Positions 1 through 64,000 of a DNA stretch of 64,000 nt are shown here, in pieces (positions within the stretch are counted from its first letter, which is position 1; each line of letters begins with the position of its first letter). Made by a program: the position numbers and the translations under genes. Under the pieces are notes generated by a model. It was not told the DNA's origin, did no database searches, and worked only from the letters and a program-made list of their open reading frames with translations. Where the stretch lies: positions 2,956,322 through 3,020,321 of the forward strand of contig OZ241894.1 of NCBI GenBank assembly GCA_965203575.1. Reading direction: 5' to 3'. This stretch comes from Candidatus Aldehydirespirator sp. (lineage in GTDB: Bacteria > Actinomycetota > Acidimicrobiia > Acidimicrobiales > Aldehydirespiratoraceae).

Positions 1-973
1 AGGTGTCACGGTCTGTCTCGACCTGCACGTCGACCCGTTCGCCGGGGTCGCTGAACTTGACCGCATTGTCGAGGAGGTTGAATACCGCCGACTCGAGGTG
101 CAGCCGGGAGCCTCGCATGGGGGCAAGGTCGGCGGGCATCGACACCACCACCTTGACGTCGCGCTGCTCGGCCGTCTCTGAGATCCGGTCGTTGGCTGCG
201 GCCACGACGGCGCCGATGTCCACCCGCTCGTCCGGCCGGCCTCTCTCGTCCTCCAGCATGGCCAGGGTAAGCAGGTCGTCGATGGTGTTGGCCACTCGCT
301 GGATCTCGATCTGCATCCGGCCCGCGAGCCGCGCCACCACTTCGGGCTCGGTGTCCGCGGCCAGCGAATCGGCCAGCAGGCTCAGAGCCCCGATCGGGGT
401 CTTGAGCTCGTGGCTGACGTTGGCCACGAAGTCCCTCCTCACCGACTCGATGCGGTCATGCTCGGTTATGTCGTGCACCAGTGCGACCGCGCCCAGAATC
501 TCGCCCCCGCGCTCCACCGGCCCGGCCCTCACTTCGTAGCTGCGGCGGGGCTCGGTGTGCAGCTCGACCCTGGTCGTGGCCTGCTCGCCGGATCGGGCCT
601 GCTCGAGCAGCTCCTTGATCATCCGGGTCACGAGGGCTTCGCCGTGTCGGGCCTGGAGGAATTGCGTGGCCGCGGTGTTGTGCGCCACTACCCGTCCGTC
701 GCGGTCGCACAGCACGAGCGCCGCCTGCAGGGCGTCGAGGCTCGCCTCCATCCTGCTGGCCGCGGTCTCGGCCGACACCTGGCTGGCCTCAGCCGACTCC
801 AGGTGCCTCTCGGCGTCCTCGATGACGCGGCGGGCCGACCGCCCCCGGGGGGCCTGGTGGTGCCGCTCGGGGTCACGGTTCCTGATCCATCGTCGCAGGA
901 GCGCCCGGTCCAGGGCGATGCCCACCATTGCGCCGCCCACCATCAGGAGCACTCCGATGATGAGCGAGGTCAT
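1..973 (-). CDS. Sensor histidine kinase, PhoR/SenX3-like; the C-terminal part runs off the window start
   Basis: Own minus-strand translation from ATG 973..971. N-terminal TM helix MTSLIIGVLLMVGGAMVGIAL, H-box FVANVSHELKTPIGAL, N-box FNLLDNAVKFS. There is no stop before position 1, so it is absent from the ORF track. It lies directly downstream of phoU. Confidence 0.8.
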   Translation of the reverse strand, partial: MTSLIIGVLLMVGGAMVGIALDRALLRRWIRNRDPERHHQAPRGRSARRVIEDAERHLESAEASQVSAETAASRMEASLDALQAALVLCDRDGRVVAHNTAATQFLQARHGEALVTRMIKELLEQARSGEQATTRVELHTEPRRSYEVRAGPVERGGEILGAVALVHDITEHDRIESVRRDFVANVSHELKTPIGALSLLADSLAADTEPEVVARLAGRMQIEIQRVANTIDDLLTLAMLEDERGRPDERVDIGAVVAAANDRISETAEQRDVKVVVSMPADLAPMRGSRLHLESAVFNLLDNAVKFSDPGERVDVQVETDRDT

Positions 974-985
974 CGGTGGCCGATT

Positions 986-1756
986 CTAGTCGGCCTTGTC
1001 GTCGCCGTTGGAGGACATCTCCGCCGGGTCGGTGGCCAGTTCCTGCATGCTGGGCTCGTGGCGCTCTTGGCGGACCCGGTGCCGGGCGATCCCGGCCCGC
1101 CACGGCATGATGCCCGAGACCATGTAACGGACCCGGTCGCTGATGTTCACGGCATGGTCGCCGATGCGCTCGTAGTAGCGGGCTATCAGGGCCAGCTGCA
1201 CCGACGGCTGGACGTCGAGATCGTGGGTGCGGCTCGACTCCAGCAGGGTCTTGACGAAGGTGCGGTGCAGGCTGTCGAGCCGGTCGTCGATGTCGTGAAG
1301 CGCGCTGGCCAGCGCGGCGTCGCGCTCGGAGTAGGAGTCCACCGACAACCGGATCAGGCGGATCGCCTCCTCGTTCATCTCCGCGATCAGGCCGCGCAGC
1401 CTGGGGGGCAGCTCGGTGCGGAACATGCGGCGGGCGCCCTTGCAGATGTTGCAGGCCAGGCCGCCGGTCCGCTCGAGCTCGCCCGTGATCCACATGGCGG
1501 CCAGGATCTGGCGGAGGTCGCCGGCCATGGGCTGTTGCAGGGCCAGCAGGCTCTGGCACTTCTCCTCGACCTCGATGGCGGCCACGTCGATGTGGTCGTC
1601 GTCGTCGATGATTTGCTGGGCCTCGACCAGGTCGTAACGCAACAGGGCATCGGTGGCCCTGGCCACCGCGTCGCCGGCCCGGGCCGCGAGCTGGACTATC
1701 AGGTCGCTGATCTCGTCGATCTCGGCGTGGAAGCCTTTGCGGGTCTGCTCGGTCAT
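986..1756 (-). CDS. phoU: Phosphate signalling regulator PhoU
   Basis: C-terminal 256 aa of ORF 986..2155(-), starting MTEQTRKGFHAEIDE (ATG 1756..1754). Shows the PhoU repeat signature ARYYERIGDHAVNISDRV. The upstream part of that ORF overlaps pstB and is Arg/Pro-rich noise. Confidence 0.9.
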   Translation of the reverse strand: MTEQTRKGFHAEIDEISDLIVQLAARAGDAVARATDALLRYDLVEAQQIIDDDDHIDVAAIEVEEKCQSLLALQQPMAGDLRQILAAMWITGELERTGGLACNICKGARRMFRTELPPRLRGLIAEMNEEAIRLIRLSVDSYSERDAALASALHDIDDRLDSLHRTFVKTLLESSRTHDLDVQPSVQLALIARYYERIGDHAVNISDRVRYMVSGIMPWRAGIARHRVRQERHEPSMQELATDPAEMSSNGDDKAD

Positions 1757-1767
1757 GGTCGCCTCGC

Positions 1768-2652
1768 TCAGCCGAATCGTCCGGTGACGTAGTTCTCGGT
1801 GCGCTCGTCGGACGGATTGGAGAACATCTTCTGGGTGGTGTCCACCTCCACCAGGATGCCGGTGCGGGTGTCGTTCTCGGAGTGCACGTCTGCGGTGAAG
1901 AAGGCGGTGGTGTCGCTGACCCGAGCCGCCTGCTGCATGTTGTGGGTGACGATCATGATGGTGTAGTCCTGCTTGATCTCCTGCATCAGGTCCTCGATGC
2001 GGGCGGTGGCGATGGGGTCGAGCGCGGAGCACGGCTCGTCCATCAGCAGCACGTCGGGGCCGACCGCGATGGCCCGGGCGATGCACAGCCTCTGCTGCTG
2101 CCCTCCCGACAGCCCGAGCGCTGAGTCGGTCAGGCGGTCGCTCACCTCCTCCCACAGGGCCGCCTTGCGCAGCGAGTTCTCCACGATGTCGTCGAGCCCC
2201 TTCTTCTGGCCGGCCACCCTCGGCCCGTAGGCGACGTTGTCGTAGATCGACTTGGGGAAGGGGTTGGGCTTCTGGAACACCATGCCGATGCGGCGCCGCA
2301 CCTCGACCGGGTCGACCCGCTCGTCGTACAGGTCGGTCCCGCGGTAGGTGATGGAACCGGTCACCCGCGCCGTTCTGATCAGGTCGTTCATGCGGTTGTA
2401 GCAGCGCAGCACCGTCGTCTTCCCGCAGCCCGACGGGCCGATGAGGGCCATGATCTCGTTCCTGTGGACGTCGAACGAGACGTCGCGCACGGCTCGGAAG
2501 GCGCCGTAGTACACGTTGACGTTGCGTGAGCGGAACACGACGTCGCGCTCGGTGGACAGCGACGGCATCGCCTCGGCCGGACTGGCATCGTTGCCGGCGT
2601 CGACCGAGTGGTCGACGACAGTGTCGGTGACAGTCTCCGTAGGGTCGGGCAT
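1768..2652 (-). CDS. pstB: Phosphate ABC transporter ATP-binding protein PstB
   Basis: ORF 1768..3006(-) trimmed to ATG 2652..2650 (MPDPTETV...). Walker [10 protein letters not shown], signature LSGGQQQRL, Walker B LLMDEP. Confidence 0.92.
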
Positions 2653-2660
2653 CGGGGGTG

Positions 2661-3623
2661 TCAGCCTCGCTTCTTCTCGAATCGATTGCGTAGTCCGATG
2701 GCGGCGGAGTTCATCATCAGCACGAACACGAGCAGCACGACAATGGCACTCGCGGCGGCCGCAGTAAAGCCGACATCGCGGCCCGACTGCACGGTCCAGG
2801 TGGTGATCACGATCGGCAGGGCGGTGAACCGGTCGGTCAGAGCGCTCAGGTCGAGCAGTCCGGGGTCGCTGCCGAGCCTGCCCGAGATCGCACCGACCAG
2901 GATCAGCGGCGCGGCCTCGCCCACCGCCCGAGACATCGACAGCAGTGTGCCGGTGAGGATGCCGGGGGCGGCGTAGGGCAGTACCTGGGTGCGGATCATC
3001 TCCCACTTGGTGGCGCCCACGCCGTAGGCGCCCTCGCGCAGCGAGACGGGCACGGCCCGGACGGCTTCACCGGAGGTGATCACCACGATGGGCAGCGCCA
3101 GTATGGCCAGGGTGATTCCGGCCGACAGAGCGGACGAGCCGCCCGTCAAGCGGTCCAGGCCGAACAGGTTGCCCTTCACCAGCAGGGCCAGACCGAGCAG
3201 CCCGTAGACCACCGAGGGCACGCCGGCCAGATTGCGGATGTTGACCTCGATGAAGGCGGTGAACCGGTTCCTGGGCGCGTACTCCTCGAGGTAGACCGCG
3301 GCGCCGATGCCGACGGGGAAGGCGAGAACGGCCACGATCACCGCGATCCACAGCGAGCCGTACAGTCCCTGGTGGACGCCCAGGCGATCGTCGCTGGACT
3401 GCGAGCGCAGGGTTCCGCTGAGGAAGTCGCCCAGACGGGCGCCGAGCTGGTCGGCGCTGTTGTTCACGACGCTGATGATCAGTACGGCCAGCAGCACCAG
3501 CGTCACCAGCAGGCAGGACTGCAGCAGCGTGCGGAACAGCAGGCCGCGCGTGTCGATGCGGCGTCTCTCGATCGAGGCCGCGATGGCGGCCCGGGACTTG
3601 TCGTCGGAGAGGCGGCTGATCAT
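2661..3623 (-). CDS. pstA: Phosphate ABC transporter permease PstA
   Basis: 320-aa polytopic membrane ORF between pstB and pstC, with an ABC permease EAA-type loop ([16 protein letters not shown]). Confidence 0.88.
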
Positions 3624-3674
3624 CCCGTCGGCCTCTCCGGAACACGCGGACCGTTCATCGTCGTGCCGTCTCCA

Positions 3675-4826
3675 CTAGTACTCCTCGCGTACCCGGGCCA
3701 CGAACCGCGCTGCAACGACGTTGAGGCCCAGCGTTATCGCGAACAGCAGCAGCCCTACGAAGTACAGGCTCTGGAACGTGAGCCCCTCGCCCACCACGCT
3801 GTCCGTGCCCGAGGCCAGTGACGCCATGGCTGCCGTCATTGTCAGGCTGCCCTCGAAGGGCGAATCGGTGAACCGGGTGGCGTCGGCGGCTCCGCCGGCC
3901 AGGAAGACCACCATCGTCTCGCCGATGGCTCGGGAGACGGCCACTATGAAGGCGGCCACAATGCCGGAGATGGCCGCCGGCACGACGACCGTGGTCGCCG
4001 TGGCCATCTTGCGGGCCCCGAGGCCGGCCGATGCCTCTCGCAAGGAGTCGGGCACCGCGGCCATGGCGTCCTCGGAGATGGAGGCCACGAGAGGGATGGT
4101 CAGGATGCCCACTCCAATCCCGGCCGCGGCCAGTGAACCGGCTCGGGCCGGCGCGAACTCGAGCCAGACGTTGAGGAGCCAGGCCGCGGTCAACCCGAAG
4201 ATGGCGACGATCACCGCGATGGCGCCGACGGCGACGATGAGCGCAGACGAATCGGAGCCGCTCTCGCGGTAGTGCTTGATCCGGTTGCGTGCGACCCCGA
4301 TGGCTACGACGGCATACCCCGCCAGGATCATCGCACCGATGACCAGGAAGGTGTTCCTGCCGATGCGCCCGACGAGGTTGGGGGCGATCCAGGTGAGGGC
4401 GAAGAATCCCAGGACGACCGAGGGGATGCCGGCCAGGATCTCCAGCGCCGGCTTCAGCCAGGCTCGGACTCTGCGGTTGGCGTACTCCGACAGGTAGACG
4501 GCCGCGCCCAGGCCCAACGGTCCGGCCACGAGCATGGCGATGGCCGTGACGATGATGGAGGCGATGACGATTGTGGGTATGTCGTACAGGCCCCTCCGGG
4601 GGAACCAGCCCAGCTGTCCCCAGGTGTCGGCCCACGCCACGCCGGTGATGAACGTCCAGGCCTCCGCGACCAGGTTCCAAACGATCAGGGTGCTCACCAA
4701 CACCGACACGAGCGCCGCCGTCAGCAGGCTGAACCGGACGATCACCTCGCGGCGCCGGCGGGCGGGCGCGATCTGGAGGCGTTCGACCGTCAGCGGCACC
4801 GGGTGGGCGACGGTCGCATCGGTCAC
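3675..4826 (-). CDS. pstC: Phosphate ABC transporter permease PstC
   Basis: 383-aa polytopic membrane ORF with permease motif SRAIGETMVVFLAGG, positioned between pstS and pstA. Confidence 0.88.
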   Translation of the reverse strand: MTDATVAHPVPLTVERLQIAPARRRREVIVRFSLLTAALVSVLVSTLIVWNLVAEAWTFITGVAWADTWGQLGWFPRRGLYDIPTIVIASIIVTAIAMLVAGPLGLGAAVYLSEYANRRVRAWLKPALEILAGIPSVVLGFFALTWIAPNLVGRIGRNTFLVIGAMILAGYAVVAIGVARNRIKHYRESGSDSSALIVAVGAIAVIVAIFGLTAAWLLNVWLEFAPARAGSLAAAGIGVGILTIPLVASISEDAMAAVPDSLREASAGLGARKMATATTVVVPAAISGIVAAFIVAVSRAIGETMVVFLAGGAADATRFTDSPFEGSLTMTAAMASLASGTDSVVGEGLTFQSLYFVGLLLFAITLGLNVVAARFVARVREEY

Positions 4827-4871
4827 GGCGTGAAGCTACTTGGCATCAGGACTCGACGGGCACGCCCGTGG

Positions 4872-5978
4872 TCAGCTGATGACGGCCCGGTCGTGCCAGC
4901 GTCCGGCGGTCTCCGCGCGGGCCGCGTCGGTGAGCGGCACGTAGCCCACATCGCTGACCGCGGTGGATAGTGCCTCGGAGACGTAGAAGTCCACGTAGGC
5001 CACTATGGCGTCGTTGGCCGCGGCCTTGTCGGCGTTGACATAGATCCACAGGTCACGGCTGATGGGATACTCGTTCGAGGCAATGCTGTCCGGTGTCGGG
5101 CTGATGCAGCCGGCTCCACCGTCGATCTCGATCAGTTTGACACCCGTGGCGTTGACGGCGAATGCGAAACCGACCCAGCCCAGGCTCGTGTCGCTGGACT
5201 GGATTCCTTGAAGGATCACGTTGTCATTGCCTGAGGGGATGTAGTCGGTGCGGGTGGTGGCGTCCACTCCGGCTTCCTCGGCGAGGTCCTCGAGGACGAT
5301 CTCGATGAAGGAGTCGAAGGTTCCGGACTCCTCGCCGGGTCCGAAGATGTCCAGCGGGGCGTCGGGCAGGCCCGCGGAGGCCTCGGCCCAGGTGCTGGTG
5401 CCCTCGCCGTTGGGGCCGATCAAATCGAAGAGTTGATGGAAGTTCAGACACTCGACCGCGCCGTTGTTGGCGTTGGTCATGACCGCGATTCCGTCGATGC
5501 CCACCTTCAGCTCGATGACGTTGTTGATGCCGTTGGCGAAGCAGTCCTCCTTCTCGGAGTCCTTGATCTGGCGGGAGGCGTCGGAGATGTCGGTCTCGCC
5601 CGCGCAGAACAGCTTGAAACCGTCGCCGGTGCCGGGACCGTCAACAGTCACCGACACATCCGGGGCCGCGTCCTCGAACAGTTCGGCCACCCGGATCGAG
5701 ATCGGCTCAACCGTCGACGAACCCGAGATGTTCACCTCCCCCGAGACCGTCGAGGGGTCGACAGCGGGCTCGGCCATCTCTTCTTCGGTCATGGCTGCGA
5801 CTGTCGTGGTCGGCGCGGCGTCGGCAGCGCCGGTGTCGCCGGTGTCGGCAGTGCCGGTGTCGGAGGCGGCCGATGGGGTAGAGGTGTCTTCGTCGTCTCC
5901 GCCGCATGCTGCGGCCACTAGCGAGAAGCTCACGATGATCACCGGCAGCCAGAGGAGCCGGCGCCTTGAGTTGCGCAC
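4872..5978 (-). CDS. pstS: Phosphate-binding lipoprotein PstS
   Basis: 368-aa ORF with GTG start 5978..5976 and lipobox LVAAACGG. It has an acidic Thr/Asp-rich linker followed by a periplasmic-binding-protein body, and is the first gene of the pstSCAB order. Confidence 0.88.
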   Translation of the reverse strand: MRNSRRRLLWLPVIIVSFSLVAAACGGDDEDTSTPSAASDTGTADTGDTGAADAAPTTTVAAMTEEEMAEPAVDPSTVSGEVNISGSSTVEPISIRVAELFEDAAPDVSVTVDGPGTGDGFKLFCAGETDISDASRQIKDSEKEDCFANGINNVIELKVGIDGIAVMTNANNGAVECLNFHQLFDLIGPNGEGTSTWAEASAGLPDAPLDIFGPGEESGTFDSFIEIVLEDLAEEAGVDATTRTDYIPSGNDNVILQGIQSSDTSLGWVGFAFAVNATGVKLIEIDGGAGCISPTPDSIASNEYPISRDLWIYVNADKAAANDAIVAYVDFYVSEALSTAVSDVGYVPLTDAARAETAGRWHDRAVIS

Positions 5979-6078
5979 TTAGATGTCCCTCCCTTGGGAA
6001 ATGGCATGGCAAGCCCGCACCTGTTGCGGGCCGCAGGCAAGTTAGATGGGGCAAGGTTTCAGACAGCCGGGGCCACCG

Positions 6079-6121
6079 TGAAGCGGGAGTGAATGCCGGT
6101 GAACGGCAGGTGAATTTGTCA
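6079..6121 (-). promoter_or_regulatory. PHO-box-like array: four direct GTGAA (minus strand TTCAC) units phased at 11, 10 and 11 bp upstream of pstS
   Basis: Plus strand reads GTGAAGCGGGA GTGAATGCCG GTGAACGGCAG GTGAATTTGTC, with units starting at 6079, 6090, 6100 and 6111. On the pstS strand these read (G/A/C)TTCACnnnnn, resembling OmpR/PhoB-family direct-repeat operators. The array lies about 100-140 bp upstream of the pstS start. Confidence 0.6.
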
Positions 6122-7336
6122 GGCCAAGTCGTCCAGTGCGTCCTGGAGACGGCCCCGGTTGAAGCTGCTGACCTTCTCAACGACGGTCACGCCCGCGCCG
6201 TCGAGCAGTATCAGGTTGGGGTTGCCGGCCCTGTAGTGGCGCCAAGCGTCGTTGGACTCGCTCCACAGCGTGTGGGGCGGACCCCCAGCAGAGGCCACGA
6301 AGCTCTCGGCCTGGGCGCGGGTGTCCGATCCGCCCACGCCTATGACGATGACCTTGCCCTCGTTGTCTCGGGCGAACTGCCCGACGGGCCCTGCTTCGGC
6401 CCGGCAGATCGGTCAATGGGGGGCCCAGAACCAGAGCAACAGGGGCGTCGAGCCGTCCACGAAGTCGCGGAGGTTGACGGTCGCTCCCGTGCGCACATCG
6501 ATCATGTCCTGAGCCGGCACGTCGGTCTCGATGACCGGCGCGGCGGTGGTTGTGGGCGCGGCGGTCGTCGTTGGTGCGGCGGTGGTTGTGGGCGCGGCGG
6601 TGGTTGTGGGCGCGGCGGTTGTCGTGGTCTCGGCTTCAGCCGCCGCGGCCGCTTCGGCTTCCGCGGCGGCGGCTGCGGCTAGCGCCTCGGCCTCGGCGGC
6701 TGCGGCTTGAGCCTCGGCCTCGGCGATTGCGGCCAGGGCGGCGGCCTCCTCAGCTTCGGCGGCGGCTAGAGCGGCTGCCTCAGCCGCCGCGGCTTGGGCA
6801 GCCGCTTCTGCTTCGGCCGCGGCCTGCGCTTCGGCGGCGGCTTGGGCGGCTGCTTCAGCCTCCGCGGCGGCTTGGGCTGCGGCTTCGGCTTCGGCGGCGG
6901 CTTGGGCGGCTGCGGCGGCAGCCTCAGCCTCAGCTTCGGCTTCGACCTCGGCCTCCGCCGCGGCTCTAGCCGCGGCCGCTTCAGCTTCGGCTTGTGCTGC
7001 TTCGGCTTTGGCGGCGGCTTGGGCTGCTTCTGCTTCGGCCTCGGCTGCCTCGGCCGCGGTTCTGGCCGCCTCCGCCTGGGCTGCTTCTGCTTCGGCGGCG
7101 GCTTGGGCGGCTGCCTCCGCATCGGCGGCAGCGGCGGCTTCTGCTTCGGTGGCGGCTTGGGCGGCTGCTTCGGCTTCGGCCTCGGCTATGAGAGCGGCGT
7201 CATCGGCCGCGCTGGTGGTAGGCGTCTCGGCGGTGGCACCGCTGCCGGAGCTTGGCTCGTCGCTGCCGCAGGCCGCGGCCGCAAGAGCCACGGCCATGAG
7301 CACGGCGACGATCCGGGCGGGGTACGGCATCTTCAT
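6119..7336 (-). CDS. TlpA/ResA-like thioredoxin-fold lipoprotein, predicted selenoprotein (UxxC), with a long Ala/Glu-rich and (TTTAAP)5 spacer
   Basis: ORFs 6413..7336(-) and 6119..6337(-) are in one frame, joined through TGA 6415..6413. The joined sequence reads ...PLLLWFWAPH-U-PICRAEAGPVGQFARDNEGKVIVIGVGGSD...LILLDGAGVTV. Lipobox LAAAACGS. TGA occupies the first Cys position of the FWAxWCxxC motif. Confidence 0.7.
6368..6407 (-). promoter_or_regulatory. Candidate bacterial SECIS: two adjacent hairpins 11-49 nt downstream of the in-frame UGA of gene 6119..7336
   Basis: Minus strand after TGA: GGGCC-GAAGCAG-GGCCC (extendable by CTGCC/GGCAG), then TCGGGC-AGTTC-GCCCGA. The paralog has hairpins at the same offsets. 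Confidence 0.5.
6537..6626 (-). repeat. 5 x 18-bp tandem repeat encoding (TTTAAP)5
   Basis: Units ggcgcggcggtggttgtg start at 6537, 6555, 6573, 6591 and 6609. Units 1 and 4 are identical and the others differ at a few positions. Confidence 0.9.
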
Positions 7337-7339
7337 CGC

Positions 7340-7945
7340 TCAGGTTAGGGCAGCAAGCTGGTCGCTGAGCCTGGCTGCGTCGAAACTGCCGGGGCTGTCG
7401 TCGGCCAGGTTGCCGCCGCTGTCGAGCAGCCGCACGCTCGAGTTCCTCCCAACACCGAAGTGGCGCCACGACTCGTTGGAGTCACTCCACAGCATGGTGA
7501 AGGTGGTTCCGGTCTGGGACACGAACCGCTCGGCATAGGCGAAGTCGTCCTGGGCGCCGATACCCACGACCTTCACCTTGCCGGCGTTGTCTTGAGCGAA
7601 CTGCTCAAGGGCCGGAGCCTCTCTCCGGCAGGTCGGTCAATGGGGCGCCCAGAACCACAAGAGCAGAGGCGTCTCGCCGCTCACCAGCGACTGGAGATTG
7701 ACGGTCTCACCCGTGTACACGCTGACCATGTCGAGGTCGGGCACGTCGCCGGCCGCACTGGCAGCGGCGTCAGGAGCTGTCGCATCGGCACCGGTGGCGG
7801 CCTCTTCGGTGGTGATCGTGACGTCGACCGACCCGCAGGCGGCTGCCACGAGGGCGACCATCACCGCGCAGACAACGAATCGGACGTTCATTCGTCCTCG
7901 GATCTTCATTCGTCCTCGGATCTTCATTCGCCTTTCGATTCTCAT
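7340..7945 (-). CDS. TlpA/ResA-like thioredoxin-fold lipoprotein, predicted selenoprotein (UxxC); start ambiguous among four in-frame ATGs (7945, 7927, 7909, 7891)
   Basis: ORFs 7637..7987(-) and 7340..7576(-) are in one frame, joined through TGA 7639..7637. The joined sequence reads ...PLLLWFWAPH-U-PTCRREAPALEQFAQDNAGKVKVVGIGAQDD...VRLLDSGGNL. Lipobox LVAAACGS. ATG 7945..7943 overlaps the upstream gene's stop (ATGA). Confidence 0.7.
7591..7629 (-). promoter_or_regulatory. Candidate bacterial SECIS: two adjacent hairpins 11-49 nt downstream of the in-frame UGA of gene 7340..7945
   Basis: Minus strand after TGA: GCCGGAG-AGAGG-CTCCGGC (7629..7611), then CTTGAGC-AGTTC-GCTCAAG (7609..7591). Both stems are 7 bp perfect. 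Confidence 0.55.
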
Positions 7946-7958
7946 TCGTCTTTGCTCT
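7887..7958 (-). repeat. 18-bp tandem repeat (2 perfect + 2 degenerate copies), each carrying a purine-rich tract plus an in-frame ATG
   Basis: ttcattcgtcctcggatc at 7887..7904 and 7905..7922, with degenerate copies at 7923..7940 and 7941..7958. The minus-strand unit reads GATCCGAGGACGAATGAA. Confidence 0.9.
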
Positions 7959-8562
7959 TGCCGAGAGCCTTCTGCTCTTTCTTCCATGCCCGCACCCGTT
8001 GTAGCGCCTCCGGGCTGTCGATGTCGGCCACCGACCGGGGCTCGCTGTCGGCGAAGGCTCCGGCCTGCGCCTCCCAGCCGTCGGGACGGACGCCGAAGCG
8101 CTTGGCGAGCACGGCGGTCAGGATCCGGGCCTTCTCGTCCCCGTAGCCGGGGAGGTCCCGCAGTCGCCCGAAGAGATCCTCGCCGTTCGCCGCAGCGTTC
8201 CAGACCGCCCCGGCGTCGCCGTCGTAGTGATCAGCAACATGGCGGCACAGGGCCTGCATCCGTTTGGCCATCGAGGTCGGGAACCGGTGCAGCGCCGGCT
8301 TGGCCCTCACCAGGTCGGCGAAGGCATCGGGGTCCCGCTCCGAGATGTCGTGAGCGTCCAACCCGGCTCCGAGCCGCTCCGACAGGCGGAAGGGTCCCAT
8401 TAATGCCCACTCCATCGGGATCTGCTGGTCGAGCTGCATTCCCAGCAGCAGCGCCAGCGGGTCCGTGTTGAGCAGGCGGTCGGCGGCCTCGTCCCCGGTG
8501 ACCGCCAGGGTGCCCGTCCCGGCGTTCTGCGCTTGATTCTCCGTACCCACTGCCTGATTCAC
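7942..8562 (-). CDS. HhH-GPD-type base-excision DNA repair family protein
   Basis: 206-aa ORF with GTG start overlapping the aceE stop (GTGA). The DLPGYGDEKARIL hairpin-helix-type segment and overall similarity, from memory, point to actinobacterial HhH-GPD-type proteins. Confidence 0.6.
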   Translation of the reverse strand: MNQAVGTENQAQNAGTGTLAVTGDEAADRLLNTDPLALLLGMQLDQQIPMEWALMGPFRLSERLGAGLDAHDISERDPDAFADLVRAKPALHRFPTSMAKRMQALCRHVADHYDGDAGAVWNAAANGEDLFGRLRDLPGYGDEKARILTAVLAKRFGVRPDGWEAQAGAFADSEPRSVADIDSPEALQRVRAWKKEQKALGKSKDE

Positions 8563-11321
8563 TTCGCGGAGGATAACCGTGCGCCGGTGTCCGGGTGGCC
8601 GGGGTCGTCGCGGTCGACGTCGATGCCGTACCGGTCAATGGCGGCCGCCACCTCGTCCGGTGACACCTCGCCCGACTCCATCAGAGCCGACAGCACGGCC
8701 AGCACGATGTGCGGCCCGTCGACCTCGAAGAATCGCCGCAGCGCCTCCCTCGTGTCGGAGCGGCCGAACCCGTCGGTGCCCAACACGTGCAGCGGCCTCG
8801 GCGTGAAGCGGGCGATCTGGTCGGGAACCAGGGTCATGAAGTCGGTCACGGCCACGATCGGCCCGTCCGAGTCGGACAGCCTCCGGGTCACCATCGGCAC
8901 GACGGGCTCGGAGTCCGGGTTCAGCCGGTTGCGGCGCTCCACGTCCAGCGCCTCCCGCCTCAGACTCTGGTACGACGTGGCGCTCCAGAGCTCGGCCGAG
9001 GTGTCGTGATGCTCGGCCAGCAGCGCCTGAGCCTCGAGCGCGGCGCCCACCGACGCTCCCGAGAACAGGATGGTGGCCGAGCGTTTGCGGCCCCCGGGAC
9101 CGTCGTCGAACTTGTACAGGCCGCCGGTGATGTCGGAGTCGGTCACGTGGTCGGGACGGGACGGCTGCCCGTAGTTCTCGTTGTAGATGGTGATGTAGTA
9201 GAAGACGTCGGTGCCGTCGGCGGCGTCCGGCGGGTACATCCGGTGGAGGCCCTCGTCGACGATGGCGCCCAACTCGTAGGCGAAGGCCGGGTCGTAGGCC
9301 TCGCACGCCGGCACCGTCGAGGCCAGCACATGGCTGTGGCCGTCCTGGTGCTGGAGCCCCTCGCCCAGCAGCGTCGTGCGGCCCGCGGTCGCGCCGATGA
9401 GGAACCCCCGGGCCCGGGCGTCGGCCGCGGCCCAGATCGAGTCGCCCACCCGCTGGAAGCCGAACATGGAGTAGAAGGCGTAGAAGGGCACCATGGGCAC
9501 GCCGAGGTTGGCGTAGGACGTGGCCGCGGCCAGCCAGCTGGCCAGCGAGCCGCACTCGGTGATGCCCTCCTCGAGGATCTGGCCGTCGGTCGACTCGCTG
9601 TAGCTCAGCAGCAGGTCATGGTCCACCGGCTCGTAGAGCTGGCCATGGGGCGCGTAGATCCGGAACTCCCGGAACAGCGAGTCCATGCCGAAGGTGCGGG
9701 CCTCGTCGGGCACGATGGGCACGACCCGCCGTCCGAAGCTCTGGTCCCGCATCAGGTCGCGCAACAGGGCCGTGAACGCCATCGTGGTGGAGACCTCGCG
9801 CCCGCCGGAGCCCTTGCGCATGTCGATGAAGGGCCCGTCGGCGGGGAGGGCGATGGGGCGGCGGTCCCGCACCACCCGCCGCGGCACCGCGCCGTCGAGG
9901 GCGCGGCGGCGGTCCATCATGTAGCGGATCTCCTCCGAGTCTGGGGGCGGCCGGTAGTAGGGCGGGATCCCGTCGGCGAGGTCTGCTTCGTCGATCTCGT
10001 CCTCCATGTGCAGCCGCGAGCGCAGTTCCATCAGCTGCGTGGTGGTCATCTTCTTGATCTGGTGGGTGGCGTTGCGGCCCTCGAAGCCCTCACCCAGGGT
10101 CCATCCCTTGATGGTCTTGGCCAGGATCACGGTGGGCTGGCCCTTGACTTCGGTGGCGGCCTTGAACGCGGCGTACACCTTCTGGTAGTCGTGGCCTCCC
10201 CGGGGCAGGACCCGCAGATCCTCATCGCTGAGGTGGTCGACGAGCTTGCGCAGGCGGGGGTCGGGGCCGAAGAAGTGCTCCCGGATGTAGGCGCCGGTCT
10301 CCACCGCGTAGCGCTGGTACTCGCCGTCGACGGTGGTGGCCATCTTGTTGAGCAGGGCCCCGTCGGTGTCGCGCATCAGCAGCTCGTCCCACCTGGTGCC
10401 CCAGATCACCTTGATGACGTTCCAGCCCGCGCCGCGGAACACGCCCTCGAGTTCCTGGATGATCTTGCCGTTGCCCCGCACCGGGCCGTCGAGGCGCTGG
10501 AGGTTGCAGTTGACCACCCACTTCAGGTTGTCGAGGTCGTTGCGGCCGGCCAGGGCGATGGCCCCCAGGGTCTCGGGCTCGTCGCACTCGCCGTCGCCCA
10601 GGAAGCACCACACCGTGCTGTCGGAGGTGTCGTCGATGCGGCGGTTGTGCATGTACCGGTTGAAGCGGGCGTGGTAGATGGAGTTGATCGGCCCGAGACC
10701 CATCGACACCGTCGGGTACTCCCAGAAGTCGGGCATCAGCCGCGGGTGGGGGTAGCCCGACAGCCCGTTGCCGCCCACCTCCATCCGGAAGTTGTCGAGC
10801 TCCTGCTCGCTCAGGCGGCCCTCCAGGTAGGCCCGGGCGTACACGCCGGGAGCGGCGTGGCCCTGGAAGTAGATGTGGTCGCCGACCAGCCCGTCGTCCT
10901 TGCCCTTGAAGAAGTGGTTGAAGCCCACCTCGTACAGGGAGGCCGACGAGGCGAACGTGGACAGGTGGCCGCCGATCCCGTCGGCCGTCTTGTTGGCCCG
11001 GATGACCATCGCCGCCGCGTTCCAGCGGATGAAGCGGCGGATGCGCCGCTCGACCTGTTCGTTGCCCGGGAAGAAGGGCTGCTCGGAGGCGGGGATCGTG
11101 TTGATGTAGGGCGTGGACGTGGTCGGCGGCACGCCCACCCGCTGCTCGTTGGAGCGCTCGAGGAGCTTGGCGACTATGTAGCGGGCCCGTTCCCGTCCGC
11201 CGGCCGCGATGATGGCGTCGAGCGAGTCGATCCATTCCTGGGTCTCGGCCGGGTCGATGTCCGGAAGTTGGCGCAAAAAGTTGTCGGCCACCGCCCTCCA
11301 TGATGGCAGCAAAGCACGCAT
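8559..11321 (-). CDS. aceE: Pyruvate dehydrogenase E1 component (homodimeric AceE type)
   Basis: ORF 8559..11543(-) trimmed to ATG 11321..11319 (MRALLPSWRAVADNFLRQLPDIDPAETQEWIDSL...). About 920 aa with ThDP-binding region GDGECDEPE and a transketolase-like body. The start is uncertain by a few codons. Confidence 0.9.
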   Translation of the reverse strand: MRALLPSWRAVADNFLRQLPDIDPAETQEWIDSLDAIIAAGGRERARYIVAKLLERSNEQRVGVPPTTSTPYINTIPASEQPFFPGNEQVERRIRRFIRWNAAAMVIRANKTADGIGGHLSTFASSASLYEVGFNHFFKGKDDGLVGDHIYFQGHAAPGVYARAYLEGRLSEQELDNFRMEVGGNGLSGYPHPRLMPDFWEYPTVSMGLGPINSIYHARFNRYMHNRRIDDTSDSTVWCFLGDGECDEPETLGAIALAGRNDLDNLKWVVNCNLQRLDGPVRGNGKIIQELEGVFRGAGWNVIKVIWGTRWDELLMRDTDGALLNKMATTVDGEYQRYAVETGAYIREHFFGPDPRLRKLVDHLSDEDLRVLPRGGHDYQKVYAAFKAATEVKGQPTVILAKTIKGWTLGEGFEGRNATHQIKKMTTTQLMELRSRLHMEDEIDEADLADGIPPYYRPPPDSEEIRYMMDRRRALDGAVPRRVVRDRRPIALPADGPFIDMRKGSGGREVSTTMAFTALLRDLMRDQSFGRRVVPIVPDEARTFGMDSLFREFRIYAPHGQLYEPVDHDLLLSYSESTDGQILEEGITECGSLASWLAAATSYANLGVPMVPFYAFYSMFGFQRVGDSIWAAADARARGFLIGATAGRTTLLGEGLQHQDGHSHVLASTVPACEAYDPAFAYELGAIVDEGLHRMYPPDAADGTDVFYYITIYNENYGQPSRPDHVTDSDITGGLYKFDDGPGGRKRSATILFSGASVGAALEAQALLAEHHDTSAELWSATSYQSLRREALDVERRNRLNPDSEPVVPMVTRRLSDSDGPIVAVTDFMTLVPDQIARFTPRPLHVLGTDGFGRSDTREALRRFFEVDGPHIVLAVLSALMESGEVSPDEVAAAIDRYGIDVDRDDPGHPDTGARLSSAK

Positions 11322-11340
11322 TCGCGACCTCGGCGCGCCG

Positions 11341-11868
11341 ATGCGCGACCATCGGGGCGTGGTAGCCGAACCCCTTCCCGGACTCGCTGACGAACCCGCA
11401 GCCGGAACGGCCGCCGAGTCCGCAGCCGAGCCCACGGTCGTGTACACCGACGGCGCCTGCCTGGGCAATCCCGGACCGGGAGGCTGGGCCTGGGCGGTGC
11501 CAGGCGGCGACTGGGCTTGCGGCCCAGATCCCCGCACCACCAACCAGCGAATGGAGTTGCAGGCCGCGCTTGAGGCGCTTCGGGAGTTGGACGGTCCGGT
11601 CGAGGTGGTGTCGGACTCGACCTACGTCGTCAACTGCTTCCGCGACCGTTGGTACGAGGGCTGGCTGAGGCGGGGCTGGCGAAACGCCAACCGCAAGCCG
11701 GTGGCCAACCGCGACCTGTGGGAGCCGCTGATCGAGCTCTACCTGTCCCGGCCCGACGAGATCTCGTTCCGATGGGTCAAGGGCCACTCCGGCAACGAGT
11801 GGAACGAGATCGTGGACCAACTCGCCGTAGGCGCAGCCACCGACCAGCGCCCCCGCCGCGGCCCCTAG
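11341..11868 (+). CDS. rnhA: Ribonuclease HI
   Basis: ORF 11209..11868(+) trimmed to ATG 11341. Motifs YTDGACLGNPGPGGWA, NQRMEL, SDSTYV and KGHSGNEWNE. Confidence 0.88.
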   Translation: MRDHRGVVAEPLPGLADEPAAGTAAESAAEPTVVYTDGACLGNPGPGGWAWAVPGGDWACGPDPRTTNQRMELQAALEALRELDGPVEVVSDSTYVVNCFRDRWYEGWLRRGWRNANRKPVANRDLWEPLIELYLSRPDEISFRWVKGHSGNEWNEIVDQLAVGAATDQRPRRGP

Positions 11869-11884
11869 TTCGAGATCCTCCGAG

Positions 11885-11927
11885 CGCAGGAACCGGACTG
11901 CCACTGCGTTCCCGGCGTTCCTGCGCC
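11885..11927. terminator. Bidirectional terminator-like hairpin between convergent rnhA and the AAA ATPase gene
   Basis: Perfect 10-bp arms GCGCAGGAAC (11885..11894) and GTTCCTGCGC (11918..11927) with a 23-nt loop. No U-tract. Confidence 0.45.
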
Positions 11928-11930
11928 TCC

Positions 11931-13202
11931 TCAGGCTTCGGTGCTGCTCCAGAGACGGTCCACCGGCAGCGCGATGATGCGATCGTCGTCGGCGTAGCGC
12001 ACGCAGTGCGGCCCGGTGTGGAAGACGACCCCAGCGCTGAATCGCTCCCCGAGCGCGTCGCGGAGCTTCCGCAGGCCGCGGCGGTCGGCGGGGTGCACCC
12101 TGGTGCTGGCCTTCACCTCGATGCCGACCACCGCGCCGTCGCGCCCGTCCTCGATTACAAGGTCGACCTCCGCGCCGTCGTGGGTGCGCCAGTGGCCGAC
12201 ATGGGGCCGGTGCTGCATCCACGAGGCCTGCTTGAGCGCCTCGCCCACCACGAACGTCTCGAGCAGATGCCCGAACTGCTGCAGCGAGGTCGGGTCGAGC
12301 CGGGCCAGCTTGTTGGGCGGCAGGCGCAGCAGCCGCGCCGCAAGGCCGGAGTCTGCGATGTGGACCTTGGGGCGGGACGCGGTCGCGGCCCGCACGGTCT
12401 TGCCCCATGCCGGCAGCAGACGCACCAGGAAGCTCAGCTCGAAGAGCCTGATGTAGTCGGAGGCCGTGCTGGCCGGCAGTTCCAGCTCCGCGCCGACCCG
12501 CGACATGTTGAGGATCTGCGCCGTGTGGGCCGCAAGGCGGGCCAGCAGAGGGGCGAGCACTCCGGGTCGACGGACCCGGCCGAGCTCCAGGAGATCCCGT
12601 TCGAGGCAGAGCGCGAGGTAGTCGTCGAACCACCGATCGCGGGCTGCGCCGGTGCGCTGGAGCGCCAACGGGAAGCCTCCCCAGGCGATGCGTCTGGCGT
12701 AGTCGGAGCGGGTGGCGGTCGATGGCTGCGAGGTGACCGCGCTGGCAGGATCGTCGAAGAGCGTCTCGATCAGGCTCTCGTGGCGCGATTCGATCTCGCC
12801 CTGTGACAGCGGGTGGACCTCGATGCGGTGTAGCCGGCCAGTGAGCGATTGCGATACCAGGGGCAGCGAGTCGAAGCGCGTCGACCCGATGATCACGAAC
12901 CGTCGCGGCGACGAGTCGCGGTTCAGTTCAGCCTTGATGGCGTCCAGCAACTCGGGGACGTGCTGGTACTCGTCGATGAACACCGGCGGACGGCCGGACA
13001 CGAACAGCCCGGGATCGTCGGCGACGTTCGCCCGCACTGCCGGATCGTCGAGATCGATCACGCCGGCCCCACCGCCTCCCGCCAGGGCACGAAGCAGCGT
13101 GGACTTGCCGACCGAGCGAGGGCCGTGCAGCAGCAAGACCGGCGCCTCGCCCATCCGCTGCCGCGCGATCTCTTCCACTCGTCGCTGGATCAGTTCCGCC
13201 AC
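11931..13202 (-). CDS. AAA+ ATPase of the COG1373 type (AAA_14 N-terminal domain plus DUF4143-like C-terminal domain)
   Basis: 423-aa ORF with GTG start 13202..13200. Walker A GPRSVGKST and Walker B-like VFIDEYQ. C-terminal segment GAEVDLVIE...GIEVKAS is typical of the PD-(D/E)xK-like DUF4143 region. Confidence 0.75.
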   Translation of the reverse strand: MAELIQRRVEEIARQRMGEAPVLLLHGPRSVGKSTLLRALAGGGGAGVIDLDDPAVRANVADDPGLFVSGRPPVFIDEYQHVPELLDAIKAELNRDSSPRRFVIIGSTRFDSLPLVSQSLTGRLHRIEVHPLSQGEIESRHESLIETLFDDPASAVTSQPSTATRSDYARRIAWGGFPLALQRTGAARDRWFDDYLALCLERDLLELGRVRRPGVLAPLLARLAAHTAQILNMSRVGAELELPASTASDYIRLFELSFLVRLLPAWGKTVRAATASRPKVHIADSGLAARLLRLPPNKLARLDPTSLQQFGHLLETFVVGEALKQASWMQHRPHVGHWRTHDGAEVDLVIEDGRDGAVVGIEVKASTRVHPADRRGLRKLRDALGERFSAGVVFHTGPHCVRYADDDRIIALPVDRLWSSTEA

Positions 13203-13207
13203 AAGCT

Positions 13208-13293
13208 GCTCCCGTGAAACTCAAACAGTTTCTACCATGAAATTTAAGGATACTCTACCGTGAAATCTGAGACCACTCTACCGTGAAATCTGG
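13208..13293. repeat. Four direct repeats of a ~15-nt motif CT(C)TACC(G/A)TGAAAT(C/T)T at 23-bp phasing; putative operator/iteron array
   Basis: Copies at 13208..13222 (degenerate, gctcccgtgaaactc), 13231..13245 (tctaccatgaaattt), 13254..13270 and 13277..13293 (both ctctaccgtgaaatctg). The array lies between the RHH gene stop and the ATPase start. Confidence 0.8.
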
Positions 13294-13356
13294 CAAGAGA
13301 CCGCCGGGGTTCGAACCGATCCGGGATGCGCCCTCGGCGAACCGATGAGCGCTTGG

Positions 13357-13668
13357 CTACCACGACTCGGCATCGGTCAAGGCGATGGCGTTGGCCATCG
13401 CCTGGGCATGGTCGGCCTCGGTCTGGGGTTGCCGTAGGTAGTGGTCTTCGATGGCCTTGCCGACACGATGCCGTCTGAGCGCGTCGTCGTACCAGCCAAC
13501 CGCCTGACGGATGACATCCTCCCGGCAGGTGCCGATCCCCTCGGACACCAGCCGGTCGATGACGGACAACTCCTCCTCGCTGAACCGGGCCCGCACTGAT
13601 CCGCTCGTACCCACCAGTCGGCGGTGCCATGACCGGATTGCCTCAGTGGTTGATCTCATGTCTGTCAC
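13357..13668 (-). CDS. Ribbon-helix-helix (CopG/antitoxin-like) DNA-binding protein
   Basis: 103-aa ORF with RHH pattern VRARFSEEELSVIDRLVSEGIGTCREDVIRQAV. Start is GTG 13668 or ATG 13659. Confidence 0.65.
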   Translation of the reverse strand: MTDMRSTTEAIRSWHRRLVGTSGSVRARFSEEELSVIDRLVSEGIGTCREDVIRQAVGWYDDALRRHRVGKAIEDHYLRQPQTEADHAQAMANAIALTDAESW

Positions 13669-13763
13669 CTTGGATGCGTCGCTGGCCGACTACGACCTAG
13701 TTATACATGAAAGATAGTATTATTCTATGTTGTGAACGCAACCTGTGGGTGGCTGATGCAGCG

Positions 13764-14669
13764 CTAAGCCAGTACGTCCGCGAGGCCGGTGGCGATGTCG
13801 GGGTGGGTGAACCGGAAGCCGCGGCGCACGAGCAATGCGGGCTCCACCCGGGCGCTGCTGTAGAGCAGGGCCTCGGTGAGTTCGCGGCCCAGGCGGGCCC
13901 ACAGAGCCGGCTTGGGTGTGGGCAGCAGCGTGGGGCGGCGCAGGGCCCGCCCCAGAGCCGCAGTCAACTGGCGGTTGGTGACCGGCTCGGGTGCGGTGAG
14001 GTTCACCGGTCCCTCCACGTCGGCGGTCAGCAGCCAGAGCAGGGCCTCGACCTCGTCGCGCAGTGTGATCCAGCTCATCCACTGCCGGCCGCTCCCGATC
14101 CGGCCCCCGAGGCCCAGCCTGAAGAAGGGGAGCATCTCGGCCAGCGCACCCCCCGACTGGCTCAGCACCACGCCGGTGCGGGGATGGGCGACCCGGATGC
14201 CAGCGTCGCGGGCCGGGTCCGCGGCCGTCTCCCAGTCTCGGCACACCTGGGCCAGGAAGTCGCGCCCGCCGCTTGACGACTCGTCGAGGCGCTCGTCGCC
14301 CCGGTCGCCGTAGTAGCCGATGGCCGATGCGGACACCAGGACTGCGGGCGGCTGGTCGAGCCGGGCCAGCGCACCGGCCAGTAGCGCCGTGCCTTGCGTC
14401 CGGCTGTTCGCGATCCGCTGCTTCTGCTCGTCCGACCAGCGGCGCGCCGCGATGGGCTCGCCGGCAAGATGCACTACTGCGTCGATGCCCTCCAAGCCCG
14501 CCAGGTCGATCTCGCCCTGCGATGGATCCCACGTGATTGCGCTGGTGCCCGGTGGGTTGCTGGAGCGGGATGGCCTCACCAGCCGCACCGTCTGATGGCC
14601 GTCGGCCTCCAGACGCTCGACGAGGGCACGGCCGATAAGTCCGGTGGAGCCTGTGACCGCTACGCGCAT
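13764..14669 (-). CDS. Epimerase-family SDR protein (YfcH/TIGR01777-like, NAD-binding Rossmann fold plus DUF1731-type C-terminus)
   Basis: 301-aa ORF with N-terminal VTGSTGLIGRAL. Length and C-terminal conservation are typical of the family. Confidence 0.75.
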   Translation of the reverse strand: MRVAVTGSTGLIGRALVERLEADGHQTVRLVRPSRSSNPPGTSAITWDPSQGEIDLAGLEGIDAVVHLAGEPIAARRWSDEQKQRIANSRTQGTALLAGALARLDQPPAVLVSASAIGYYGDRGDERLDESSSGGRDFLAQVCRDWETAADPARDAGIRVAHPRTGVVLSQSGGALAEMLPFFRLGLGGRIGSGRQWMSWITLRDEVEALLWLLTADVEGPVNLTAPEPVTNRQLTAALGRALRRPTLLPTPKPALWARLGRELTEALLYSSARVEPALLVRRGFRFTHPDIATGLADVLA

Positions 14670-14719
14670 AGTTCTTCCATGATCGTTGGTCTAGCATCGC
14701 CGCGGCCCGGCCGGAGAGA

Positions 14720-15055
14720 TTGAGGGCTGACGTGGATGAAGACCTGACACCCCCGGACGCTGAACCCTTCGACCCAGGATCATTCGGTGCCTCCGACACC
14801 GGCGGCCGCGGCGCCAAGCCTGCGGTGCGGAAGTGGTCGGTCCGGCCCGGGGTGGTCCTGGCCCTGCTGGTTGCGGCGGCCCTGATCGTCTTCGTTGTCC
14901 AGAACGACCGCGAGGTGCCGGTCACCTGGTGGTTCGTCGAGGTGAACGGCCCTCTATGGGCGGTGATCATCGTGGCCGCGGTAGCCGGAGCGGTGCTGGC
15001 CGAGGTTCTCGGCTGGGTGGTCGGCCGTCGCCGTCGCCGCCGCCGCAAATCGTGA
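14720..15055 (+). CDS. Small membrane protein, LapA/DUF1049-like
   Basis: 111-aa ORF with two TM helices (VVLALLVAAALIVFVV, LWAVIIVAAVAGAVLAEVLGWVV) and a poly-Arg tail. Confidence 0.5.
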   Translation: MRADVDEDLTPPDAEPFDPGSFGASDTGGRGAKPAVRKWSVRPGVVLALLVAAALIVFVVQNDREVPVTWWFVEVNGPLWAVIIVAAVAGAVLAEVLGWVVGRRRRRRRKS

Positions 15056-15153
15056 GCACGCGCGGGCTGATATTCGCCGCGCTGTTGTGCGGTCTCGCCA
15101 TTCTGGCGGCCTCGGCCTTCCAGGTGCTGTCGGGCAGATTCGGCTGGTTCTGA
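15052..15153 (+). CDS. Candidate 33-aa hydrophobic micro-protein, translationally coupled (GTGA) to the preceding gene
   Basis: GTG 15052 overlaps TGA 15053..15055. Translation VSTRGLIFAALLCGLAILAASAFQVLSGRFGWF is a single TM helix. No homology evidence is available. Confidence 0.3.
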   Translation: MSTRGLIFAALLCGLAILAASAFQVLSGRFGWF

Positions 15154-15198
15154 AGACGGTAGGAACCGGTAGGGTCGCGCCATCACCCGGGAGGCCTT

Positions 15199-16608
15199 GT
15201 GAGCGACGCAGCACACGACGTGATCGTCATCGGCGGCGGGCCGGGCGGCTATGCCGCGGCCCTGTACGGCGCCAGCGCGGGCCTCGACGTCGCGGTGGTC
15301 GAGAAGAGCAAGGTGGGGGGCACCTGCCTGCACGTCGGCTGCATACCGGCCAAGGAGCTCCTCGAGGCGGCCTCGGTGTACCGCACGGTGGCGAGGGCGG
15401 CCGAGTTCGGGGTGGGCGCCGGCGAGCCCAGCCTCGACTGGTCAACTGTGCTGGACCGCAAGCAGCAGGTCATCGACAAGATGATGGCCGGGCTGTCGTC
15501 GGTGCTGGGACAGCGCAAGGTGACGATCTATGGGGGCGTCGGCGCCCTCGGCCCGTCCGGCACGGTTCTGGCGACCGGGGCTGACGGCTCCGAGCACACG
15601 CTGTCCGGAGGTTCGATCATCCTGGCCTCGGGGTCGACTCCCCGGACCATCGGGGGCTTCGACGTTGACGGCGCGCTGGTGGTGACTTCCGACGAGCTGT
15701 TCTCGATCGGCAGGCTGCCGGCGGAGGCCGCGGTCATCGGTGGCGGCGCCATCGGCTGCGAATTCGCGTCGATGATGGGCGACTTGGGAACCAAGGTCAC
15801 CGTTCTGGAGGCCCTTCCCGACATCCTGACCGGCTGCGATGTCGAGGTGTCCAAGGTAGTGAGGCGGTCGTTCCGCAAGCGGGGAATCGAGGTGCACACC
15901 GGCGTGACGGTGCACGGCCACGAACCCCGCCCGGACCGCTCCGGCACGGTGGTCTCCTTCGGCGAGGGCAAGCAGGTCGACGTTGAGATGGTCGTGGTGG
16001 CGGTGGGCCGACGGCCCCGCACGGAGAACCTGGGACTCGACGCAGCCGGAGTGGAGCTGGACGACCGCGGCTTCGTGGCGGTCGACGGCCGCTGCCGCAC
16101 GACCGCCGAGGGCGTGTGGGCCGTGGGCGACGTGGTCGACAGCCCGCAGCTGGCCCACACCGCCTTCGCCGAGGGCATGCTCGCCATCTGCGACATCCTG
16201 GGCGAAGACCCCGACCCGCTCGACTACCACGGCACGCCCTGGTGCATCTACTGCCACCCCGAGGTGGCCTTCGCCGGGCACACCGAGCAGAGCGCGATCG
16301 ACGCCGGATTCGACGTGGTGACCTCGATGCACCGCTACATGGCCAACGGCCGGGCCCAGATCCTGGGCGAGACCGAGGGCCTGGTGAAGGTGGTCGCCCA
16401 GAAACAGGCCGACGGCACCGGCGGCCGCATCCTCGGGGTTCACATGGCGGGGCCATGGGTGACCGAGCAGCTGGGCCAGGCCTATTTCGCGGTGAACTGG
16501 GAGGCGACGGTCGACGACGTCGCCCGTCTGATACAACCCCATCCGACCATGAGCGAGCTGTTCGGCGAGACGATCCTGTCGCTGACGGGTCGCTCGCTCC
16601 ACGGCTGA
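15199..16608 (+). CDS. lpdA: Dihydrolipoyl dehydrogenase (E3)
   Basis: 469-aa ORF with GTG start. FAD motif VIGGGPGGY, redox-active disulfide GTCLHVGCIPAK and C-terminal HPTMSE. Confidence 0.92.
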   Translation: MSDAAHDVIVIGGGPGGYAAALYGASAGLDVAVVEKSKVGGTCLHVGCIPAKELLEAASVYRTVARAAEFGVGAGEPSLDWSTVLDRKQQVIDKMMAGLSSVLGQRKVTIYGGVGALGPSGTVLATGADGSEHTLSGGSIILASGSTPRTIGGFDVDGALVVTSDELFSIGRLPAEAAVIGGGAIGCEFASMMGDLGTKVTVLEALPDILTGCDVEVSKVVRRSFRKRGIEVHTGVTVHGHEPRPDRSGTVVSFGEGKQVDVEMVVVAVGRRPRTENLGLDAAGVELDDRGFVAVDGRCRTTAEGVWAVGDVVDSPQLAHTAFAEGMLAICDILGEDPDPLDYHGTPWCIYCHPEVAFAGHTEQSAIDAGFDVVTSMHRYMANGRAQILGETEGLVKVVAQKQADGTGGRILGVHMAGPWVTEQLGQAYFAVNWEATVDDVARLIQPHPTMSELFGETILSLTGRSLHG

Positions 16609-16626
16609 CTGGCGGGAGGACTGCTG

Positions 16627-18087
16627 ATGGCCGACGTCATGATGCCGCAGTTGGGAGAGACCGTCACCGATGGGACGATCACCCGATGGTTCAAGCAGGT
16701 AGGTGATGAGGTCGCCCTCGACGAGGCGCTCTTCGAGATCTCCACCGACAAGGTCGACACCGAGGTGCCGTCCCCGGTGGCGGGGGTGCTGTCGGAGATC
16801 CTCGCCAATGAGGGCGACCTTGTGGAGGTCGGGCAGGTCCTGGCCCGCGTCGGCGAGGCGGGAGACGCCCCGCCCTCCGAGCCGCCTGCGGCTGAGCCGG
16901 TGCAGGAAGTGGCCGAGCCGCCGTCTGCCCCCGACCCGCCGTCCGAAGTGGCCGAGCCGCCTGCGGCTGGGCCGGTGCAGGAAGTGGTGGAGCCGCCTGC
17001 CGCCCCCGACCCGCCGTCCGAAGCGGTTGAGACGCCAGCCGAGCCCGAGGAGCCGAAGTCCGCTGGAGCGTTCCGGGGGGCAGGGATCGTGCTGTCGCCG
17101 GTCGTGCGCCGCCTTATCAGCGAGAACAACCTCGATCCGTCCACGCTGACCGGCACCGGCCTCGGCGGCCGCATCACCCGGGCCGACGTCGAGCAGGCCA
17201 TAAGGGCCCGCGCCTCGAGCGAGGGCGAGACAGCCGCCGAGGCGACGCAGACCGCATCGGTGGCCCAAGCCGATGCGCCAGCGGAGCCCCAGCCCCGGCC
17301 GGATGCTCCTTCTGAGCCGAAGCCCTCGCCCCGGCGCCGGCGATCGGCCGTGCCCGCGGTTGTGGTCAGCAGCGGCGACAGCGTGGTGCCCCTCAACAAC
17401 ATCCGGCGGCGCACCGCGGAGCACATGGTGATGTCCAAGCAGACGTCGCCTCACGTCCTCACCGCCATAGAGGTCGACTACGAGGGCGTGGAGAAGGTCC
17501 GCCGGGCCGCCAAGCAGGCGTGGAAGGCGGAGGAGGGCTTCAGCCTCACCTACCTGCCCTTCATCGCCAGGGCCGTGATCGACGCCCTGCGCGACTATCC
17601 GCATCTCAATGCCAGCTTCGGAGGGGACGAGCTGGTGGTCCACGCCGGCGTCAATCTGGCCGTCGCAGTGGACATCGACTTCCAGGGGCTGCTGGCTCCC
17701 GTGATCCACGGTGCCGAGGGCAAGCGCCTCCGCCAGATCGCCCGGGACATCGTGGATCTGGCCAACCGGGCCCGCAGCCGCAAGCTCGGACCCGACGACC
17801 TGGCCGGGGGCACGTTCACCCTCACCAACGCCGGCCAGTACGGGACGATGATGCAGTTCCCGATCATCAACCAGCCCCAGGTGGCCATCCTGAGCACCGA
17901 TGGCGTGTCCCGCAAGCCGGTGGTGGTGACCGACACCTACGGCAACGAGTCGATCGCCATCCACTCGATGGGCGTGCTCGCCATGGCCTGGGACCACCGG
18001 GCGTTCGACGGCGCCTACGCCGCCGCGTTCCTCCACCGGACCAAGGAGATCATCGAGAGCCGCGACTGGGAGGCTGAGATCCGCTGA
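16627..18087 (+). CDS. Dihydrolipoamide acyltransferase (E2) with a single lipoyl domain
   Basis: 486-aa ORF with lipoyl-lysine motif EISTDKVDTEVPSP, a PSBD-like segment LSPVVRRLISENNLD and catalytic DHRAFDG. Confidence 0.9.
   Translation: MADVMMPQLGETVTDGTITRWFKQVGDEVALDEALFEISTDKVDTEVPSPVAGVLSEILANEGDLVEVGQVLARVGEAGDAPPSEPPAAEPVQEVAEPPSAPDPPSEVAEPPAAGPVQEVVEPPAAPDPPSEAVETPAEPEEPKSAGAFRGAGIVLSPVVRRLISENNLDPSTLTGTGLGGRITRADVEQAIRARASSEGETAAEATQTASVAQADAPAEPQPRPDAPSEPKPSPRRRRSAVPAVVVSSGDSVVPLNNIRRRTAEHMVMSKQTSPHVLTAIEVDYEGVEKVRRAAKQAWKAEEGFSLTYLPFIARAVIDALRDYPHLNASFGGDELVVHAGVNLAVAVDIDFQGLLAPVIHGAEGKRLRQIARDIVDLANRARSRKLGPDDLAGGTFTLTNAGQYGTMMQFPIINQPQVAILSTDGVSRKPVVVTDTYGNESIAIHSMGVLAMAWDHRAFDGAYAAAFLHRTKEIIESRDWEAEIR
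16879..17028 (+). repeat. 2 x 75-bp tandem duplication within the Pro/Ala-rich E2 linker
   Basis: Unit 1 at 16879..16953 and unit 2 at 16954..17028, encoding EPPAAEPVQEVAEPPSAPDPPSEVA and EPPAAGPVQEVVEPPAAPDPPSEAV. Confidence 0.85.
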
Positions 18088-18098
18088 GCTCGTCGCTG

Positions 18099-19832
18099 GT
18101 GGCCGCTGACCGGCCCGTGCTGCGGATCCGCTGGCTCGGCCGTGTGGCCTACAACGATGCCCTGGAACTCCAACGCCGCCTTCACGGCCACTCCGCCGAC
18201 GACCACCTTCTCCTGCTCGAGCATCCCCATGTGGTGACCCTGGGCCGCCGGGGCCGGCGCGAGCACCTGCTGGTCGACGTCGAAGCGCTGGGCGGCTCGG
18301 TGGTGGAGACCGACCGGGGTGGCGAGGTCACCTACCACGGGCCCGGGCAGCTGGTGGGCTATCCGATCCTCACCGTGCCCGGCCGGCGCGGCGGCGGGAT
18401 GGCGGACACCGCCGCCTACGTGGGCGGCGTGGAGCAGCTGTTGATCGACGTCCTGGCCGACATGGGACTGGAGGCGGGACGTCTCGAGCGTCACACCGGG
18501 GTGTGGGTCGACCCCGAGGGGCTGCGGCCCCGCAAGATCGCCGCCATCGGGGTGAGGCTGTCGCGGGCCCGCTCCATGCACGGCTTCGCGCTCAACGTCG
18601 ATCCCGACCTGGAGTGGTTCGCCCGGATCGTGCCCTGCGGGATCACCGGTCTGGGAGTGACCTCGCTGGCGGCTGAGGGCATCGACGTGTCGATGCGGGA
18701 AGTCGTGGACCTCGTGGCGCAGCGGGCTGCTGCGACATTGGGCCCGCACGGCCGCATCGACCGGGCTGATGTCGCCCACCGGGTGGCTCCTGCCGACATG
18801 GCCCAGTTCACCCGGGACGCGGCCAACGGCTCTGCTGATGCCGGCACGGCGACGGACGGCAGCCAAGCGGCCGGAGCCGCGGCCGAGGGAGTGTCGCTCC
18901 GCCTGCTGGGCCGCCTGGAGGCTGCCCGGCTGGACGGCGAGAGCCATGAGCCGGTGCCGCTGCGGTCACGCAAGCCGGAGTGGATGCGGGTGCCGCTCAG
19001 CACCGGGCCGACGTTCCACGAGGTCCGCTCCACGCTGCGCGGCCTCGACCTGGTGACGGTGTGCGAGGAAGCCGGATGCCCCAACATCTCGGAGTGCTGG
19101 AACGACGGCACTGCGACCTTCATGATCCTCGGCGAGCGCTGCACCCGGGCCTGCGGCTTCTGCCTGGTCGACACCCGCCGCCCCGGCCCTGTGGACACAG
19201 AAGAGCCGGAGCGAGTGGCCACCGCCGCGGTCCGGATGGGCCTCGAGCATGTAGTCGTGACGATGGTGGCCCGCGATGACCTGGTCGACGGGGGAGCGGC
19301 CGTCGTGGCGGAGACGGTGGCCGCGGTCCGGCGCCGCCTGCCCACCGCCCGTGTCGAGACGCTCATCAGCGACCTCGGCGGCGACGCCGACGCCCTCCAG
19401 ACCGTGTTCGATGCCCGTCCCGACGTGCTCAACCACAACATCGAGACCGTGGCCCGGCTGCAGCGGGCCGTGCGACCGTCGGCCGGCTATGCCCGCAGCC
19501 TGGCCGTGCTGGCCAGGGCCAAGGCAGCGGGACTGACCACCAAGTCGTCGATCATCGCGGGCATGGGCGAGACCCACGGCGAGGTGGTCCAGACCCTCGC
19601 CGACCTGCACGCAGCCGGAACCGACATCGTGACCATCGGCCAGTACCTGCGGCCCAGCGCCCGCCATCTGCCGGTTGATCGCTGGTGGCCGCCGGAGGCA
19701 TTCGAGCGGTGGAAGGAGATCGGCGAGTCGATGGGCATCAGCCATGTCGAGGCCTCGCCCCTGACCCGTTCCAGCTACCACGCCCGCCAAGCCGCCGACG
19801 CCGCCGTCGAGGCGAGCGCGGCACAAACCTAG
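18099..19832 (+). CDS. lipB/lipA: Fused octanoyltransferase LipB - lipoyl synthase LipA (single 577-aa ORF)
   Basis: GTG start 18099. LipB motifs RGGEVTYHGPGQLVGYP, KIAAIGV and IVPCGI. After a ~60-aa Ala/Gly-rich linker come LipA motifs RKPEWMRV, CEEAGCPNISECW and CTRACGFC (radical SAM). There is no stop codon between the two halves. Confidence 0.85.
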   Translation: MAADRPVLRIRWLGRVAYNDALELQRRLHGHSADDHLLLLEHPHVVTLGRRGRREHLLVDVEALGGSVVETDRGGEVTYHGPGQLVGYPILTVPGRRGGGMADTAAYVGGVEQLLIDVLADMGLEAGRLERHTGVWVDPEGLRPRKIAAIGVRLSRARSMHGFALNVDPDLEWFARIVPCGITGLGVTSLAAEGIDVSMREVVDLVAQRAAATLGPHGRIDRADVAHRVAPADMAQFTRDAANGSADAGTATDGSQAAGAAAEGVSLRLLGRLEAARLDGESHEPVPLRSRKPEWMRVPLSTGPTFHEVRSTLRGLDLVTVCEEAGCPNISECWNDGTATFMILGERCTRACGFCLVDTRRPGPVDTEEPERVATAAVRMGLEHVVVTMVARDDLVDGGAAVVAETVAAVRRRLPTARVETLISDLGGDADALQTVFDARPDVLNHNIETVARLQRAVRPSAGYARSLAVLARAKAAGLTTKSSIIAGMGETHGEVVQTLADLHAAGTDIVTIGQYLRPSARHLPVDRWWPPEAFERWKEIGESMGISHVEASPLTRSSYHARQAADAAVEASAAQT

Positions 19833-19842
19833 GCTTACGGCC

Positions 19843-20946
19843 ATGTTCGCCAGTCGGCTGGGCAGGGCACGGGAACTGATGGCCGAGCAGGGCGTGGACG
19901 TGCTGATGCTCTCGGTGGGTGCAGACCTGCCGTACTTCTGCGGCTACGAGGCCATGCCGCTGGAGCGTCTCACCATGCTGGTCGTGCCCCGCGACACCGG
20001 GGCCACCCTGGTCGTGCCCCGGATGGAGGCGCCGCGGGTGGTGGACCGTCCCGAAGTGTTCGGGATGAGGCCCTGGGACGAGACCGAGGACCCGGTGGCC
20101 ATCGTGGCCAGCCTGGCCGGACCGGCGTCCGTGGCCGCAGTCGGGGACCACATGTGGTCCCGGTTCCTGGTGGAGTTGATGACGGCCATGCCGGGCGCGG
20201 CCTGGAGGCGCGGCTCGGATGTCACTGCTCCGATCCGCTCCGTGAAGACTGCCGATGAGATCGAGCGCCTGCGAGCCGCAGGAGCCGCGGTGGACAGGAT
20301 CGCAGGCCGGCTCCAGCGGGGCGAGATCGAGCTGGTGGGGCGGACCGAAGCCGAGGTCTCGACCGAGTTGGGCCGCCAGATAGTGGCTGAGGGCCATGAC
20401 CGGGTGAACTTCGCCATCGTGGCTGCCGGCGCCAACGCGGCCAGCCCGCACCACGAGCCCGGACCGAGAGTGATCGGCACCGACGAGGTCGTGCTGTGCG
20501 ACTTCGGCGGCACGATGGTGGGCGACGACGGCGTGGGGTACTGCTCCGACATCACCCGCTGCGTGTACACCGGCGAGCCGCCGCTGGAGTTCGTCGAACT
20601 CTACGACGTGCTGTTCGAGGCACAGGCCGCTGGCGTGGGCGCAGTAGCGGTGGGCACCCCGGCCCAGGATGTGGACCGGGCGGCGCGCTCGATCATCGCC
20701 GCGGCGGGGTACGGCGAGTATTTCGTGCACCGCACCGGCCACGGGATCGGGACCGAGGCCCACGAGGACCCCTACATCGTGGAGGGCAACGCCCGGCCGC
20801 TGGCGGCCGGCAACGCCTTCTCGGTGGAGCCGGGGATCTACGTGCCCGGCTGGTGGGGGGCCCGCCTGGAGGACATCGTGGCCGCGTCGCCGGCCGGCCC
20901 CGACCCCCTCAACCGCGCCGACCACAACTTGGCCGTCGTCGCCTGA
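19843..20946 (+). CDS. M24-family Xaa-Pro dipeptidase/aminopeptidase
   Basis: 367-aa ORF with a creatinase-like N-terminal domain. Metal ligand motifs DFGG, HRTGHGIG, VEPGIY and ARLED. Confidence 0.85.
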   Translation: MFASRLGRARELMAEQGVDVLMLSVGADLPYFCGYEAMPLERLTMLVVPRDTGATLVVPRMEAPRVVDRPEVFGMRPWDETEDPVAIVASLAGPASVAAVGDHMWSRFLVELMTAMPGAAWRRGSDVTAPIRSVKTADEIERLRAAGAAVDRIAGRLQRGEIELVGRTEAEVSTELGRQIVAEGHDRVNFAIVAAGANAASPHHEPGPRVIGTDEVVLCDFGGTMVGDDGVGYCSDITRCVYTGEPPLEFVELYDVLFEAQAAGVGAVAVGTPAQDVDRAARSIIAAAGYGEYFVHRTGHGIGTEAHEDPYIVEGNARPLAAGNAFSVEPGIYVPGWWGARLEDIVAASPAGPDPLNRADHNLAVVA

Positions 20947-20965
20947 CCGCGCCGCGGAGCCTCTG

Positions 20966-21820
20966 ATGGTCGAACTCGACGCCGCCACGCTGCTGGTCGG
21001 CTGGGCCGCCGGCGGGTGGTTCTTCCTGTGGGTGACCACCCGCCGCCGCGAGGTCGGGCTCGGATACGGATGGCTGATGCGGGGAGTGTTCCTGGCGCTG
21101 GCCACCGGCTCTCTGGTCACCGCGCTGTTGGCCGAGCCGACCTGGAGCCGCGAGGCGGCCACCATGGTCTTCGTCTGCGTCGGGCTGATCGCGGGAGCGG
21201 TCTCGGTGGCGCGCCGGTCGGCGGGCGTGGCCGGCCAGCGGGCCCAGGTTGCCCGTCGATCGGCCCGGGTGGCGGAGATGACCGGCATCGACCGGGCAGA
21301 GACCCGCTTCGATCCCGATGCGCCCGAGTTCCCTCCTGTGCTGGATCTGGTCGCGGCGGCGGCCGGCCTGCTCGCCGTCCTGCTGGGGGCGTTGGCGGCC
21401 GGGGGTCCGGCGGGGCTGGCCGTGGCCCGAACCCTGGTGGGGGCTCTGTTCATCGGGGCCGTGGTCGACGCCATGCTGCTGGGCCACTGGTATCTGGTGC
21501 AGCCCGGCCTGGCCCGCGGGCCGCTGCTGGAGATGCTGCGGGCCGCGGCCGTGCTGTGGCTGCCCGAGACGGTGGTGATGCTGTGGCCCACCGGCATGGT
21601 GTCGGTGCTGAACGGAACCATCGACGACGGCTACAACGGCCTGCTCGGCTGGTTCTGGGTTGCCAGCGCGGTCATGACCATCCTGCTGGTGGTGGTGGCC
21701 AGGGCCGCCCTGCGCGAGCGCCAGTACTCGGCCGTGATGGCGGCCACCGGTCTCGTCTACCTGGCCATAGTCACCGCCTTCGGCCAGGACCTGGTGGCCC
21801 GCATCCTCTTGACACCCTAA
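20966..21820 (+). CDS. Integral membrane protein of unknown function
   Basis: ORF 20669..21820(+) trimmed to ATG 20966 (MVELDAATLLVGWAAGGWFF...). Several predicted TM helices and no recognisable motif. Confidence 0.5.
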   Translation: MVELDAATLLVGWAAGGWFFLWVTTRRREVGLGYGWLMRGVFLALATGSLVTALLAEPTWSREAATMVFVCVGLIAGAVSVARRSAGVAGQRAQVARRSARVAEMTGIDRAETRFDPDAPEFPPVLDLVAAAAGLLAVLLGALAAGGPAGLAVARTLVGALFIGAVVDAMLLGHWYLVQPGLARGPLLEMLRAAAVLWLPETVVMLWPTGMVSVLNGTIDDGYNGLLGWFWVASAVMTILLVVVARAALRERQYSAVMAATGLVYLAIVTAFGQDLVARILLTP

Positions 21821-21897
21821 ACTGATTCAGGCGGTGCGGAGGCCTGCGCGCCGAGTCCTGGCTACGCCGGGCTCGGGCCGATGCGAGGAGGCCGACA

Positions 21898-22773
21898 GTG
21901 CCGAGAGTGATCTGGAAGGGATCGATCAGCTTCGGACTGGTCACGATTCCCGTGCAGCTCTTCAGCGCGGTGAGCCGCAAGAACGTGCGCTTCAACCAGC
22001 TCGACGCCGAGACGGGGGCCCGGGTGCGCCACAAGAGGGTGTCGTCGGCCGACGGGTCGGAACTGCCGCCCGAGCGGATCGTCAAGGGCTACGAGCTGCC
22101 TTCGGGCGACTATGTCACGGTCACCGACCGCGAGCTGGAGGAGCTGGCCCCGGTCGCGGTCCGCACCATCGACATCGACGCCTTCGTCGACCTCGCCGAC
22201 ATAGATCCCGTCTTCTACGACAGCGCCTACCACCTCGTTCCCGACGAGGCCGCGGCCAAGCCCTACAAGCTGCTGGCCGAGGCCATGGACGAGGCCGACA
22301 AGGTGGCGGTCTGCCACTTCGTGATGCGCTGGAAGCAGTACCTGGCCGCCGTCCGTCCCGTCGACGGGCGGCTGATGCTGTCGACCATGGTGTACGCCGA
22401 CGAGCTGGTGGCACCGGACGAGATCGACGGCCTTGACGGCCTCGGAGACATTGAGGTCGATGAGCGGGAGACGGCCATGGCCCACCAGCTCATCGTCGCC
22501 CTCGAGGCCGATTTCGAGCCCGACCGCTACACCGACTCCTACCGGGAGGCGGTGCTGGAGCTGATCGAGCGCAAGGCCTCCGGCGACACCACGGCCACGG
22601 TGGCCGCGGCGGCTCCGACCTCGGACACGGTCGTGGACCTGATGGCCGCGCTGGAGGCCTCGGTGGCGGCGGCCAAGGAGGCCCGCAAGCGTCACCCCAC
22701 CGGGGGCAAGGCCGCCGCGGAGCCGGAGGCGAAGCCCGAGGAACCGGCGAGGAAGATCCGCAAGTCGGCTTGA
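21898..22773 (+). CDS. ku: NHEJ DNA end-binding protein Ku
   Basis: 291-aa ORF. N-terminus VIWKGSISFGLVTIPVQLFSA is the hallmark of bacterial Ku. Basic C-terminal tail. Confidence 0.92.
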   Translation: MPRVIWKGSISFGLVTIPVQLFSAVSRKNVRFNQLDAETGARVRHKRVSSADGSELPPERIVKGYELPSGDYVTVTDRELEELAPVAVRTIDIDAFVDLADIDPVFYDSAYHLVPDEAAAKPYKLLAEAMDEADKVAVCHFVMRWKQYLAAVRPVDGRLMLSTMVYADELVAPDEIDGLDGLGDIEVDERETAMAHQLIVALEADFEPDRYTDSYREAVLELIERKASGDTTATVAAAAPTSDTVVDLMAALEASVAAAKEARKRHPTGGKAAAEPEAKPEEPARKIRKSA

Positions 22774-22810
22774 GAGGTCGAGCGGGGCGGGTCGCGGTTC
22801 GGGCGGATCA

Positions 22811-23728
22811 GTGAGCGCACCCGAGCGCGTGGCCGTCACCATCGATGGGCGCCGGCTGTCGGTCAGCAACCTCGACAAGGTCATGTACCCGCTGACCGGG
22901 TTCACCAAGGCGCAGGTGATCGACTACTACGTTCGGGTCGCGCCGGTGATGCTTCCCCATGTCGGCGACCGGGGTGTGACCCTGCGGCGCTGGCCCGACG
23001 GCGTGACCGCCGAATCGTTCTTCGAGAAGCGCTGCCCGAAGCACCGGCCCGACTGGGTTCCCACGTGCCGTGGCCCCGGCGACAGGGGAGGGCCGATCGA
23101 GTACTGCCGGCTCGACTCGGTGGCTGCGCTGGCCTGGTCGGCCAACCTGGCCGCGCTGGAGATCCACGCCCCGATGGCTCGCTGCGGCGACCTCGACGCT
23201 CCCACCATGGTCGTGTTCGACCTCGACCCGGGCAAGCCGGCCACGATCGTCGAGTGCTGCCAGGTGGCCCTTCATGTCCGCGACGTCCTGGAGTCGGTCG
23301 GGCTGGCGGGATGGCCCAAGACGTCGGGCAGCAAGGGGATGCAGCTCTACGTGCCTCTCAACCGGCCCCACTCCCACGACCACGCAGCCGGGTTCGCCCT
23401 GGCCGTGGCCCAGCTGCTGGAGAAGCGACTGCCGGCTCTGGTGGTGTCGGTGATGAAGCGCAGCCTGCGGCCTCGGAAGGTGTTCATCGACTGGAGCCAG
23501 AACGCCCGCTTCAAGACCACCATCGCCCCCTACTCGCTGAGGGGCCTGGATCGTCCCACCGTCTCCACGCCGATCACCTGGGACGAGGTGTCCGACGGCG
23601 CCGACGGGGAGCCGCTGACGTTCACTGCCCCCGAAGTGCTGGACCGTGTCGAGCAGTTCGGCGACCTGTTCGCCCCCACGCTCACGGTCGAACAGGACCT
23701 CCCCGCCCCGTCGCCTTCCTCCAGCTAG
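22811..23728 (+). CDS. ligD: Stand-alone LigD polymerase/primase domain protein (NHEJ)
   Basis: 305-aa ORF with LSNLDKVMYP, motif TSGSKGMQLYVPL and IDWSQN. No ligase or phosphoesterase domain is present in this ORF. Confidence 0.85.
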   Translation: MSAPERVAVTIDGRRLSVSNLDKVMYPLTGFTKAQVIDYYVRVAPVMLPHVGDRGVTLRRWPDGVTAESFFEKRCPKHRPDWVPTCRGPGDRGGPIEYCRLDSVAALAWSANLAALEIHAPMARCGDLDAPTMVVFDLDPGKPATIVECCQVALHVRDVLESVGLAGWPKTSGSKGMQLYVPLNRPHSHDHAAGFALAVAQLLEKRLPALVVSVMKRSLRPRKVFIDWSQNARFKTTIAPYSLRGLDRPTVSTPITWDEVSDGADGEPLTFTAPEVLDRVEQFGDLFAPTLTVEQDLPAPSPSSS

Positions 23729-23748
23729 GCGCCAGTTAGCCTGACCGG

Positions 23749-25215
23749 ATGCCGATCACAGTCCATGCAGTCCGTTCAGTGCCCAAGGCGGCCACCACCA
23801 GCGTTTCTCTTGTCACCGCCGAGGATGTCGAAACCGGTGTAGACGGCTTCGACGGCGCGGTGCTGGACACCGCCGGATTCGCGGGCAAGGCCGATCAGGT
23901 CTACCTGCAGCCCGTCGACGGTGGTTTCGTCGGGCTGGCCGGCCTTGGTCCGGCCGCGAACGTGACGGAGGCCACCATCCGCCGGGCCGGAGCGGCGCTG
24001 GCCCGCTCGTGCTCCCGCCACTCCAGGGTGGCGGTCCGGCCGGCCGACGGCATCGATGTGGCATCCGGCCCGGCCCGCCAGGCCCTGGCCGAGGGCGTGG
24101 TCCTCGGCAACTACAGCTTCACCAGCTACAAGTCGGCCGCGGGCAACAGCGACGGAGAAGGCAGCCGGCCCAAGCTGGCCCGGGTAGACGTGGTGGGCAG
24201 CACGTCGGCTGCGGCCAAGGACGCGCTGGCCCGCGGCTCGGCCATCGCGGCCGGCGTGTGCGTGGCCCGCGACCTGTCCAACGAGCCCGGCGGCTCGCTG
24301 ACGGCCCCGGTATTCGCCGACAGGGCTGAGGCCATAGCCGGCGAGGCCGGGCTGCAGTCGACGGTCTGGACCGGGGACGACATCAAGAAGGAGCGCCTCG
24401 GGGGACTCCTCGGCGTCAACCGGGGCAGCACGAATCCGCCGCGCTACGTGGAGCTGACCTACGAGCCCGAGGGCGACCCGGCCGCCACGCTGGCCTTCGT
24501 GGGCAAGGGGATCACCTTCGACGCCGGGGGCCTGTCCATCAAGACCGCGCAGGGAATGATGGCCATGAAGATGGACATGTGCGGGGCCGCGGCCATCATC
24601 GGGGCCATGTCGGTGCTGCCCGCAGTCGGCGCGCCGGTCAGGGTCAAGGGGTACCTGCCCATGACCGACAACATGCTCGGCGGCGACGCCACCCGGCCGG
24701 GCGATGTGCTCACGATCCGCAACGGCAAGACCATCGAGGTGCTCAACACCGACGCCGAGGGGCGGCTGATCCTGGCCGACGCCCTTTCGCTGGCGTGTGA
24801 GGACGAGCCCGACGCCATTGTCGATCTGGCCACCCTCACCGGTGCCTGCATGGTGGCGTTGGGACCGTCGATAGCCGGCCTGATGGGCAACGACGAGCCG
24901 CTGATCGACGACGTGCGGGCCGCCGCGGGCCGCGCCGGGGAGCGGGTGTGGCCGCTGCCGCTGCCGGCCGACTACGCCAAGCAGTTCGACTCCAACGTGG
25001 CCGACATGAAGAACATCGGCGGCAACTACGGGGGCGCGCTGACCGCGGGGCTGATCCTGCAGCAGTTCGTGGCCGACGGGATTCCCTGGGTCCACCTCGA
25101 CATCGCCGGGCCGGCCCGGGCCGAGTCCGACGACGGCGAGGTCTCCAAGGGCGGCACCGGCTTCGGCGTGCGCACCCTGGTCGAGTTGGCCTTGTCGTTC
25201 AGGGCGTCCGACTAG
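23749..25215 (+). CDS. pepA: Leucyl aminopeptidase (M17)
   Basis: 488-aa ORF with signature NTDAEGRLILADAL and GKGITFDAGG. Confidence 0.9.
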   Translation: MPITVHAVRSVPKAATTSVSLVTAEDVETGVDGFDGAVLDTAGFAGKADQVYLQPVDGGFVGLAGLGPAANVTEATIRRAGAALARSCSRHSRVAVRPADGIDVASGPARQALAEGVVLGNYSFTSYKSAAGNSDGEGSRPKLARVDVVGSTSAAAKDALARGSAIAAGVCVARDLSNEPGGSLTAPVFADRAEAIAGEAGLQSTVWTGDDIKKERLGGLLGVNRGSTNPPRYVELTYEPEGDPAATLAFVGKGITFDAGGLSIKTAQGMMAMKMDMCGAAAIIGAMSVLPAVGAPVRVKGYLPMTDNMLGGDATRPGDVLTIRNGKTIEVLNTDAEGRLILADALSLACEDEPDAIVDLATLTGACMVALGPSIAGLMGNDEPLIDDVRAAAGRAGERVWPLPLPADYAKQFDSNVADMKNIGGNYGGALTAGLILQQFVADGIPWVHLDIAGPARAESDDGEVSKGGTGFGVRTLVELALSFRASD

Positions 25216-25241
25216 GCCGATTCGCGTCGTACGGTGTGATA

Positions 25242-25346
25242 CCCGCTCTTGTTCGCTGCGACCTGAGGGCCGCTCGGGCCGTGCCGCCGCTCTTGTTCGC
25301 TGCGCTCACGGGCCGCTTTGGCCCAGGGGCCTCGCAAGCTCGGCCT
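25242..25346 (+). repeat. REP-like intergenic element, two tandem copies (short form + long form)
   Basis: Core CCCGCTCTTGTTCGCTGCG(C/A)(T/C)C(A/T)(C/G)(G/A)GGCCGCT(C/T)(G/T)GGCC at 25242..25280 and 25285..25323. The second copy extends ...CAGGGGCCTCGCAAGCTCGGCC. The same element occurs at 28061, 50930 and 60925/60969. Confidence 0.85.
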
Positions 25347-26398
25347 CAGAGCAGGTCGGGCAGGCTCAGCTCGTCGGCGGCGCGCTCGAACCGCTCGAAG
25401 GTGGCCTCCAGCAGCCCCCGCTGGCGATCGTCGGTGAGGTCCATGCCCGCACCCGCGATCATCGGGTAGCACACGCAGAACAGCACCGCGCCGCGGTAGA
25501 TGTCCCACATCCCGTCGAGCTCCGACTCGGGCGCCCCCTCCGATGCGAGGGCGTTGAGCCAGCGTTCGTAGAGGGACTGCTCGATCTCCGATGCGGTGGC
25601 GGGGGCCAGGCTTCCGGTGACGAAGTAGGCCAGGTCGCCGACCGGCATGGACTCCCCGATGACCTGGAAGTCGAGCAGCACGACCCGCCCGTCGTCGTCG
25701 AAGAACATGTTGTCGGCCCGGTAGTCGCCGTGGACCAGGGTGCTCGGCGTGGTGCCCAGCGACCCCAGCATGTGGGGGAGGGCCTCCACCCAGCCGTCGG
25801 CGACCCTCTCGACGACCTTCGGGACGCTCATGGCGCCCCGTACCTTGGCCCAGCCGTCGGTGAACACCGGTGGCAGCAGCGTCGGGTAGATGGGATCGCG
25901 GATCGCCATGGCGGTTCCCCGCTCCACTATCGGGCCGGCCGCGCCCCACCAGTGGGCGTGCCACGCGGCCAACTCGTCCACAGCCTGTTCGGCGTCGGCG
26001 GAGCCCATGCCCTCGACCTGGTTCACGGCCCGGTACGAGCCCACGTCCTCGAGCACCAGCACGAACTGGTGGGTCTCGGGGTCGACCGCGCCGAAGTGGC
26101 AGTGGGGAACCCGGATGGGGCTCTCGGCGGCCAGCTCGCGGTAGAAGCCGACCTCACGGATGTTGAGGCGCAGGATCTGGGCCGTGAAGCGGGCCGTCTC
26201 GTCGAGGCCGGGCATCTTGAAGACCACCGTGTCGGGGCAGTCGCCGTCGAGCGTGGCCCGGTAGATGGCGCCGATCATCCCGACCCCGGTCCCGATGTCG
26301 TCGATGCCGGTGATCCGCACAGGCGAACCCATGGCCTGCGACAGCCACTCGTCGTCGATGTCGTCGATACCGGCGGGTATTCCGGGCTCCATGTGCAC
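25346..26398 (-). CDS. Phosphotransferase-family protein (APH/choline-kinase-like fold)
   Basis: 350-aa ORF with catalytic loop LVHGDYRADNMFF and DFQ metal-binding motif. Confidence 0.75.
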   Translation of the reverse strand: MHMEPGIPAGIDDIDDEWLSQAMGSPVRITGIDDIGTGVGMIGAIYRATLDGDCPDTVVFKMPGLDETARFTAQILRLNIREVGFYRELAAESPIRVPHCHFGAVDPETHQFVLVLEDVGSYRAVNQVEGMGSADAEQAVDELAAWHAHWWGAAGPIVERGTAMAIRDPIYPTLLPPVFTDGWAKVRGAMSVPKVVERVADGWVEALPHMLGSLGTTPSTLVHGDYRADNMFFDDDGRVVLLDFQVIGESMPVGDLAYFVTGSLAPATASEIEQSLYERWLNALASEGAPESELDGMWDIYRGAVLFCVCYPMIAGAGMDLTDDRQRGLLEATFERFERAADELSLPDLL

Positions 26399-26483
26399 CC
26401 CCTGACCGGTGCCGACGCTACATCACATCGAGCACCGGGCGCGGTGTCAGCCCCCCAGCGCGGTCACCTACCAGCGACGGTTC

Positions 26484-27110
26484 TCAGGCCGCCTCGGGGG
26501 AAGACCGTCCGTGATGGAGGCTCCACGCCCAGCGGACCGCCTCGGCAACGATGGCGGGATGGAAGCTCATCTGAGCCAGCTGCCTCTCTGCCTGGTCGAA
26601 GCTGTCACCGCACTCGATCAGGCACACGGCCAGCCGCCGGACCCGCGACTGCTGCCGGCACACCGCGTCGTGACTCAAGTTGACCGCAATGAACTCTCCA
26701 TGGCGTCGCTGTGCCGGTTCGGGCAGGCGCTGCACCTGGCGGTAGCTGAGTTGCGGCAGTCGAAGGCGGACGGCCAGGGTTGCAGACCCCACGGATCGGG
26801 CCGCTCGGAACCGGCAGGCTCGAGCAATCGTCTTGGACATGGAGCTGCGAGAGCCGCCCTCGTGTCCGATACCCAGGCTGCTGGCTGCTTCCCGCAGATT
26901 GACGGCCGTGCTGTCGGTGGTGTCGAGCAGGTTGGCGCAATAACGCAGGAACCAGGTGGTGGAAGGGCCCAGCGTTCCGAGCCAGTACTGCTCGACGTAG
27001 GTGGATCTCGGGTCGTGACCGAAGGCGTCGACGCGGTGGTCGATCCACGGGATCAGCGTGATCACCTCAGAGCAGACGACTGCAGGCGGGAGGTTGATGG
27101 ACGTAGTCAT
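26484..27110 (-). CDS. Conserved hypothetical protein (possible DNA-binding/wHTH; function unknown)
   Basis: 208-aa ORF with a strong RBS (GGAGaaacatcATG). The EQYWLGTLGPSTTWFLRYCANLL segment resembles actinobacterial hypothetical proteins, from memory only. Confidence 0.45.
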   Translation of the reverse strand: MTTSINLPPAVVCSEVITLIPWIDHRVDAFGHDPRSTYVEQYWLGTLGPSTTWFLRYCANLLDTTDSTAVNLREAASSLGIGHEGGSRSSMSKTIARACRFRAARSVGSATLAVRLRLPQLSYRQVQRLPEPAQRRHGEFIAVNLSHDAVCRQQSRVRRLAVCLIECGDSFDQAERQLAQMSFHPAIVAEAVRWAWSLHHGRSSPEAA

Positions 27111-27130
27111 GATGTTTCTCCAAGAATGCG

Positions 27131-27146
27131 GGCGCTCGCGAGCGCC
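27131..27146. promoter_or_regulatory. Perfect 16-bp palindrome GGCGCTCGCGAGCGCC in the 5' leader of gene 26484..27110
   Basis: Self-complementary as read. It lies 21-36 nt upstream of ATG 27110. Confidence 0.4.
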
Positions 27147-27291
27147 TCAGTTGCAAGATGTCCGGGGGGAAGTGTCAATGTTTGAACATATGTTGAGGGT
27201 CGATGCTTGTCAAACAGAAATCTCAAGACCTTTTCTCTGCTGATTTATCAGGCCAGGCCGATGGTCGCACCGGCTCGGCTACTCTGGCGGC

Positions 27292-28098
27292 GTGCTCGCG
27301 GATGCTGCGGCCGCGGTTGCCGCGGCCCGCCGGATGGTCGATGCCGCCGAACGCGTGACAGTCCTCACCGGGGCCGGCATCTCCACCGACAGCGGGCTGC
27401 CCGATTTCCGGGGCCCCAAGGGATTGTGGACGCGGGACCCGGCGGCCGAGCGGGCCTCGAACATCAACGTCTACGTGTCGGATCCCGAGGTTCGCCGCAG
27501 CAACTGGGCCCGCCGAGCCGAGGGCGCCCTGTGGGCCGACGTCGAGCCCAACCGGGGCCACGAGGCCCTGGTCCATCTGGAGGGGCGGGGCAAGCTCCAT
27601 CTGCTGATCACCCAGAACGTGGACGAGCTCCACCAGCTCGCCGGCAGCGACCCCGAGCTGGTGGTGGAGATACACGGCACGACCCGCAAGGTGCAGTGCC
27701 TGTCGTGCGACTACCGCGACGACATCGAGGTCGCGCTGGAGCGGGTGAGGGCCGGGGAGCCCGACCCGCAGTGCCCCCTTTGCGGCTGGCTCCTGAAGGC
27801 GGCCACGGTGTCGTTCGGACAGAGTCTCAACCACCTCGACCTGGTCCGAGCCGAGCGGGCCGCCCTGGAGTGCGACCTGTTCATGGCGGTGGGCACGACG
27901 CTGGCCGTGTCGCCCATCAACATGACCGCCCCGCTGGCCGCGCAGTCGGGGGCCGGCCTGATCATCGTGAACGGCGAACCCACCGAGTTCGACGCGCTGG
28001 CCGACGTGCTGGTGGGCGGATCCATCAGCGAAGTCCTGCCCGTCATCTGTGGTCTGGAGGCCGAGCCTGCGAGGCCCCTGGGCCAAAGCGGCCCGTGA
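27292..28098 (+). CDS. cobB: NAD-dependent protein deacylase, Sir2 family
   Basis: 268-aa ORF with GTG start. Motifs GAGISTDSGLPDFRG and QNVDELH, and zinc cysteines CLSC...CPLC. Confidence 0.88.
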   Translation: MLADAAAAVAAARRMVDAAERVTVLTGAGISTDSGLPDFRGPKGLWTRDPAAERASNINVYVSDPEVRRSNWARRAEGALWADVEPNRGHEALVHLEGRGKLHLLITQNVDELHQLAGSDPELVVEIHGTTRKVQCLSCDYRDDIEVALERVRAGEPDPQCPLCGWLLKAATVSFGQSLNHLDLVRAERAALECDLFMAVGTTLAVSPINMTAPLAAQSGAGLIIVNGEPTEFDALADVLVGGSISEVLPVICGLEAEPARPLGQSGP

Positions 28099-28119
28099 GC
28101 GCAGCGAACAAGAGCGGGC
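28061..28119 (-). repeat. REP-like element (long form, inverted orientation) overlapping the 3' end and stop codon of cobB
   Basis: The reverse complement matches the 25285..25345 copy at all but 2 of ~61 positions as aligned by eye. Confidence 0.85.
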
Positions 28120-28152
28120 ATCGGGGAAGCTGAAACACCCCTTGCTGGATGT

Positions 28153-28186
28153 GGCTAAATCCTGACAAGACAGGTAGGATTTAGCC
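28153..28186 (+). promoter_or_regulatory. AT-rich perfect 10-bp-stem hairpin abutting the ATG of the rhodanese-MoeB gene (RBS-occluding structure)
   Basis: GGCTAAATCC (28153..28162) and GGATTTAGCC (28177..28186) with a 14-nt loop containing CAGGTAGGA. ATG at 28187. Confidence 0.5.
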
Positions 28187-29347
28187 ATGGCGAGCTTCAG
28201 AGAACTATTGCAGCAGGCCAAGGCTGAGATCCGCGAGGTCGACACCGCCGGCGGCGAGCAGCTGCTGGCCGAGGGCTGGACCCTTCTCGACGTGCGCGAG
28301 CCCGACGAGTACGAGCAGGGCGCGATTCCCGGCTCCGTGCACATCCCCCGGGGCCAGCTCGAGTCGAGCATCGAGAACCGGGTAGCCGACCGGTCCACCC
28401 CGCTGGTGGCCATGTGCGCGGGCGGCGTGCGCTCAGCCTTCGCGGCCGTGACCCTTGAGCAGATGGGCTACACCGACGTGGTGTCCATGGACGGCGGCTT
28501 CAACAAGTGGAAGGACGAGGGCCGGGCCTGGGCGCGGCCCCGCACCCTGTCGCCCGACCAGCGCAACCGCTACCAGCGCCACCTGCTGGTGCCCGAGGTG
28601 GGCGAGGAGGGCCAGCTCAAGCTGCTCGACGCCAAGGTCCTGCTGCTCGGCGCGGGCGGCCTCGGCTCCCCGGCGGCCCTTTACCTCGCGGCCGCTGGAG
28701 TGGGCACCATCGGCATCATCGACATGGACGTGGTCGACGAGTCCAACCTCCAGCGTCAGGTCCTGCACAACGTCGACCGGGTGGGCGACCGCAAGGTGGA
28801 CTCGGCCAAGAAGACCCTCACCGCGCTGAACCCCGACGTCAACGTGGTCACCTACGACGCCCGGCTCGGCGCCGACAACGTCATGGAGATCCTCGACGGC
28901 TACGACGTGGTGGTCGACGGGGCCGACAACTTCCCGAGCCGCTACCTGCTCAACGACGCCTCGGTCAAGCTGGGCATACCGGTGGTCCACGGGTCGATCT
29001 TCCGCTTCGAGGGCCAGGTCACCGTGTTCGACCCCCGAAACGGGCCCACCTACCGCGACATGCTGCCCGAGCCGCCGCCGCCCGAGATGGCGCCGAGCTG
29101 CGCGGAGGCCGGGGTGCTGGGCGTGCTGCCCGGCATCGTCGGCAGCGTGCAGGCCCTCGAGGCCATCAAGCTGATCCTGGGAGTGGGGGATTCGCTGCGG
29201 GGCCGCCTGGTGGCCTTCGACGCGCTGGAGATGAGCTTCCGCGAGTTCAAGCTGCGGCCCGACCCCTCCAACGAGGTCACCTACGACAACCGGGACCGCA
29301 TCCAGGTCGGCGAACTCGACGGCCTCTGCATGCCGACGCTGTCATAG
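28187..29347 (+). CDS. Rhodanese (N-terminal) - MoeB/ThiF E1-like adenylyltransferase fusion (MoeZ-like function, inverted domain order)
   Basis: 386-aa ORF. Rhodanese active-site loop CAGGVRS at about aa 77-83. E1 domain motifs LLGAGGLGSP, DESNLQRQ and PSCAEAGVLG. Confidence 0.8.
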   Translation: MASFRELLQQAKAEIREVDTAGGEQLLAEGWTLLDVREPDEYEQGAIPGSVHIPRGQLESSIENRVADRSTPLVAMCAGGVRSAFAAVTLEQMGYTDVVSMDGGFNKWKDEGRAWARPRTLSPDQRNRYQRHLLVPEVGEEGQLKLLDAKVLLLGAGGLGSPAALYLAAAGVGTIGIIDMDVVDESNLQRQVLHNVDRVGDRKVDSAKKTLTALNPDVNVVTYDARLGADNVMEILDGYDVVVDGADNFPSRYLLNDASVKLGIPVVHGSIFRFEGQVTVFDPRNGPTYRDMLPEPPPPEMAPSCAEAGVLGVLPGIVGSVQALEAIKLILGVGDSLRGRLVAFDALEMSFREFKLRPDPSNEVTYDNRDRIQVGELDGLCMPTLS

Positions 29348-29424
29348 CTCCCTACGGCCGCCTCTCCTAGCTTCTCCTAGACTCCGGGGGTTCGTTTCCC
29401 TGGAAGGACCGCGCCATCGGACAG

Positions 29425-30699
29425 TTGCTGAACAATCTCCGGGTGCGCCTGCGGAGCCTGCTGCCGTTCGGAACCTCCTGGATTCTCTGGGGTCTGGTCT
29501 TCAACGGGCTCACCACCTACGGGTACCTGGTGGTGGCCGGGCGCGCCCTGGGCGACGACGGCTACGGCAGCCTGGCCGTGCTGTGGGCCCTGGTCAACAT
29601 CGGCGGCTTCGGCCTGTTCCAGCCCCTCGAGCAGGAGGTGGCCCGGGCCACCGCCGACCGGGCCAGCCGGGGCGTGGGCAGCGCACCGGTCCTGAGCCGG
29701 GCGGGTGTGCTGGGCGCGGCCCAGTTCGTGCTGGTGACCGCGGGCCTGCTGGCGGCCTGGCCGCTCGGGCTCGACCAGCTGCTCGACGGCCGGCCGGAGC
29801 TGCTCCTGGCCCTCGTTCTCGCCCTGGGCGCATTCGCCGGCTCCCAGCTGGTGCGGGGCGTCCTCGGGGGCCGCCACATGTTCGACCGCTACGCGTGGTA
29901 CTTCGTGGTCGAGGGTGGGGCCCGCATGGCCTTGGCCGTAGCGCTGCTGGTCGCCGGGGTGGCCGCGGTGGGGGCCTACGGGCTGGCCATCGCCTTCGCG
30001 CTGGTGGTCGCCACCATCGCCGCGGCCGGCCCCCACCGGCCCTTCGTGCGGTCCGGGCCGCCGGCCTCCTACCGCGAGCTCACGCCCGCCCTGGGCTTCC
30101 TGCTCATCGCCGCCATCGGCGAGGCCTTCATCCTCAATGTGGGGCCGGTGGCGGTGGACATCGTGGGCGGCGACGAGCTGGGGGCCGAGGCGCCCGGCGT
30201 GTTCCTCAACGGCATGCTCATCGCCCGCATCCCGCTGTTCTTCTTCCAGGCGGTGAAGGCCAGCCTGCTGCCCAGCCTGGCCACGCTGGCCGGCCGGGGC
30301 GACCTCGTCGGGTTCCGCAACATGCAGCTCAAGATCGTGGCCGCGGTGGCGGCGGTGGCCCTGGCGACCACAGTGGTGGCCGGGGTGGTGGGGCCGCCGA
30401 TCGTGCGGGTCGTGTTCGGTGACGAGCTGGGCCGCAGCGACATGGCGCTGCTGGCTGCCAGCGGGGGAGGCCTGATGCTGATGCTGTCGCTGACGCTGGG
30501 CCTGGTCGCGCTGGATCACACCCGCCTGGCGGTAGTCGGATGGATAGCCGGGATCGCGGCCTTCGCGGTCGTGGTCAGCTTCGACTTCGAGCCGTTCCTG
30601 CGGGTGGAGCTGGCCCTGGTGGCCGCGGTGGCTGCCGGCTCGCTGGTGGCCGGCGGCCTGTTGCGCCACCAGTACGCGGCCCACGCCCGCGACGCCTAG
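29425..30699 (+). CDS. Polytopic membrane protein, putative MOP-family (Wzx/MurJ-like) flippase
   Basis: 424-aa ORF with TTG start and about 12 hydrophobic segments. The family call is from general appearance only. Confidence 0.45.
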   Translation: MLNNLRVRLRSLLPFGTSWILWGLVFNGLTTYGYLVVAGRALGDDGYGSLAVLWALVNIGGFGLFQPLEQEVARATADRASRGVGSAPVLSRAGVLGAAQFVLVTAGLLAAWPLGLDQLLDGRPELLLALVLALGAFAGSQLVRGVLGGRHMFDRYAWYFVVEGGARMALAVALLVAGVAAVGAYGLAIAFALVVATIAAAGPHRPFVRSGPPASYRELTPALGFLLIAAIGEAFILNVGPVAVDIVGGDELGAEAPGVFLNGMLIARIPLFFFQAVKASLLPSLATLAGRGDLVGFRNMQLKIVAAVAAVALATTVVAGVVGPPIVRVVFGDELGRSDMALLAASGGGLMLMLSLTLGLVALDHTRLAVVGWIAGIAAFAVVVSFDFEPFLRVELALVAAVAAGSLVAGGLLRHQYAAHARDA

Positions 30700-30708
30700 G
30701 TGTTCCTA

Positions 30709-30742
30709 GGACGGGATCCGCGACCGCTGGTCCGTGCCGAGT
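30709..30742 (+). repeat. Left copy of a 34-bp imperfect direct repeat (31/34 identical to 34856..34889)
   Basis: GGACGGGATCCGCGACCGCTGGTCCGTGCCGAGT, compared with GGACGGGATCGCCGACCCCTGGTCCGTGCCGAGT. Confidence 0.9.
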
Positions 30743-30778
30743 CGAGATAGAGCCTTCGTGGCCGATCAGCCGCGGCTT

Positions 30779-32422
30779 TCACACTTCAAGGTTCAGTTCC
30801 CACCGGTTGCGCCGGTTCTTGCGCGTCGGCTCGGTGGAGCGAACCAGGCCGCGGTCGGCCATTTGGTTGAGCCAGCGCAGGATTGCCTGCTGGGATATGC
30901 CGATCAACCCCGCCAGTTCGCTTGAGCTTCGGGATCCACCCGCGAGAAGATCGATGATTTCACGCTCGCGTTGCGACAACCTCGGAGCTTGCTCGGTGGC
31001 TTCGGTGGATGACAAAGGCCCACGGCGCGTCGGAGGGCGTGCCCCATCGGGTGGCCACGGGTCGTGATTTCCGCCTCCTGGGATCCGAACGCGTGTCCCA
31101 TCATGTGACAGTGGTCGCGGGCTGGGGTGGGCGCGGCGATCGTGGATCACCACCTGAAGCTCGCTCACGTCATCCGTGATGACCGGTGTCGAGAGGCCCG
31201 CCTGGCGCAGAACCGCCACTGCGGCCCGCAGGCCCGATCCGCGGTTCTCGCAGACGGGCCGGCCGGTGTCGGGGATCACCACGTCCTCGAGCAGCTTCGC
31301 CAACCGGGCGTTGCGCGTGGCGGTGACACCCCGCCTGATCAACTCGTCCACATCGGACCTGCCCGCGTTGGCGCCGTGAAGCCCGCCGGCGCTGCAAACC
31401 TCGAATCGGTCGGGAAAGAGGGCAATCCGTACTTGGCTGCCGTGGGCAGACGGGTGGTAGTCGCGGTGCATCAAGGCATTGGCGACGATCTCGCGGACCG
31501 CCTCGATCGGGTAGTCCCAAGAGTCCTCGCGCCCGGCGCCGACGACGACTGAGCGGCGTCGCATGTTGCGGCGCATGGCATCCAGAGCCCCCGACACGAC
31601 CATCGGAATCGGCCCGTCAAGAGGTTGGTTGTCGAGGAAGCGGGTGCCGTCGGCCATCGGCTCGCCGCTGACGGTGGGCAGCACGACGAACGAAGCGGCG
31701 AGTTGAGGGAGGAACCGTTGGGGGAAGCGCCCGAGCGCGAGCAGGCCCGCCAGCGTCACCGCGGACTCGGCCTCGGGCTCAGCGATCACGCCCATCATGT
31801 GCAGGACCTCCTCGTCGCTGGACTGCGCGAACACGGCGCCGCGCGTCTCGCGCAGCCGTTGGAGCAGCGCTTGGGTCAACCGGGGGTCGAGATCACCGAT
31901 CCCCGAACGCTCGACGGGCGCCTCGTCCTCGGCTGGCTGGCCCCGTCCCGAGACCATCACATGAACCTCGTAGGAGTTCAATCGCCGGTCGCCGTCGTGA
32001 GTCCTCAGGTACGACCCCCTGTCCATGCCCTTCGACAAGAGGTAACACGGCCTCCTCTGGTACTCCAGGGCCTCGACGCGGGCCACCACCACGGGGCGGC
32101 CATCCACCGACGCGATGTCGATCTCGGGCCGCACGGCAGGCGCCAACCCGTCCGAGCAGACCGAAGCGAGGTGGGCGGCCAGTCCCGCCGCGTCGATGTC
32201 GACCGGACTGAAGTCGCCGTCGGTCAGTCCGAGGATGAGGAGGCCGCCGGCGGCGTTGGCGAATGCGCACACAGACTCCAGTGCCGTGCTGGGCAGCCCG
32301 CCTGCGGCCCGCTTGACCTCCACCGCCTGCAAGTCCGTGCCCGCGGCGCGCAGCCGTTCGACGGCGGCGTCAAGCACGCCCTGCAAGTTGGAGGGGACCG
32401 AGTCCGAGGTATTCCGCACCAA
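30779..32422 (-). CDS. AlbA_2 (Schlafen-like) + HATPase_c_4-type ATP-binding protein with C-terminal wHTH; putative transcriptional regulator
   Basis: 547-aa ORF. N-terminal ESVCAFANAAGGLLILG (AlbA_2 signature), central REIVANALMHRDY (GHKL-like N-box) and C-terminal LSQREREIIDLL...SSELAGLIGISQQAILRWLNQM HTH. Confidence 0.7.
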   Translation of the reverse strand: MVRNTSDSVPSNLQGVLDAAVERLRAAGTDLQAVEVKRAAGGLPSTALESVCAFANAAGGLLILGLTDGDFSPVDIDAAGLAAHLASVCSDGLAPAVRPEIDIASVDGRPVVVARVEALEYQRRPCYLLSKGMDRGSYLRTHDGDRRLNSYEVHVMVSGRGQPAEDEAPVERSGIGDLDPRLTQALLQRLRETRGAVFAQSSDEEVLHMMGVIAEPEAESAVTLAGLLALGRFPQRFLPQLAASFVVLPTVSGEPMADGTRFLDNQPLDGPIPMVVSGALDAMRRNMRRRSVVVGAGREDSWDYPIEAVREIVANALMHRDYHPSAHGSQVRIALFPDRFEVCSAGGLHGANAGRSDVDELIRRGVTATRNARLAKLLEDVVIPDTGRPVCENRGSGLRAAVAVLRQAGLSTPVITDDVSELQVVIHDRRAHPSPRPLSHDGTRVRIPGGGNHDPWPPDGARPPTRRGPLSSTEATEQAPRLSQREREIIDLLAGGSRSSSELAGLIGISQQAILRWLNQMADRGLVRSTEPTRKNRRNRWELNLEV

Positions 32423-32562
32423 GAAGAGACTCTACGTCGCCGTCACGATTGCTACAACTTTTCTACAAGATATTTTCAACTTATCTGAAAACAAACTGCG
32501 ACTGCCTACTATCCGGACATCGCCGCCGAGGACCTGCTCGACGGCTGCCGGCCCCGACGCTG

Positions 32563-34776
32563 TCACACGCAGGACAGCGGGCCCAGGGCAGTGGCAGCGC
32601 CGGTGACGTTGAACTCCATGCCCTCAGCGTTGCCGACTGTGCTTCCGGGGATGACGGTGAGATACAGCGTGCCCGCTTGGGTGGTTGCCAGCCTGGAAGC
32701 GAGCGACGACCGCTCCGACGCCCACACCGCGCTGTCCGGGTCCTCGTTACTCCACCAGTCGTTCTCAGTCACGGGCGTTGACATCGCCGGGGCGATGCGC
32801 CACCTGACTGTTGAACGGTCGTATGTGAAATCGTTGAAGATCAAGAACGGTGTGATCACGAAGACAGCGTCGTTTCCGGACGCTCCACGGGTGCCGCACC
32901 TGATGACCAACACCGGTGGTTCTTGCCAGTCGTAAGCTCCGTATGCCCTGCCTTGAACGAACGCGACCACGTAGGAACCGTCTATGTTCTCACCTGACTG
33001 CGTGTTCCATTCGCCCCCTGTCGACTGGCCGAACGGCCTGGGCGGAGCATTCGTGGGCCAGTCGCATGAATGCCTCAAGAACGAGACAGCGTCTTCCACG
33101 CCACGCAACGAGAACTCTGAGCGGATGGCTAGCCGCTCCCTGTGGTCCTGCCCCTCAAAGACGAGCCTGTCCGCTCGTCGCAGCGGTGAGGTGAAACCTC
33201 GAGCGTGGCCGTCAACGGCGACGGAATGGGCGCCGTCTTGGCTCACCCACCAGTTCCTCTCGGTCTCGGTGCCTCCATCGAACGAGTACACGACTTGGAC
33301 TCGGCCATCGGCGTTCCCTCTCACCGGCAGGCCGCCCCACCAGACTCCCAGCCAGTAAGGAGTCTGAAGGTTGGTGGAAGAGCAGGACAGGTACAGGTAC
33401 GGCTCCCAGTCGCAGCCGTCCATCAAGGCGTCGTCATGGTCGGTGATGGTGTACTTGTCGGTCCACAGATATGCAGACCCGCCGTCCGAGTCCCTGTGAT
33501 GCCACCATCCTCCGGTGCCCTCAGTCCATCCAGGCTCATCGACGGTTCCTGGCTCTTCACCGAAGCACTCAACCCACGATAAGCCGCCGGATACTCTCGA
33601 CGGTCCTCCGGTCGTGATCCGGGGCATCCGCTCGGTGAGGGTCGATGAAGCTATGGCGTACGAGATGCCCTCAACGTCCAGGTGGACCAACTTGGCGACG
33701 ACCATGCCCACGACTCTGCCGCATGAGTCCAGCAGCGGTCCTCCGCTGTTGCCCGGGGACACGGCTGCGTCGGTGACGATCAAGGTGCCCAGATCATCGT
33801 CCTCATCAATGCGTGACACCACGCCGCGCGTGATTGACGCACTGGATCCGTGACCGAGCGGGAACCCGACGGCGTAGACGGTGTCGCCCGGTTCGATGTC
33901 GGACATTCTCCCGAACTGCATGACCGGTATGCCCTGCCCACTGGCTTGAAGAAGCGCCACATCAGCCGCCAGATCCCCGCCGAGTATGGAAGCGTCCCTG
34001 CTGATGTCTCCCAGAGCGAGCCTCACTTCAGTGCTGTTCTGCACGACATGGGCCGCTGTCAGCCATCTCTGCCCGCCCACATAGAATGCCGAGCCGGTCC
34101 CGCCGCCGGTGTCGACGCGCCAGACAGCCTTCGTCGCTTGGGAGGACGAGAACACACATTCACCCGTGCCGACCTGAGAATCGTCAGGATCCTCGCCTGG
34201 CGGTGCAGTCCTCCACCCGGGCAGGGATCCGTCCGGCAGAGGCACCTGATCGAAGTAGCCCAGACCCGCCAAACAGTTCAACGCGTCTCGCTTGAAACTG
34301 CTCTCAGAAGAGAGGTCCACGAATCGGTCAGCCGACGCGCAGCCACTCAACGCAGCACGGCCCCCGGGCATCTCGTCACGCACGAACTTGTAGGTGAGCA
34401 CACCGAACCAGCCTTTGGAGAGCCTCTGGTCCGGATGGAACAACCTGCCCTGACTGGGTGACCCGCTGGGCGCGGGCACTTCGTCGAAGTAACCCATGTC
34501 CGCCAGACAGTTCAAGGCGTCTCGCTTGAACTGAGACTCATCGCCCAAGTCATCGAAGCTGTTGGACTGGTCGCACTCGCTGAGCGCTGCGGCACCGCCC
34601 GGCATCTCGTCACGCACGAACTTGTAGGTGAGCACTCCGAACCAGCCTTTGGAGAGCCTCTGGTCCGGATGGAAGAATTCGCTCGTCACCGCAGCCGCTG
34701 AAACGGGTACGACGCTCAACGTGACGATCGCGACAAGAACGGTGACCTTCACCGAGAGCTTCAAGAATGAGGCCAT
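32563..34776 (-). CDS. Secreted multidomain trypsin-like (S1/HtrA-type) serine protease
   Basis: 737-aa ORF with signal peptide MASFLKLSVKVTVLVAIVTLSVVPVSAAA. Two ~78-aa SLH-like repeats. Protease core motifs TAAHVV (His), DVALL (Asp) and GNSGGPL (Ser). About 330-aa C-terminal region with two related Trp-rich, Cys-bracketed modules. Confidence 0.8.
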   Translation of the reverse strand: MASFLKLSVKVTVLVAIVTLSVVPVSAAAVTSEFFHPDQRLSKGWFGVLTYKFVRDEMPGGAAALSECDQSNSFDDLGDESQFKRDALNCLADMGYFDEVPAPSGSPSQGRLFHPDQRLSKGWFGVLTYKFVRDEMPGGRAALSGCASADRFVDLSSESSFKRDALNCLAGLGYFDQVPLPDGSLPGWRTAPPGEDPDDSQVGTGECVFSSSQATKAVWRVDTGGGTGSAFYVGGQRWLTAAHVVQNSTEVRLALGDISRDASILGGDLAADVALLQASGQGIPVMQFGRMSDIEPGDTVYAVGFPLGHGSSASITRGVVSRIDEDDDLGTLIVTDAAVSPGNSGGPLLDSCGRVVGMVVAKLVHLDVEGISYAIASSTLTERMPRITTGGPSRVSGGLSWVECFGEEPGTVDEPGWTEGTGGWWHHRDSDGGSAYLWTDKYTITDHDDALMDGCDWEPYLYLSCSSTNLQTPYWLGVWWGGLPVRGNADGRVQVVYSFDGGTETERNWWVSQDGAHSVAVDGHARGFTSPLRRADRLVFEGQDHRERLAIRSEFSLRGVEDAVSFLRHSCDWPTNAPPRPFGQSTGGEWNTQSGENIDGSYVVAFVQGRAYGAYDWQEPPVLVIRCGTRGASGNDAVFVITPFLIFNDFTYDRSTVRWRIAPAMSTPVTENDWWSNEDPDSAVWASERSSLASRLATTQAGTLYLTVIPGSTVGNAEGMEFNVTGAATALGPLSCV

Positions 34777-34855
34777 CAGATCGAGCGAGCAACGGGCACG
34801 CCACCCAGTCTAAGTCCGCACGCTGGATCGGCTGTTGTGAGGGACGGCGAACTGC

Positions 34856-34889
34856 GGACGGGATCGCCGACCCCTGGTCCGTGCCGAGT
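34856..34889 (+). repeat. Right copy of the 34-bp imperfect direct repeat
   Basis: See 30709..30742. Confidence 0.9.
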
Positions 34890-34894
34890 TGCGC

Positions 34895-35350
34895 TCAACT
34901 GTGGTTGATCGGAGCCACGCCCTTGAGCTTCAGAAGCAGCCATCGACCGAGCTTCAACCACGGGTAGCCCAGACGCGCGGCCACCGGGGAATTGAACGCC
35001 AGCCGGTTGATCCTGTTGAACACGCCGCGGCTCTCGGCGAGGAGCGCAAGCTCGTTGAGCGCCTCGTGACCGACGTAGTAGCGCCCGTCCACTATTGCGA
35101 CCATGCCGTCGTTGAGATCGTGCGGCAGGCCGCGAACCTCCTCCACGACCGGACCGCCCTGGCGAGCATCGATGAGGGTGAGTTCCTTGACCGACTGCTT
35201 GAGCCTCAGGAATTGGGCGTAGTTGCTGCACAACGGGCACTCGCCGTCATAGACCAACCGAATCTGGTCGACCCGCCCGCGCTGGTCCGCCGATCGGAGG
35301 CGCTTCACCGCGCGGAAGGGTATACCAATGATCGGCAGGGACTGCATCAA
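34895..35350 (-). CDS. DCC-family (DUF393) thiol-disulfide oxidoreductase
   Basis: 151-aa ORF with the family motif YDGECPLCSNY. Confidence 0.8.
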   Translation of the reverse strand: MMQSLPIIGIPFRAVKRLRSADQRGRVDQIRLVYDGECPLCSNYAQFLRLKQSVKELTLIDARQGGPVVEEVRGLPHDLNDGMVAIVDGRYYVGHEALNELALLAESRGVFNRINRLAFNSPVAARLGYPWLKLGRWLLLKLKGVAPINHS

Positions 35351-35394
35351 CGCTATCCGCCAGGCAGTTCAAGGCTAGTGCTGTGCGGATCGTC

Positions 35395-38376
35395 CTAGGG
35401 CGGGGATATCCCGGCAAAGCCCAGGTCGAGGCCGTCGCGCGTCTCGCTGGCTCGGCCCAGGAAGTGGCTGTCGTCGACGGTCCAGGTGTGCTCGTCGCCG
35501 TGTCGCACCCGCAGGTATCCGGCACCGTGGGTCCAGTAGATCCTGCCTCCCACCGCGGCGACGTCTTGGGCGAGGGCGATGTCGACCCGGCGCGGCACGC
35601 GGCGCCAGCCGCCCGCGGCGCCGAGATCGTGCCGTGCGATGATCAGCACGCCCCCGGACACGCCGACGAACGGTATGAAGCGTTCCGAGAACCTCTGACG
35701 GTGGGCGTCTCGCACCGTCTTATCGAGTCTCGCCAGGTACACGTACTCGGCTGACTTCCCCACCAACTCGGCCCGGGAGTACTCGTGGGCCAGCACCAGG
35801 TCCCAGACGTGCTCGCGGGCATAGAAGTCGTCGTCGTCCATCTTGGTGAGCAGCGTGCCCGAGGATGCTTCGACGGCCGCGTTGAGAACGGCCCCGAGAG
35901 GCCTGTCGGCATCCACTCGCACCACTTGCACCGGATGCTGCAGGGTGCCGGTGAGCGCGGCGATCTCCGAGTCGCCGCCGAAGCCGTCACCGTGGAGGGC
36001 AAGAACCAGCTCCAGGCGCGGATAGGTCTGGGACCGCACGGTGTCGATGACCTCGCCCAGTCTCTCGGGCCGCCTCGTGGGCGCGAGGATGGAGACCTCC
36101 GGCCCGGGAGCGTCCATGCCCGTCGCGTCCAGAATCTGTCGGGCGCGGCTTCGCAGCGAGTGGTCCCGCAGCGCGCAGCGCCGCATGGCGATGCTCAACA
36201 GCTCCCGCTCATGGGCGGAGGCACGCGCCAAGGCCGGGCCGGCCAGCAGGTCGTGCAGCTGCTCGCCGAGGCACTCCTTCAGGTCGGCGTCGGGATCGGG
36301 AACGCTGACCAGGACGCCGGCCGCGGCCAGAGCGGCCAGAGTCGCCGCCCGCTGCTGGGCGCTCCGGTGGAATGTCGCCCGATCCTCTAGGTGGTGCAGG
36401 GAACGCAGCTCGTCCAGAAGGTCTCCGCCGATCCGATGGCTGAAGATCCCGCGCCCGGCGGGGGGAAGCTGCGAGCGCAGCGTCGCGGATGCGGGCTCGT
36501 GAGCCGCCGACCACCCGATGGGGTTCACCGCCTCGGCGTCGAATGCCTGAACGGAGAGTCGGGGACTCAGCTCGTCCAGCACCGCCACCGCCGGGCGGGA
36601 GTGGGCGGTCGGCCTGCTCGCGACCGAGAGCGCCGCTGGGGGTGAGTCGACCAGCACGACGTCCACATGGTGGTCGCCGGCTGAGGAGGTCACCCTGGCC
36701 GATGCCGCCAGCACGGCCGACGCGACCCTCCCGGAGGCAGTTATCTCGGCCCCGAGCGGGTAGCGGGCCAGTCGAGGGACGTAACGGCGGCTCCTGGCCT
36801 GCAGGCCCAGCCAGATCTTGAGACGCTTACGAACCCGCCGCAACCTCCAGCGGACATTCCGGAGGCGCCACCAGACGGCGCGGACGATCATGGCCGCGAG
36901 CCGCCCCACATCCGGAAGGCTGCGGATCCGTAGCGCGGTTCCGAACACGGTCGTTACATGCCGCCGGAATCGAGTCCAGACTCCCAACAGAGCCTTGACG
37001 GGTCCACGCAGCCGAGCAGCCAGCCGACTCTGGGGTTGCGGTTCCTGGATGACCCTGAGCGAGTCCACATCCAACTCGACGACACTTCCGACATCGGATA
37101 AGGCCAGGTTGCAGCGTCGGGCCCGATTGAGTGCCCAGGCCCTGGTGATGGTGACCCGGTGTCCCGAGGCGAGGTCGGACTGACCCGAGGCGGCCTCTCC
37201 GAGCTGCTGGCGCAACCGCCCGATCATCCTGGGCGTTACCTCGGCACCGGCGGGAACCGTGGCGAAGAACGCGGCTGCCGGATGGGCCCGCGCCGCGCCT
37301 CCGGCCGCCCCGACTTCTATCCGCGGGTCCGGGTCGAGCAGCCGGTGGAGCCTCTCCAAGCGCTCCGTTGGACGCTCCTCGACCCAGACGAACAGGTCGT
37401 GCACGTCGCTCGCCAGGACCTGCTCGACGGTCGTCAGGATGACGTCGGACTCAGCGTGGCCCGGGTCCACCGCCACCACGACCTGCGGAACCGTGAAGGA
37501 CCGTCCCGGCGCGGCGCAGCGCAGCCGCCGGTCGGGGATGAGATGCGACACCTTGTCGCGCTGCTGGTCCAGGCTGGCGGTCTCGCTCTCAGTAAGGGCA
37601 GCGCCGGGACCCTGGTGCCAGCACAGGGCGCCGCGCTCGGGGGCCAGCACCGCTCCGAGGGCGTAGGCCCGCCATCCGAACTCGATGTCCTCGGCCCCCC
37701 ACTGCGTGAACGACTCGTCGAACATTCCCACCTCGGCGAAGAACGCGGCCGACACGCCGAAGTTCCCGCTGGTGACGACCCTGAAGATGTCGTCGGAGCC
37801 GTCTGTGAGGTCGTCGGTGCGAGCCATCCGGCGCTCTATCCATTCGGGGCGCTGCACCGGTCGCTCTGCGAGGAGCTCCTCGAGAGAGCCGGGCCGGCCC
37901 CTGACCGCGCCGGCGTCGATGCCTTCGAAGTCGACGTGCCGGCGGAACCCGAGAGTCACGACATCGCAGGCCGCGTGGTGCCAGCGGGCGTGGGAGGCCA
38001 GCCATCCGGCTTCGGGCACCATGTCGCAGTCGAGGAACACGAGGATGTCTCCGTTCGCCGCTCGTGCTCCGTTGTTCCGGGCTCGAGCCGCCCCGAAGCC
38101 GAGGTCCTCCTGGTGGATCACCCGCACCCGCGACGATGTCGGCCGGCCCAGCTCCAGCGGCGGGTCCGAGCCGTCGTCCACCACGACCACCTCGAAGAGT
38201 TCCCGCGGGTAGGTCTGAGCCTCGAGCCCGGCGAGTGTGAGGGCCAGCTCCTCGGGCGCCTCGAAGTAGGGGATCACGACGGTGACGGCCATGCCGGGCT
38301 CGAAGAGCTCGACCGGCGCGACCGGCAGCGAGCGCCAGTCGTTTCCGCGCACTCCTGCGGGAGGCGGGGCGGTCAT
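35395..38376 (-). CDS. Large (~993 aa) dual-GT2 glycosyltransferase, putative glycopolymer synthase (paralog A)
   Basis: ORF 35395..39057(-) trimmed to ATG 38376..38374, which overlaps the upstream stop (ATGA). N-terminal GT2 motifs VVIPYFEAPE, VVVDDGSDPP, LDCDM and QWGAEDIEFGWR. C-terminal GT2 motifs SILAPTRRPE, SQTYPRLELV and TKMDDDDFY. Confidence 0.8.
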   Translation of the reverse strand: MTAPPPAGVRGNDWRSLPVAPVELFEPGMAVTVVIPYFEAPEELALTLAGLEAQTYPRELFEVVVVDDGSDPPLELGRPTSSRVRVIHQEDLGFGAARARNNGARAANGDILVFLDCDMVPEAGWLASHARWHHAACDVVTLGFRRHVDFEGIDAGAVRGRPGSLEELLAERPVQRPEWIERRMARTDDLTDGSDDIFRVVTSGNFGVSAAFFAEVGMFDESFTQWGAEDIEFGWRAYALGAVLAPERGALCWHQGPGAALTESETASLDQQRDKVSHLIPDRRLRCAAPGRSFTVPQVVVAVDPGHAESDVILTTVEQVLASDVHDLFVWVEERPTERLERLHRLLDPDPRIEVGAAGGAARAHPAAAFFATVPAGAEVTPRMIGRLRQQLGEAASGQSDLASGHRVTITRAWALNRARRCNLALSDVGSVVELDVDSLRVIQEPQPQSRLAARLRGPVKALLGVWTRFRRHVTTVFGTALRIRSLPDVGRLAAMIVRAVWWRLRNVRWRLRRVRKRLKIWLGLQARSRRYVPRLARYPLGAEITASGRVASAVLAASARVTSSAGDHHVDVVLVDSPPAALSVASRPTAHSRPAVAVLDELSPRLSVQAFDAEAVNPIGWSAAHEPASATLRSQLPPAGRGIFSHRIGGDLLDELRSLHHLEDRATFHRSAQQRAATLAALAAAGVLVSVPDPDADLKECLGEQLHDLLAGPALARASAHERELLSIAMRRCALRDHSLRSRARQILDATGMDAPGPEVSILAPTRRPERLGEVIDTVRSQTYPRLELVLALHGDGFGGDSEIAALTGTLQHPVQVVRVDADRPLGAVLNAAVEASSGTLLTKMDDDDFYAREHVWDLVLAHEYSRAELVGKSAEYVYLARLDKTVRDAHRQRFSERFIPFVGVSGGVLIIARHDLGAAGGWRRVPRRVDIALAQDVAAVGGRIYWTHGAGYLRVRHGDEHTWTVDDSHFLGRASETRDGLDLGFAGISPP

Positions 38377-39752
38377 CCGTCCGCGCCCGATGACTCGCTG
38401 TGCGGCGCGGCTGCGGCCGATGGCTCCGCGGCGGCAGGGGCCGGTCTGAGAGCAGCGGCCATCAGCAGCACCCAGATGTAGGAGAACCATAGGACGAAGC
38501 TCTCCGTGAGGTTCTCCACGATCAGGAAGGTTACGAGGGCGGCGCCGAACCATGTGTCGGGGCCGGGGCGCCGCCACAGGGCCGAGCCGGCGTTGCGGGC
38601 GGCCAGCAGGACGATCACCGTGAACGGCACCGCGCCCAGCAGCCCCAGTCCCAGGCCCACCTCGACGAGGCTGCTGTGGGCGCTGCCCCGGCGCAGGAGC
38701 GCGTGCTGGGTCAACTCCTCGATGTCCCAGAACGTGAAGAAGCCGTGCCCGAGCACCGGGCGTTGCACGATCCGGTCCCACACCAGGCCCCATATCTCGC
38801 GCCGCTGGCTGAACGTGGGCACGTCCCACTGCACGGCTACTGCCGCGACCGTGGCCGTGGTGGTCAGGGCCGCCGTCGTGACCGTCACTGTCCTGGCCGT
38901 AGCGGCGCGGCAACGTCGGCTGAGCCAGGGGTGAGACCCGACCACGGTTGCAGCCGTGGCCGCAACCGCCAGCGAGATCCATGCAGTGCGACTTCCGGCG
39001 CCGGCGAGCACTGCGACTGCCACGGCCGCACCGCCTGCCGCGGCGACGCGTCGCCAACCTGGGGACGCCAGCAGGTAACGGACGCTGACCAGGACTCCGA
39101 CCGCGGCCAGCGGTGCGAGCGAGTTGCGGTTGGTGTAGACGCCCTTCCAGTTGCCGTCAGGATCGAGTCCCAAATCGGGGCGCAGCCATACCAGGAGGAG
39201 GCTTGCTGCCACGGCGGCGCCCGCGACCGCAGACAACACCGCGGCCGTCTCGTCGTAGTCGAAGCCGGCGACCGCCCAGGCCAACAGGGCCATGCCCGCA
39301 TAGACGGACGAGCGCCACGCCGTGGCCGCGGGATCGACGCTCCACAGCGTGGACGCCACCGCGGCCAACGTGAAGCAGCCCACTGCGGCCACCGCAACCC
39401 GCGAGGAACGATCCCGCGGCCGGCCGGTGGCGCCCAGCACCCGGCGTGCGGCCAGGACCGCCCCGCACATCGCGGCTGCAGCCAGCACCGGCCAGACCGC
39501 GTGGTCCTCCCATCGGCCGGTGCGATCCAGCACACGCTTGGAGAACAGCAGAACCGGGCCGTTGGTGAAGACGAGCAGAGCCCCGGCGGCGACCGCCGCG
39601 GCCCCCCAGTGAAATGAGGTGGTGCTCCCGGAGGTCTCGGACGGTGTCGCCCGGCGGGATGAGGCGTCCCGCCCGGCAGCTTCAGGCGACGCCGGCGAAG
39701 CGGAGGTCGCAGCCGTCGTGAACCTCGGCGGCCTGCTCCAGGAAATACTCAT
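38373..39752 (-). CDS. O-antigen ligase/polymerase-like (Wzy_C family) polytopic membrane protein
   Basis: ORF 38373..39839(-) with motifs GVYTNRNSLA, GSRTAW and a periplasmic-loop HSSLVEVGLGLG. The start is uncertain: in-frame ATGs at 39839, 39782 and 39752 all lie inside the upstream gene's 3' end, and there is no ATG downstream of 39682 before the first TM helix. Confidence 0.65.
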   Translation of the reverse strand: MSISWSRPPRFTTAATSASPASPEAAGRDASSRRATPSETSGSTTSFHWGAAAVAAGALLVFTNGPVLLFSKRVLDRTGRWEDHAVWPVLAAAAMCGAVLAARRVLGATGRPRDRSSRVAVAAVGCFTLAAVASTLWSVDPAATAWRSSVYAGMALLAWAVAGFDYDETAAVLSAVAGAAVAASLLLVWLRPDLGLDPDGNWKGVYTNRNSLAPLAAVGVLVSVRYLLASPGWRRVAAAGGAAVAVAVLAGAGSRTAWISLAVAATAATVVGSHPWLSRRCRAATARTVTVTTAALTTTATVAAVAVQWDVPTFSQRREIWGLVWDRIVQRPVLGHGFFTFWDIEELTQHALLRRGSAHSSLVEVGLGLGLLGAVPFTVIVLLAARNAGSALWRRPGPDTWFGAALVTFLIVENLTESFVLWFSYIWVLLMAAALRPAPAAAEPSAAAAPHSESSGADG

Positions 39753-42700
39753 CGTCGGCCTCCCAGGTGTGTCCGCCAGCATGCCGCACCAGCAGGTAGC
39801 CGCGTCCGTGGGTGCGGTAGAGGCGGCCCCCGCCGGCAACGACGTCGTCCATGAGCGCCTGGTCGACGCCGGAGGGCACCGGCTGCCATCCCACCACCGC
39901 GTCGATGTCGCGGCGCGCGATGATCATCGCGCCGCCTGCCAGCGTCAGCTTCGACCCGAAGCGCTCGGCGCTGCCGCGGAACCGGCGAAGGGTGCGGTCC
40001 GCTCCCTCCAGGTACACATACTCGGCCGCCTTGCCGACCAGTGTGGCCCCGGAGTACTCGTGAGCCAGCACCAAGTCCCATACGTGCTCCGGTCCGTAAT
40101 AGTCGTCGTCGTCGAACTTGGTGACCAACTCTCCCCGGCTGTGATCCAGCGCCTCATTGAGCACCTCCCCCAGCACGCGTCCGGCGGGCACGGCCAGCAC
40201 GCGGGCGTCCGGGCCGCTGCCGGCGGCCAGCGCCTCGAGCCGGGCGCGGTCGAAGCCGTCGCCGTGCGCGGCCAGCACCAGTTCGATGCGAGGGTAGGTC
40301 TGGGCTGCCACCGAAGCGACGGCATCAGCCACCCGGTCGGGCCGGCGGGTGGCCAGCAGCACCGACACCCGGGGCAGGGGTTCCACGTCGACTGACGCGG
40401 CTTCGCACACCTGACGGGCTCGAGCTCGCAGCGAGTGCGTGCGGAGCGCCTCACGTCGCATCTCTACGCTCAAGGCCTCGCGCTCAGCCTCCGGGGCTGT
40501 CTCGATGCGAGGATCGGTGAGAAGGGCGAAGAGCCTCTCGCCCAGCAGTCCGGCCACCTCGACGCCGCCGTCGGCGAGGCGGACCATTGCGCCGCTGGCC
40601 GCCAGCGCCGCCACCGCGCCCGCCCTGGCCTGCGCGTTGGCGTGATACGCGGCCACATCGTCCAGGTGGTGGTAGCGGCGTGCTCTCACGAAGTCGGCGG
40701 CGTCCACCTTCCTGGAGGTGGTGTGCCCGATCGGCAGCGCCTTCCTGGGTCCGAGAGCGGCTGCCCGCCTCAAGGGCGCGGGCCAGTGGGCGGGGTTGAC
40801 CTGCTCGGCGTCGAAGGCGGGCGTGGCTGCGGTCGGTTCCATGCCGCGCAGCGAGATCACCGCCGCACCGGCCCTGGGGGTCCATGTGCTCGGGAGGGGC
40901 CAGTCATCGCACAGCACGATCTGGGCGGGGGCCGAGGACTCGACGTGGAGCCTCATCCAGGCGGAGAACACAGCCGCCGACCGCGGGCCGCACGCTGCCA
41001 TGGACGGACCGAGGCGGTATGTGGCCGGCCGGATCGTCCTCGAGCGAGGCCGCCCTCTGGAACCTCTGCGTACTCGCAATGCGGCTCTGCGCACCCGCCA
41101 CGCGGCCCTTCGCACTAGCAGCGCAACCCTGCGGTAGCGCCAGACGATCCATCTCAGGCGCCAGCCCGCGGCCCGGACGATCCACGCGCCGACGGTGCGC
41201 GCCAGCCGTGCGGCGTCACGCGGGCGGCGCACTAAGCGTGCCTCGGTAGCGGTGTAGGCGGCGATGCGTCCCAGCTTCCGCAGCCTGGGCAGACGCCCGC
41301 CGTACGCGGCGCGCGCCGGTTCCCGGATCACCGCCGGAGTGTTCTTGGGCACACTCCCGGTGTCTTTGGGGCCGCGTCGTGGTGGGGCCGGCTCGTCCGG
41401 CACATCCGGCTCGTCGAGTTGTCGCGGCGCAGCAGCCGGGTCTGTCGACGCGCCATCCGCGAGCGGGGGCACGTCCGCAGCCACCTTGGCGTCGCCTTGG
41501 AGGCTCGACCCGGGGGTGGGGGTCAACGCCGCCCGGTGCCGCAGCAGCCTTGACGCCAGCGTGTCCGCGGTGATCGATTCTTCGTCGAGCCCCAGGCGCA
41601 GTTCGCGGTGCAGCCTCCTGGCCCTCACCAGCATGGCGACGCTTCCGTCGCGCTGAGACGCAGTGGCCCACTCCGCAGTGCCCAACTGCTTGCGGAGCCC
41701 GGACACCAGGTCGGCGGCGACGGGTGTGCCGGCCTGCACGAAGATGTGGAACTGTGATGCGGGGAACGCGCCCGGCGCGCCGCCCCGCGGGCCGAGTCGA
41801 ACCCTCGGGTCGCCCCCGAGGAGGCGTCTGACGATCTCGGCCGCGTGAGCCTCCTCCTCGCCGTCCGGCTGCCCCTGCTCGATCCAGACGACCAGGTCGT
41901 GGACATCGCCCCCCAGGAGGCTCTCGACGGTGTCGAGCAGGGCGTCGGTTCCGGCCCCGCCGTTAGCGACGCTGACCACGTACTGGGGGACGGTGAAGCT
42001 GCGGCCCGGCTTGGCTCCTCTGAAGCCGTGGTGGGCGATCAACTGCGACAGCTTGGCCCGCTGCTGTTCAAGGCTGTGCGCCTCCGCGACGCTGGGCGTG
42101 GCGCCTTCGCCCTGGTGCCAGCACAGCGCCCGGCGCTCGGGAACGAGAAGCGCGCCGAGCGTGAAGGCCCGGTAGCCGAATTCGACATCCTCAGCGCCCC
42201 ACTGGGTGAACGACTCGTCGTTGCCTCCGACCTCCCAGTAGAAGTCGCGCGACATGCCGAGATTCCCGCCCGAGGCCACGCGGAAAAGGTCGTCGTGATC
42301 CGAGGTCAACTCGGCGGTGCGGGTCATGTGGGACTCGATCCATTCGGGCCGGTCCCAGGGCCGGCCGGCGAACATCTCGTCGAGCGTTCCGCTGAAGGTG
42401 CGCACATCGCCGGCCGAGACGCCGGTGACGTCCAGGTGACGACGGAAGCCGATCGACATGGCGTCGCTGGCGGCGTGGTGCCACTGGGCGTGGGCTGCCA
42501 GCCACTCCTTGGCGGGAATCATGTCGCAATCGAGGAAGACGACGATGTCCCCTTGAGCGGCGCGGGCGCCGTTGTTGCGGGCGCGGGCCAGGCCGAACCC
42601 GAGGTCGGGCTGATGGATCACACTGACGTTCAGCGGCGACGGCTCGGACATCGCCAACGGCGGGTCCGACCCGTCGTCCACCACGATCACCTCGAAGAGG

Positions 42701-42927
42701 TGACGCGGGTAGCTCTGGCGCTCCAGACCGGCCAGGGTGAGGGACAGCGCGTCCGGCGCTTGATAGTAGGGAACCACCACCGTGGCCCGCAGGCAGGGCT
42801 CGAACCTCTCCAGGGGGGTAGTGGCGAGGGATTTCCAGTCGTTGCCCTCGACTATCGCCGGCTTCGGCGTGAGGGGTGCCGCGGGCACGGCGGCGGCGCC
42901 TTCGCCGCTCCCGGCGGGATCAGTCAT
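39682..42927 (-). CDS. Large (1081 aa) dual-GT2 glycosyltransferase, putative glycopolymer synthase (paralog B)
   Basis: Colinear with paralog A. N-terminal motifs VVVPYYQAPD, IVVDDGSDPP, LDCDM and QWGAEDVEFGYR. C-terminal motifs SVLLATRRPD, AQTYPRIELV and TKFDDDDYY. Confidence 0.8.
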   Translation of the reverse strand: MTDPAGSGEGAAAVPAAPLTPKPAIVEGNDWKSLATTPLERFEPCLRATVVVPYYQAPDALSLTLAGLERQSYPRHLFEVIVVDDGSDPPLAMSEPSPLNVSVIHQPDLGFGLARARNNGARAAQGDIVVFLDCDMIPAKEWLAAHAQWHHAASDAMSIGFRRHLDVTGVSAGDVRTFSGTLDEMFAGRPWDRPEWIESHMTRTAELTSDHDDLFRVASGGNLGMSRDFYWEVGGNDESFTQWGAEDVEFGYRAFTLGALLVPERRALCWHQGEGATPSVAEAHSLEQQRAKLSQLIAHHGFRGAKPGRSFTVPQYVVSVANGGAGTDALLDTVESLLGGDVHDLVVWIEQGQPDGEEEAHAAEIVRRLLGGDPRVRLGPRGGAPGAFPASQFHIFVQAGTPVAADLVSGLRKQLGTAEWATASQRDGSVAMLVRARRLHRELRLGLDEESITADTLASRLLRHRAALTPTPGSSLQGDAKVAADVPPLADGASTDPAAAPRQLDEPDVPDEPAPPRRGPKDTGSVPKNTPAVIREPARAAYGGRLPRLRKLGRIAAYTATEARLVRRPRDAARLARTVGAWIVRAAGWRLRWIVWRYRRVALLVRRAAWRVRRAALRVRRGSRGRPRSRTIRPATYRLGPSMAACGPRSAAVFSAWMRLHVESSAPAQIVLCDDWPLPSTWTPRAGAAVISLRGMEPTAATPAFDAEQVNPAHWPAPLRRAAALGPRKALPIGHTTSRKVDAADFVRARRYHHLDDVAAYHANAQARAGAVAALAASGAMVRLADGGVEVAGLLGERLFALLTDPRIETAPEAEREALSVEMRREALRTHSLRARARQVCEAASVDVEPLPRVSVLLATRRPDRVADAVASVAAQTYPRIELVLAAHGDGFDRARLEALAAGSGPDARVLAVPAGRVLGEVLNEALDHSRGELVTKFDDDDYYGPEHVWDLVLAHEYSGATLVGKAAEYVYLEGADRTLRRFRGSAERFGSKLTLAGGAMIIARRDIDAVVGWQPVPSGVDQALMDDVVAGGGRLYRTHGRGYLLVRHAGGHTWEADDEYFLEQAAEVHDGCDLRFAGVA

Positions 42928-43177
42928 GGCGGCATCTCAGTGTCGGCGGCGGCGCTCGCAGTCAGCGCGAGAAGGTGGTCGGCGCTGATCAGACAATAGT
43001 CGCCTCGCGATACAAGAGCATGACGGCGAGAGTCGTCGGGGAAGAAGTCGGCCTCGAACCTCACGCCTCAGACCTGCGGGGCATCGAGCCGTTGTGCGCT
43101 AGGTGCTGTGCTGTGAGGTGCCGGCTTCGTGCCACGGTTGCATTATTGCCGCGACGGACGCTCCTAGGATCGTAGTC

Positions 43178-44005
43178 GTGAGCGATCCCGACCAGCAGTT
43201 GGTCGACCTAACGCAGCCCTCCCCGCCCGCCGCCTATCTCCGGGAGGTCTGGCGGAGACGGGACTTCGCCATCCTGGTCCCCGTCCAGGACCTTCGGGCC
43301 CAGAACATGGGCTCTGTGTTGGGCCAACTCTGGCATCTGCTCAACCCGGCGCTGATGGTCGCGGTCTACTTCCTGATCTTCGGACTGATCCTCGACACCA
43401 GCCGCGGCGTGGACAACTTCCTGGGCTTCCTCGTCGTCGGGGTGGTCTGGTTCCATCTCACGCAGCGGGTCGTGCAGGACGCCGCGGTGTCCATCCCCCG
43501 CAATCTGGGACTGATCCGGTCCGTGCAGTTCCCGCGGATCCTGCTGCCGGCGGCAGCCGTCATCGGCCAGACCGCCGCGTTCGTGCCCGCGCTCGTGTTG
43601 GCGCTGGCAGCAGTGATCGCCACCGGCGAACGTCCTTCGCTGCGGTGGCTGGCGCTGATCGGGGTGCTGGCCGCGCAGTTCGTGTTCAACTTCGGGGCAG
43701 CGCTTCTGGTGGCCCGCATCGGGGCGGCTGTGCCGGATGTGCGCCAGTTGCTGCCGCACGTGTTCAGGCTGCTGTTCTACGCCTCGGGCGTGATCTTCAG
43801 CGTCGATGCGTTCGTCACGAGCGAGTCCTGGCGGCGGGTGTTCGCCCTGAACCCGCTCTACGACGTGATCACCTGCGCCCGATGGTGCCTGCTCGGTGAA
43901 CCGGCCGACTCTTGGGCGGTGGCTGGAATGCTGGCGTGGGGCGCCGCGCTGCTGGTGGCCGGATTCGCGGTCTTCTGGAGATCCGACCAGCGGCTGGGGG
44001 CGTGA
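43178..44005 (+). CDS. ABC-2-type polysaccharide/teichoic-acid exporter permease (Wzm/TagG-like)
   Basis: ORF 43103..44005(+), probably starting at GTG 43178. Has the YLREVWRRRDFAILV N-terminal motif typical of ABC-2 permeases and 6 TM segments. Confidence 0.8.
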   Translation: MSDPDQQLVDLTQPSPPAAYLREVWRRRDFAILVPVQDLRAQNMGSVLGQLWHLLNPALMVAVYFLIFGLILDTSRGVDNFLGFLVVGVVWFHLTQRVVQDAAVSIPRNLGLIRSVQFPRILLPAAAVIGQTAAFVPALVLALAAVIATGERPSLRWLALIGVLAAQFVFNFGAALLVARIGAAVPDVRQLLPHVFRLLFYASGVIFSVDAFVTSESWRRVFALNPLYDVITCARWCLLGEPADSWAVAGMLAWGAALLVAGFAVFWRSDQRLGA

Positions 44006-44751
44006 TGGCTGCCGGTCGGGCTGTCACGGTGCGCGTGGACGATGCCCACGTCTACTACCGGGTGTACGAGGATCCGGCTGCGGGTATCAAGCAACTGTTC
44101 TCGAGCGGGCGGACCGGACGGCGTTACCAGACGATCCGGGCGGTGCGTGGCGTGAGCCTGGATCTCCACGAGTCCGAGACATTGGGCCTCATCGGGGCCA
44201 ACGGGTCGGGCAAGTCGACGCTATTGGCGGCCATGACCGGGCTGCTGCCGCTGGCATCCGGCACGATCCTAGGCCGGAGCAGGCCGTCGCTGCTGGGAGT
44301 GTCTGCCGCGCTGCGCTCTGCTCTCTCCGGCAGACGAAACATCCTGATCGGTGGGCTTGCCCTGGGCTTCACCCGAGCCGAGGTGGAGAGCCGCATGGAC
44401 GAGATCATCGACTTCGCCGGACTCCGCAACGCCATAGACCGGCCGTTGCGCACCTACTCGTCGGGGATGAGGGCTCGGCTGAACTTCGCGATCGCCACCG
44501 CCCGGATCCCCGACATCCTGTTGATCGACGAGGCGCTGTCCGTAGGGGACGAGGGTTTCCGGGCCCGCAGCGCCGAGCGCATCGACGAGGTGCGCTCGGC
44601 GGCCGGCTCCGTGGTTCTGGTGTCGCACAACATGGCGGAGATCGAGGGGTCCTGTGACCGCGTGGCATGGCTCGACGCTGGCACTCTTCGGGCGGTGGGT
44701 GAGCCGGGTGACGTCGTCGCCGCCTATCTGGCCTCCGACGCGGTGCGCTGA
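44005..44751 (+). CDS. ABC polysaccharide exporter ATP-binding protein (Wzt/TagH-like, short form)
   Basis: ATG 44005 overlaps the permease stop TGA 44003..44005. Walker A GANGSGKST, signature YSSGMRARL, Walker B LLIDEAL. No C-terminal carbohydrate-binding extension. Confidence 0.85.
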   Translation: MAAGRAVTVRVDDAHVYYRVYEDPAAGIKQLFSSGRTGRRYQTIRAVRGVSLDLHESETLGLIGANGSGKSTLLAAMTGLLPLASGTILGRSRPSLLGVSAALRSALSGRRNILIGGLALGFTRAEVESRMDEIIDFAGLRNAIDRPLRTYSSGMRARLNFAIATARIPDILLIDEALSVGDEGFRARSAERIDEVRSAAGSVVLVSHNMAEIEGSCDRVAWLDAGTLRAVGEPGDVVAAYLASDAVR

Positions 44752-45746
44752 TCCGGCCGCCGGCCGCGGCTGGTCCGGCCCGCCAGGAATCCCGCGCCCC
44801 AACAGATGTGCATCACCGCGAAGGCGGCTGCGGCCCGGGCCCGGTCGAGCCCGTCCCCCAGCGAGTCGCGCAGGCGGGTGGCGGCCACCGCGCAGGCCGC
44901 GGCATACAGCACCGGCAGGGCCGCGCCCCGCCAGCGTCCCAGGGCCAGTCCGAGCGCGGAGCACGCCAGACCAGCGGCCAGCGCGGGAGCGGCCAGCTGG
45001 CGGATGCGGAGCGACCGGGGATTGCGCACCAGCATGGTGCGCTTCCATGCGCCGTACGAGAAGTACTGGCGGGCGAGCCCCCGGTAGTCGGAGCGGGGCA
45101 CGTAGTCGACCACGAGGCTCGGATCGAGCCACACGGTGTGGCCCTGCTCGCGCAGCCGCCAGTTGAGCTCGTAGTCCTGGTTGCGTCCCAGGGTCTCGTC
45201 GAAGCCGCCGACGGACGCCAGCGCGTCGCGGCTGAACACGCCCAGATAGACGGTGTCGGCCGGTCCCGAGTGCCGGCCCCGGCGGAAGGCCGCAGGACCG
45301 CCGCCGAAGGCCGACCCCATCGCGGCCGCGATGGCGCCGGTCAGGTCGGCGTCGCCGACGGGGCGCTGCACACCGCCCACATTGGCTGCACCGGTGCGGG
45401 TCAGCGTGGACACGGCCCGTTCCAGGTAGTCGGGTGGGATCCGTGATTGAGCGTCTACCCGGGCCACGACGGTGCCCTTGGATGCTGCCACCGCAATGTT
45501 GAGGCCCGCCGCGGCGGTGCCCGCGGGATTCTCGACAACTTGCAGGGGCAGCCCGATGCAGCTACCGGCCAGTATCTGCTCGGTACCGTCGTGGCTGGGT
45601 CCAACCGCCACGGTCACGTCGATCGGCCCCCGATATGTCTGCGAACCGATAGCCGAGAGGCACTCCGGTATCAGCGCCGCGCAGTCCCGGGCCGGTACCA
45701 CCACCGAGATGTGCGGCAGGCGGTCATGGGCCCCTTCGGTGTTCAC
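44724..45746 (-). CDS. GT2-family glycosyltransferase with C-terminal TM segments
   Basis: 340-aa ORF with GTG start overlapping the upstream stop (GTGA). Motifs ISVVVPARD and RVDAQS, plus QDYELNWR. Confidence 0.8.
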   Translation of the reverse strand: MNTEGAHDRLPHISVVVPARDCAALIPECLSAIGSQTYRGPIDVTVAVGPSHDGTEQILAGSCIGLPLQVVENPAGTAAAGLNIAVAASKGTVVARVDAQSRIPPDYLERAVSTLTRTGAANVGGVQRPVGDADLTGAIAAAMGSAFGGGPAAFRRGRHSGPADTVYLGVFSRDALASVGGFDETLGRNQDYELNWRLREQGHTVWLDPSLVVDYVPRSDYRGLARQYFSYGAWKRTMLVRNPRSLRIRQLAAPALAAGLACSALGLALGRWRGAALPVLYAAACAVAATRLRDSLGDGLDRARAAAAFAVMHICWGAGFLAGRTSRGRRPDQRTASEAR

Positions 45747-47059
45747 CGGCCGGACCCTCGGGCCATCACGAGGAGGCTCTTCACCATGATCTCCCAGTCG
45801 AGCAACGGCGACCAGTTCACAACGTATTGCAGATCGTGACCGAGCTTGTAGGCGGCGTCCGTCTGGTAGTGACCCTGAGTCTGAGCCAGACCGGTTATGC
45901 CGGGAGGGATGTCGTGACGCCGGCCGTATCCGGCGATCTGCTCCTCGAGTCGGGCCACCAGCGCCGGTCGCTCGGCCCGGGGCCCGACCAGCGACATCTG
46001 ACCGGTGAGGACATTCCAGAGTTGCGGCAGCTCATCGAGCCGGCTCTGCCGGAGCCAGGCCACACCGGCGATCACCCTGGGATCGTCGGCGACGGCCAAC
46101 TCCGGCCCGGCCTGCTCGGCGTCCGGCGTCATGGTCCGGAACTTCACCATGACGAACGTCCGGCCCTCCATGCCCACCCGTTCCTGGCGGTAGAGCACGC
46201 CCCGACCCGCCCGCAGGCGCACATAGAGGGCGACTGCGAGCGTCAGCGGTATCGCGAACGGAGCCAGCACCAGCAGGTAGACGAGGTCGAGGAGGCGCTT
46301 GAACCGCAGCCGGCACGCGGGCAGGGCATGGGCTCGCAGCGCGACGAAGGGCATGCCGCCGATCTGGCGGGTGCGCTGAAGTCCCAGCAGGGTGTCGGAC
46401 GGCGTGATGCGCCGGTAGACCCCCACCTGGCGTCCCTCCAGCTCGGCGAGCGGCTCGGGATAGATGATGTCCAGCGACTGGCGCGACAGCAGCAGCAGAT
46501 CGGTGGCGGCGCACCGGTCCACCTCTGCGGCGACGTCGGAGAACGTGCCAGCCTGGCCGGCGATCTCGGTGGCCTGCCTCGACTCGGCCAGATGGCGCCG
46601 CGCCGAGTCCACATCGGCGGCGTCTCCCACCAGCAGCACGCGGGGACGCCCGAAACGGCGCATCCTCACTTGCCGGGCCAGCCAGCGGTTGAACGACACC
46701 ACGAGGCTCGCGGCCACGGCCAGGATCACGAGGTTGGCCCTGGGCATCAGGTAGCGGCCGCTGAGCAGCGACACGGTGGCGTCGGCCCCCACTGCCAGCA
46801 GGGTCAGCATCGTGGCTCGCGGCAGCCAGGGAGGCCGGCCGAGCCGCTGCTCGTACTCGTAGAGGCCGCCGAAGTAGTAGACGGCCATGTGCAGGCCGGT
46901 TGCCACCGCGAAGCCGACCGCATAGTGCGACAGCGGGTAGGTCGGCCAGTCGAGCCCGAAGCGGACCGTTGTGATCGCGACCATGAGCCCGAAGAGCGTG
47001 GTCGCGTCGATCAGGTACAGATAGCGGAATCCCAGTCTTCGCAGGAAGCCGGTCCTCAC
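45743..47059 (-). CDS. Polyprenyl-phosphate sugar-1-phosphate transferase (WbaP/ExoY bacterial sugar transferase family), priming enzyme
   Basis: ORF 45743..47641(-) trimmed to GTG 47059..47057, which overlaps the upstream stop (GTGA). N-terminal TM block and C-terminal catalytic motifs KFRTM and DELPQLWNVLTGQMSLVGPRAERP. Confidence 0.85.
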   Translation of the reverse strand: MRTGFLRRLGFRYLYLIDATTLFGLMVAITTVRFGLDWPTYPLSHYAVGFAVATGLHMAVYYFGGLYEYEQRLGRPPWLPRATMLTLLAVGADATVSLLSGRYLMPRANLVILAVAASLVVSFNRWLARQVRMRRFGRPRVLLVGDAADVDSARRHLAESRQATEIAGQAGTFSDVAAEVDRCAATDLLLLSRQSLDIIYPEPLAELEGRQVGVYRRITPSDTLLGLQRTRQIGGMPFVALRAHALPACRLRFKRLLDLVYLLVLAPFAIPLTLAVALYVRLRAGRGVLYRQERVGMEGRTFVMVKFRTMTPDAEQAGPELAVADDPRVIAGVAWLRQSRLDELPQLWNVLTGQMSLVGPRAERPALVARLEEQIAGYGRRHDIPPGITGLAQTQGHYQTDAAYKLGHDLQYVVNWSPLLDWEIMVKSLLVMARGSGR

Positions 47060-49035
47060 GGCGATCGCATCAGGGGCGGCAACGGCACGTCGAGGTCGAA
47101 CGCTCCCGGTGCCGCGGCCAGGTTCCACACCAGCATGGCCATCCGGGCTCGATCCACGTTGTCGCCGGGGTTGAATTCCGTCGGGCCGTCGCCGGGCGGC
47201 TGGAAGTCCGCGCCGATCCAGAGGCGATGCTCCACCAGCCATCGGACGGCCTCCAGGTAGAAGTCGTTGATCCCGATGTCGGTGAACGGCACGGGGTGGT
47301 TGCTGTAGGTGCGTCCGGCGAAGCGCCACAGGAAGGCCGCCAGCTGCGCGGCGTTGAGCCGATCGTTGGGACAGAACAGCGCTGAGCCGCCGCCGCATCC
47401 CAGAGTGATGCTCTGGTCCACCATCCACCCCACGGCCTGCGAGTAGAAGCTGTCGGGCTCGATGTCGTCGAAGGTCAGGGATCCGTCGGCCGACTGCGGC
47501 TCGCCCGCGAAGCGCCACAGGAACGTGGCGAACTGGGCTCGGGTCATCGAGCGCTCGGGAGAGAACGTCGTCGCCGTCGTGCCCTGGGTGATCTCCGTCT
47601 CGAGCATCCAGAGCACTGCTTCGGCGTAGGGAGCGTCCCATCGGACGTCGGTGAAGGGAAGCGTGTGGACGGTGTAGCCGTCGCCGGTGTGGGAGCCCTG
47701 CAGCGTCAGCTTGGTGGACAGCAGGGGACTGCAGCCGGGCGTGCGGCGGCAGCCCCGCACCAGGGCGAAGTAGAAGCGATAGCCGTACGGATCACCGTCC
47801 TCGTTGCGGACCTCCAGCGTGCGGTCCGATCCCACCAGGGTCACTAGGGCGTCGTCGATGCGGCCCGAGGGTCCGGGACCCGAGATGTAGATCTCCACTA
47901 TCTCGCCCACGTCCAAGTCGGCGAAGGGGTACTCCGCGAGCCACCCGCGGATCTGCTCGGCCGTGTAGGTGCGCTCCCAGGAGTGGTTGGCATTCTGGGG
48001 TTCGCCGTCGGCGTCGGGAGCGGCGTCGAAGGGGTCCGGCTTGGCCAGCAGGTACGGCACGGACTCCCGCCGGGGCTCCTCGTTGGCCGCCGTGTAGCCG
48101 CCGTTGGAGGAGCTGTAGTAGGCGACGATCACCTCGGGGTCGCCCCCGCCGGCCGGCTGGTGGGTGAGCACGGCATCGTCGGTGGCGCCCACCTGGCTCG
48201 CCCAGGCCTCGTGGCCGGTCTCGCTCTCGAAGTCCCAGGCCCTGTACTCCTGGTCCTGGGTCGAGGCGTAGAGGTCGAACGGCGAGGACCAGCGGGCCCG
48301 GCGCTCCATGGTGGCGACGGCGTAGCTGCGGGCCGCGACGGCCTGGGCCTTGAGGGCCTCCGCCGGCCAGCTGAGGGGCACCTCCTTGATGCCGTAGAGG
48401 TACTGCTGCATGGTCATGTCGCCGATCACGAGGCAGTACTGGTTGGAACTGGCGTTGCCGCAGTTGGCCACGCCTGCGGCGGCCGGGGTGAGCTGGAACT
48501 GCCCGTGCGCGTAGCGCTCGGCGCCGTTGCTCGTGCTGGAGACCCGGACGGCCTCGCCGTCGTTGAAGCCCACCGTCAGCACGGTCCCGCTGCAGAAGCC
48601 CCGGCACCAGTCGATGTTGCTGGAGTTGATGTGCCAGCCGCCGTCGCCGCGGCGCACGGTCAGCGTGTTGACGGTGGTGTCCAGGAACCGGCCGTCCATG
48701 GCCACGGTCAGCAGGCCTGAGGGTCTGAACACCGTCGTGTTGTGGACGGCGATGCGCACATCGACGTCGTCGGGCACCAGGCCTGGATCGGTCGTCAACG
48801 TGGTGCTGTCGTAGTAGAAGGCGAGGATCTCCTGGTAGGTGTGGCCCGCCTGCGCTCGCCCGAGGGCGCCGTACTGGCTCATACCGCTGCCGTGTCCCCA
48901 ACCCCCGCCGATGAAGGTGAACTCGTCATCGGATGGGCCGTGGGGGTGGGCTGCGGCCGGCGCGGCGAGAACCCCGGCGCAAACCGCAGCAGCCACTAGC
49001 AGGCCTACGAGCGAACGAATGGGATGGGAGGGCAT
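47056..49035 (-). CDS. Secreted SpoIID/LytB-domain protein with three C-terminal SLH repeats
   Basis: 659-aa ORF with a signal peptide. GGGWGHGSGMSQYGA and AQAVAARSYA...YYSSSNGGYT are SpoIID signatures. Three SLH-pattern repeats start at FTDVRWDAPYAEAVLWM, FDDIEPDSFYSQAVGWM and FTDIGINDFYLEAVRWL. Confidence 0.8.
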   Translation of the reverse strand: MPSHPIRSLVGLLVAAAVCAGVLAAPAAAHPHGPSDDEFTFIGGGWGHGSGMSQYGALGRAQAGHTYQEILAFYYDSTTLTTDPGLVPDDVDVRIAVHNTTVFRPSGLLTVAMDGRFLDTTVNTLTVRRGDGGWHINSSNIDWCRGFCSGTVLTVGFNDGEAVRVSSTSNGAERYAHGQFQLTPAAAGVANCGNASSNQYCLVIGDMTMQQYLYGIKEVPLSWPAEALKAQAVAARSYAVATMERRARWSSPFDLYASTQDQEYRAWDFESETGHEAWASQVGATDDAVLTHQPAGGGDPEVIVAYYSSSNGGYTAANEEPRRESVPYLLAKPDPFDAAPDADGEPQNANHSWERTYTAEQIRGWLAEYPFADLDVGEIVEIYISGPGPSGRIDDALVTLVGSDRTLEVRNEDGDPYGYRFYFALVRGCRRTPGCSPLLSTKLTLQGSHTGDGYTVHTLPFTDVRWDAPYAEAVLWMLETEITQGTTATTFSPERSMTRAQFATFLWRFAGEPQSADGSLTFDDIEPDSFYSQAVGWMVDQSITLGCGGGSALFCPNDRLNAAQLAAFLWRFAGRTYSNHPVPFTDIGINDFYLEAVRWLVEHRLWIGADFQPPGDGPTEFNPGDNVDRARMAMLVWNLAAAPGAFDLDVPLPPLMRSP

Positions 49036-49131
49036 GAAACCACCCTTTTCTGCCGACGCCCGCAGGGCGAAAGGCTAGCGCCTGACCAGCCCTGTGGCGT
49101 GGACGGTCGCGGCGCCCCAGGTCGCTCTCAT

Positions 49132-50922
49132 TCAGCGGACGATCGCGATGGTGTCGCCGGCGCCCACCGAGTCGCCCACCTTCACCAGGATCTCGGCGAC
49201 TGTTCCGGAGCGGCCCGCGGCGATGTTGTTCTCCATCTTCATGGCCTCGAGCACGGCCACCGGCTGCCCGGCTCCCACTTCGTCGTCCACATCCACCAGC
49301 AGCTTGATGATCGTGCCCTGCATCGGGACGGTGACCTCCGCGGCGCCGCCGCCGAGACTCGCCGGCCCCCGGGCCCTCCGGCGCGATGCGCTCGGGCGCT
49401 CGGAGTCGTCGCCGTCGGCCTGCGGGGTCCACAGCGCGACGCTGAAGCGCTTGCCGTCCACCTCTGCCTCGATCTCATGGTGCACCCTGGATCCAACCGC
49501 ACTGGCGTCGGCACCGGTCGCCGACGGCGGCGACTCGGGCAGAGACGTGAAGTCGAGTCGTTCCTCCACCCAGCGCGTCGAGTGGGTCACCGACGCGAAG
49601 TCCGGGTGAGCCAGGATGGCTTGCGCGGCCGGGATGGTGGTCGCCACGCCGGTGATCCGCGTCTCGGACAGGGCCCGCAGCGCGCGGCTGATGGCGACGT
49701 CCCGGTCGCGGCCCCAAACGACGAGCTTGCCGATGAGGTTGTCGTAGTACGGGCTGATCCTGTCGCCCGCCTCGTAACCGCCGTCCCATCGGGTGGCGTA
49801 GCCCTGGGCGGGCCTCAGGTCGGTGACGGGTCCGGGGCAGGGGAGGAACGCGCCGCCGGCCGGATCCTCAGCGTTGACGCGCACCTCGATGGAGCAGCCG
49901 TCGATCGCGATGCCGGGCTGGGTGAGGGTCAGTGGCTCGCCGGCCGCGATCCGCAGCTGCAGCTCCACCAGGTCTACGCCGGTCACCATCTCGGTCACGG
50001 GATGCTCGACCTGCAGCCTGGTGTTCATCTCCAGGTAGTAGAACGAGCCGTCGGCGTAGAGGAACTCGACGGTGCCTGCGTTCACGTAGCCGCAGCCGCG
50101 GGCCACCGCCACCGCCGCCTCGCCCATCGCCTCCAGGACGGCCGGGTCGATCCTGGGCGCGGGCGCCTCCTCGATGAGCTTCTGATGCCGGCGCTGGGCC
50201 GAGCAGTCGCGGGTGCCGAGGTGCACGCAGTTGCCGTGGGCGTCGGCGAGCACTTGCACCTCCACGTGGCGGGCCAGGTCGAAGTAGCGCTCCATGTAGA
50301 GCTCGTCGCGCCCGAAGTAGGCGAGCGCCTCCCGCTGGGCCGACTCGACCGCGGCGGCCGCCTCCGCGGCCTGGTGCACCACCTTCATGCCCCGGCCCCC
50401 GCCCCCGTAGGCGGCCTTGACGGCCACGGGCCAGCCGTGGGCCGCACCGAAGGCCTCGACCTGGGCCGGGTCGACGATCGGCTCGGTGTTGCCCGGGACC
50501 GGTTCCACTCCGGCCCGGACGGCCGCCTCCCGGGCTGAGATCTTGTCGCCCATCACCTCGATCGCATCCGGCGGCGGTCCGATGAAGGTGACGCCCTGGG
50601 CGGCCACGGCGCGCGCGAAGTCGGCGTTCTCGCTGAAGAACCCGTAGCCGGGATGGACCGCGTCGGCACCGCTCCGCTCGATTGCGGCCACGATGGCATC
50701 GGTGCGGAGATAGCTCTCCGCGGCGGCCGTGCCGCCCAGCGAGTAGGCCTCATCCGCCAGGCGCACGTGCATCGCGCCCCGGTCCTCGTCGGAGTAGACG
50801 GCGGCCACCGCTATGCCCATCTCGCGGCAGGCTCGGATCACGCGGACCGCGATCTCGCCCCGATTGGCCACCAGCACCTTCGAGAAGGCGCGGGCAGATG
50901 ATGCTGCGTCGCTGTGAGGCAT
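49132..50922 (-). CDS. accA: Acyl-CoA carboxylase alpha subunit (biotin carboxylase + BCCP)
   Basis: 596-aa ORF with an ATP-grasp biotin carboxylase body and C-terminal biotinyl motif EAMKMEN. Confidence 0.9.
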   Translation of the reverse strand: MPHSDAASSARAFSKVLVANRGEIAVRVIRACREMGIAVAAVYSDEDRGAMHVRLADEAYSLGGTAAAESYLRTDAIVAAIERSGADAVHPGYGFFSENADFARAVAAQGVTFIGPPPDAIEVMGDKISAREAAVRAGVEPVPGNTEPIVDPAQVEAFGAAHGWPVAVKAAYGGGGRGMKVVHQAAEAAAAVESAQREALAYFGRDELYMERYFDLARHVEVQVLADAHGNCVHLGTRDCSAQRRHQKLIEEAPAPRIDPAVLEAMGEAAVAVARGCGYVNAGTVEFLYADGSFYYLEMNTRLQVEHPVTEMVTGVDLVELQLRIAAGEPLTLTQPGIAIDGCSIEVRVNAEDPAGGAFLPCPGPVTDLRPAQGYATRWDGGYEAGDRISPYYDNLIGKLVVWGRDRDVAISRALRALSETRITGVATTIPAAQAILAHPDFASVTHSTRWVEERLDFTSLPESPPSATGADASAVGSRVHHEIEAEVDGKRFSVALWTPQADGDDSERPSASRRRARGPASLGGGAAEVTVPMQGTIIKLLVDVDDEVGAGQPVAVLEAMKMENNIAAGRSGTVAEILVKVGDSVGAGDTIAIVR

Positions 50923-50929
50923 CTTGTTT

Positions 50930-50980
50930 CCCGCTCTTGTTCGCTGCGCTCACGGGCCGCTCGGGCCACGGCCTCGCTGA
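50930..50980 (+). repeat. REP-like element, single copy, upstream of accA
   Basis: CCCGCTCTTGTTCGCTGCGCTCACGGGCCGCTCGGGCC at 50930..50967, plus a GC-rich tail. Confidence 0.85.
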
Positions 50981-51093
50981 GCGCCTCGCGAATCCTAGTT
51001 AGGCACCGCCCATCCGCTCGGCCTCTGGTGAGAACATCACCGCATTGGATAGCCGATCGCGGCCCGGATCACACGGAATGTCCTCCGATGTCG

Positions 51094-52728
51094 CTATTGC
51101 GGTAGCAGCTTCGAGGCGGAGATGACCACGAAATCGTTGTGAGCGGCAAGCGGGTCGCTCAGCGCTCCCTCCGGGAAGAAGTCGGGCACCCGATCCGCTC
51201 TGAGAACCACCACATCGGATTCGTCCAGGTCGTCGAGACGGTCCTCGTCGAGGAGCATCACCCGCATGGGCAGGTAGTAGGAGATCCATGTGGGACTGGT
51301 CACCGGGCGTACAGACCATGCCAGTTCCGAGCCCGGCAAGCTCCCCACCCGCTCCAGCGCGGCTCCCGCGTCGGCGGGATCGGTGATGTAACGCTGCCGT
51401 GTCGAGCCGCCGACCACCGCGACCAGGGTGGCCGCGATCACCACGGCCGCGAGCGCAGCCGGCAGCGGGCGCCAACGGCGGGGGATGAGCCGGCGGGCCC
51501 AGTCGGCGAGAGCCGCGAAGCCGATGGTCACCGGGGCCAGCCACGGGAAGTTCCACAGCCTGTGCACCCAGGCGCCCTGCTGGACCCCGAACGTGAGCGC
51601 AGCCGCGACCACCAGCGTTATGGCCGCGGGTGCCCGTGTGCGCCGGTCGATCAGCCCGGCCAGGAGGCAAGGCACCAGAAGAACGCGTAGCCACACCGGC
51701 ACGAGCATCTCCTCGGTGGCGAAGCGCCATTGCCGGGCCAGGAACTCGCGGAAGGTGAAGGTCAGCGACTCGCTGGCGCCTCCCACCTCGTTGCCGGTGC
51801 GTATGACCACCTGGTTCCAGAGATCCTCGACTCCGACGGCGTTGAGCATCCACAGCGCAGTGGCGCCGGCGCCGAGCGCCGTGCCCGCGGCGACCGCGGC
51901 GAGCAACCGCTGACGGCCGCCCGACAGCCACGACACCGCCGGCCCGCGCGGCCGTGCTGTGACAGCCGCGCCGACGCCTCGCTCCCCGCGGACGCCTGGC
52001 CCCGAGCCGCCTTCGGGCTGCTCGCCACCGTGGCTGGGCCCGGCGGCGAGCAGCCACAGCATCACGAGCAACATGGCCGCTATCCCGATCCAGGACTGCA
52101 TCGCGGCCAGCGCGGCGCATCCGGCCACGACGAGGGCGTCCCGACGGCGCGGGTGGGCGCTGCGCAGCGCCCACGAAACCGCCGCGATGGCGGCCAGCTG
52201 CAGCGAGAAGCTGATGCTGATCCGCCCGTACACGTAGTAGAAGCCCGTGCTCGCCATGGCCGCCACAGCCAGCAAGGTGGGCCCCCAGGCCAGGCCCCGG
52301 CCGCGAAGCAGCGACGCCATGAACACCACCGTCGCCGCGCCCACCAGCAAGCCGGGCACCCGCAGCGCCGTGGCGCTGTCTCCGAGAACGCCGGTCGACA
52401 CCACCGACATGAACACCTGGAGAGGCGGATGATGGGCGTAGGTGACGGCGACGGGTGGCGGGGCGGCTCTGGGAGCTACGTCGTACACCGCCCTGACGTA
52501 CGGCTCGACCACCGCGCCGAAGCGCGAGTCCACGGCGCCCAGCTCCCAGAAGTTGCGGGCCTGAAGGCCGAACATGCCCAGTATGCGGCCGTCGTCACTG
52601 TTGCCGAGAGGCAGGTCGAGATCGGGCAGCCAGGCAGCCACGAGGGCAGCCGCGATCAGGGCCACAACAGTCCATCCAGACGAGAGGCGTGCTGCCAGGA
52701 AGCCGAGGGCCGCTCTCAACGTGGACAC
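51094..52728 (-). CDS. Polytopic membrane protein, putative GT-C fold (ArnT/PMT-like) glycosyltransferase
   Basis: 544-aa ORF with GTG start and many TM segments. It is paired divergently with a polyprenyl-phosphate glycosyltransferase-like GT2. The family call is by architecture and context only. Confidence 0.5.
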   Translation of the reverse strand: MSTLRAALGFLAARLSSGWTVVALIAAALVAAWLPDLDLPLGNSDDGRILGMFGLQARNFWELGAVDSRFGAVVEPYVRAVYDVAPRAAPPPVAVTYAHHPPLQVFMSVVSTGVLGDSATALRVPGLLVGAATVVFMASLLRGRGLAWGPTLLAVAAMASTGFYYVYGRISISFSLQLAAIAAVSWALRSAHPRRRDALVVAGCAALAAMQSWIGIAAMLLVMLWLLAAGPSHGGEQPEGGSGPGVRGERGVGAAVTARPRGPAVSWLSGGRQRLLAAVAAGTALGAGATALWMLNAVGVEDLWNQVVIRTGNEVGGASESLTFTFREFLARQWRFATEEMLVPVWLRVLLVPCLLAGLIDRRTRAPAAITLVVAAALTFGVQQGAWVHRLWNFPWLAPVTIGFAALADWARRLIPRRWRPLPAALAAVVIAATLVAVVGGSTRQRYITDPADAGAALERVGSLPGSELAWSVRPVTSPTWISYYLPMRVMLLDEDRLDDLDESDVVVLRADRVPDFFPEGALSDPLAAHNDFVVISASKLLPQ

Positions 52729-52791
52729 GCCCCGGCGTTCATCGGGTCACCCTAGCCCTGGCGTTCACCGCAAAACTCTAGACTGTGGCCC

Positions 52792-53535
52792 GTGAGCGCC
52801 TCGGACGGCTGCCTGTCGGTGGTAATGCCCTGCTACAACGAGGTCGCCACCATCGACGAGATCGTCTCCAGGGTGCTTGCCAGCCGCTTCACCGGCGAGC
52901 TGATAGTGGTGGACGACGGTTCGACCGACGGAACGCGCCGTCGGCTGTCCCAATACGACGATCCCCGGGTGAGGGTCCTGCCGCAGCCCGAGAACCGCGG
53001 GAAGGGCGCCGCGGTGCGGCGGGGCTTCGTCGAGGCGAGCCGTGAATTCGTGGTGATCCAGGACGCCGACCTTGAGTACGACCCCGGCGACTGGGAGGCG
53101 CTGCTGGCGCCTCTGGCGCGCGGCGACGCCGACGTGGTGTACGGGACCCGTATGCAGGAAGGCCCGGAGCACAGGGTGCCGTACTACTGGGCCATGATCT
53201 GCAACCGGATGCTGACACGACTGTCGAACATGCTCACCGGTCTGTGGCTGACCGATGTGGCGACCTGCTACAAGGCGTTCCGCCTCGAGGTCGTGCGGTC
53301 CCTCGACCTGCGCGAGAACCGCTTCGGGATCGACACGGAGATCACCGCGAAGGTGGCCGCCGGAGGTTGGCGCATCTGGGAGACCGGCATCTCCTACACG
53401 AGCAGGAACTACGCTGAAGGCAAGAAGATCACATGGAAGGACGGCATCGCCGTCTTCGTGTGCATCGTTCGCTACGGGGTCTCCGTACGCCTTCGCCCGT
53501 TGGTCCAATCGGCGAGGACTTCGAGAATCTCCTGA
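52792..53535 (+). CDS. GT2 polyprenyl-phosphate sugar synthase-like glycosyltransferase (DPM1/GtrB/ArnC-like)
   Basis: 247-aa ORF with GTG start. Motifs VVMPCYNE, VVDDGSTDGT and QDADLEYDP. Confidence 0.8.
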   Translation: MSASDGCLSVVMPCYNEVATIDEIVSRVLASRFTGELIVVDDGSTDGTRRRLSQYDDPRVRVLPQPENRGKGAAVRRGFVEASREFVVIQDADLEYDPGDWEALLAPLARGDADVVYGTRMQEGPEHRVPYYWAMICNRMLTRLSNMLTGLWLTDVATCYKAFRLEVVRSLDLRENRFGIDTEITAKVAAGGWRIWETGISYTSRNYAEGKKITWKDGIAVFVCIVRYGVSVRLRPLVQSARTSRIS

Positions 53536-54623
53536 GACGGGCTTGACTGCGGCAGCCTCCGAGCGCGCCGGAAGCGTTCGGGGTCCGCCAGGAACGCTTC
53601 CACCACTCCGGGGTCGTAGCGGCTCAGCACGGCGTTCTCACCGAGGCCGTCGGCCCGGTCGGTCCGGTCTCGCCACAGCAGCACGGGCACCCCCAGCAGC
53701 GCGCACTCCTCCTGGATGGAGCCTCCGTCGGTGATCGCGAACGGCGCCCCTGCGAGCGCCCTCACGAACTCGGCGTAGGGGAGCATCGGCACAAGCTCCA
53801 CGCCGGAGGCTTCAAGGCCGGCCAGATCCGCGGACCTGAGCGCCCGACGTGTGGGCTCGTGCACGTACCAGCGCACCGGGGTCGTCTGCGCCAGCCGCGT
53901 GATCGTATGCACCAGCGCCTGTCTCCGCCGTCGCCGGTGCAGGTTCTCCACCCGGTGCATGGTCACCACCACGGGGCGTGGCCGGCGCGGCGAGCTGTGC
54001 GAGCGAGCGCCTCCCGACATGTCGAGCGTGGTCGGCATGCCTGCATCGCCCGGATCCAGGGCGGCGCGGAGCGCATCGCTGATCGTGTTGGACGATCCAG
54101 TGATGATCCGCCCTCTCACCCGGCGCTTGCGCAGTTCCTCGGCTGCCGCGCCGTCTGGCGCGAAGAGCAGGTCGGCGAGCCTGTCGACGGCGACCCGGAC
54201 GATCTCCTCCGGAAATGGGTGCAGCCACCGGTGGGTGCGAAGGCCCGCCTCGACATGGGCCAGTGCCAGCCCGGCGCGCTTCGCCATGAGCGCGCCGATC
54301 AGCGTCGTCGGCGTGTCGCCGTGAACCACGCATATCCCCGGGCGCCCGCCGAAGACGGTTCGGTTGAGCCGCCTCCGCAGCGCCAGCCTGCGGCCGAGTC
54401 CCGCCGCCCACCACAGAGCAGCAGGCACCGAGTCGACGCTGCGCGCGCCCCCCATCGTGTAGTCGGGCGCCCGCAAGCCCAGCTCGTCGCGGAACGATTC
54501 CGACCGGTCGGCGTGCTGCCCGGAGTCGATCAGACGGTAGGGGAGGCCGGCCGACTCCATGCGCCACAGCAGGGGCGCCATCTTGATGTACTCGGCTTGG
54601 GTGCCGACGAGGACGTGGATCAA
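53472..54623 (-). CDS. UDP-N-acetylglucosamine 2-epimerase family protein (WecB/MnaA-like)
   Basis: ORF 53472..55580(-) trimmed to TTG 54623..54621, which overlaps the upstream stop (TTGA). Motifs VLVGTQAEYIKM, VHGDTPTT and HVEAGLRT. Confidence 0.75.
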   Translation of the reverse strand: MIHVLVGTQAEYIKMAPLLWRMESAGLPYRLIDSGQHADRSESFRDELGLRAPDYTMGGARSVDSVPAALWWAAGLGRRLALRRRLNRTVFGGRPGICVVHGDTPTTLIGALMAKRAGLALAHVEAGLRTHRWLHPFPEEIVRVAVDRLADLLFAPDGAAAEELRKRRVRGRIITGSSNTISDALRAALDPGDAGMPTTLDMSGGARSHSSPRRPRPVVVTMHRVENLHRRRRRQALVHTITRLAQTTPVRWYVHEPTRRALRSADLAGLEASGVELVPMLPYAEFVRALAGAPFAITDGGSIQEECALLGVPVLLWRDRTDRADGLGENAVLSRYDPGVVEAFLADPERFRRARRLPQSSPSQEILEVLADWTNGRRRTETP

Positions 54624-55675
54624 GGCTCCGTGCCATCCGAACGCTGCACCGGATCCGCTTCGACCGCCGTGCGCCTCGTGGCGAGGAGCTCCGAGACGGC
54701 CGCGGCCAGCAGGTCGCGCAGCAGCAACACCAGCCTGAAGCCGAATATCAATAGGCCGAGAGCCAGAGGATCGGCTGCGCCGAGCAGCGACGGGACGGTT
54801 ACCTCCACCACGCCGATCCCCTGCGGCGCGATCACAGAGAGGAATCGAAGGCCCCCCCAAGTGAGCACGAAAGCACCGGCGAGCCGGGCCGTGGAGAAGC
54901 CGTCGGCGGCCTCGAAGGCGCGCATGTACAGGCAGAACACGGCGGCTGCCCAGGTCCAGTAGCAGGCCGATGCCGCGATCATGTGCAGATAGCCCGGCCA
55001 TGTGAATCCGCTGACCGGGGCCAGGCTGTCCAGGTCGCGTCGCCGCGCCACCGCCGCGACGACACGTCCCGCCACCGAGGGCGAAGCAGCGACGATCACC
55101 CCGACCGCGGAGACGATCGGGATTGCAAGGCCTCCGGGCAGTTCGCCGGCCCAGCCGAGCAGCACCAGGCCATAGGCCACCGAGACGGCGAGGCTCACCG
55201 CCATCTCGAGCGCAGCGGTGAGGGCGAGAGGCGCCGCCGGAACGCCGCGGCGCTGCATCAGAGCCACGCGGCTGACCGCGAACGTGACCATCAGCGGCAC
55301 GTACCTGGCCGGCAGGGAACGAGCCGCGGTGGCGGTCAGATCGCGGAAGAGCGGGCGCTGGCCGAGCAAGCGCAGGCTCACGAGCCAGAAGTACGCACTC
55401 AGCGCTATCAGCACGAACCCCGTCGCGAACGACGCCGCCACGAGCACATGCCTCGCACCTGCGAGGTCTCCGAGAAGGTCGGCCACTTCGTCCCGGCGCG
55501 CCAACACCACCACGGGCACCGCGACGGCGAGCAGGGAGAGGTATGCGATCCTCAGCCACTTCAGAAGGCGTCGCTGCCACGGGCGGCCTGTCATCGGACT
55601 AGCGGCAAGAGGCCCGCCGGGAGTCGCGCGACGCGTGGCCGAGACAGTAGCCGACGGCTTGACGCGCCTCATCAA
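54620..55675 (-). CDS. UPF0104 / LPG-synthase-TM-type (flippase-like) membrane protein
   Basis: 351-aa polytopic ORF. The start is uncertain (an alternative Met precedes TGRPWQRRLL). The family call is from general appearance. Confidence 0.5.
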   Translation of the reverse strand: MMRRVKPSATVSATRRATPGGPLAASPMTGRPWQRRLLKWLRIAYLSLLAVAVPVVVLARRDEVADLLGDLAGARHVLVAASFATGFVLIALSAYFWLVSLRLLGQRPLFRDLTATAARSLPARYVPLMVTFAVSRVALMQRRGVPAAPLALTAALEMAVSLAVSVAYGLVLLGWAGELPGGLAIPIVSAVGVIVAASPSVAGRVVAAVARRRDLDSLAPVSGFTWPGYLHMIAASACYWTWAAAVFCLYMRAFEAADGFSTARLAGAFVLTWGGLRFLSVIAPQGIGVVEVTVPSLLGAADPLALGLLIFGFRLVLLLRDLLAAAVSELLATRRTAVEADPVQRSDGTEP

Positions 55676-55744
55676 GCGGCTGGGGCGACGGGTCGGAGGG
55701 GCGGCCGCGACTGGCTCAACTTGGCTCGACGCTCCGTCAGCAGG

Positions 55745-56941
55745 TCACTGGATCAGCTCAAGCAGATCGTCGAGCGCAGCGTCGTTGACCTTCAGGCGCG
55801 CCCGCAGCAAGCCGCGTGCCTCGGCTGCCCGGTGCGACTTGTCCTGCGCCTCGTTAGCCGCGTCGATGAGCGTGCGGGGCTCGAAGCGGCCGGCGTCGAG
55901 CGGAGCCAAGTCGACGAGTGAGGCCCAGCCGCCGCCTTCAGCGGCGAGCGACTTCATTTTCGGAGAGTAGTCCAGCACCACCGCCGCCTGGCCGTTGAGC
56001 AGAGCTGCGATGGCGCCGTGATAGCGCATGGTGACCACGAAGCGACTCCGGGCGACCTCGGCGAGCACATTGTCGATGTTGAGCGTCACCAGCTCTGCGT
56101 CCGTTCTCAGCCTCTGTCGCAGCGCCGCGAGCATGGGGGTGTCCTGGCTCGGCTGAAAGGGCAACAGGCGCAACGTCATGCCGCTGCGCTCGGCCAGTGC
56201 GTCCAGGGATCGCGCCAGTTGATCCGTCCATGGCTGCCAGGACGTGCGGGCCTTCGCCGCAGCCGTGCGGATGCCCCGGCGATTCGGGGGGCGCAGGATC
56301 ACGCAGATCGTGTCGGTGGAGTCGCTGCGAGAGCGCGTCGAGCCCGTCGGCTTCGGCGGGCGCGGGTGCGGCGGTCGGGCCGCGGCCGCCCGGCTCGAAA
56401 CGAGCGCGGCGTCTCCGGCCAGCACCGGGTCGGCGCCGATCGCCACGTCGGGCACGCCCCAGTCGCGCAGGCGTCGCGCCGAGTCGGCGTCTCTCGTCAC
56501 GACGTTGCAGGCCCGGCGCATCTCCGCGACCGCCATGCGCCGGCTGCCGGCGCCCCGGACGCGTCCCGCTCCCAGGCCGATGGCCGCGACCGCGGCCCGC
56601 GGTCGGCGGGTGGACGGAGCCGGCACCGACCGCCTGTAGGCGCGAAGGCGTGACATATGGAACCACATGTTCCACGGCGACGTCTCCGACTGCACCACCC
56701 CTCCGGAGAGGACCATGGCGTGCGCACTGCACAGCGACCGGCGCAGCGCTGCGCTGTCCAGGGGCGAGCGATGAACCACCGCCTCAACCCCATGGACGGC
56801 GGCAGTCCGCTCGGGATCGATTGACACGGCTATCGGCTCCACCCCCCGGGCACGCAGGGCGGCGGCCATGCAACTCAGAATCATCTCATCTCCCAAGTTG
56901 TCCGACCCGTACCAACCGGCAAGGGCGATCCTCAGGGCCAT
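55745..56941 (-). CDS. csaB: Polysaccharide pyruvyl transferase, CsaB-like
   Basis: ORF 55745..58546(-) trimmed to ATG 56941..56939. N-terminus RIALAGWYGSDNLGDEMIL matches the CsaB/PS_pyruv_trans pattern, and C-terminal MRYHGAIAAL also fits. Confidence 0.7.
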   Translation of the reverse strand: MALRIALAGWYGSDNLGDEMILSCMAAALRARGVEPIAVSIDPERTAAVHGVEAVVHRSPLDSAALRRSLCSAHAMVLSGGVVQSETSPWNMWFHMSRLRAYRRSVPAPSTRRPRAAVAAIGLGAGRVRGAGSRRMAVAEMRRACNVVTRDADSARRLRDWGVPDVAIGADPVLAGDAALVSSRAAAARPPHPRPPKPTGSTRSRSDSTDTICVILRPPNRRGIRTAAAKARTSWQPWTDQLARSLDALAERSGMTLRLLPFQPSQDTPMLAALRQRLRTDAELVTLNIDNVLAEVARSRFVVTMRYHGAIAALLNGQAAVVLDYSPKMKSLAAEGGGWASLVDLAPLDAGRFEPRTLIDAANEAQDKSHRAAEARGLLRARLKVNDAALDDLLELIQ

Positions 56942-57040
56942 CCTGCAGTCTCCCAAGTGCTTGTCAAGCCGTGATTCTATCGTGTGCCGGGAATCGGGCT
57001 CTTTCGCGGATTCTCCACCGAAAGGCGGGCATCGCACAGA

Positions 57041-57859
57041 ATGTGTCCCGTGGGATCGGTCACGCCGCGGTCGCCGTCGGCCGCCAAGCACCTGCCGCTC
57101 GGCTGCGCGGCAGCCCGCCGCGCGGGGCTGGGCGAGCTGCGCCACGCGGTCGCGACGGGCTCCACGAACGATGATCTGGCCCAGGAGGCCCGGCTCGGGG
57201 AGCGGTCGCCGGCGGTCCTGGTGGCCGATCACCAGACCGCGGGAAGGGGTCGGCTGGGGCGTCGCTGGTCCGACGCGGCCACCGGCCCCCACGCCGGTGG
57301 GGCGTCGCTGCTTGTCAGTTTCCGGCTTGAGGCGTCCGTGGCCAGGGCCTTCGACCGAACCGCCGCGGTCTCGGCCGCCGCGCTCCTGGCCGCGTCGGGC
57401 ACGCTCGCAGACGGGGGAGCGGCGGTGCGGGCCAAGTGGCCCAACGACTTGCTCATCGAGTCCCGGGACGCGTCCGGCAAGGTGGCGGGCGTGCTGTCGG
57501 AGATTGTCGACGGCGATCCCCCGTTGGTGGTGGTGGGTCTGGGCCTGAATGTCGCGGAGGCGCCCCCGGAGCCGGGAGCGGTCTCGCTCGCTCAGGCGGG
57601 CGGCACCGCTACCCGCGATGAGATTCTGGCGTCGCTGATCGACGCCCTGCCCGGCTACCTGGCCGACTCCAGGCGGGCTCGCGAGGACCTGAGGGCTGCG
57701 TCGGCGACGCTGGGGAGGGAAGTGAGGGTGCAACGCACCGACGGCACATCGATCGTGGGCACGGCCGTCGATATCGACAGTTCTGGCCGCCTGGTCGTCG
57801 CCGGGGCTTCCGGCGAGGTCGCGATCGACGCTGGAGACGTGTTCCACCTGCGTTCTTGA
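57041..57859 (+). CDS. birA: Biotin-[acetyl-CoA-carboxylase] ligase (class I, no HTH)
   Basis: ORF 56984..57859(+). Motifs GRGRLGRRW and KWPNDL. The start (ATG 57041) is uncertain. Confidence 0.85.
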   Translation: MCPVGSVTPRSPSAAKHLPLGCAAARRAGLGELRHAVATGSTNDDLAQEARLGERSPAVLVADHQTAGRGRLGRRWSDAATGPHAGGASLLVSFRLEASVARAFDRTAAVSAAALLAASGTLADGGAAVRAKWPNDLLIESRDASGKVAGVLSEIVDGDPPLVVVGLGLNVAEAPPEPGAVSLAQAGGTATRDEILASLIDALPGYLADSRRAREDLRAASATLGREVRVQRTDGTSIVGTAVDIDSSGRLVVAGASGEVAIDAGDVFHLRS

Positions 57860-57910
57860 CGGTGTGAGGCCCTCGATCATCCAAAGGGCACAGGGGGACC
57901 GGCGGTACGC

Positions 57911-59584
57911 TTGGCTGCCGTGACCGACCAAGGCAAGCCGCGCTTGAGGCGTACTTGGCCGCAGCGCCTGGTGGTGGTCGCGAGCCTCCTGGTGATCGTC
58001 TCGGCCGTGGCGTCGGCGAGGACCGTGCAGTACGTCGAGGAGGTCTGGCACGAGTTCAAGCCGGTGTACTTCCGCGACACCGTCCAGTACGGCCGCGACC
58101 TGCTCGTCACCGACACCGAGCCGGGCGAACCCGTCAATTTCCTCCTCGTCGGCATCGACAGCAGCATCGACGTCCGGCCGGACGCCGAGGCCGACGGCGC
58201 GGGCGGCGTCGCGGCGGGCGGGAGGGCTCTGGCCGACGTCATCATGCTCGTGCGCCTGGACCCCGGGGCGAAGTCCGCGTGGGTCTTGTCCATACCGCGG
58301 GACCTGTGGGCCGAGATCCCGGGAGCGCAGGACCACAAGATCAACTCCGCACTGCTCATCGGCGGCGCCCCGCTGCTGGTGGCGACCGTCAGATCCATGT
58401 TCGATGTGGAGATCAACCACTATGTCGAGATGGACTTCGCGGGGTTCGAGCAGGTCGTGGACACGCTCGGGGGAGTGCCCGTCTGGTTCCCCAATCCGGC
58501 CCGTGATCCCAAGTCCAAGCTGAACATCGAGACGCCGGGATGCCATGTGCTCGGAGGCGAGCAGGCGTTGCAGTACGTGCGGAGCCGCACATACACGGAG
58601 TTCATCGACGGGCGCTGGAGGATCACCGGCGGCGACGACTTCAGTCGCATCGCCCGCCAGCAGGACTTCCTGGTGCTCGCCCTCGACCGGGCCATCAGCC
58701 GCGGGGCCAGGAACCCGACCACCATCGTCGGCATGATCGAGGCCGGAGCCGCCTTCGTCGCGTTCGACCAGGACGTGACCCTCGGCGAGCTGGTGTCACT
58801 GGCCCAGGACTTCTCGGACTTCAACCCCGAGAACCTGCAGAGACAGCGACTCGAGGTCTACACGCTGTTCTGGCCCGACGGCCGCTACAAGGGCGAGGCG
58901 GCATACCGGCAGGCGAACGAGCCGACCCTCGACGTCTTCCGGGGGGAGGCGGACTCGTTGAGTCCCTCCGAGGTGTCGTTGACCGTCGCCGGGTTCAACG
59001 ACTTCAGCCGCGAGGACGCGTCCGCGTCGCTGGCCGGCGAGGGCTTCGACGTACAGGGGTCCCTCTCGTCTCCAGCCATTCCCGAGACCGTCGTGCTGCA
59101 CGGTCCCGACGACGCCAAGGCGGCCATGACTGTGGCCCGCTACCTCGAGCCGGTGCCCTACGTCGTGGCCGACGACGGGGTCGACGGCGTGGTGGTGGTG
59201 CTCGGCGCCGACTACCGCGGGGTGCTGTTCGCCTTCCAGGAGCCCATGAGCGTGGTGCGCGACCAGGTACGGGCTCGCGGCATCCCTCCGGTCCGGCCCG
59301 ATCCGGTCGCGGGGTTCTCTCCGGTGGCCACCGGCAGTGCTGCACCGGTGCCGGCCACTTCCGGGGCGGCCTTCGTCGGAGGTCCGGTGGGTGCGAGTGC
59401 CGCCATGGCCGGTCCGCGCATCCTGGGAGCCGTGCTGACGGGAGGTCCGGCGACCTTGGGAGCGGCGTTGGCCGGGGGTTCCGTGGCTGGGGGCGCCGAC
59501 TTCGTCGCCGCGCAATCGACTGAGACGGATGCCGACCCGGTCACCATCCTGGGCCGTCCGCCCGAGGGCGAGTCCTGTGGCTGA
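57911..59584 (+). CDS. LytR-CpsA-Psr (LCP) family glycopolymer-peptidoglycan ligase with a LytR_C-like domain and Gly/Ala-rich tail
   Basis: 557-aa ORF with an N-terminal TM anchor. LCP motifs FLLVGIDS, DVIMLVRL and SIPRDLW. Confidence 0.85.
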   Translation: MAAVTDQGKPRLRRTWPQRLVVVASLLVIVSAVASARTVQYVEEVWHEFKPVYFRDTVQYGRDLLVTDTEPGEPVNFLLVGIDSSIDVRPDAEADGAGGVAAGGRALADVIMLVRLDPGAKSAWVLSIPRDLWAEIPGAQDHKINSALLIGGAPLLVATVRSMFDVEINHYVEMDFAGFEQVVDTLGGVPVWFPNPARDPKSKLNIETPGCHVLGGEQALQYVRSRTYTEFIDGRWRITGGDDFSRIARQQDFLVLALDRAISRGARNPTTIVGMIEAGAAFVAFDQDVTLGELVSLAQDFSDFNPENLQRQRLEVYTLFWPDGRYKGEAAYRQANEPTLDVFRGEADSLSPSEVSLTVAGFNDFSREDASASLAGEGFDVQGSLSSPAIPETVVLHGPDDAKAAMTVARYLEPVPYVVADDGVDGVVVVLGADYRGVLFAFQEPMSVVRDQVRARGIPPVRPDPVAGFSPVATGSAAPVPATSGAAFVGGPVGASAAMAGPRILGAVLTGGPATLGAALAGGSVAGGADFVAAQSTETDADPVTILGRPPEGESCG

Positions 59585-59600
59585 GGGGGACGTGCCGGCG

Positions 59601-60908
59601 ATGCCCGCCGAGGGCACCGGGAGGCCCGCCGCTCCGGCCGCGGTCGTCGTTGTCGGGGCGGGATACGTAGGTCTGACCACCGCGGCGTGTCTGGCTCGAC
59701 TGGGCCACCGCGTGGTCTGCACCGATGTGGACGAGCACAGGATCATCGGACTGCAGAGCGGCGAGATGCCGATCCACGAGCCGGGGCTGGCCGAGTTGGT
59801 GAGGACCGGCCTCGACACGGCCCGGCTCTCCTTCGTGTGCGGTTCGGCTGAGGCTGCGGCCCGAGCCGACTTCGTCTTCCTGTGCGTGCCCACGCCCTCG
59901 GGCCCTGACGGCGGCACCGACCTCGGCTACCTGGAGGCCGCGGTCGCCGAGATCGGTCCGAGCTTGCGGCCGGGGGCGGTGGTGGTGAACAAGTCCACTG
60001 CTCCGGCGGGCACCGTGCAGCTGCTGGCTCGAGTGCTGGGACGGGCCGACGTCTCGGTGGCATCCAATCCCGAGTTCCTGAGACAGGGCTCGGCCGTTCA
60101 CGACTTCCTCAATCCTGATCGGTTGGTGGTGGGCGCGGCCGACGCCGCGGTGGCCGAGCGGGTGGCCGGTCTCTACGCGGGCATAGATGCGCCTGTTCTC
60201 GTCACCGACCCAGCCTCCGCCGAGACGGTCAAGTACGCGGCCAACGCCTTCCTGGCGACGAAGCTGTCGTTCTCGAACTCGGTCGCGGCGCTCTGCGAGG
60301 CGGTGGGCGCCGATGTCGACGACGTGCTGGAGGGCATGGGATACGACGGGCGGATAGGCCGCGACTACCTGCGGCCCGGGCCGGGATGGGGCGGCTCGTG
60401 CCTTCCCAAGGACACGCGTTCGCTGGTCGCGATGGCCTCGGCAGCGGGCTACGACTTCGCGCTGCTGCGAAGCGTGGTGGATGCCAATGAAGCGCAGTTC
60501 GCCAGGATCGTCGACAAGGTCGCAGGCCGGGTTGAGCTGTCCGGGGCCTGCATCGCGCTGCTCGGCCTGGCCTTCAAGGCCGGTACCGACGACCTGCGAG
60601 ACTCGCCCTCCCTGGAGATTGCCAGACGCCTGGTCGAGGCCGGAGCGGTGGTCCGTGCCTACGATCCGATGATCAACGCCTGCGCAGCCACCGTGCAGGC
60701 CGGTGTGGCTGTTGCGGACGACGTCTACGCGGCCTGCGACGGCGCTTCCGCGCTGGTGGTCGCGACCGAGTGGGACGAGTTCCGGCAACTCGATCTCGAC
60801 CGGGTGGCGGGGGTCATGCACGAACTGCACGTGATCGACGCCCGCAACCTGCTGGACCGCGACGAGCTGGAGCGCCGCGGCTTCACCTACAGCGGCATCG
60901 GCGTGTGA
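59601..60908 (+). CDS. ugd: UDP-glucose 6-dehydrogenase
   Basis: ORF 59529..60908(+) trimmed to ATG 59601. Motifs VVGAGYVGL, NPEFL and catalytic GGSCLPKD. Confidence 0.88.
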   Translation: MPAEGTGRPAAPAAVVVVGAGYVGLTTAACLARLGHRVVCTDVDEHRIIGLQSGEMPIHEPGLAELVRTGLDTARLSFVCGSAEAAARADFVFLCVPTPSGPDGGTDLGYLEAAVAEIGPSLRPGAVVVNKSTAPAGTVQLLARVLGRADVSVASNPEFLRQGSAVHDFLNPDRLVVGAADAAVAERVAGLYAGIDAPVLVTDPASAETVKYAANAFLATKLSFSNSVAALCEAVGADVDDVLEGMGYDGRIGRDYLRPGPGWGGSCLPKDTRSLVAMASAAGYDFALLRSVVDANEAQFARIVDKVAGRVELSGACIALLGLAFKAGTDDLRDSPSLEIARRLVEAGAVVRAYDPMINACAATVQAGVAVADDVYAACDGASALVVATEWDEFRQLDLDRVAGVMHELHVIDARNLLDRDELERRGFTYSGIGV

Positions 60909-60924
60909 ATATTGGAGCGGCATC

Positions 60925-61020
60925 CCCGCTCTTGTTCGCTGCGCTCACGGGCCGCTCGGGCCACGTCTCCCGCTCTTGTTCGCTGCGCTCACGGGCCGCT
61001 CGGGCCCGGGGCCTCGCCCG
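60925..61020 (+). repeat. REP-like element, two tandem copies downstream of ugd
   Basis: Identical 38-nt cores at 60925..60962 and 60969..61006. The second copy extends into CGGGGCCTCGCCCG. Confidence 0.9.
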
Positions 61021-61078
61021 TATGGGCCGGATTCGCGTATCTGCCTGCTCGGCCTCTGGGCCGATAGCGTGACGGCCC

Positions 61079-61816
61079 GTGGCCAAGCCGAGTTCGTCGA
61101 AGAAGGTCCAGCGAGCTGCTAGAGCGGCGGCTGCGTCGAAGGGCGCCCGCGAGCGTCGGGAGATCGCCTTTCCGCTGGCACTGGCGGTGGTGGTGATCCT
61201 CGGGGTGGCTCTCGTGGTGTTCGCCCGATCCTCGCGCACGCCCGCGGCGGCCCCGCGGGTCGGCAACGATCACTGGCACTCGGCCTACGCGATCTACGAC
61301 TGCGACCGGTTCCTGCCCGCCTTCACCAGCGCCGCGGATCCCGACGGCATCCACTCCCACCAGGACGGCGTGGTCCACATACACCCGTGGAACAGTTCCG
61401 CCGCGGGAGATCGGGCCGACCTCGACGTGTTCTTCGAGGCCATGGGGGCCAGAATCACCGACGACGAGATCAGCGGGCCCGGCATCGGCGTGCTGGAGGC
61501 CGGATCGGACTGCAACGGCGAGCCGACCGTGATCAGGGCCGTGCGCTTTACCCGCATCGATCCCGGCACCGACGCCTTCCCCAGCACGCTGTCCGAGATC
61601 TACGAGGCGACCGACACCTACACCGACGACTTCGGCGACGTCCGGCTGCTGGGAGACCTGGAGGCGTTCACGTTCGCCCGCGTCCCGGAAGGGGCCGAGA
61701 TCCCGCCGCCGCCCGAGGACCGGCTCCAGACCGCCCTGGGGGCCTCGGCGGGGAACCTGGTCTCCACCGGGCCGGAGACCGAGCTCGACCCGACGGACGC
61801 CCCCTCCGAGGGCTAG
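61079..61816 (+). CDS. Membrane-anchored His-rich hypothetical protein
   Basis: 245-aa ORF with GTG start, a basic N-terminus and one TM helix. The extracytoplasmic domain has DHWHSAY and GIHSHQDGVVHIHP. Confidence 0.5.
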   Translation: MAKPSSSKKVQRAARAAAASKGARERREIAFPLALAVVVILGVALVVFARSSRTPAAAPRVGNDHWHSAYAIYDCDRFLPAFTSAADPDGIHSHQDGVVHIHPWNSSAAGDRADLDVFFEAMGARITDDEISGPGIGVLEAGSDCNGEPTVIRAVRFTRIDPGTDAFPSTLSEIYEATDTYTDDFGDVRLLGDLEAFTFARVPEGAEIPPPPEDRLQTALGASAGNLVSTGPETELDPTDAPSEG

Positions 61817-61934
61817 TGCTGTGTCTCCGAAATGGCTGGGGCGGCACAGGAAGTCGCAGCCCACTGCCGCAGCGGATCCAGGTGCTCTGACCAAGTCCGC
61901 GACAGACCGCTAGAAGCCGGAGCGGGGCGCCGGG

Positions 61935-62945
61935 GTGCAGGCGATCCTGCTGGTCGGGGGCTTCGGCACCCGGCTGCGGCCCCTGACACTGACCACCCCC
62001 AAGCAGATGCTCCCGGTGATGCACCGGCCCATGATCGAGCACGCCGTGTCCGGTCTGGCCCGCCACGGGGTGGACCGGGTGGTGCTGGCCCTGGGCTACC
62101 ACGACGAAGCGTTCCGGGCTGCCTACCCCGACGGCCGCTGCGCGGGGGTGGAGCTGTGCTGCGTGGTGGAGTCCGAGCCGCTCGACACCGCCGGCGCCAT
62201 CCGCTTCGCCTACGCCGAGTCGGGAATGGAGGACTCGGGGGGCACGTTCCTGGTGGCCAACGGCGACGTGATCACCGACCTCGACGTGACTGAGATGCTG
62301 CGTCTGCACCGCTCGGCTGGGGCCGAGGCCACCATCCACCTGATCGAGGTTGAGGACCCGTCCCGCTACGGCGTGGTGGTGACCGAGGCGGGTGGGCGGG
62401 TCAGCGCCTTCGTGGAGAAGCCGCCGCCGCCCGCGCCGAGCAACTGGATCAACGCGGGGACGTACCTGATGGAACCGTCGGTTGTCGGGCGGATCGACGG
62501 CGGGCGCCGGGTCTCGGTGGAACGCGAGGTCTTCCCCGCCATGGCCGCCGCCGGCACCCTGTGGGCTCTGAGGCAAAACACCTACTGGGTCGATGCCGGC
62601 ACCCCCCAGACCTACCTGCAGGTCCAACTCGACCTGCTCGACGGCCGGCGCGGGCCGGCCGCGGTCGGGGTGTCGCCGGAGGCGTCGGTGGACCCGGGGG
62701 CCGTCGTCGAGCGCAGCGTGGTGATGGCCGGCGCGGCCGTGGGGGAGGGCTCGGTCGTGCGGGGCTCGGCGGTCCATTCGAGCGCGGTGATCGAAGCGGG
62801 AGCGCAGGTGCTGGACTCGGTGGTGGGATCGGGAGCAACGGTCGGGCAGGGTGCCCGGGTGACGGACGGGACGCTGGTGGGTGAGCACTTCGACGTGGAG
62901 CCGGGGGCGACCCTGTCGGAGGCCAGGGTGCCCGAGACGGTCTGA
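61935..62945 (+). CDS. NDP-sugar pyrophosphorylase (mannose-1-phosphate guanylyltransferase-like) with a left-handed beta-helix C-terminus
   Basis: 336-aa ORF with GTG start. Motifs LVGGFGTRLRPLT and EKP. C-terminal hexapeptide-like repeats. Confidence 0.8.
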   Translation: MQAILLVGGFGTRLRPLTLTTPKQMLPVMHRPMIEHAVSGLARHGVDRVVLALGYHDEAFRAAYPDGRCAGVELCCVVESEPLDTAGAIRFAYAESGMEDSGGTFLVANGDVITDLDVTEMLRLHRSAGAEATIHLIEVEDPSRYGVVVTEAGGRVSAFVEKPPPPAPSNWINAGTYLMEPSVVGRIDGGRRVSVEREVFPAMAAAGTLWALRQNTYWVDAGTPQTYLQVQLDLLDGRRGPAAVGVSPEASVDPGAVVERSVVMAGAAVGEGSVVRGSAVHSSAVIEAGAQVLDSVVGSGATVGQGARVTDGTLVGEHFDVEPGATLSEARVPETV

Positions 62946-63955
62946 TGGCGACGCTGGTAACCGGGGGTGCCGGCTACATCGGCAGCCACACCGCTGTCGC
63001 GCTGCACGACGCGGGGCGCGACGTGGTGGTCCTCGACGACTTCTCCAACGCCTCGCGCCGGGTGGTCGACGCCATCCGCAGCCTCACTCGCTCGGACCTG
63101 CCGGTGGTGGAGGGCGACGCGGGCGATCCCGACGACCTGGAAGCGGTCTTCGGCAGGCACCGGATCGACTCGGTGGTCCATTTCGCGGCCCGCAAGAGCG
63201 TGGCCGAATCCGTGAGCGACCCCCTCGGCTACTACCGCAGCAACCTCGGCTCGGTGGTCGCGTTGGCCGCCGCGGCCGTCGACCGGCGCGTCCGGCGGGT
63301 GGTGTTCAGCTCCTCGGCCACCGTCTACGGGTCGGCGTCGACGCTTCCGGTCACCGAGGACTCGCCGGCCGTCCCCGAGAGCCCCTACGGCGAGACCAAG
63401 CTGATGGGCGAGCGCATCCTGGCCGACGCCGCGGCTGCGTCGGAGTTGACCGCGGTCACGCTGCGCTACTTCAACCCGGTCGGTGCGCACTCTTCCGGCC
63501 TGATCGGGGAGGATCCGGTCGGCGAGCCGGCCAACCTGGTACCCCGGATCATGCAGGTCGCCTCCGGCCGGCTGGCGCGGCTCAGCGTCTTCGGAGACGA
63601 CTACTCAACGGTCGACGGCACCGCGGTGCGGGACTACGTGCACGTCATGGACCTGGCCGAGGGCCACGCGGCTGCCCTGGAAACCGACATCACCCCGGCC
63701 AGCAGCCGGGTCTACAACCTGGGCACCGGCTCGGGAACCACCGTGCTCCAGGTGGTGGCCGCAGCCGAGGAGGTGCTCGGGACGCGCATCCCCTACGAGA
63801 TGGACGGCCGCCGCCCCGGCGACATAGAGGCTTCCTGGGCCGACTGCACCCGTGCTCGCGACGAGTTGGGCTGGCAGACCCGCCGAGATCTAGCGCAGAT
63901 GCTGACGGACCATTGGAACTTCGCCCGCCACCACCCCGACGGCTTCGGCCGCTAG
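62945..63955 (+). CDS. galE: UDP-glucose 4-epimerase
   Basis: 336-aa ORF with ATG overlapping the upstream TGA. Motifs VTGGAGYIGSH, SSSATVYG and YGETK. Confidence 0.9.
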   Translation: MATLVTGGAGYIGSHTAVALHDAGRDVVVLDDFSNASRRVVDAIRSLTRSDLPVVEGDAGDPDDLEAVFGRHRIDSVVHFAARKSVAESVSDPLGYYRSNLGSVVALAAAAVDRRVRRVVFSSSATVYGSASTLPVTEDSPAVPESPYGETKLMGERILADAAAASELTAVTLRYFNPVGAHSSGLIGEDPVGEPANLVPRIMQVASGRLARLSVFGDDYSTVDGTAVRDYVHVMDLAEGHAAALETDITPASSRVYNLGTGSGTTVLQVVAAAEEVLGTRIPYEMDGRRPGDIEASWADCTRARDELGWQTRRDLAQMLTDHWNFARHHPDGFGR

Positions 63956-64000
63956 ACATTCAGTCCGAACCTGGGACGAGTGGTTGCAGGGTGTGGCGGT

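Follow-up and report, generated by a model that had tools for sequence, protein, structure and literature searches.

Tandem lipoprotein-type thioredoxin-fold genes with a conserved in-frame TGA at the catalytic position: predicted UxxC selenoproteins in Acidimicrobiales

Two adjacent minus-strand genes of a Candidatus Aldehydirespirator genome each break off at a TGA where a thioredoxin-like protein carries its catalytic cysteine, which raises the question of whether these codons end the genes, mark their decay or specify selenocysteine (Sec). We addressed this in the 64,000 nt stretch of DNA containing both genes (the window) and in related loci. An earlier note had stated that the ORFs 6413..7336(-) and 7637..7987(-) both end at a TGA after PLLLWFWAPH, and that the same frame stays open beyond it, to 6119 and 7340. 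The sequence, the ORF list and the translations bear this out. In the read-through translations the last residues before the TGA are ...STPLLLWFWAPH in gene 1 (TGA at 6415..6413) and ...ETPLLLWFWAPH in gene 2 (7639..7637). The gene 1 frame then continues as PICRAEAGPVGQFARDNEGKV... for 97 codons to a stop at 6121..6119, and the gene 2 frame as PTCRREAPALEQFAQDNAGKV... for 98 codons to a stop at 7342..7340. Both genes share the context ...LLLWFWAPH-TGA-PxCRxE with one in-frame TGA apiece, and gene 1 starts 3 nt past the stop of gene 2 (Table 1).

The start of gene 2 required revision. The TGA end of ORF 7637..7987 stood, but its start did not, since ATG 7987 falls within the upstream HhH-GPD gene, in a different frame. 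Judged from the sequence context, ATG 7945 is more likely the true start, because it overlaps the HhH-GPD stop (7944..7942) in an ATGA, an arrangement that recurs in the orthologous locus L001. Alternatively, translation may begin at in-frame ATG 7927, 7909 or 7891, starts that result from an 18-nt tandem repeat whose unit is present once in orthologue L009. The order HhH-GPD to gene 2 was also found in L001 and L006, and pstS adjoins Cys-type homologues as well. A promoter and terminator scan of positions 5800-8800 gave no signal above chance. The sequence OZ241903.1 is ~97% identical to the window.

Table 1. Coordinates of the two recoded genes, their sequence elements and their neighbours (nt numbering counts from the U of UGA)
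Feature	Position	Strand	Remarks
HhH-GPD superfamily gene, upstream of gene 2	7942..8562	-	stop overlaps likely gene 2 start
Gene 2, full recoded ORF	7340..7945	-	201 aa from ATG 7945, or 183 aa from ATG 7891
Gene 2 product			predicted lipoprotein-type thioredoxin-fold (TlpA/DsbE-like) selenoprotein; active site U-P-T-C
Perfect 18-nt tandem repeat, 2.4 copies	7887..7930	-	doubles GAGGA-type ribosome-binding site and ATG
Gene 2 signal peptide and lipobox (MNVRFVVCAVMVALVAAA-C-GS)	7835..7891	-	lipidated Cys codon 7837..7835
Gene 2 in-frame TGA, predicted Sec codon	7637..7639	-	aligned with first Cys of CxxC
Gene 2 hairpin 1	7611..7629 (nt +11..+29)	-	GCCGGAG / AGAGG / CUCCGGC
Gene 2 hairpin 2, SECIS-like, conserved loop	7591..7609 (nt +31..+49)	-	CUUGAGC / AGUUC / GCUCAAG
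Gene 1, full recoded ORF	6119..7336	-	405 aa; predicted lipoprotein-type thioredoxin-fold selenoprotein; active site U-P-I-C
Gene 1 signal peptide and lipobox (MKMPYPARIVAVLMAVALAAAA-C-GS)	7268..7336	-	Cys codon 7270..7268
Gene 1 low-complexity stalk	6537..7200	-	~190 aa Ala/Glu/Gln-rich, then (TTTAAP)x5
Gene 1 18-nt repeat encoding (TTTAAP)x5	6537..6627	-	
Gene 1 in-frame TGA, predicted Sec codon	6413..6415	-	read-through translation and family alignment
Gene 1 hairpin 1	6385..6403 (nt +13..+31)	-	CGGGCC / GAAGCAG / GGCCCG
Gene 1 hairpin 2, compensated G-C at pair 35-45	6368..6384 (nt +32..+48)	-	UCGGGC / AGUUC / GCCCGA
pstS (PBP_like_2 lipoprotein), then pstC, pstA, pstB; downstream of gene 1	4872..5978 (pstS)	-	Pfam

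When the TGA was read as Cys, matches to the Pfam families Redoxin, AhpC-TSA, Thioredoxin_8 and Thioredoxin ran across it. Gene 2 scored 53.2 bits against Redoxin (cut-off 26.6), 45.4 against AhpC-TSA and 32.2 against Thioredoxin_8, whilst gene 1 reached 28.3 bits against AhpC-TSA (cut-off 26) and 25.7 against Redoxin, slightly under 26.6. The top solved-structure matches were Mycobacterium tuberculosis DsbF (3IOS, E 1.1e-14) and DsbE/Mpt53 (1LU4, E 8.8e-12), in whose alignment the TGA position corresponds to the first Cys of WCPTC/WCPFC. Pfam and PDB matches crossing the TGA thus agree with the proposal that each joined ORF forms a complete TlpA/ResA-type fold, and the TGA occupies the position of the nucleophilic Cys, as had also been suggested, aligning with the first Cys of CxxC in homologues. 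On the strength of these matches, both predicted proteins are TlpA/DsbE-type thioredoxin folds. They are not TlpA, ResA or CcmG proper, because the NCBIfam equivalog models TlpA, ResA, DsbE(CcmG) and StoA gave best scores of 27-42 bits against cut-offs of 123-359. The glutamate of CxxCxxE is invariant in the family. In the cis-Pro column of the substrate loop, gene 1 has Pro (GNPNL) and gene 2 has Ser (RNSSV); the family as a whole has 57 Ser and 46 Pro, with Ser marking the gene-2-type copies.

The lipoprotein signals ...AAACGS previously noted in both proteins were confirmed by pattern: the two lipoboxes, VAAA-C-GS and AAAA-C-GS, satisfy [LIVMFWSTAG]2-[LIVMFYSTAGCQ]-[AGS]-C together with a positively charged n-region, the assignment being a pattern match alone. 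A lipobox-like signal was present in 99/109 orthologues. The stalk of gene 1 separates the lipid anchor from the thioredoxin domain; in orthologues it is 83-363 aa long.

Comparison with relatives, one of the checks put forward in the earlier note, was carried out with the pattern P[LV]L[LF]W[FA][WY]AP, from which the Sec codon was left out. The search returned 78 loci in species-representative genomes, nearly all of them Acidimicrobiales MAGs. Among 111 family copies in 78 species-level genomes, the codon at the catalytic column was TGA in 110 and TGT in one, and never TAA or TAG. All complete copies had 96-104 open codons past the TGA save L065 (167), and downstream of the TGA gene 2 gave dN/dS values of 0.10-0.48 and gene 1 values of 0.33-0.60, which indicate that the post-TGA frame is under purifying selection. 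The TGA and an intact, constrained downstream frame therefore occur together in orthologues from 78 other species-level genomes. The homologues P0001-P0008 read WFWAPHCPxC, with a Cys codon (TGT/TGC) where the TGA stands, and a Cys codon was likewise found at this column in L041, L087, L088 and L089.

If the TGA were a true stop, each gene would yield a short N-terminal lipoprotein plus a separate C-terminal fragment from an internal start, or the two would be decaying pseudogenes. Gene callers produce exactly this split: the predicted proteins P0009-P0013 all stop at ...WFWAPH, and what follows is annotated as independent C-terminal ORFs of 72-97 aa, most of them without a Pfam match. However, the cut would fall inside the active site of a thioredoxin fold, the frame, the fold-wide Pfam/PDB matches and dN/dS values below 1 continue across it, no frameshift or second stop occurs in 110 copies from 78 species, and the interrupting codon is invariably TGA. 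Identical loss in two paralogues whose thioredoxin domains share 51% identity is also implausible as decay. We consider termination or decay very improbable. The truncation of these genes by gene callers, anticipated in the earlier note, is instead evident from the same proteins and their orphaned downstream ORFs.

The in-frame TGAs of genes 1 and 2, taken alone, would also fit a lineage in which TGA is reassigned genome-wide, e.g. to Trp or Gly. Against this, 26 of the 39 high-GC3, confidently coding ORFs in the window stop at TGA, where full-length Pfam matches predict their ends, so TGA is an ordinary stop in the source organism; the window has a G+C content of 69%. A simple window screen for same-frame coding interrupted by an internal TGA gave 16606 and 40393 as its sole TGA matches, both without a redox motif and the former being the junction of two adjacent genes, and no other internal-TGA coding stretch. 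Stop-codon usage in the window effectively rules out reassignment. A search for further in-frame-TGA selenoproteins, covering the window and, by redox-motif context and by loops resembling that of hairpin 2, the related loci, revealed only more paralogues of the same family. The TGA pattern of genes 1 and 2 is far beyond chance, because the window holds no comparable TGA-interrupted frame and the TGA recurs in 110/111 copies.

The RNA directly 3' of the UGA is structured throughout the family. Folding of nt +9..+52 gave exactly two hairpins in 98/98 distinct sequences, whose stability averages -11.9 kcal/mol (hairpin 1) and -7.6 kcal/mol (hairpin 2), against -3.9 and -1.7 kcal/mol in same-gene control windows. 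Hairpin 2 shows 98.4% pairing and an RGUUY loop in which G39, U40 and U41 are invariant. Its pair 33-47 is C-G in 61 sequences, U-A in 31, U.G in 2 and unpaired in 2, and its pair 35-45 is A-U in 76, G-C in 16, G.U in 4 and never unpaired. Two-sided changes occupied 47 cells compared with 14.7 +/- 2.7 in shuffles (0/500 reaching 47), and controls slid along the sequence had 11-49% of cells paired. The stem Ala codon is GCU in 82/98 sequences despite a GC3 of ~0.9, and turns to GCC exactly where the partner codon changes from Glu (GAG) to Gly (GGG). In 92/98 sequences the stem of hairpin 1 reaches 6 bp or more, with 69 different arm pairs. RNAalifold on the 98 sequences recovered hairpin 2 and not hairpin 1, which was judged sequence by sequence because its register differs between subfamilies. 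The hairpin 2 loop lies at +38, farther from the UGA than the loop of the Escherichia coli fdhF SECIS at about +22.

The bSECIS model, as given in a 2026 review (PMC13188914, Fig. 2 legend), specifies a loop of 3-9 nt with G in the first two loop positions, a stem of 4-16 bp, a spacing of 16-37 nt and an MFE of at most -7.5 kcal/mol. Hairpin 2 fits this model: its 5-nt loop has G at position 2 and U next to it, its stem is 6-7 bp long and 34 nt separate the loop from the UGA; the MFE threshold is reached by hairpin 2 alone in 78/98 sequences and in 98/98 when hairpin 1 is included. A compatible hairpin with covariation is present where the earlier note had proposed to look for a SECIS. Like the fdhF/fdnG SECIS of E. 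coli and the bSECIS of that review, hairpin 2 lies in the coding sequence right after the UGA and has a small loop with G then U, and two family members have the loop GGUUC. Unlike the fdhF/fdnG elements, genes 1 and 2 carry two consecutive hairpins, with the conserved loop near the maximum spacing that the model allows; hairpin 1 sits where the E. coli minimal SECIS does, and its loop is conserved only at a Glu codon. In the four Cys-codon homologues, hairpin 2 is missing from L041, hairpin 1 from L087 and both from L088, whilst both are weakened in L089. Cys-codon homologues have EELA, EEFA, EAFS or LELS in place of EQFA, a relaxation of this peptide. The RNA structure therefore follows the TGA rather than the protein. 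An Rfam scan of the window gave no match, which is uninformative, because an applicable bacterial SECIS family is missing from Rfam.

We searched for the Sec machinery in the window and in the related loci, the latter being +/-10 kb stretches. ARAGORN found no tRNA-Sec in the window or in 85 related loci; an 89-nt 'tRNA-Arg' that it reported in L064 was dropped as it had no Rfam support. Pfam scans of ~39 window ORFs detected no selA, selB or selD. E. coli SelA, SelB and SelD, validated as queries by full-length matches to PDB 8UZW, 5LZB and 3U0O, gave no tblastn match in the window and ~1.5 Mb of related loci, an uninformative result given that these cover <1% of each genome. According to the literature, selA, selB, selC and selD are present in all Actinomarinales genomes studied. 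The Acidimicrobiia sponge-symbiont bin76 has SelA, SelB and SelD, and another Acidimicrobiia sponge bin, bin134, is reported with SelD but neither SelA nor SelB (Slaby 2017, Table S4). MAG incompleteness accounts for sel genes missing from single bins.

The reported gene content of bin134 and the lack of Sec machinery in the window and related loci would be in keeping with read-through in which the hairpins stimulate near-cognate decoding (Cys, Trp, Arg) or other recoding, giving a CxxC-like or inactive product. Read-through at a leaky UGA-C context can be promoted by RNA structure on its 3' side. Yet TGC or TGT would serve better if Cys were wanted, and TGA is nonetheless kept in 110/111 copies across 78 species; the UGA stands at the nucleophilic Cys, where known selenoproteins swap Sec and Cys, and hairpin 2 matches the bSECIS model, loop G-U included. 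Read-through without Sec is thus improbable. A radical variant, in which the signal drives Sec-independent read-through in genomes without selA and selB, is much less likely than Sec decoding, and we give it only a slight chance.

Genes 1 and 2 very probably encode exported, lipid-anchored TlpA/CcmG/DsbE-DsbF-type oxidoreductases with UGA-encoded Sec as the first residue of U-P-x-C. Apart from the RNA structure, which folding revealed, the steps that follow are modelled on the standard bacterial Sec pathway. A ribosome at the UGA would meet the two hairpins directly 3', with hairpin 1 (about nt +11..+31), variable in sequence and always paired, placed at the mRNA entry channel, and hairpin 2 (nt +32..+48; 6-7 bp stem, RGUUY loop) as the best candidate for a SelB-binding SECIS. 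SelB.GTP.Sec-tRNA(Sec) would then beat RF2 at the UGA, UGA-C being a weak terminator context. The full-length pre-protein would be exported and lipidated at the AAAC lipobox, and the linker (65-85 aa in gene 2, ~290 aa in gene 1) would keep the catalytic domain off the membrane. There the selenolate may attack cell-envelope disulfides or sulfenates, with the Cys of UxxC resolving the selenenylsulfide.

The label 'disulfide reductase' for these proteins is an assumption; their nearest solved relatives are the M. tuberculosis proteins DsbF and DsbE. Instead of TlpA/ResA-type reductases they might be disulfide-forming or isomerising, or peroxide- or sulfenate-reducing, selenoproteins of the envelope. 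Pfam scans of the window found no CcdA/DsbD electron donor near them, the cis-Pro of gene-2-type copies is replaced by Ser, which is atypical of disulfide exchangers, and the NCBIfam TlpA, ResA and DsbE scores are far under the cut-offs. Pointing the other way, the Cys homologue P0004 directly follows a DsbD_TM (CcdA-like) gene, the usual donor of reductive TlpA/ResA enzymes, and the invariant CxxCxxE glutamate is typical of ResA and CcmG. We regard the opposite redox direction as a serious possibility that stops short of being probable.

Predictions of UxxC thioredoxin-fold selenoproteins go back to 2004-2005, so the type is already known. Zhang, Fomenko & Gladyshev (2005, PMC1088965) predicted 'thiol-disulfide isomerase-like protein' selenoproteins (cd02966 TlpA-like, UxxC; reference sequence MGB1650493.1) in the metagenome of the Sargasso Sea, and the family also appears in the 2026 review (PMC13188914). 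Compared by motif and superfamily, not by sequence, it shares with genes 1 and 2 a TlpA-like fold, UxxC with Sec first and a marine origin; in both cases a bSECIS hairpin is predicted downstream of the UGA, and homologues with Cys are widespread. A term search of the text of PMC1088965 and PMC13188914 found neither Acidimicrobiales-wide fixation nor a tandem pair, lipoprotein stalk or two-hairpin structure. Prx-like selenoproteins, likewise an established predicted family, resemble genes 1 and 2 in their AhpC-TSA/Redoxin Pfam matches and in having Sec in a redox motif, but genes 1 and 2 have a His-preceded U-P-x-C (WFWAPH-U), not UGC, and no PxxxTxxC peroxidatic motif. M. tuberculosis DsbF (Rv1677) and DsbE/Mpt53 (Rv2878c), exported actinobacterial CcmG-like proteins, have the same ...LWFWAP-x-C-P-x-C-x-x-EAP block and an equal domain length, a likeness rather than an established orthology; unlike genes 1 and 2, they use Cys, have Trp instead of His before the motif and are without RNA hairpins or recoding. 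TlpA (Bradyrhizobium), ResA/StoA (Bacillus) and CcmG/DsbE (Gram-negative) are tethered to the membrane and act as reductants in the maturation of cytochrome c and Cu centres. They have the same fold, extracytoplasmic tether and CxxCxxE, and the weak NCBIfam matches correspond to them, but genes 1 and 2 fall outside those equivalogs and have no CcdA or cytochrome c maturation genes near them in the window.

Genes 1 and 2 are almost certainly genuine, systematically mis-annotated selenoproteins. The close relatives recovered from a collection of 5.8 billion proteins are all either Cys forms or truncated at the UGA. Because of this truncation, with the remainder left as orphan ORFs, a whole family of envelope redox enzymes is invisible in Acidimicrobiales genomes. 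The finding overturns no current understanding, and the 98-sequence alignment, with compensatory changes in a coding region, is unusually good for defining an actinobacterial SECIS and building a covariance model. More tentatively, and with rather less than even confidence, we suggest that the family, with 110 TGA copies to one Cys codon in the 80 nearest loci, is obligately selenium-dependent across Acidimicrobiales and uses a lineage-specific bipartite recoding signal, which may consist of a sequence-free 'roadblock' hairpin (+11..+31) stacked on an RGUUY SelB-binding hairpin (+32..+48). Such a signal, if true, would amount to a bacterial SECIS class of its own, and obligate use of Sec would take in abundant marine and sponge-symbiont lineages. 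If Sec-decoded, the proteins would be selenoproteins that are exported, presumably unfolded via the general secretory pathway to judge from the signal peptide, and lipidated; to our knowledge, such a selenoprotein has been predicted but never experimentally demonstrated. Sec decoding would also mean that widespread marine and sponge-associated actinobacteria need selenium for their cell-surface thiol chemistry.

The two tandem minus-strand TlpA/DsbE-like lipoprotein genes, gene 1 and gene 2, very probably encode selenoproteins in which an in-frame TGA specifies selenocysteine (U). An earlier note had proposed this from the sequence alone, and frame conservation, RNA hairpins and a protein fold continuing across the TGA now support it. 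The ORF list and read-through translations reproduced its observation of two tandem ORFs interrupted after PLLLWFWAPH, a peptide that precedes the TGA identically in both genes. Beyond the TGA, gene 1 reads P-I-C-R-A-E (97 more sense codons) and gene 2 reads P-T-C-R-R-E (98 more sense codons); the thioredoxin domains are 51 % identical, and only 3 nt separate the two genes. The TGAs and frames of the earlier note stood, but its gene 2 start at ATG 7987 did not, this codon lying within the upstream HhH-GPD gene in a different frame. Translation more likely starts at ATG 7945, in an ATGA overlap with the HhH-GPD stop as seen in the orthologous locus L001; otherwise, it would begin at one of three in-frame ATGs from an 18-nt tandem repeat, which gives gene 2 the n-region MKIRGR-MKIRGR-MNVR and is present as a single unit in the closest relative, L009.

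Coordinates of the recoded gene pair and associated features in the window
Feature	Position	Strand	Description
HhH-GPD (endonuclease III superfamily) gene	7942-8562	minus	translationally coupled (ATGA) to gene 2
Gene 2	7945/7891..7340	minus	one in-frame TGA, 7639..7637; read-through translation
Gene 1	7336..6119	minus	one in-frame TGA, 6415..6413; read-through translation
18-nt tandem repeat	7887-7930	minus	perfect, 2.4 copies; duplicates gene 2 ribosome-binding site and ATG
Gene 1 stalk	6537-7200	minus	about 190 aa, Ala/Glu/Gln-rich, then (TTTAAP)x5; between lipid anchor and catalytic domain
cis-Pro loop, gene 2	7420-7440		RNSSV
cis-Pro loop, gene 1	6215-6235		GNPNL

The gene 2 protein, with U changed to C, was compared with 5.8 billion proteins and had only 13 matches. 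Eight were full-length Cys forms carrying WFWAPH-C-PxC, whilst the other five ended exactly at WFWAPH, and the underlying DNA of these short matches displayed TGA followed by a conserved frame of 98-99 codons. Gene callers labelled part of the post-TGA frame as a separate ORF of 72-97 aa, bearing out the expectation in the earlier note that gene callers would truncate such genes. One genome per GTDB species was also scanned for the pattern P[LV]L[LF]W[FA][WY]AP, which omits the critical codon. This yielded 78 loci, nearly all in Acidimicrobiales MAGs, with the tandem pair kept in many genomes. The critical column contained TGA in 110 copies and TGT in one, with no TAA or TAG, and every complete copy had 96-104 open codons after the TGA except L065 (167). 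Post-TGA dN/dS relative to the window copies (Nei-Gojobori) lay between 0.10 and 0.48 in gene 2 and between 0.33 and 0.60 in gene 1, and no build-up of frameshifts or stops, the sign against selenocysteine raised in the earlier note, was found after the TGA in close relatives. TGA is also the commonest ordinary stop in the window (G+C 69 %), ending 26 of 39 high-GC3 ORFs. Separately, TGA paralogues with WLYSPY-U-GFC or WFWVPH-U-PxC and the same hairpin 2 motif were present in L031 (minus strand, 10903), L036 (259) and L046 (10109).

The 79 nt 3' of each window TGA folded more stably than shuffled sequences (z = -3.0 and -3.8), and we examined two stem-loops in this region, hairpins 1 and 2, in a set of 98 different 75-nt sequences, with the U of UGA numbered nt 1. 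The helix of hairpin 2 comprises pairs 32-48 to 37-43, was returned identically by RNAalifold and is paired in 98.4 % of cells, whereas slid controls paired in only 11-49 %. For the loop (nt 38-42), 77 sequences read AGUUC, 19 read AGUUU and two read GGUUC. Pair 33-47 was C-G in 61, U-A in 31, U.G in two and unpaired in two, whilst pair 35-45 was A-U in 76, G-C in 16, G.U in four and never unpaired. Two-sided changes occurred in 47 cells, compared with 14.7 +/- 2.7 after shuffling (0 of 500 shuffles reached 47). The covariation cuts across the genetic code, a Glu-to-Gly change (GAG to GGG) being paired with a synonymous GCU-to-GCC, and a synonymous CUU/CUC change with Gln/Arg replacement (CAA/CGA). 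The Ala codon was GCU in 82 of 98 sequences although GC3 is near 0.9, a choice that reflects selection on the RNA and not on the protein. Hairpin 2 fits the published bacterial SECIS model (PMC13188914) with a spacing of 34 nt, answering the call in the earlier note for a SECIS check after the TGA. Its MFE alone was -7.5 or below in 78 of 98 sequences, and in all 98 when hairpin 1 was included.

In 92 of the 98 sequences, hairpin 1 (approximately nt 11-31) had a stem of 6 bp or more; 69 different arm pairs and register shifts were seen, indicating that its structure is conserved whilst its sequence is free. The region nt 9-52 folded into exactly two hairpins in all 98 sequences, with mean stabilities of -11.9 (hairpin 1) and -7.6 kcal/mol (hairpin 2) against -3.9 and -1.7 in control windows from the same genes. 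Homologues with a Cys codon departed from this arrangement: hairpin 2 is gone from L041 (TGT), neither hairpin survives in L088 (TGT), L087 (TGC) retains hairpin 2 without hairpin 1 and may represent a recent Sec-to-Cys switch, and both are weakened in L089. The RNA structure therefore tracks UGA, and the EQFA peptide encoding hairpin 2 is relaxed in the Cys forms. The nucleotide immediately 3' of UGA was C in 93 of 98 sequences, and UGA-C is a poor termination context.

With the TGA translated as Cys, matches to Pfam Redoxin, AhpC-TSA, Thioredoxin_8 and Thioredoxin crossed it without a break. Gene 2 scored 53.2 bits for Redoxin (Pfam cut-off 26.6); gene 1 was weaker, with 28.3 bits for AhpC-TSA (cut-off 26), and NCBIfam DsbE, ResA and TlpA matches were all below threshold. 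The top solved-structure match was Mycobacterium tuberculosis DsbF (3IOS, E 1.1e-14), followed by DsbE/Mpt53 (1LU4, E 8.8e-12). These alignments span the whole domain and place U against the first Cys of WCPxC, which, together with the WFWAPH-C-PxC homologues, agrees with the earlier assignment of the TGA to the first Cys of CxxC. The residue before the motif is His in both Sec and Cys forms of the family, in contrast to Trp in DsbF/DsbE, and the Glu of CxxCxxE is invariant in the family. The lipoprotein signals reported earlier were also evident, both N-termini having a positively charged n-region and hydrophobic core together with the lipobox AAAC-GS, and 99 of 109 orthologues carried a lipobox-like signal. 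The median linker from lipidated Cys to U was 85 aa in gene-2-type and 253 aa in gene-1-type proteins, and stalks in the orthologues measured 83 to 363 aa. A spurious 264-aa gene without a Pfam match was called in L001, antisense to the upstream frame of the gene 1 orthologue.

In a 105-member alignment, the cis-Pro column contained Ser in 57 and Pro in 46 members, being Pro in gene-1-type and mostly Ser in gene-2-type proteins. The tandem paralogues therefore probably differ in substrates or chemistry. The closest characterized relatives, of DsbF/DsbE type, were published as disulfide-forming enzymes; one Cys homologue, however, adjoins a CcdA-like DsbD_TM gene, which counts against that direction. 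The reductase label given in the earlier note is accordingly tentative.

No sel genes, tRNAs or Rfam matches were found in the window. The validated E. coli proteins SelA, SelB and SelD, used as tblastn queries, gave no match in the window or 85 related loci (approximately 1.5 Mb, less than 1 % of each genome), nor was tRNA-Sec found in those loci. Support from the literature is indirect: according to Slaby et al. (2017, Table S4), the Acidimicrobiia sponge bin bin76 has SelA (two copies), SelB (one) and SelD (one), and bin134 has SelD only, whilst a 2026 preprint reports that every Actinomarinales genome carries selA, selB, selC and selD.

Aldehydirespiratoraceae (formerly UBA11606; Acidimicrobiales) comprises sponge symbionts and free-living marine lineages, and the window aligns with OZ241903.1 ('Candidatus Aldehydirespirator sp.') over 18 kb at approximately 97 % identity. 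The same-strand gene order is aceE (pyruvate dehydrogenase E1), the HhH-GPD gene, gene 2, gene 1 and pstSCAB. According to a table in PMC3792642, the M. tuberculosis ResA-like Rv3673c shares an operon with endonuclease III; HhH-GPD and a TlpA-like gene may form an ancient actinobacterial pair. Cys-type homologues of other lineages, in L087 (6001-8056) and L088 (3362-5549), also lie directly upstream of pstS-pstC-pstA-pstB, as does the window pair (pstS side, 4872-6119), whilst the more distant Sec forms in L002 and L005 sit between the genes for chorismate synthase and a class II aldolase. Lipoate and 2-oxoacid dehydrogenase genes occupy other parts of the window, as do Ku/LigD and a large cluster of polysaccharide genes. 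An apparent LipB-LipA fusion (18078-19829, plus strand) joins a LipB-type octanoyltransferase domain to LipA (LIAS_N and radical SAM) in one uninterrupted frame, and Ku adjoins a LigD primase-polymerase domain gene (21826-23725, plus strand), both components of non-homologous end joining. A rhodanese-ThiF (MoeB/MoeZ-like) protein (28178-29344, plus strand) is encoded without an in-frame TGA; in some marine bacteria, MoeB forms a family of selenoproteins. Segments of about 90 nt (60925-61017) and 64 nt (50929-50992) had non-syntenic matches in both orientations in related genomes (L009 19361-19442 and 19934-20024; L011 13102-13165), and may be small dispersed repeats.

Sec-containing thioredoxin-like selenoproteins are already known as a kind of protein. 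What is new, or at least did not turn up in term searches of the text of the two selenoprotein papers (PMC1088965 and PMC13188914), is the well-supported two-hairpin signal, the long gene 1 stalk, a conserved tandem pair whose cis-Pro loops diverge, and the near-fixation of Sec in DsbE/DsbF-like lipoproteins across Acidimicrobiales.

Follow-up and report, generated by a model that had tools for sequence, protein, structure and literature searches.

[quoted passage not shown]

Introduction

Two neighbouring genes on the minus strand of the 64,000-nt stretch of DNA analysed here (the window) each contain an in-frame UGA that is followed by two hairpins. Are these hairpins bacterial SECIS elements through which UGA would be read as selenocysteine (Sec), and, if so, which of the two would be recognised by SelB? 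The original prediction was that the double hairpin, conserved in position and covarying, is a candidate SECIS. The best explanation overall is that both genes probably carry Sec codons, each with a bacterial SECIS of about 40 nt made of two abutting hairpins (Table 1). The host genome belongs to the Acidimicrobiales, with relatives known from marine-sponge metagenomes, and its genus comprises at least 36 species. Throughout, nucleotides are numbered on the minus strand with the T (U) of TGA (UGA) as nt 1.

Table 1. Genes, candidate Sec codons and hairpins, in window coordinates
Feature	Position from UGA	Window coordinates	Strand	Description
Gene 2		7340..7891	-	Lipoprotein, signal MNVRFVVCAVMVALVAAAC, Redoxin/AhpC-TSA thioredoxin-fold domain, predicted Sec codon 85 in WFWAPH-U-P-T-C
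Gene 1		6119..7336	-	Gene 2 paralogue, lipoprotein, same domain C-terminal to linker, predicted Sec codon 308 in WFWAPH-U-P-I-C
Gene 2 in-frame UGA		7637..7639	-	Candidate Sec codon; aligns with first Cys of CxxC in Cys-type homologues
Gene 1 in-frame UGA		6413..6415	-	Candidate Sec codon, from sequence and homologue alignment
Gene 2 hairpin 1	nt 11-29	7611..7629	-	GCCGGAG-AGAGG-CUCCGGC, 7 bp, loop AGAGG; -12.5 kcal/mol, z -3.06
Gene 2 hairpin 2	nt 31-49	7591..7609	-	CUUGAGC-AGUUC-GCUCAAG, 7 bp, loop AGUUC; -8.8 kcal/mol, z -3.78
Gene 1 hairpin 1	nt 14-30	6386..6402	-	GGGCC-GAAGCAG-GGCCC, 5-6 bp, loop GAAGCAG; -9.7 kcal/mol, z -1.95
Gene 1 hairpin 2	nt 32-48	6368..6384	-	UCGGGC-AGUUC-GCCCGA, 6 bp, loop AGUUC; -10.1 kcal/mol, z -3.86, 0/200 shuffles

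Gene products and selenocysteine decoding

Genes 1 and 2 are very likely tandem paralogues encoding exported Redoxin/TlpA-like thiol:disulfide oxidoreductase lipoproteins with a predicted active site U-P-x-C. Their domains are 52% identical and share the family motif WFWAPH-U-P-x-C. Gene 2 matches Pfam PF08534 (3.6e-14, 53.2 bits) and PF00578 (9.4e-12, 45.4 bits), and gene 1 matches PF00578 (1.7e-6, 28.5 bits) above the cut-off of 26 and scores 25.6 bits with PF08534, slightly below the cut-off of 26.6. In an NCBIfam search of the window lipoproteins no model reached its cut-off, gene 2 giving weak matches to DsbE/ResA/TlpA. The gene 2 start was placed at the ATG at 7891 on the basis of the lipobox, the mechanical ORF start being 7987, and translation of gene 1 gives a long linker of about 240 low-complexity residues that is Ala/Glu-rich and contains (TTTAAP)5.

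Both UGAs are almost certainly read as selenocysteine. In alignments with Cys-type homologues the U of UPxC takes the place of the first C of WFWAPHCPxC, and TGA occupies this active-site position in about 80 homologue sites, from 36 genomes of the genus and from other families. Every close homologue in these 36 genomes has exactly one TGA at the active site, and in the homologue survey Cys forms are met only below about 40-54% identity. Both flanks of the TGA keep an open, conserved reading frame and have good coding statistics. Furthermore, the genome encodes SelA (368 bits), SelB (281.9 bits) and SelD (358.4 bits), all over their cut-offs, together with a tRNA-Sec with anticodon UCA (66.9 bits; ARAGORN call SeC(tca)). 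The selA gene adjoins selB, and selD too encodes a selenoprotein. SelB aligns with TIGR00475 only at positions 2-339 and 532-577, its C-terminal half being a poor match.

Hairpins downstream of the UGA codons

Re-reading of the minus strand gave exactly the hairpin sequences and coordinates that had been predicted for both genes. The two-hairpin fold is the MFE as well as the centroid structure of both 52-nt stretches, at -23.6 kcal/mol in gene 2 (z -3.18, 1/200 shuffles) and -24.0 kcal/mol in gene 1 (z -1.67, 12/200 shuffles). The gap between the hairpins is 1 nt in gene 2 and 0-1 nt in gene 1, where hairpin 1 gains an extra pair, C13-G31, in the MFE and lies in a register unlike that of its gene 2 counterpart. 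The fold of one sequence in a genome of 69% GC is only modestly unusual. What takes the hairpins beyond chance is their distribution between Sec-type and Cys-type homologues, a stability excess over recoded sequences that is found in Sec genes only, and the covariation score.

Two larger structures were considered and rejected as general features. An extension of gene 1 hairpin 1 by CUGCC/GGCAG, which the original prediction had included, is present in the sequence but competes with hairpin 2; it sits on invariant Cys and Gln codons and hence cannot covary, and it is impossible in gene 2 because G11 and C12 already lie within hairpin 1. An outer stem around both hairpins (nt 5-10/67-72), seen in the 75-nt MFE of gene 2, was discarded since pairing across the 79 sites (49% of cells) is no better than in slid registers.

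Both hairpins, with at least 5 bp each, are present at 69 of 79 Sec-type sites and in 1 of 22 Cys-type homologues. Hairpin 2 by itself reaches at least 5 bp in 75 of the 79, always starting at nt 30-33 and carrying the loop AGUUC in 60. Equally good hairpins were sought in Cys-type homologues with the WFWAPHCPxC motif, and these lack them, their mean energies for hairpins 1 and 2 being -5.1 and -4.6 kcal/mol, compared with -11.7 and -9.6 kcal/mol in the Sec type. In the closest Cys-type homologue (L110, 54% identity) hairpin 2 is entirely absent and hairpin 1 has -10.8 kcal/mol. When the same peptides were recoded synonymously, with codon usage taken from the host genome only, the mean for Sec genes fell in stability from -11.7 to -7.5 for hairpin 1 and from -9.6 to -5.7 for hairpin 2, whereas Cys genes have no stability excess over their recodings at either hairpin. 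Rare codons are found in the stems (CTT 3.1%, ATT 3.5%, GTT 4.3%, GCT 6.7%, CAA 9.9%, CGA 7.4%, AGA 2.0%); those of gene 2 include AGA and GCT in hairpin 1 and CTT, GCT and CAA in hairpin 2.

Hairpin 2 as the probable SECIS core

Structure-preserving covariation was looked for in homologue alignments, and pairing-preserving switches were found in hairpin 2. Positions 33 and 47 form C-G in 47 sequences, U-A in 25 and G-C in 1, and positions 35 and 45 form A-U in 52, G-C in 15, C-G in 3 and G-U in 2. The tree obtained from coding DNA on the flanks requires at least 6 and at least 8 switches among standard pairs, respectively. The covariation score is 0.250, compared with 0.135 for shuffled partners and at most 0.121 for slid partners. 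Phylogenetically independent contrasts are pairing-preserving in 4/4 and about 3 cases, which is not so for unpaired control columns; the numbers of contrasts are low (4 and 3), and p<0.05 is not reached by either set alone. At the codon level, synonymous third positions of Ile, Val, Leu and Ala covary with Gln/Arg and Gly/Glu/Ala changes in the stem (ATT..CAA vs ATC..CGA; GTT..CAA vs GTC..CGA; GGG..GCC vs GAG..GCT vs GCG..GCG). As such, the compensatory change proposed for the second hairpin is borne out by repeated pair switches with loop and register kept, and the encoded peptides differ as described (APALEQFAQD in gene 2, AGPVGQFARD in gene 1).

RNAalifold with default scoring returned an empty structure for the full 76-row alignment, owing to register drift of hairpin 1 and to five rows from other families that are very divergent, and it recovers hairpin 2 on 71 rows (-9.4) or with RIBOSUM scoring (-21.2). 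In the loop (nt 38-42), G39 is invariant over the 76 rows, U40 is kept in at least 90% and U41 is invariant. AGUUC is also the Gln-Phe codon pair (CAG UUC), so that loop conservation could be partly a protein constraint.

The bacterial SECIS consensus (the Zhang and Gladyshev bSECISearch model) describes an upper stem of 4-16 bp capped by a loop of 3-9 nt, a G in loop position 1 or 2, usually as G[G/U], a UGA-to-apical-loop distance of 16-37 nt and an MFE of at most -7.5 kcal/mol (PMC13188914). Hairpin 2 has a 5-nt loop, with G-U at loop positions 2 and 3, on a stem of 7 bp in gene 2 and 6 bp in gene 1, a spacing of 34 nt (nt 4-37) and energies of -8.8 (gene 2) and -10.1 kcal/mol (gene 1). It lies directly 3' of an in-frame UGA within a coding region, Cys homologues aligning Cys with the UGA, and in a genome that encodes SelA, SelB, SelD and tRNA-Sec. 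Hairpin 2 is thus in all likelihood the SECIS core, to which SelB would bind while the UGA occupies the A site.

Hairpin 1 and the spacer

Hairpin 1 also falls within the size limits for loop and stem (3-9 nt, 4-16 bp), but its UGA-to-loop distance of 14 nt in gene 2 and 15 nt in gene 1 is below the minimum of 16. Its loop varies (AGAGG, GAAGCAG, GAG, GAGGCA and others). G[G/U] is found in 18 of 71 homologues, and under the same loop rule AGAGG of gene 2 and GAAGCAG of gene 1 have the G without the G[G/U]. Its register shifts between clades of the redoxin family (pair sums 40, 43 and 44), which explains the weak column-wise covariation: column-wise pairing is 71% in the family, column-wise independent contrasts are not significant, and RNAalifold on the redoxin-family alignment does not recover this hairpin. 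Within the redoxins the argument for hairpin 1 is based on its energies and the SelD alignment described below. These data argue that hairpin 1 is probably selected for stability and not for loop sequence. We infer, at close to even confidence, that it could be a conserved hairpin that compacts the spacer.

Recurrence elsewhere in the genome

The two-hairpin layout recurs at the same place in selD and in an unannotated membrane selenoprotein gene, both unrelated to redoxins. An alignment of 57 distinct SelD sequences from several phyla shows no variation at G37 or U38 of hairpin 2, pairing in 93% and 98% of cells for the two hairpins, and 3+3 covarying pairs; RNAalifold recovers both hairpins. 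The hairpin 1 loop is CCC, CCU or GCC in SelD, with no gap (0 nt) between the hairpins, and CACC in the membrane selenoprotein, with a gap of 1 nt. A loose two-hairpin descriptor gave 107 matches in a scan of the genome, nearly all of them out-of-frame noise, the only plausible ones being SelD, the membrane protein and the two window genes.

Other selenoprotein genes of this genome have a single, E. coli-like hairpin, whose GGUCU loop spans nt 22-26 in fdhA and a CMD/AhpD-like gene and nt 24-28 in another redoxin gene. Among CMD orthologues the GGUCU loop does not vary, and a distant orthologue has compensatory changes in the stem. A Prx gene at genome position 3394492 was set aside in the comparison of near and far loops; its orthologues have a GAGUUC-NNN-GAACUC hairpin at nt 40-54, which this genome's copy lacks.

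Proposed mechanism and alternative explanations

In the proposed mechanism, the hairpin 2 loop would be bound by SelB-GTP-Sec-tRNA(Sec) while the ribosome holds the UGA in its A site. Hairpin 1 (nt 11-31) would fill the long gap from the UGA to the hairpin 2 loop and fold the spacer away, and such compaction could bring the base of hairpin 2 to roughly the same distance from the ribosomal mRNA entrance as that of the single GGUCU hairpins. A broader proposal, tenable and somewhat short of probable, is a tandem-hairpin class of SECIS in the Acidimicrobiales and, for SelD, in other phyla, in which a required, sequence-nonspecific 5' hairpin folds a spacer of about 16-19 nt. If such a class exists, one SelB would serve near loops (G at nt 23-25) as well as far loops (G at nt 37-39), and the spacing range of 16-37 nt could be reconciled with a fixed SelB-ribosome geometry.

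The roles of the hairpins could also be exchanged, with hairpin 1 as the true SelB-binding SECIS and hairpin 2 as an accessory, for example a second roadblock that lengthens the pause or a protection of the mRNA. Position alone would favour this, since hairpin 1 sits exactly at the E. coli-type SelB-binding site, starting at nt 11-14 with its loop at nt 18-25 where the GGUC of E. coli fdhF and the local GGUCU loops lie, and the recoding test shows it to be more stable than protein constraint requires. The variable loop with G[G/U] in only 18 of 71, the drifting register and the 14-15 nt spacing outside the published range make this exchange unlikely, as do the hairpin 1 loops of SelD and the membrane protein, which lack the G of described bacterial SECIS loops (PMC13188914). 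Just as improbable is a composite unit of coaxially stacked hairpins with a 0-1 nt linker, both touched by the SelB of this lineage. Such a unit would fit the abutment of the hairpins in all three gene families and the poor match of the C-terminal half of this SelB to TIGR00475, but the same SelB must also serve the single-hairpin SECIS elements of the genome, and hairpin 1, varying in length and register, offers no conserved sequence to read.

Could the hairpins simply follow from GC-rich codon choice for a conserved peptide (C-R-x-E-x-P...Q-F-A), with no RNA function? Since the Arg codon CGG is the reverse complement of the Pro codon CCG, CRxExP seeds a hairpin 1 of 3-4 bp even in Cys homologues such as L110; the AGUUC loop falls on the Gln-Phe pair. 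This reading is already largely refuted and scarcely credible, as Cys homologues with the same motif lack the hairpins, recoding to genomic codon usage costs about 4 kcal/mol per hairpin, the stems use rare codons, and synonymous third positions covary with their partners. That the TGAs are genuine stops (of pseudogenes or split genes) or assembly errors is equally far-fetched: gene callers do end at them and both genes finish in TGA (in gene 2 a second TGA with no SECIS there), but the in-frame TGA is kept in about 80 homologue sites with open frames, coding flanks and full Sec machinery.

Implications

Reading of UGA as Sec together with an abutting hairpin pair, as preferred here, would have several consequences. 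Exported selenoprotein redox enzymes of this lineage are absent from annotations because gene callers truncate both genes at the UGA, and the spacer hairpin could be an additional scoring feature for SECIS predictors. Moreover, one genome would combine two SECIS spacing classes with a single SelB, the spacer of the far class always being a stabilised hairpin, and the tolerance of SelB for differing UGA-to-loop distances is directly testable by simple reporters. If the spacer hairpin proves necessary, it would provide a design rule by which the SECIS is moved farther from the UGA, leaving more free codons near an engineered active site.

Relation to known systems

In E. coli fdhF, according to what is reported from the Böck laboratory, SelB binds a GGUC loop at G23 and U24, and the minimal hairpin lies 11 nt after the UGA. 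A nearly exact form of this element is found in the fdhA, the CMD/AhpD-like gene and one redoxin gene of the present genome (GGUCU, nt 22-28). Like it, the window genes have a G+C-rich stem whose small apical loop contains a G-U dinucleotide. However, they depart from the fdhF arrangement of G-U at about nt 23-24 and a hairpin about 11 nt after the UGA: their G-U lies some 16 nt farther away, at nt 39-40, the loop is AGUUC and not GGUC, no bulged U is evident, and an extra hairpin of 17-19 nt occupies the interval.

At the protein level, Prx-like thiol:disulfide oxidoreductase selenoproteins (PF00578, UxxC) are high-confidence predictions (PMC13188914) and were found in a survey of the Sargasso Sea (PMC1088965). 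The window proteins share with them the AhpC-TSA/Redoxin fold and the replacement of CxxC by UxxC (U-P-T-C, U-P-I-C). Unlike those listed, they are Acidimicrobiales lipoproteins, predicted from a tandem gene pair, one with a linker of about 240 residues.

Rfam models SECIS_1 to SECIS_5 had no hit at gathering thresholds anywhere in the window, nor any in 6300-7700 at E<=10, and in the literature accessible to the search nothing relevant was found on tandem hairpins or a second hairpin in SECIS elements of bacteria. Hairpin 2 of the window genes agrees with the bacterial consensus in every sequence and structure feature (PMC13188914). To summarize, genes 1 and 2 probably carry genuine SECIS elements, in a selenoprotein family that is already known, and the new part looks like the spacer-hairpin layout, which is absent from published SECIS models. 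The consensus consists of one stem-loop core and is silent on the spacer, whereas in the window genes the spacer itself is a conserved hairpin abutting the core, a layout that appears here in three unrelated gene families with its stability apparently under selection.

Tandem selenoprotein genes and their hairpins

The double hairpin that the original prediction placed after each in-frame UGA of two tandem lipoprotein genes matches the sequence exactly, in its stems as in its positions. Its reading as a candidate SECIS is supported by the contrast between Sec and Cys homologues, the excess over synonymous recodings, the covariation and the encoded Sec machinery, and on this sequence-based footing functional-looking SECIS elements are supported in both genes. 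The two-hairpin fold is at once the minimum free energy (MFE) and the centroid structure, at -23.6 kcal/mol in gene 2 and -24.0 kcal/mol in gene 1 (z against dinucleotide shuffles, -3.18 and -1.67), and hairpin 2, the farther of the two abutting hairpins, reaches z values of -3.8 and -3.9 alone.

Genes, in-frame TGAs and hairpins. Genes 1 and 2 and their TGAs are in window coordinates; hairpins are counted from the T of TGA (nt 1); other genes are in source genome coordinates (G000:C1).
Feature	Position	Strand	Sequence, motif or description
Gene 2	7891..7340	minus	lipoprotein signal peptide (…AAAC-G), C-terminal thioredoxin-fold domain
Gene 2 TGA	7639..7637	minus	WFWAPH-U-P-T-C; replaces first cysteine of expected CxxC
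Gene 2 hairpin 1	nt 11-29	minus	GCCGGAG-AGAGG-CUCCGGC
Gene 2 hairpin 2	nt 31-49	minus	CUUGAGC-AGUUC-GCUCAAG
Gene 1	7336..6119	minus	lipoprotein signal peptide (…AAAC-G), C-terminal thioredoxin-fold domain
Gene 1 TGA	6415..6413	minus	WFWAPH-U-P-I-C; replaces first cysteine of expected CxxC
Gene 1 hairpin 1	nt 14-30	minus	GGGCC-GAAGCAG-GGCCC
Gene 1 hairpin 2	nt 32-48	minus	UCGGGC-AGUUC-GCCCGA
fdhA	2626117	plus	NRT-U-H
CMD/AhpD-like gene	3704571	plus	C-H-Y-U
Peroxiredoxin	3394492	minus	T-A-G-U-T
Peroxiredoxin	804094	minus	T-A-G-U-T
AhpC-TSA/Redoxin protein, 384 residues	3081274	minus	W-U-G-C (unusual)
SelD	3638726	plus	G-A-G-U-A-C-K
Membrane protein L177, 222 residues	1389632-1390297	minus	A-W-S-P-U-G-I-S

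The thioredoxin-fold domain of both genes is Redoxin/AhpC-TSA in Pfam, with a weak link to DsbE/ResA/TlpA in NCBIfam, and the two genes have no relation to their neighbours (HhH-GPD, PstS-like binding protein, pyruvate dehydrogenase E1). Directly 5' of the gene 2 lipoprotein start lies a perfect 18-bp tandem repeat of 2.4 copies (7887-7930; coding strand GATCCGAGGACGAATGAA), whose unit, GGA(C)G...ATG, gives gene 2 several in-frame candidate start codons (…RMKIRGRMKIRGRMNVRF…). The linker between lipobox and redox domain is short in gene 2 and in gene 1 is a low-complexity stretch of about 240 residues (6537-7200), with long Ala/Glu/Gln-rich repeats followed by TTTAAP x5 (18-bp period, 5.1 copies).

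Selenocysteine machinery of the genome

The source genome, a single contig of 3.93 Mb and 68.8% GC, encodes selA adjoining selB, a selD with its own in-frame TGA and a tRNA-Sec (anticodon UCA), so that the organism, judged by its gene content, can make selenoproteins. A coding-potential scan for in-frame TGAs added fdhA, a CMD/AhpD-like gene (CxxU), two peroxiredoxins and a further redoxin to the selenoprotein genes. In most orthologues of the peroxiredoxin at 3394492 (L288-L312), nt 40-54 past the UGA form a GAGUUC-NNN-GAACUC hairpin, which encodes E-F-x-E-L/F; the source genome's own copy is without it.

Sec and Cys homologues

A six-frame search of the source genome and 60 related genomes (its relatives are labelled Candidatus Aldehydirespirator, Acidimicrobiaceae or Acidimicrobiales MAGs) found the redoxin family in 60 of the 61, the source genome included. 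Close full-length matches each carry exactly one TGA, and Cys forms are confined to distant matches; a further homologue search found Cys-type homologues with WFWAPHCPxC, the closest at 54% identity. The hairpin comparison took 79 distinct sites with TGA (Sec sites) and 22 with a Cys codon (Cys sites) at the first position of CxxC. At Sec sites the windows of hairpin 1 and hairpin 2 fold at a mean of -11.7 and -9.6 kcal/mol, versus -5.1 and -4.6 kcal/mol at Cys sites (Mann-Whitney p ~2e-10 and ~3e-10, for sequences related by descent). The hairpins of Sec genes are mostly absent from Cys forms, as the SECIS reading anticipated: both hairpins with at least five contiguous base pairs occur at 69/79 Sec sites versus 1/22 Cys sites.

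When codons were replaced by synonyms sampled from the source genome's usage, Sec genes became less stable (to -7.5 for hairpin 1 and -5.7 for hairpin 2), whereas Cys genes lost no stability (recoded -5.8 and -5.7). Rare codons make up the stems, with these shares among the codons for each amino acid: CTT (Leu, 3.1%), ATT (Ile, 3.5%), GTT (Val, 4.3%), GCT (Ala, 6.7%), CAA (Gln, 9.9%), CGA (Arg, 7.4%) and AGA (Arg, 2.0%). Among distant Sec-type homologues, two (L080 in G059, L083 in G058) have a single hairpin with a GGUC loop at nt 30-33 and in one (L082 in G047) a hairpin 1 precedes this loop, which lies at nt 39-42; the SECIS position has thus shifted within the family.

Covariation

In a gap-free alignment of 76 distinct 57-mers, the originally predicted structure pairs 78.7% of cells, compared with 71.4% for shuffles and no more than 43% for slid partners. 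The covariation score of this structure is 0.250 against 0.135 in shuffles (0/500 reach 0.250) and at most 0.121 with slid partners. Stem changes in hairpin 2 proved compensatory, as had been claimed. The signal is carried by this hairpin, where pair 33-47 is C-G in 47 sequences, U-A in 25 and G-C in 1, and pair 35-45 is A-U in 52, G-C in 15, C-G in 3 and G-U in 2. Synonymous third positions take part: codon 11 (Leu/Ile/Val) ends in U with Gln CAA at codon 16 and in C with Arg CGA (ATT..CAA versus ATC..CGA; GTT..CAA versus GTC..CGA), and the third base of Ala codon 15 tracks the second base of codon 12 (GGG..GCC, GAG..GCT, GCG..GCG, with GGG..GCT as wobble intermediate). On a tree computed from the coding DNA to either side, after removal of the SECIS columns, the two pairs switched among standard pairs at least 6 and at least 8 times. 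Independent contrasts favour pairing in both (all 4 and about 3), each test being too small for p<0.05, and unpaired control columns showed no coupling. In the loop, G39 never varies and U40 hardly does.

Hairpin 1 was found at 71/79 Sec sites, and because it is spread over three registers its column-wise pairing is weaker (71%). RNAalifold at default settings returned no structure for all 76 rows; it recovered hairpin 2, and not hairpin 1, with RIBOSUM scoring or after removal of five very divergent rows.

The SelB site and the role of hairpin 1

The published bacterial SECIS consensus comprises a 3-9 nt loop on a 4-16 bp stem, G in loop position 1 or 2 (mostly G[G|U]), a UGA-to-loop distance of 16-37 nt and an MFE of -7.5 or lower (PMC13188914). 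Hairpin 2 agrees throughout (34 nt spacing, loop A-G-U-U-C, MFE -8.8 and -10.1), whereas hairpin 1, with a spacing of 14-15 nt, falls outside the range and shows no conservation in its loops. By these features hairpin 2 is probably where SelB binds. Independent evidence comes from other genes of the genome: in all three families with this layout (SelD and a membrane protein being the other two), the conserved G[G/U] is confined to the loop of hairpin 2.

Other genes of the genome have a near class of element, a single hairpin with a GGUCU loop, at nt 22-26 in fdhA and the CMD/AhpD-like gene and at nt 24-28 in the other redoxin. Among CMD orthologues the loop does not vary, and in one distant homologue GGUC sits on a wholly different, compensated stem. 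Since both spacing classes occur in one genome, one SelB serves a key G at nt 23-25 in the near class and, in the far class with its two hairpins, at nt 37-39. The extra 14-16 nt of the far class are always occupied by a 16-19 nt hairpin abutting hairpin 2 (linker 0-1 nt).

Hairpin 1 would take this spacer out of the path between UGA and hairpin 2, whose base would then be at much the same distance from the mRNA entrance as in the near class (7-10 unpaired nt plus one helix-end width, compared with 11-14 nt). Alternatively, the two hairpins may be recognised as a composite, or hairpin 1 may have a role in pausing. We regard hairpin 1 as a conserved accessory hairpin that may act as a spacer.

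The same layout in SelD and a membrane protein

In SelD, hairpin 1 spans nt 11-29 (CCC-type loop) and hairpin 2 spans nt 30-46 (loop N-G-U-N-G), with G37 and U38 invariant in 57 distinct Sec-type sequences from the source order, other Actinomycetota and two MAGs labelled Chloroflexota-like and Gemmatimonadota. Pairing is 93% in hairpin 1 and 98% in hairpin 2, each hairpin has three pairs in which both bases change (for example 13-27, C-G 22/A-U 21; 30-46, G-C 25/C-G 24), and covariation scores 0.250, compared with 0.103 for shuffles and no more than 0.052 for slid partners. The structure is absent from most Cys-type SelD genes. Two of these, L270 (Gemmatimonadetes MAG) and L170 (G056), have strong hairpins after TGC, unlike the others, and may be recent Sec-to-Cys conversions with a relic SECIS.

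The third gene with this layout, L177, is unrelated to the others and encodes an unannotated multi-pass membrane protein that matches nothing in NCBIfam or Pfam (best E in Pfam 0.014). Its TGA, near the N-terminus, is conserved in 32/36 genomes of the genus and also in three or more other families; certain distant homologues lack a stop there. The protein may represent a selenoprotein family missing from catalogues. Hairpin 1 occupies nt 12-27, with loop CACC, and hairpin 2 occupies nt 29-47, with loop C-G-G-U/C-G. In the SelD and L177 families both hairpins exceed synonymous recodings.

Comparison with known systems

The protein family of genes 1 and 2 is already known, UxxC Prx-like thiol:disulfide oxidoreductases being listed among bacterial selenoproteins (PMC13188914, PMC1088965). 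Hairpin 2, too, is ordinary when judged by the bacterial SECIS consensus. In the literature, as far as our incomplete coverage extends, no account was found of a conserved, covarying spacer hairpin making a tandem-hairpin SECIS common to unrelated genes, and because of that coverage the novelty of such an element is claimed with moderate confidence only. No Rfam SECIS family matches hairpin 2, which resembles the situation in Actinomarina, another member of the Acidimicrobiia, where selenoprotein use was recently reported and the Rfam SECIS models failed as well. In the SECIS of E. coli fdhF the key bases are G23/U24 and the hairpin begins 11 nt after the UGA; the near-class single-hairpin GGUCU elements of the source genome have essentially the same arrangement.

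Follow-up and report, generated by a model that had tools for sequence, protein, structure and literature searches.

How two genes, one for a regulator-like protein and one for a secreted protease, came to lie between direct copies of a 34-bp sequence (the 34-mer) in a surface-glycan locus of an uncultivated, sponge-associated actinobacterial genus is the question raised by the stretch of DNA considered here, a 64-kb window to which all coordinates refer unless another genome is named. The initial annotation offered two answers: a decayed or mobilisable integrated element with att-like ends, or another intergenic repeat family, a second one, lying on either side of the pair by chance. The first is not supported and the second is refuted; the islet is best read as a real but fairly ordinary scar of recombination that is now in decay, and not as a mobile element in working order.

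Regarding the repeats themselves, their positions and sequences (Table 1) proved exact, with 31 of 34 nucleotides identical in direct orientation. L038, a separate assembly from the same species with 99.3% identity across 12.6 kb, carries both copies letter for letter, so the pair is not an assembly artefact. No third copy was found on either strand of the 3.93-Mb genome with up to nine mismatches allowed, the 16-nt core CTGGTCCGTGCCGAGT occurs genome-wide at the two repeat positions only, and 100 dinucleotide shuffles produced zero second matches. Among the 38 other species of the genus the 34-mer occurs once, in G051, and it was found nowhere else among 185k species genomes and the JGI metagenomes. 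The idea that it is a member of a REP- or MITE-like family of dispersed intergenic repeats and flanks the two genes by chance has in its favour that the genome does carry another dispersed repeat family, of ~60 nt, close by (window ~28057–28120), but it is refuted by these copy counts and deserves next to no credence.

The three mismatches amount to a 9% difference between the copies, and the longest perfect match is 16 bp. On the transcribed strand, the right copy can be folded as CGGAC-CA-GGGGUC-loop-GAUCCC-GUCCG, with the variable positions 11–12 in the loop, and this hairpin is weakened in the left copy by a G at position 18 and an A before position 1. Its stability is at the level of shuffled sequences (z from -0.74 to +1.07), and the 34-mer would be a weak terminator-like hairpin.

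Table 1. Features of the islet and of the genes on either side, in window coordinates.
Feature	Position	Strand	Remarks
Flippase-like (Polysacc_synt-like) membrane protein gene	29425..30699	+	Conserved left flank
9-nt spacer GTGTTCCTA	30700..30708	+	From flippase stop codon to left 34-mer
Left 34-mer	30709..30742	+	Orphan, DCC not next to it
Junction sequence CGAGATAGA	30743..30751	+	CGA same as in the G051 empty site
Regulator-like protein, 547 aa	30779..32422	-	Schlafen/AlbA_2, HATPase_c_4 and C-terminal winged HTH
AT-rich spacer	32423..32562	-	Upstream region of the regulator; 53.6% GC
Secreted trypsin-like (S1, Trypsin_2) protease, 737 aa	32563..34776	-	Two N-terminal 78-aa repeats
u, conserved upstream region of the protease module	34777..34852	-	
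Right 34-mer	34856..34889	+	Native 3' flank of DCC; begins 6 nt past the DCC stop
DCC1-like thiol-disulfide oxidoreductase (DCC) gene	34895..35350	-	Forms a module with the 34-mer
Large dual-GT2 glycosyltransferase (GT) gene	35395..39057	-	Conserved right flank

Exactly two ORFs lie between the repeats, both on the minus strand, and their domain content and the AT-rich spacer between them agree with the initial annotation. The closest homologue of the regulator (95% aa) is found at the same locus in L029, while paralogues with 77–80% aa identity adjoin Arm-binding tyrosine integrases at other sites in the congeners G024 and L030. The spacer contains, at ~32450–32490, 11-nt-phased CTACAAC/AAGTTGTAG units typical of this AlbA_2 regulator family, and the 3' flank of the protease module (32524–32562) also lies inside it. 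Pfam SLH domains occur in distant homologues of the protease (35–45% aa identity, 52–70% of the query covered) and are absent from this protease. Outside the right repeat, the DCC gene is 95% identical to that of G051 and 93% to that of L041, and the dual-GT2 gene is 91–96% identical to those of L029, L026 and G015 but only 71–76% to that of G051.

G051 (Ca. Aldehydirespirator sp.) and the contig L041, both sister lineages, preserve the state without the islet: in them the stop codon of the flippase-like gene is followed by 9 nt, a single 34-mer, 6 nt and the stop codon of the convergent DCC gene, as the empty-site check proposed with the initial annotation had envisaged. In the alignment, window positions 28187–30745 correspond to 5009–7568 of G051 and positions 34855–35349 to 7531–8025, and these two flanks overlap on the single 34-mer, by 38 nt in G051 and by 38–39 nt across G051 and L041. 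Each copy keeps one native flank: the left has the flippase-side context of G051, i.e., CGA and the 9-nt spacer, which recurs in the empty site as GTGTTCCTC, and the right has the DCC-side context. A genuine insertion with a duplicated target is supported because both empty sites hold one 34-mer and the flanks overlap on exactly that copy; this part of the earlier interpretation stands, its mobile element with att ends is not supported and its repeat family is refuted. The polarity, insertion rather than loss, is supported by the left-flank ML tree, in which G000, L038, L029 and G010 form a clade (97/99 support) and the genomes with adjacent flippase-like and DCC genes (G051, L041, G023 and G005) fall outside it; with so much recombination in the region, this local tree may differ from that of the species. 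The 34-mer belongs with DCC: its diverged homologues were found past the end of that gene and nowhere else, in L025 and G023 (2/500 shuffles for each), and genomes without DCC have none after the flippase gene.

The same genes also circulate at this locus without the repeats. ThiF/flippase and GT are its conserved borders, the gene set between them differs in almost every species, and congeners have the cargo there in at least six other arrangements, all lacking the repeat pair. Reading from the flippase gene, the order is regulator (95% aa), X735 and GT in L029; protease and GT in L026; another AlbA_2 gene, protease and GT in L027, L039 and L040; and 34-mer, DCC, protease and GT in L041. In L025, read in the orientation of the window, it is protease, u, a spacer S, a 34-mer-like sequence, DCC and, further on, GT, so that in L025 too the protease is located at the 3' (34-mer-like) end of DCC. 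The region u adjoins the GT gene in L026, L029, L025 and G024, and it is not an IS end. L042 and L029 share a 35-nt deletion (30700–30734) that removes most of the left copy and leaves the regulator in place, so the left copy is dispensable to the cargo; the junction stretch TGCCGAGTCGAGATAGA is conserved in both and is therefore not random filler.

Recombination is rife at the locus, as two mosaic genes show. The flippase gene is a fine-scale mosaic with patches of ~100 nt, such as a G051-like one at ~29907–30003 within an otherwise L029/G010-like gene, and the protease gene has 5' and 3' ends that are 84–92% conserved in congeners around a diverged middle. Segment by segment, the best matches switch between G051-like and L029/L026-like sequence. 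Two traits of an additive recombination scar are seen here: inserted DNA that derives from the corresponding locus of relatives, with tracts of recombination on either side, and a duplicated segment equal to what incoming DNA and target share, each 34-mer having one native flank.

Base composition adds little to this picture. The description of the islet as lower in GC holds for the whole islet (64.5%, the 7th percentile among equally sized windows of the genome) and for the protease gene (62.4%, 3.7th percentile, with GC3 at the 7th percentile), but the regulator gene is unremarkable (68.2%, 34th percentile, with GC3 at the 24th), the DCC gene (63.4%) and the GT genes outside the right repeat are likewise lower in GC, and GC is unusually high in the left flank (GC3 0.95, 98th percentile). 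As a sign of foreign origin, the GC contrast is weak.

The known classes of mobile element fit the islet poorly. IS elements and composite transposons have a transposase gene, terminal inverted repeats and a short target duplication (2–14 bp); here neither ORF has a transposase domain, the repeats are direct and the duplication spans 34–38 bp. Integrons combine an IntI integrase and its attI site with arrays of structured attC sites; here there are two sites only, no integrase nearby and a hairpin no more stable than shuffles. Integrase-mediated islands and integrative mobilisable elements come closer, with direct repeats around accessory genes, a one-copy empty site (here in G051 and L041) and insertion at a gene's 3' flank, but unlike them the islet has no linked integrase, no tRNA target and no other att copies, and its cargo is native to the locus in relatives. 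The initial annotation had rightly reported no integrase or transposase: no tyrosine or serine recombinase is encoded in the islet or anywhere within the 64-kb window. In a profile search of the genome, PF00589 gave four matches (genome positions 473572, 2881219, 3086445 and 3399494), all outside the window, and PF00239 (serine recombinase) none; genome-wide, there are four tyrosine recombinases, and two phage-type integrases are present.

The explanation that we prefer, with a little more belief than doubt, is recombinase-independent additive recombination, anchored on 34–38 bp of homology within a hypervariable surface-glycan locus. The 34-mer natively follows DCC on its 3' side, and ancestrally, as in the sister lineages, it would have lain alone between DCC and the convergent flippase-like gene. 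The lineage leading to this genome would then have gained at the 34-mer a 4.1-kb block (window 30746–34854) made up of the AlbA_2 regulator, its operator-like spacer, the surface protease and the protease upstream region, with the 34–38-bp segment duplicated and one copy left beside the flippase gene, the other beside DCC. The genes of this block are modules in circulation at this locus among congeners. Short homology may have sufficed without a dedicated recombinase, either through a circularised DNA fragment and a single Campbell-type crossover in the 34-mer, or through homology-facilitated illegitimate recombination (HFIR). Both routes are documented: HFIR, and a recA-dependent single crossover of DNA that has first been circularised (PMC3240628; PMC5361080). 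Because the two copies differ by 9%, the event may be about as old as the species group, and with a longest perfect match of 16 bp the islet would now be effectively fixed and not excisable.

Several points count against this explanation. The homology of 34–38 bp barely exceeds the minimal RecA processing segment, for which a passage of PMC12074656 quotes 23–27 bp. Among the genomes compared, none was found to be a donor with the exact pre-insertion configuration, and the enzymology is pure inference. Moreover, a site-specific recombinase would equally leave a clean duplication of a hairpin-containing site, the regulator family adjoins tyrosine integrases in other congeners, and the adjacency of protease upstream region, 34-mer and DCC in the more distant L025 fits an origin by recombination between gene orders at least as well.

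One rival reading takes the 34-mers as attL and attR of a site-specific (tyrosine) recombinase. The islet would then be an integrative element, decayed or mobilisable, that has lost its integrase or is served in trans by one encoded elsewhere in the genome. Direct repeats of 34–38 bp are in the size range of an integrase core site, the empty site holds exactly one, the site contains a hairpin with its variable positions in the loop, and both the integrase-linked paralogues of the regulator in G024 and L030 and the two phage-type integrases of this genome would suit it. It is nevertheless a weaker rival, and an unlikely one: besides the absence of a recombinase from islet and window and of any further 34-mer in the collections searched (the empty site of G051 excepted), the integrase-linked paralogue sites lack the 34-mer (at least 14 mismatches), the cargo is resident without repeats in relatives that are ~84–94% identical in the shared flanks, the 34-mer is native to DCC, the copies differ by 9%, and the left one was deleted in relatives that did not lose the cargo. 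More doubtful still is a history with no insertion at the 34-mer, in which homologous recombination or tandem duplication joined an L041-like order (DCC on the flippase side of the protease) to an L025-like one (DCC on the GT side), giving two DCC-plus-34-mer modules, the flippase-side DCC being later replaced by the regulator and the left 34-mer remaining as its footprint. Both orders exist in nature, the conserved protease ends around a diverged middle are suited to crossovers, and the left copy has the exact flippase-side context of G051; in addition, u and the 34-mer are separated in L025 by S, a spacer homologous to that of L029 and missing here, which makes the joint of u and 34-mer in this genome secondary. 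Against this, no trace of a second DCC remains by the left copy, where the flanks beyond the 34-mer are shuffle-like (1051/2000), the two copies are 91% alike as compared with ~75% for the L025 orthologue, and at least three events are needed instead of one.

A further reading is a long shot, and we keep it in view since the 34-mer stands at the end of all cassette orders seen, towards the flippase gene, and the variable positions lie in the loop: the hairpin may be a dedicated, attC-like recombination site where the surface-glycan operon ends, at which an unlinked host recombinase captures and shuffles gene cassettes such as DCC, the protease and AlbA_2 regulators. If true, Acidimicrobiia would have a system that exchanges cassettes to vary the cell envelope.

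Additive recombination of the kind that we prefer has partial parallels. At the wzy (O-antigen polymerase) locus of Salmonella Typhimurium DT8/DT30 (PMC12074656), a segment of a surface-glycan locus likewise lies between direct repeats, there called attL/attR, with no dedicated recombinase identified, one-copy empty sites in related strains and RecA-type recombination discussed as the mechanism. Those repeats are perfect and 113 bp long, and reversible excision and a circular form were demonstrated, whereas the present repeats have 34 bp, three mismatches and a 16-bp longest run and enclose a regulator and a protease instead of a glycan enzyme. In the cases of HFIR and single crossover of circularised DNA described in PMC3240628 and PMC5361080, related-locus DNA is, as here, added and not swapped, the older module stays, and one short homologous anchor serves without a site-specific recombinase; the latter source proposes the additive route for orphan immunity-gene arrays in T6SS loci of Vibrio cholerae. 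Such cases rest on experiments or many arrays, the present one on a single event reconstructed by comparative genomics. Replacement flexible islands and serotype-like cassettes of surface polysaccharide and S-layer glycan loci share conserved borders, variable genes, mosaic tracts and lower GC3, but usually change by double-crossover replacement that leaves no duplicated junction, while one event here left a 34-bp duplication.

Taken alone, the islet changes no concept. It is a well-resolved natural example of a surface-glycan locus that gains genes additively and not by replacement, with an empty site, an intact scar, a half-deleted scar and alternative gene orders all preserved across relatives. 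The regulator and the surface-anchored protease are candidates for strain-specific interaction with host or phage, and if integrase-less islets with a duplicated gene tail or terminator are general, they would represent an under-appreciated, recombinase-independent route of gene gain.

The initial annotation had placed a 34-bp direct repeat around exactly two genes, an AlbA_2/HATPase regulator and a protease. The positions, the direct orientation and the 31/34 match of the two copies are confirmed, and ORF and domain calls bear out the gene content of this islet (see table).

Genes, repeats and operator-like arrays in and around the islet; positions refer to the window or to the named locus of a relative
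Feature	Sequence	Position	Strand or orientation	Detail
Flippase-like gene	window	29425-30699	plus	left flank
Left 34-mer	window	30709-30742	direct repeat	GGACGGGATCCGCGACCGCTGGTCCGTGCCGAGT
AlbA_2/HATPase_c_4/winged-HTH protein	window	30779-32422	minus	547 aa
11-nt-phased array	window	32450-32490		
Trypsin_2 protease	window	32563-34776	minus	737 aa
Right 34-mer	window	34856-34889	direct repeat	GGACGGGATCGCCGACCCCTGGTCCGTGCCGAGT
DCC1-like gene (DCC)	window	34895-35350	minus	right flank
GT2 glycosyltransferase gene (GT)	window			1220 aa; right flank, next to DCC
11-nt-phased array	L021	4120-4170		
11-nt-phased array	L030	about 7960-8000		
11-nt-phased array	L031	about 6790-6830		
11-nt-phased array	L029	about 9940-9980		

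A second match to the 34-mer arose in none of 100 dinucleotide shuffles. The genome is a single contig (3.93 Mb, 68.8% GC). Scanned by Hamming distance on both strands, it has no further copy of the 34-mer within 9 mismatches, and its only occurrences of the 16-nt core, CTGGTCCGTGCCGAGT, are at the two 34-mer positions. A pattern search of the 39 species genomes of the genus gave two copies in this genome, one in a second genome (G051) and none in the others, while G051 was also the only further match in 185,579 species genomes, and JGI metagenome contigs gave none. The genome-wide search that had been suggested thus leaves no scattered copies, and the idea of a dispersed intergenic repeat family is refuted. 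Both copies recur unchanged in an independent assembly of the same species (99.3% identity over 12.6 kb), and therefore the repeat structure is not an assembly artefact. A REP-like dispersed repeat of ~60 nt is found at about 28057-28120, upstream of the ThiF/rhodanese gene, with numerous copies (83-98% identity) both here and in every congener.

The empty site was found in G051 (OZ241903.1), a Candidatus Aldehydirespirator sp. MAG (Acidimicrobiales) with flanks about 95% identical to the window. Window 28187-30745 aligns to positions 5009-7568 of the G051 locus and window 34855-35349 to positions 7531-8025, with the two alignments overlapping on a single 34-mer in the layout flippase TAG, GTGTTCCTC, 34-mer, CGACC, DCC stop; this layout is shared by L041, a metagenome contig about 94% identical to the window. 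The left copy retains the flippase-side context of G051, namely 8 of the 9 spacer bases and the trailing CGA, and on the right the DCC-side context is retained. The pair thus bears the signature of target duplication by an insertion, as first proposed. A longer original duplication reaching into DCC was rejected, since the flanks past the 34-mer are no more alike than shuffles. In maximum-likelihood trees of the left flank, the window genome, its same-species assembly, L029 and G010 form a clade (97/99 support), with G051, L041, G015, G005 and G023 outside it; thus the adjacency of flippase and DCC, with or without the 34-mer, is the outgroup state. This local tree of a recombining region favours insertion in the lineage of the window over deletion in G051 and L041.

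The event is old, since the divergence between the two copies (9%) is similar to that among these lineages (5-7%), and the scar has decayed in relatives. L042, 97% identical to the window and with the same gene order, retains the right 34-mer (33/34) and lacks window 30700-30734, that is, the spacer and the initial 26 nt of the left 34-mer, giving the junction TAG|TGCCCAGTCCAGATAGA. The same deletion is carried by L029, so the regulator can do without the left copy. The stretch after the left copy, CGAGATAGA, is conserved and so is not filler; GATAGA (30746-30751) was likewise rejected as end-joining filler, TGCCSAGTCSAGATAGA being conserved in L042 and L029. On the right side, a spacer is homologous between L025, where it links the conserved protease upstream region to the 34-mer, and L029, where it links that region to GT (0/500 shuffles). 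It is missing in the window, so the joint between upstream region and 34-mer is itself secondary. Window 34805-34848, which resembles a stretch following a transposase relic in G024, was rejected as an IS1380-like end because it is the spacer conserved upstream of the protease and downstream of GT in L026, L025 and L029.

Protein searches and context look-ups in congeners revealed a variable slot between the flippase and GT genes. L029 has flippase, regulator (95% aa), a 735-aa protein (7465-9672) that shares only the N-terminal repeats of the protease and has no Pfam domain, the protease upstream region, the spacer and GT; L026 has flippase, protease, upstream region and GT; and L027, L039 and L040 have flippase, another AlbA_2 gene that is oppositely oriented, protease and GT. 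The order in L041 is flippase, 34-mer, DCC, 163 nt, protease (93.7% nt) and GT, and in L025 it is GT, DCC, protease, an NYN gene and a second protease. The flippase directly adjoins GT in G015 and G008, and DCC in G005, G007 and G023, while G011 and G024 hold other inserts; the repeat pair is absent from all these arrangements. Compared in this way, the gene orders show the protease and the regulator to be native to the slot. In G010 and L029, the flippase genes are nearly identical (branch lengths 0.003-0.004) and the sequences past the stop codon are completely different, another GT-like gene in the former and the regulator in the latter; therefore, the slot varies even inside one species-level lineage. 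In the G024 slot (L020, G024:C1:1634400-1638200) there is an AlbA_2-type gene of another kind, which runs in the opposite orientation and has AT-rich repeats of its own. The slot also contains a 76-nt duplicate of part of the flippase gene (window 30448-30523) and a relic of the C-terminal coding part of a transposase, presumably of the IS1380 family. In G023 (L015, G023:C1:1596000-1601000, about 3975-4170), a ~75-nt unit of last flippase codons, stop and downstream sequence is tandemly triplicated.

The segments of the window have different closest relatives. The left junction and the stretch of 34-mer plus DCC are G051-like (91-95%), the flippase 3' half, regulator and GT gene are L029-like (95-97%), and the protease ends match L026, L027 and L029 (88-92%). 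The protease gene is itself a recombination mosaic, with its 5' 600 nt and 3' 450 nt 84-92% conserved among congeners, its middle diverged and 59-73% aa identity overall; a peptide-pattern search of genome contigs gave no match for a donor, and in L042 a 452-nt deletion (window 34293-34744) splits the gene into two ORFs. At window 29907-30003, ten consecutive informative sites of the flippase gene match G051 against an L029/G010-like background, a patch of ~100 nt whose size is that of a gene conversion. All this makes the window a mosaic, and the data agree with its being part of a variable surface-glycan cluster.

Composition had been proposed to set the islet apart. The drop in GC is real (64.5%, the 7th percentile of equal-sized genome windows) but modest and uneven: the protease has 62.4% GC (3.7th percentile; GC3 7th), whereas the regulator has 68.2% (34th percentile; GC3 24th). 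Beyond the right repeat, DCC is low in GC at 63.4%, with a GC3 of 0.84, and the GT gene has 70-71% with a GC3 of 0.81, both GC3 values being below average, and the flippase and ThiF genes on the left are unusually GC-rich (70-75%; GC3 0.95, 98th percentile). The shift in composition is therefore a property of the glycan locus as a whole and does not single out the segment between the repeats.

The AT-rich spacer noted between the two genes is accounted for by an array of 11-nt-phased AAGTTGTAG (CTACAACTT) units, found just upstream of the start of all AlbA_2/HATPase_c_4/HTH regulators examined, which is probably an operator for autoregulation. The G007 flippase-DCC spacer (L013, G007:C39, 1600-1715) holds a relic of the regulator 3' flank, GCCGATCAGCCCCGGCT, fused to an operator-like array of the same phase, TTGCTACAACTTTCTTGAAACTTTGCTGAAACTTT, and no regulator gene, which seems to have been deleted there. 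Regulator paralogues (75-80% aa) occupy a conserved slot with AHSA1-like and GlnRS/GluRS genes in L021 (G024:C1:3917000-3927000; 2730-8579), L030 (6540-12363) and L031. An Arm-binding tyrosine integrase adjoins in G024 and L030, and L031 shows none. A direct repeat of ~21 nt, imperfect (ACATAGCCGCCGATTGGTAGC / ACATGACCGCCGACTGGTAGC), flanks the G024 paralogue, and the last ~25 nt of the gene are duplicated downstream; this looks like a true integrase island edge.

Diverged, significant homologues of the 34-mer occur in L025 and G023 (2/500 shuffles each), directly downstream of DCC only, and nothing comparable lies downstream of the flippase gene in DCC-less genomes; a similar stretch behind the L026 flippase gene was rejected as not significant (368/500 shuffles). 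On the transcribed strand, the right and G051 copies fold as CGGAC-CA-GGGGUC-NNN-GAUCCC-GUCCG, with a stem that begins 13 nt after the DCC stop codon and a loop that contains the two positions variable among the three copies (CG, GC, TA). A stable RNA or terminator was rejected: the copies do not surpass shuffled sequence in folding energy, with the left one the weaker folder, neither 34-mer has a U-tract terminator in a consensus scan, and the islet region has no tRNA, tmRNA or Rfam family. We infer that the 34-mer is a weak terminator-like tail of the DCC module.

Site-specific att sites remain a rival reading of the repeats, one that draws on the clean duplication, the hairpin and the paralogues beside tyrosine integrases in G024 and L030. 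As regards the integrated element with att-like ends initially proposed, the duplicated target and the single-copy empty site stand, but the cargo is locus-native in congeners and no recombinase is linked: the islet lacks an integrase, as had been noted, the four tyrosine recombinase genes of the genome all lie outside the window, and no serine recombinase was found genome-wide. A defence system was also rejected, as the PADLOC matches stop at the level of domains, one to a Schlafen/HATPase segment associated with pAgo and one to a trypsin domain. Recombination or duplication between the two gene orders found in nature, with one DCC copy lost afterwards, also remains in contention, although no trace of a second DCC is present.

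What has to be explained is 4.1 kb of locus-native DNA between the copies of a duplicated 34-38-bp target, amid flanks with abundant homologous recombination and with neither a linked recombinase nor another att-like copy. The 4.1-kb block was probably added by recombination anchored on a short shared stretch. In one version, a fragment of a related locus would have circularised and undergone a single crossover with the chromosomal 34-mer; in that locus, the upstream region of the protease would already have lain beside 34-mer and DCC, as in L025. The other version is homology-facilitated illegitimate recombination. Both processes are documented experimentally (PMC3240628), and a similar route has been proposed for arrays of genes gained additively at a different variable locus (PMC5361080).

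The closest documented likeness is the wzy locus of Salmonella Typhimurium, also a glycan-locus segment between direct repeats with no recombinase identified (PMC12074656). Its repeats, unlike the 34-bp, 31/34 pair of the islet, are 113 bp long and perfect, and excision was demonstrated. The longest perfect run between the two 34-mers is 16 bp, below the minimal RecA substrate of 23-27 bp quoted in the same paper, so that efficient excision of the islet today is unlikely. The islet is not conceptually new, but a series of natural intermediates documents it well.
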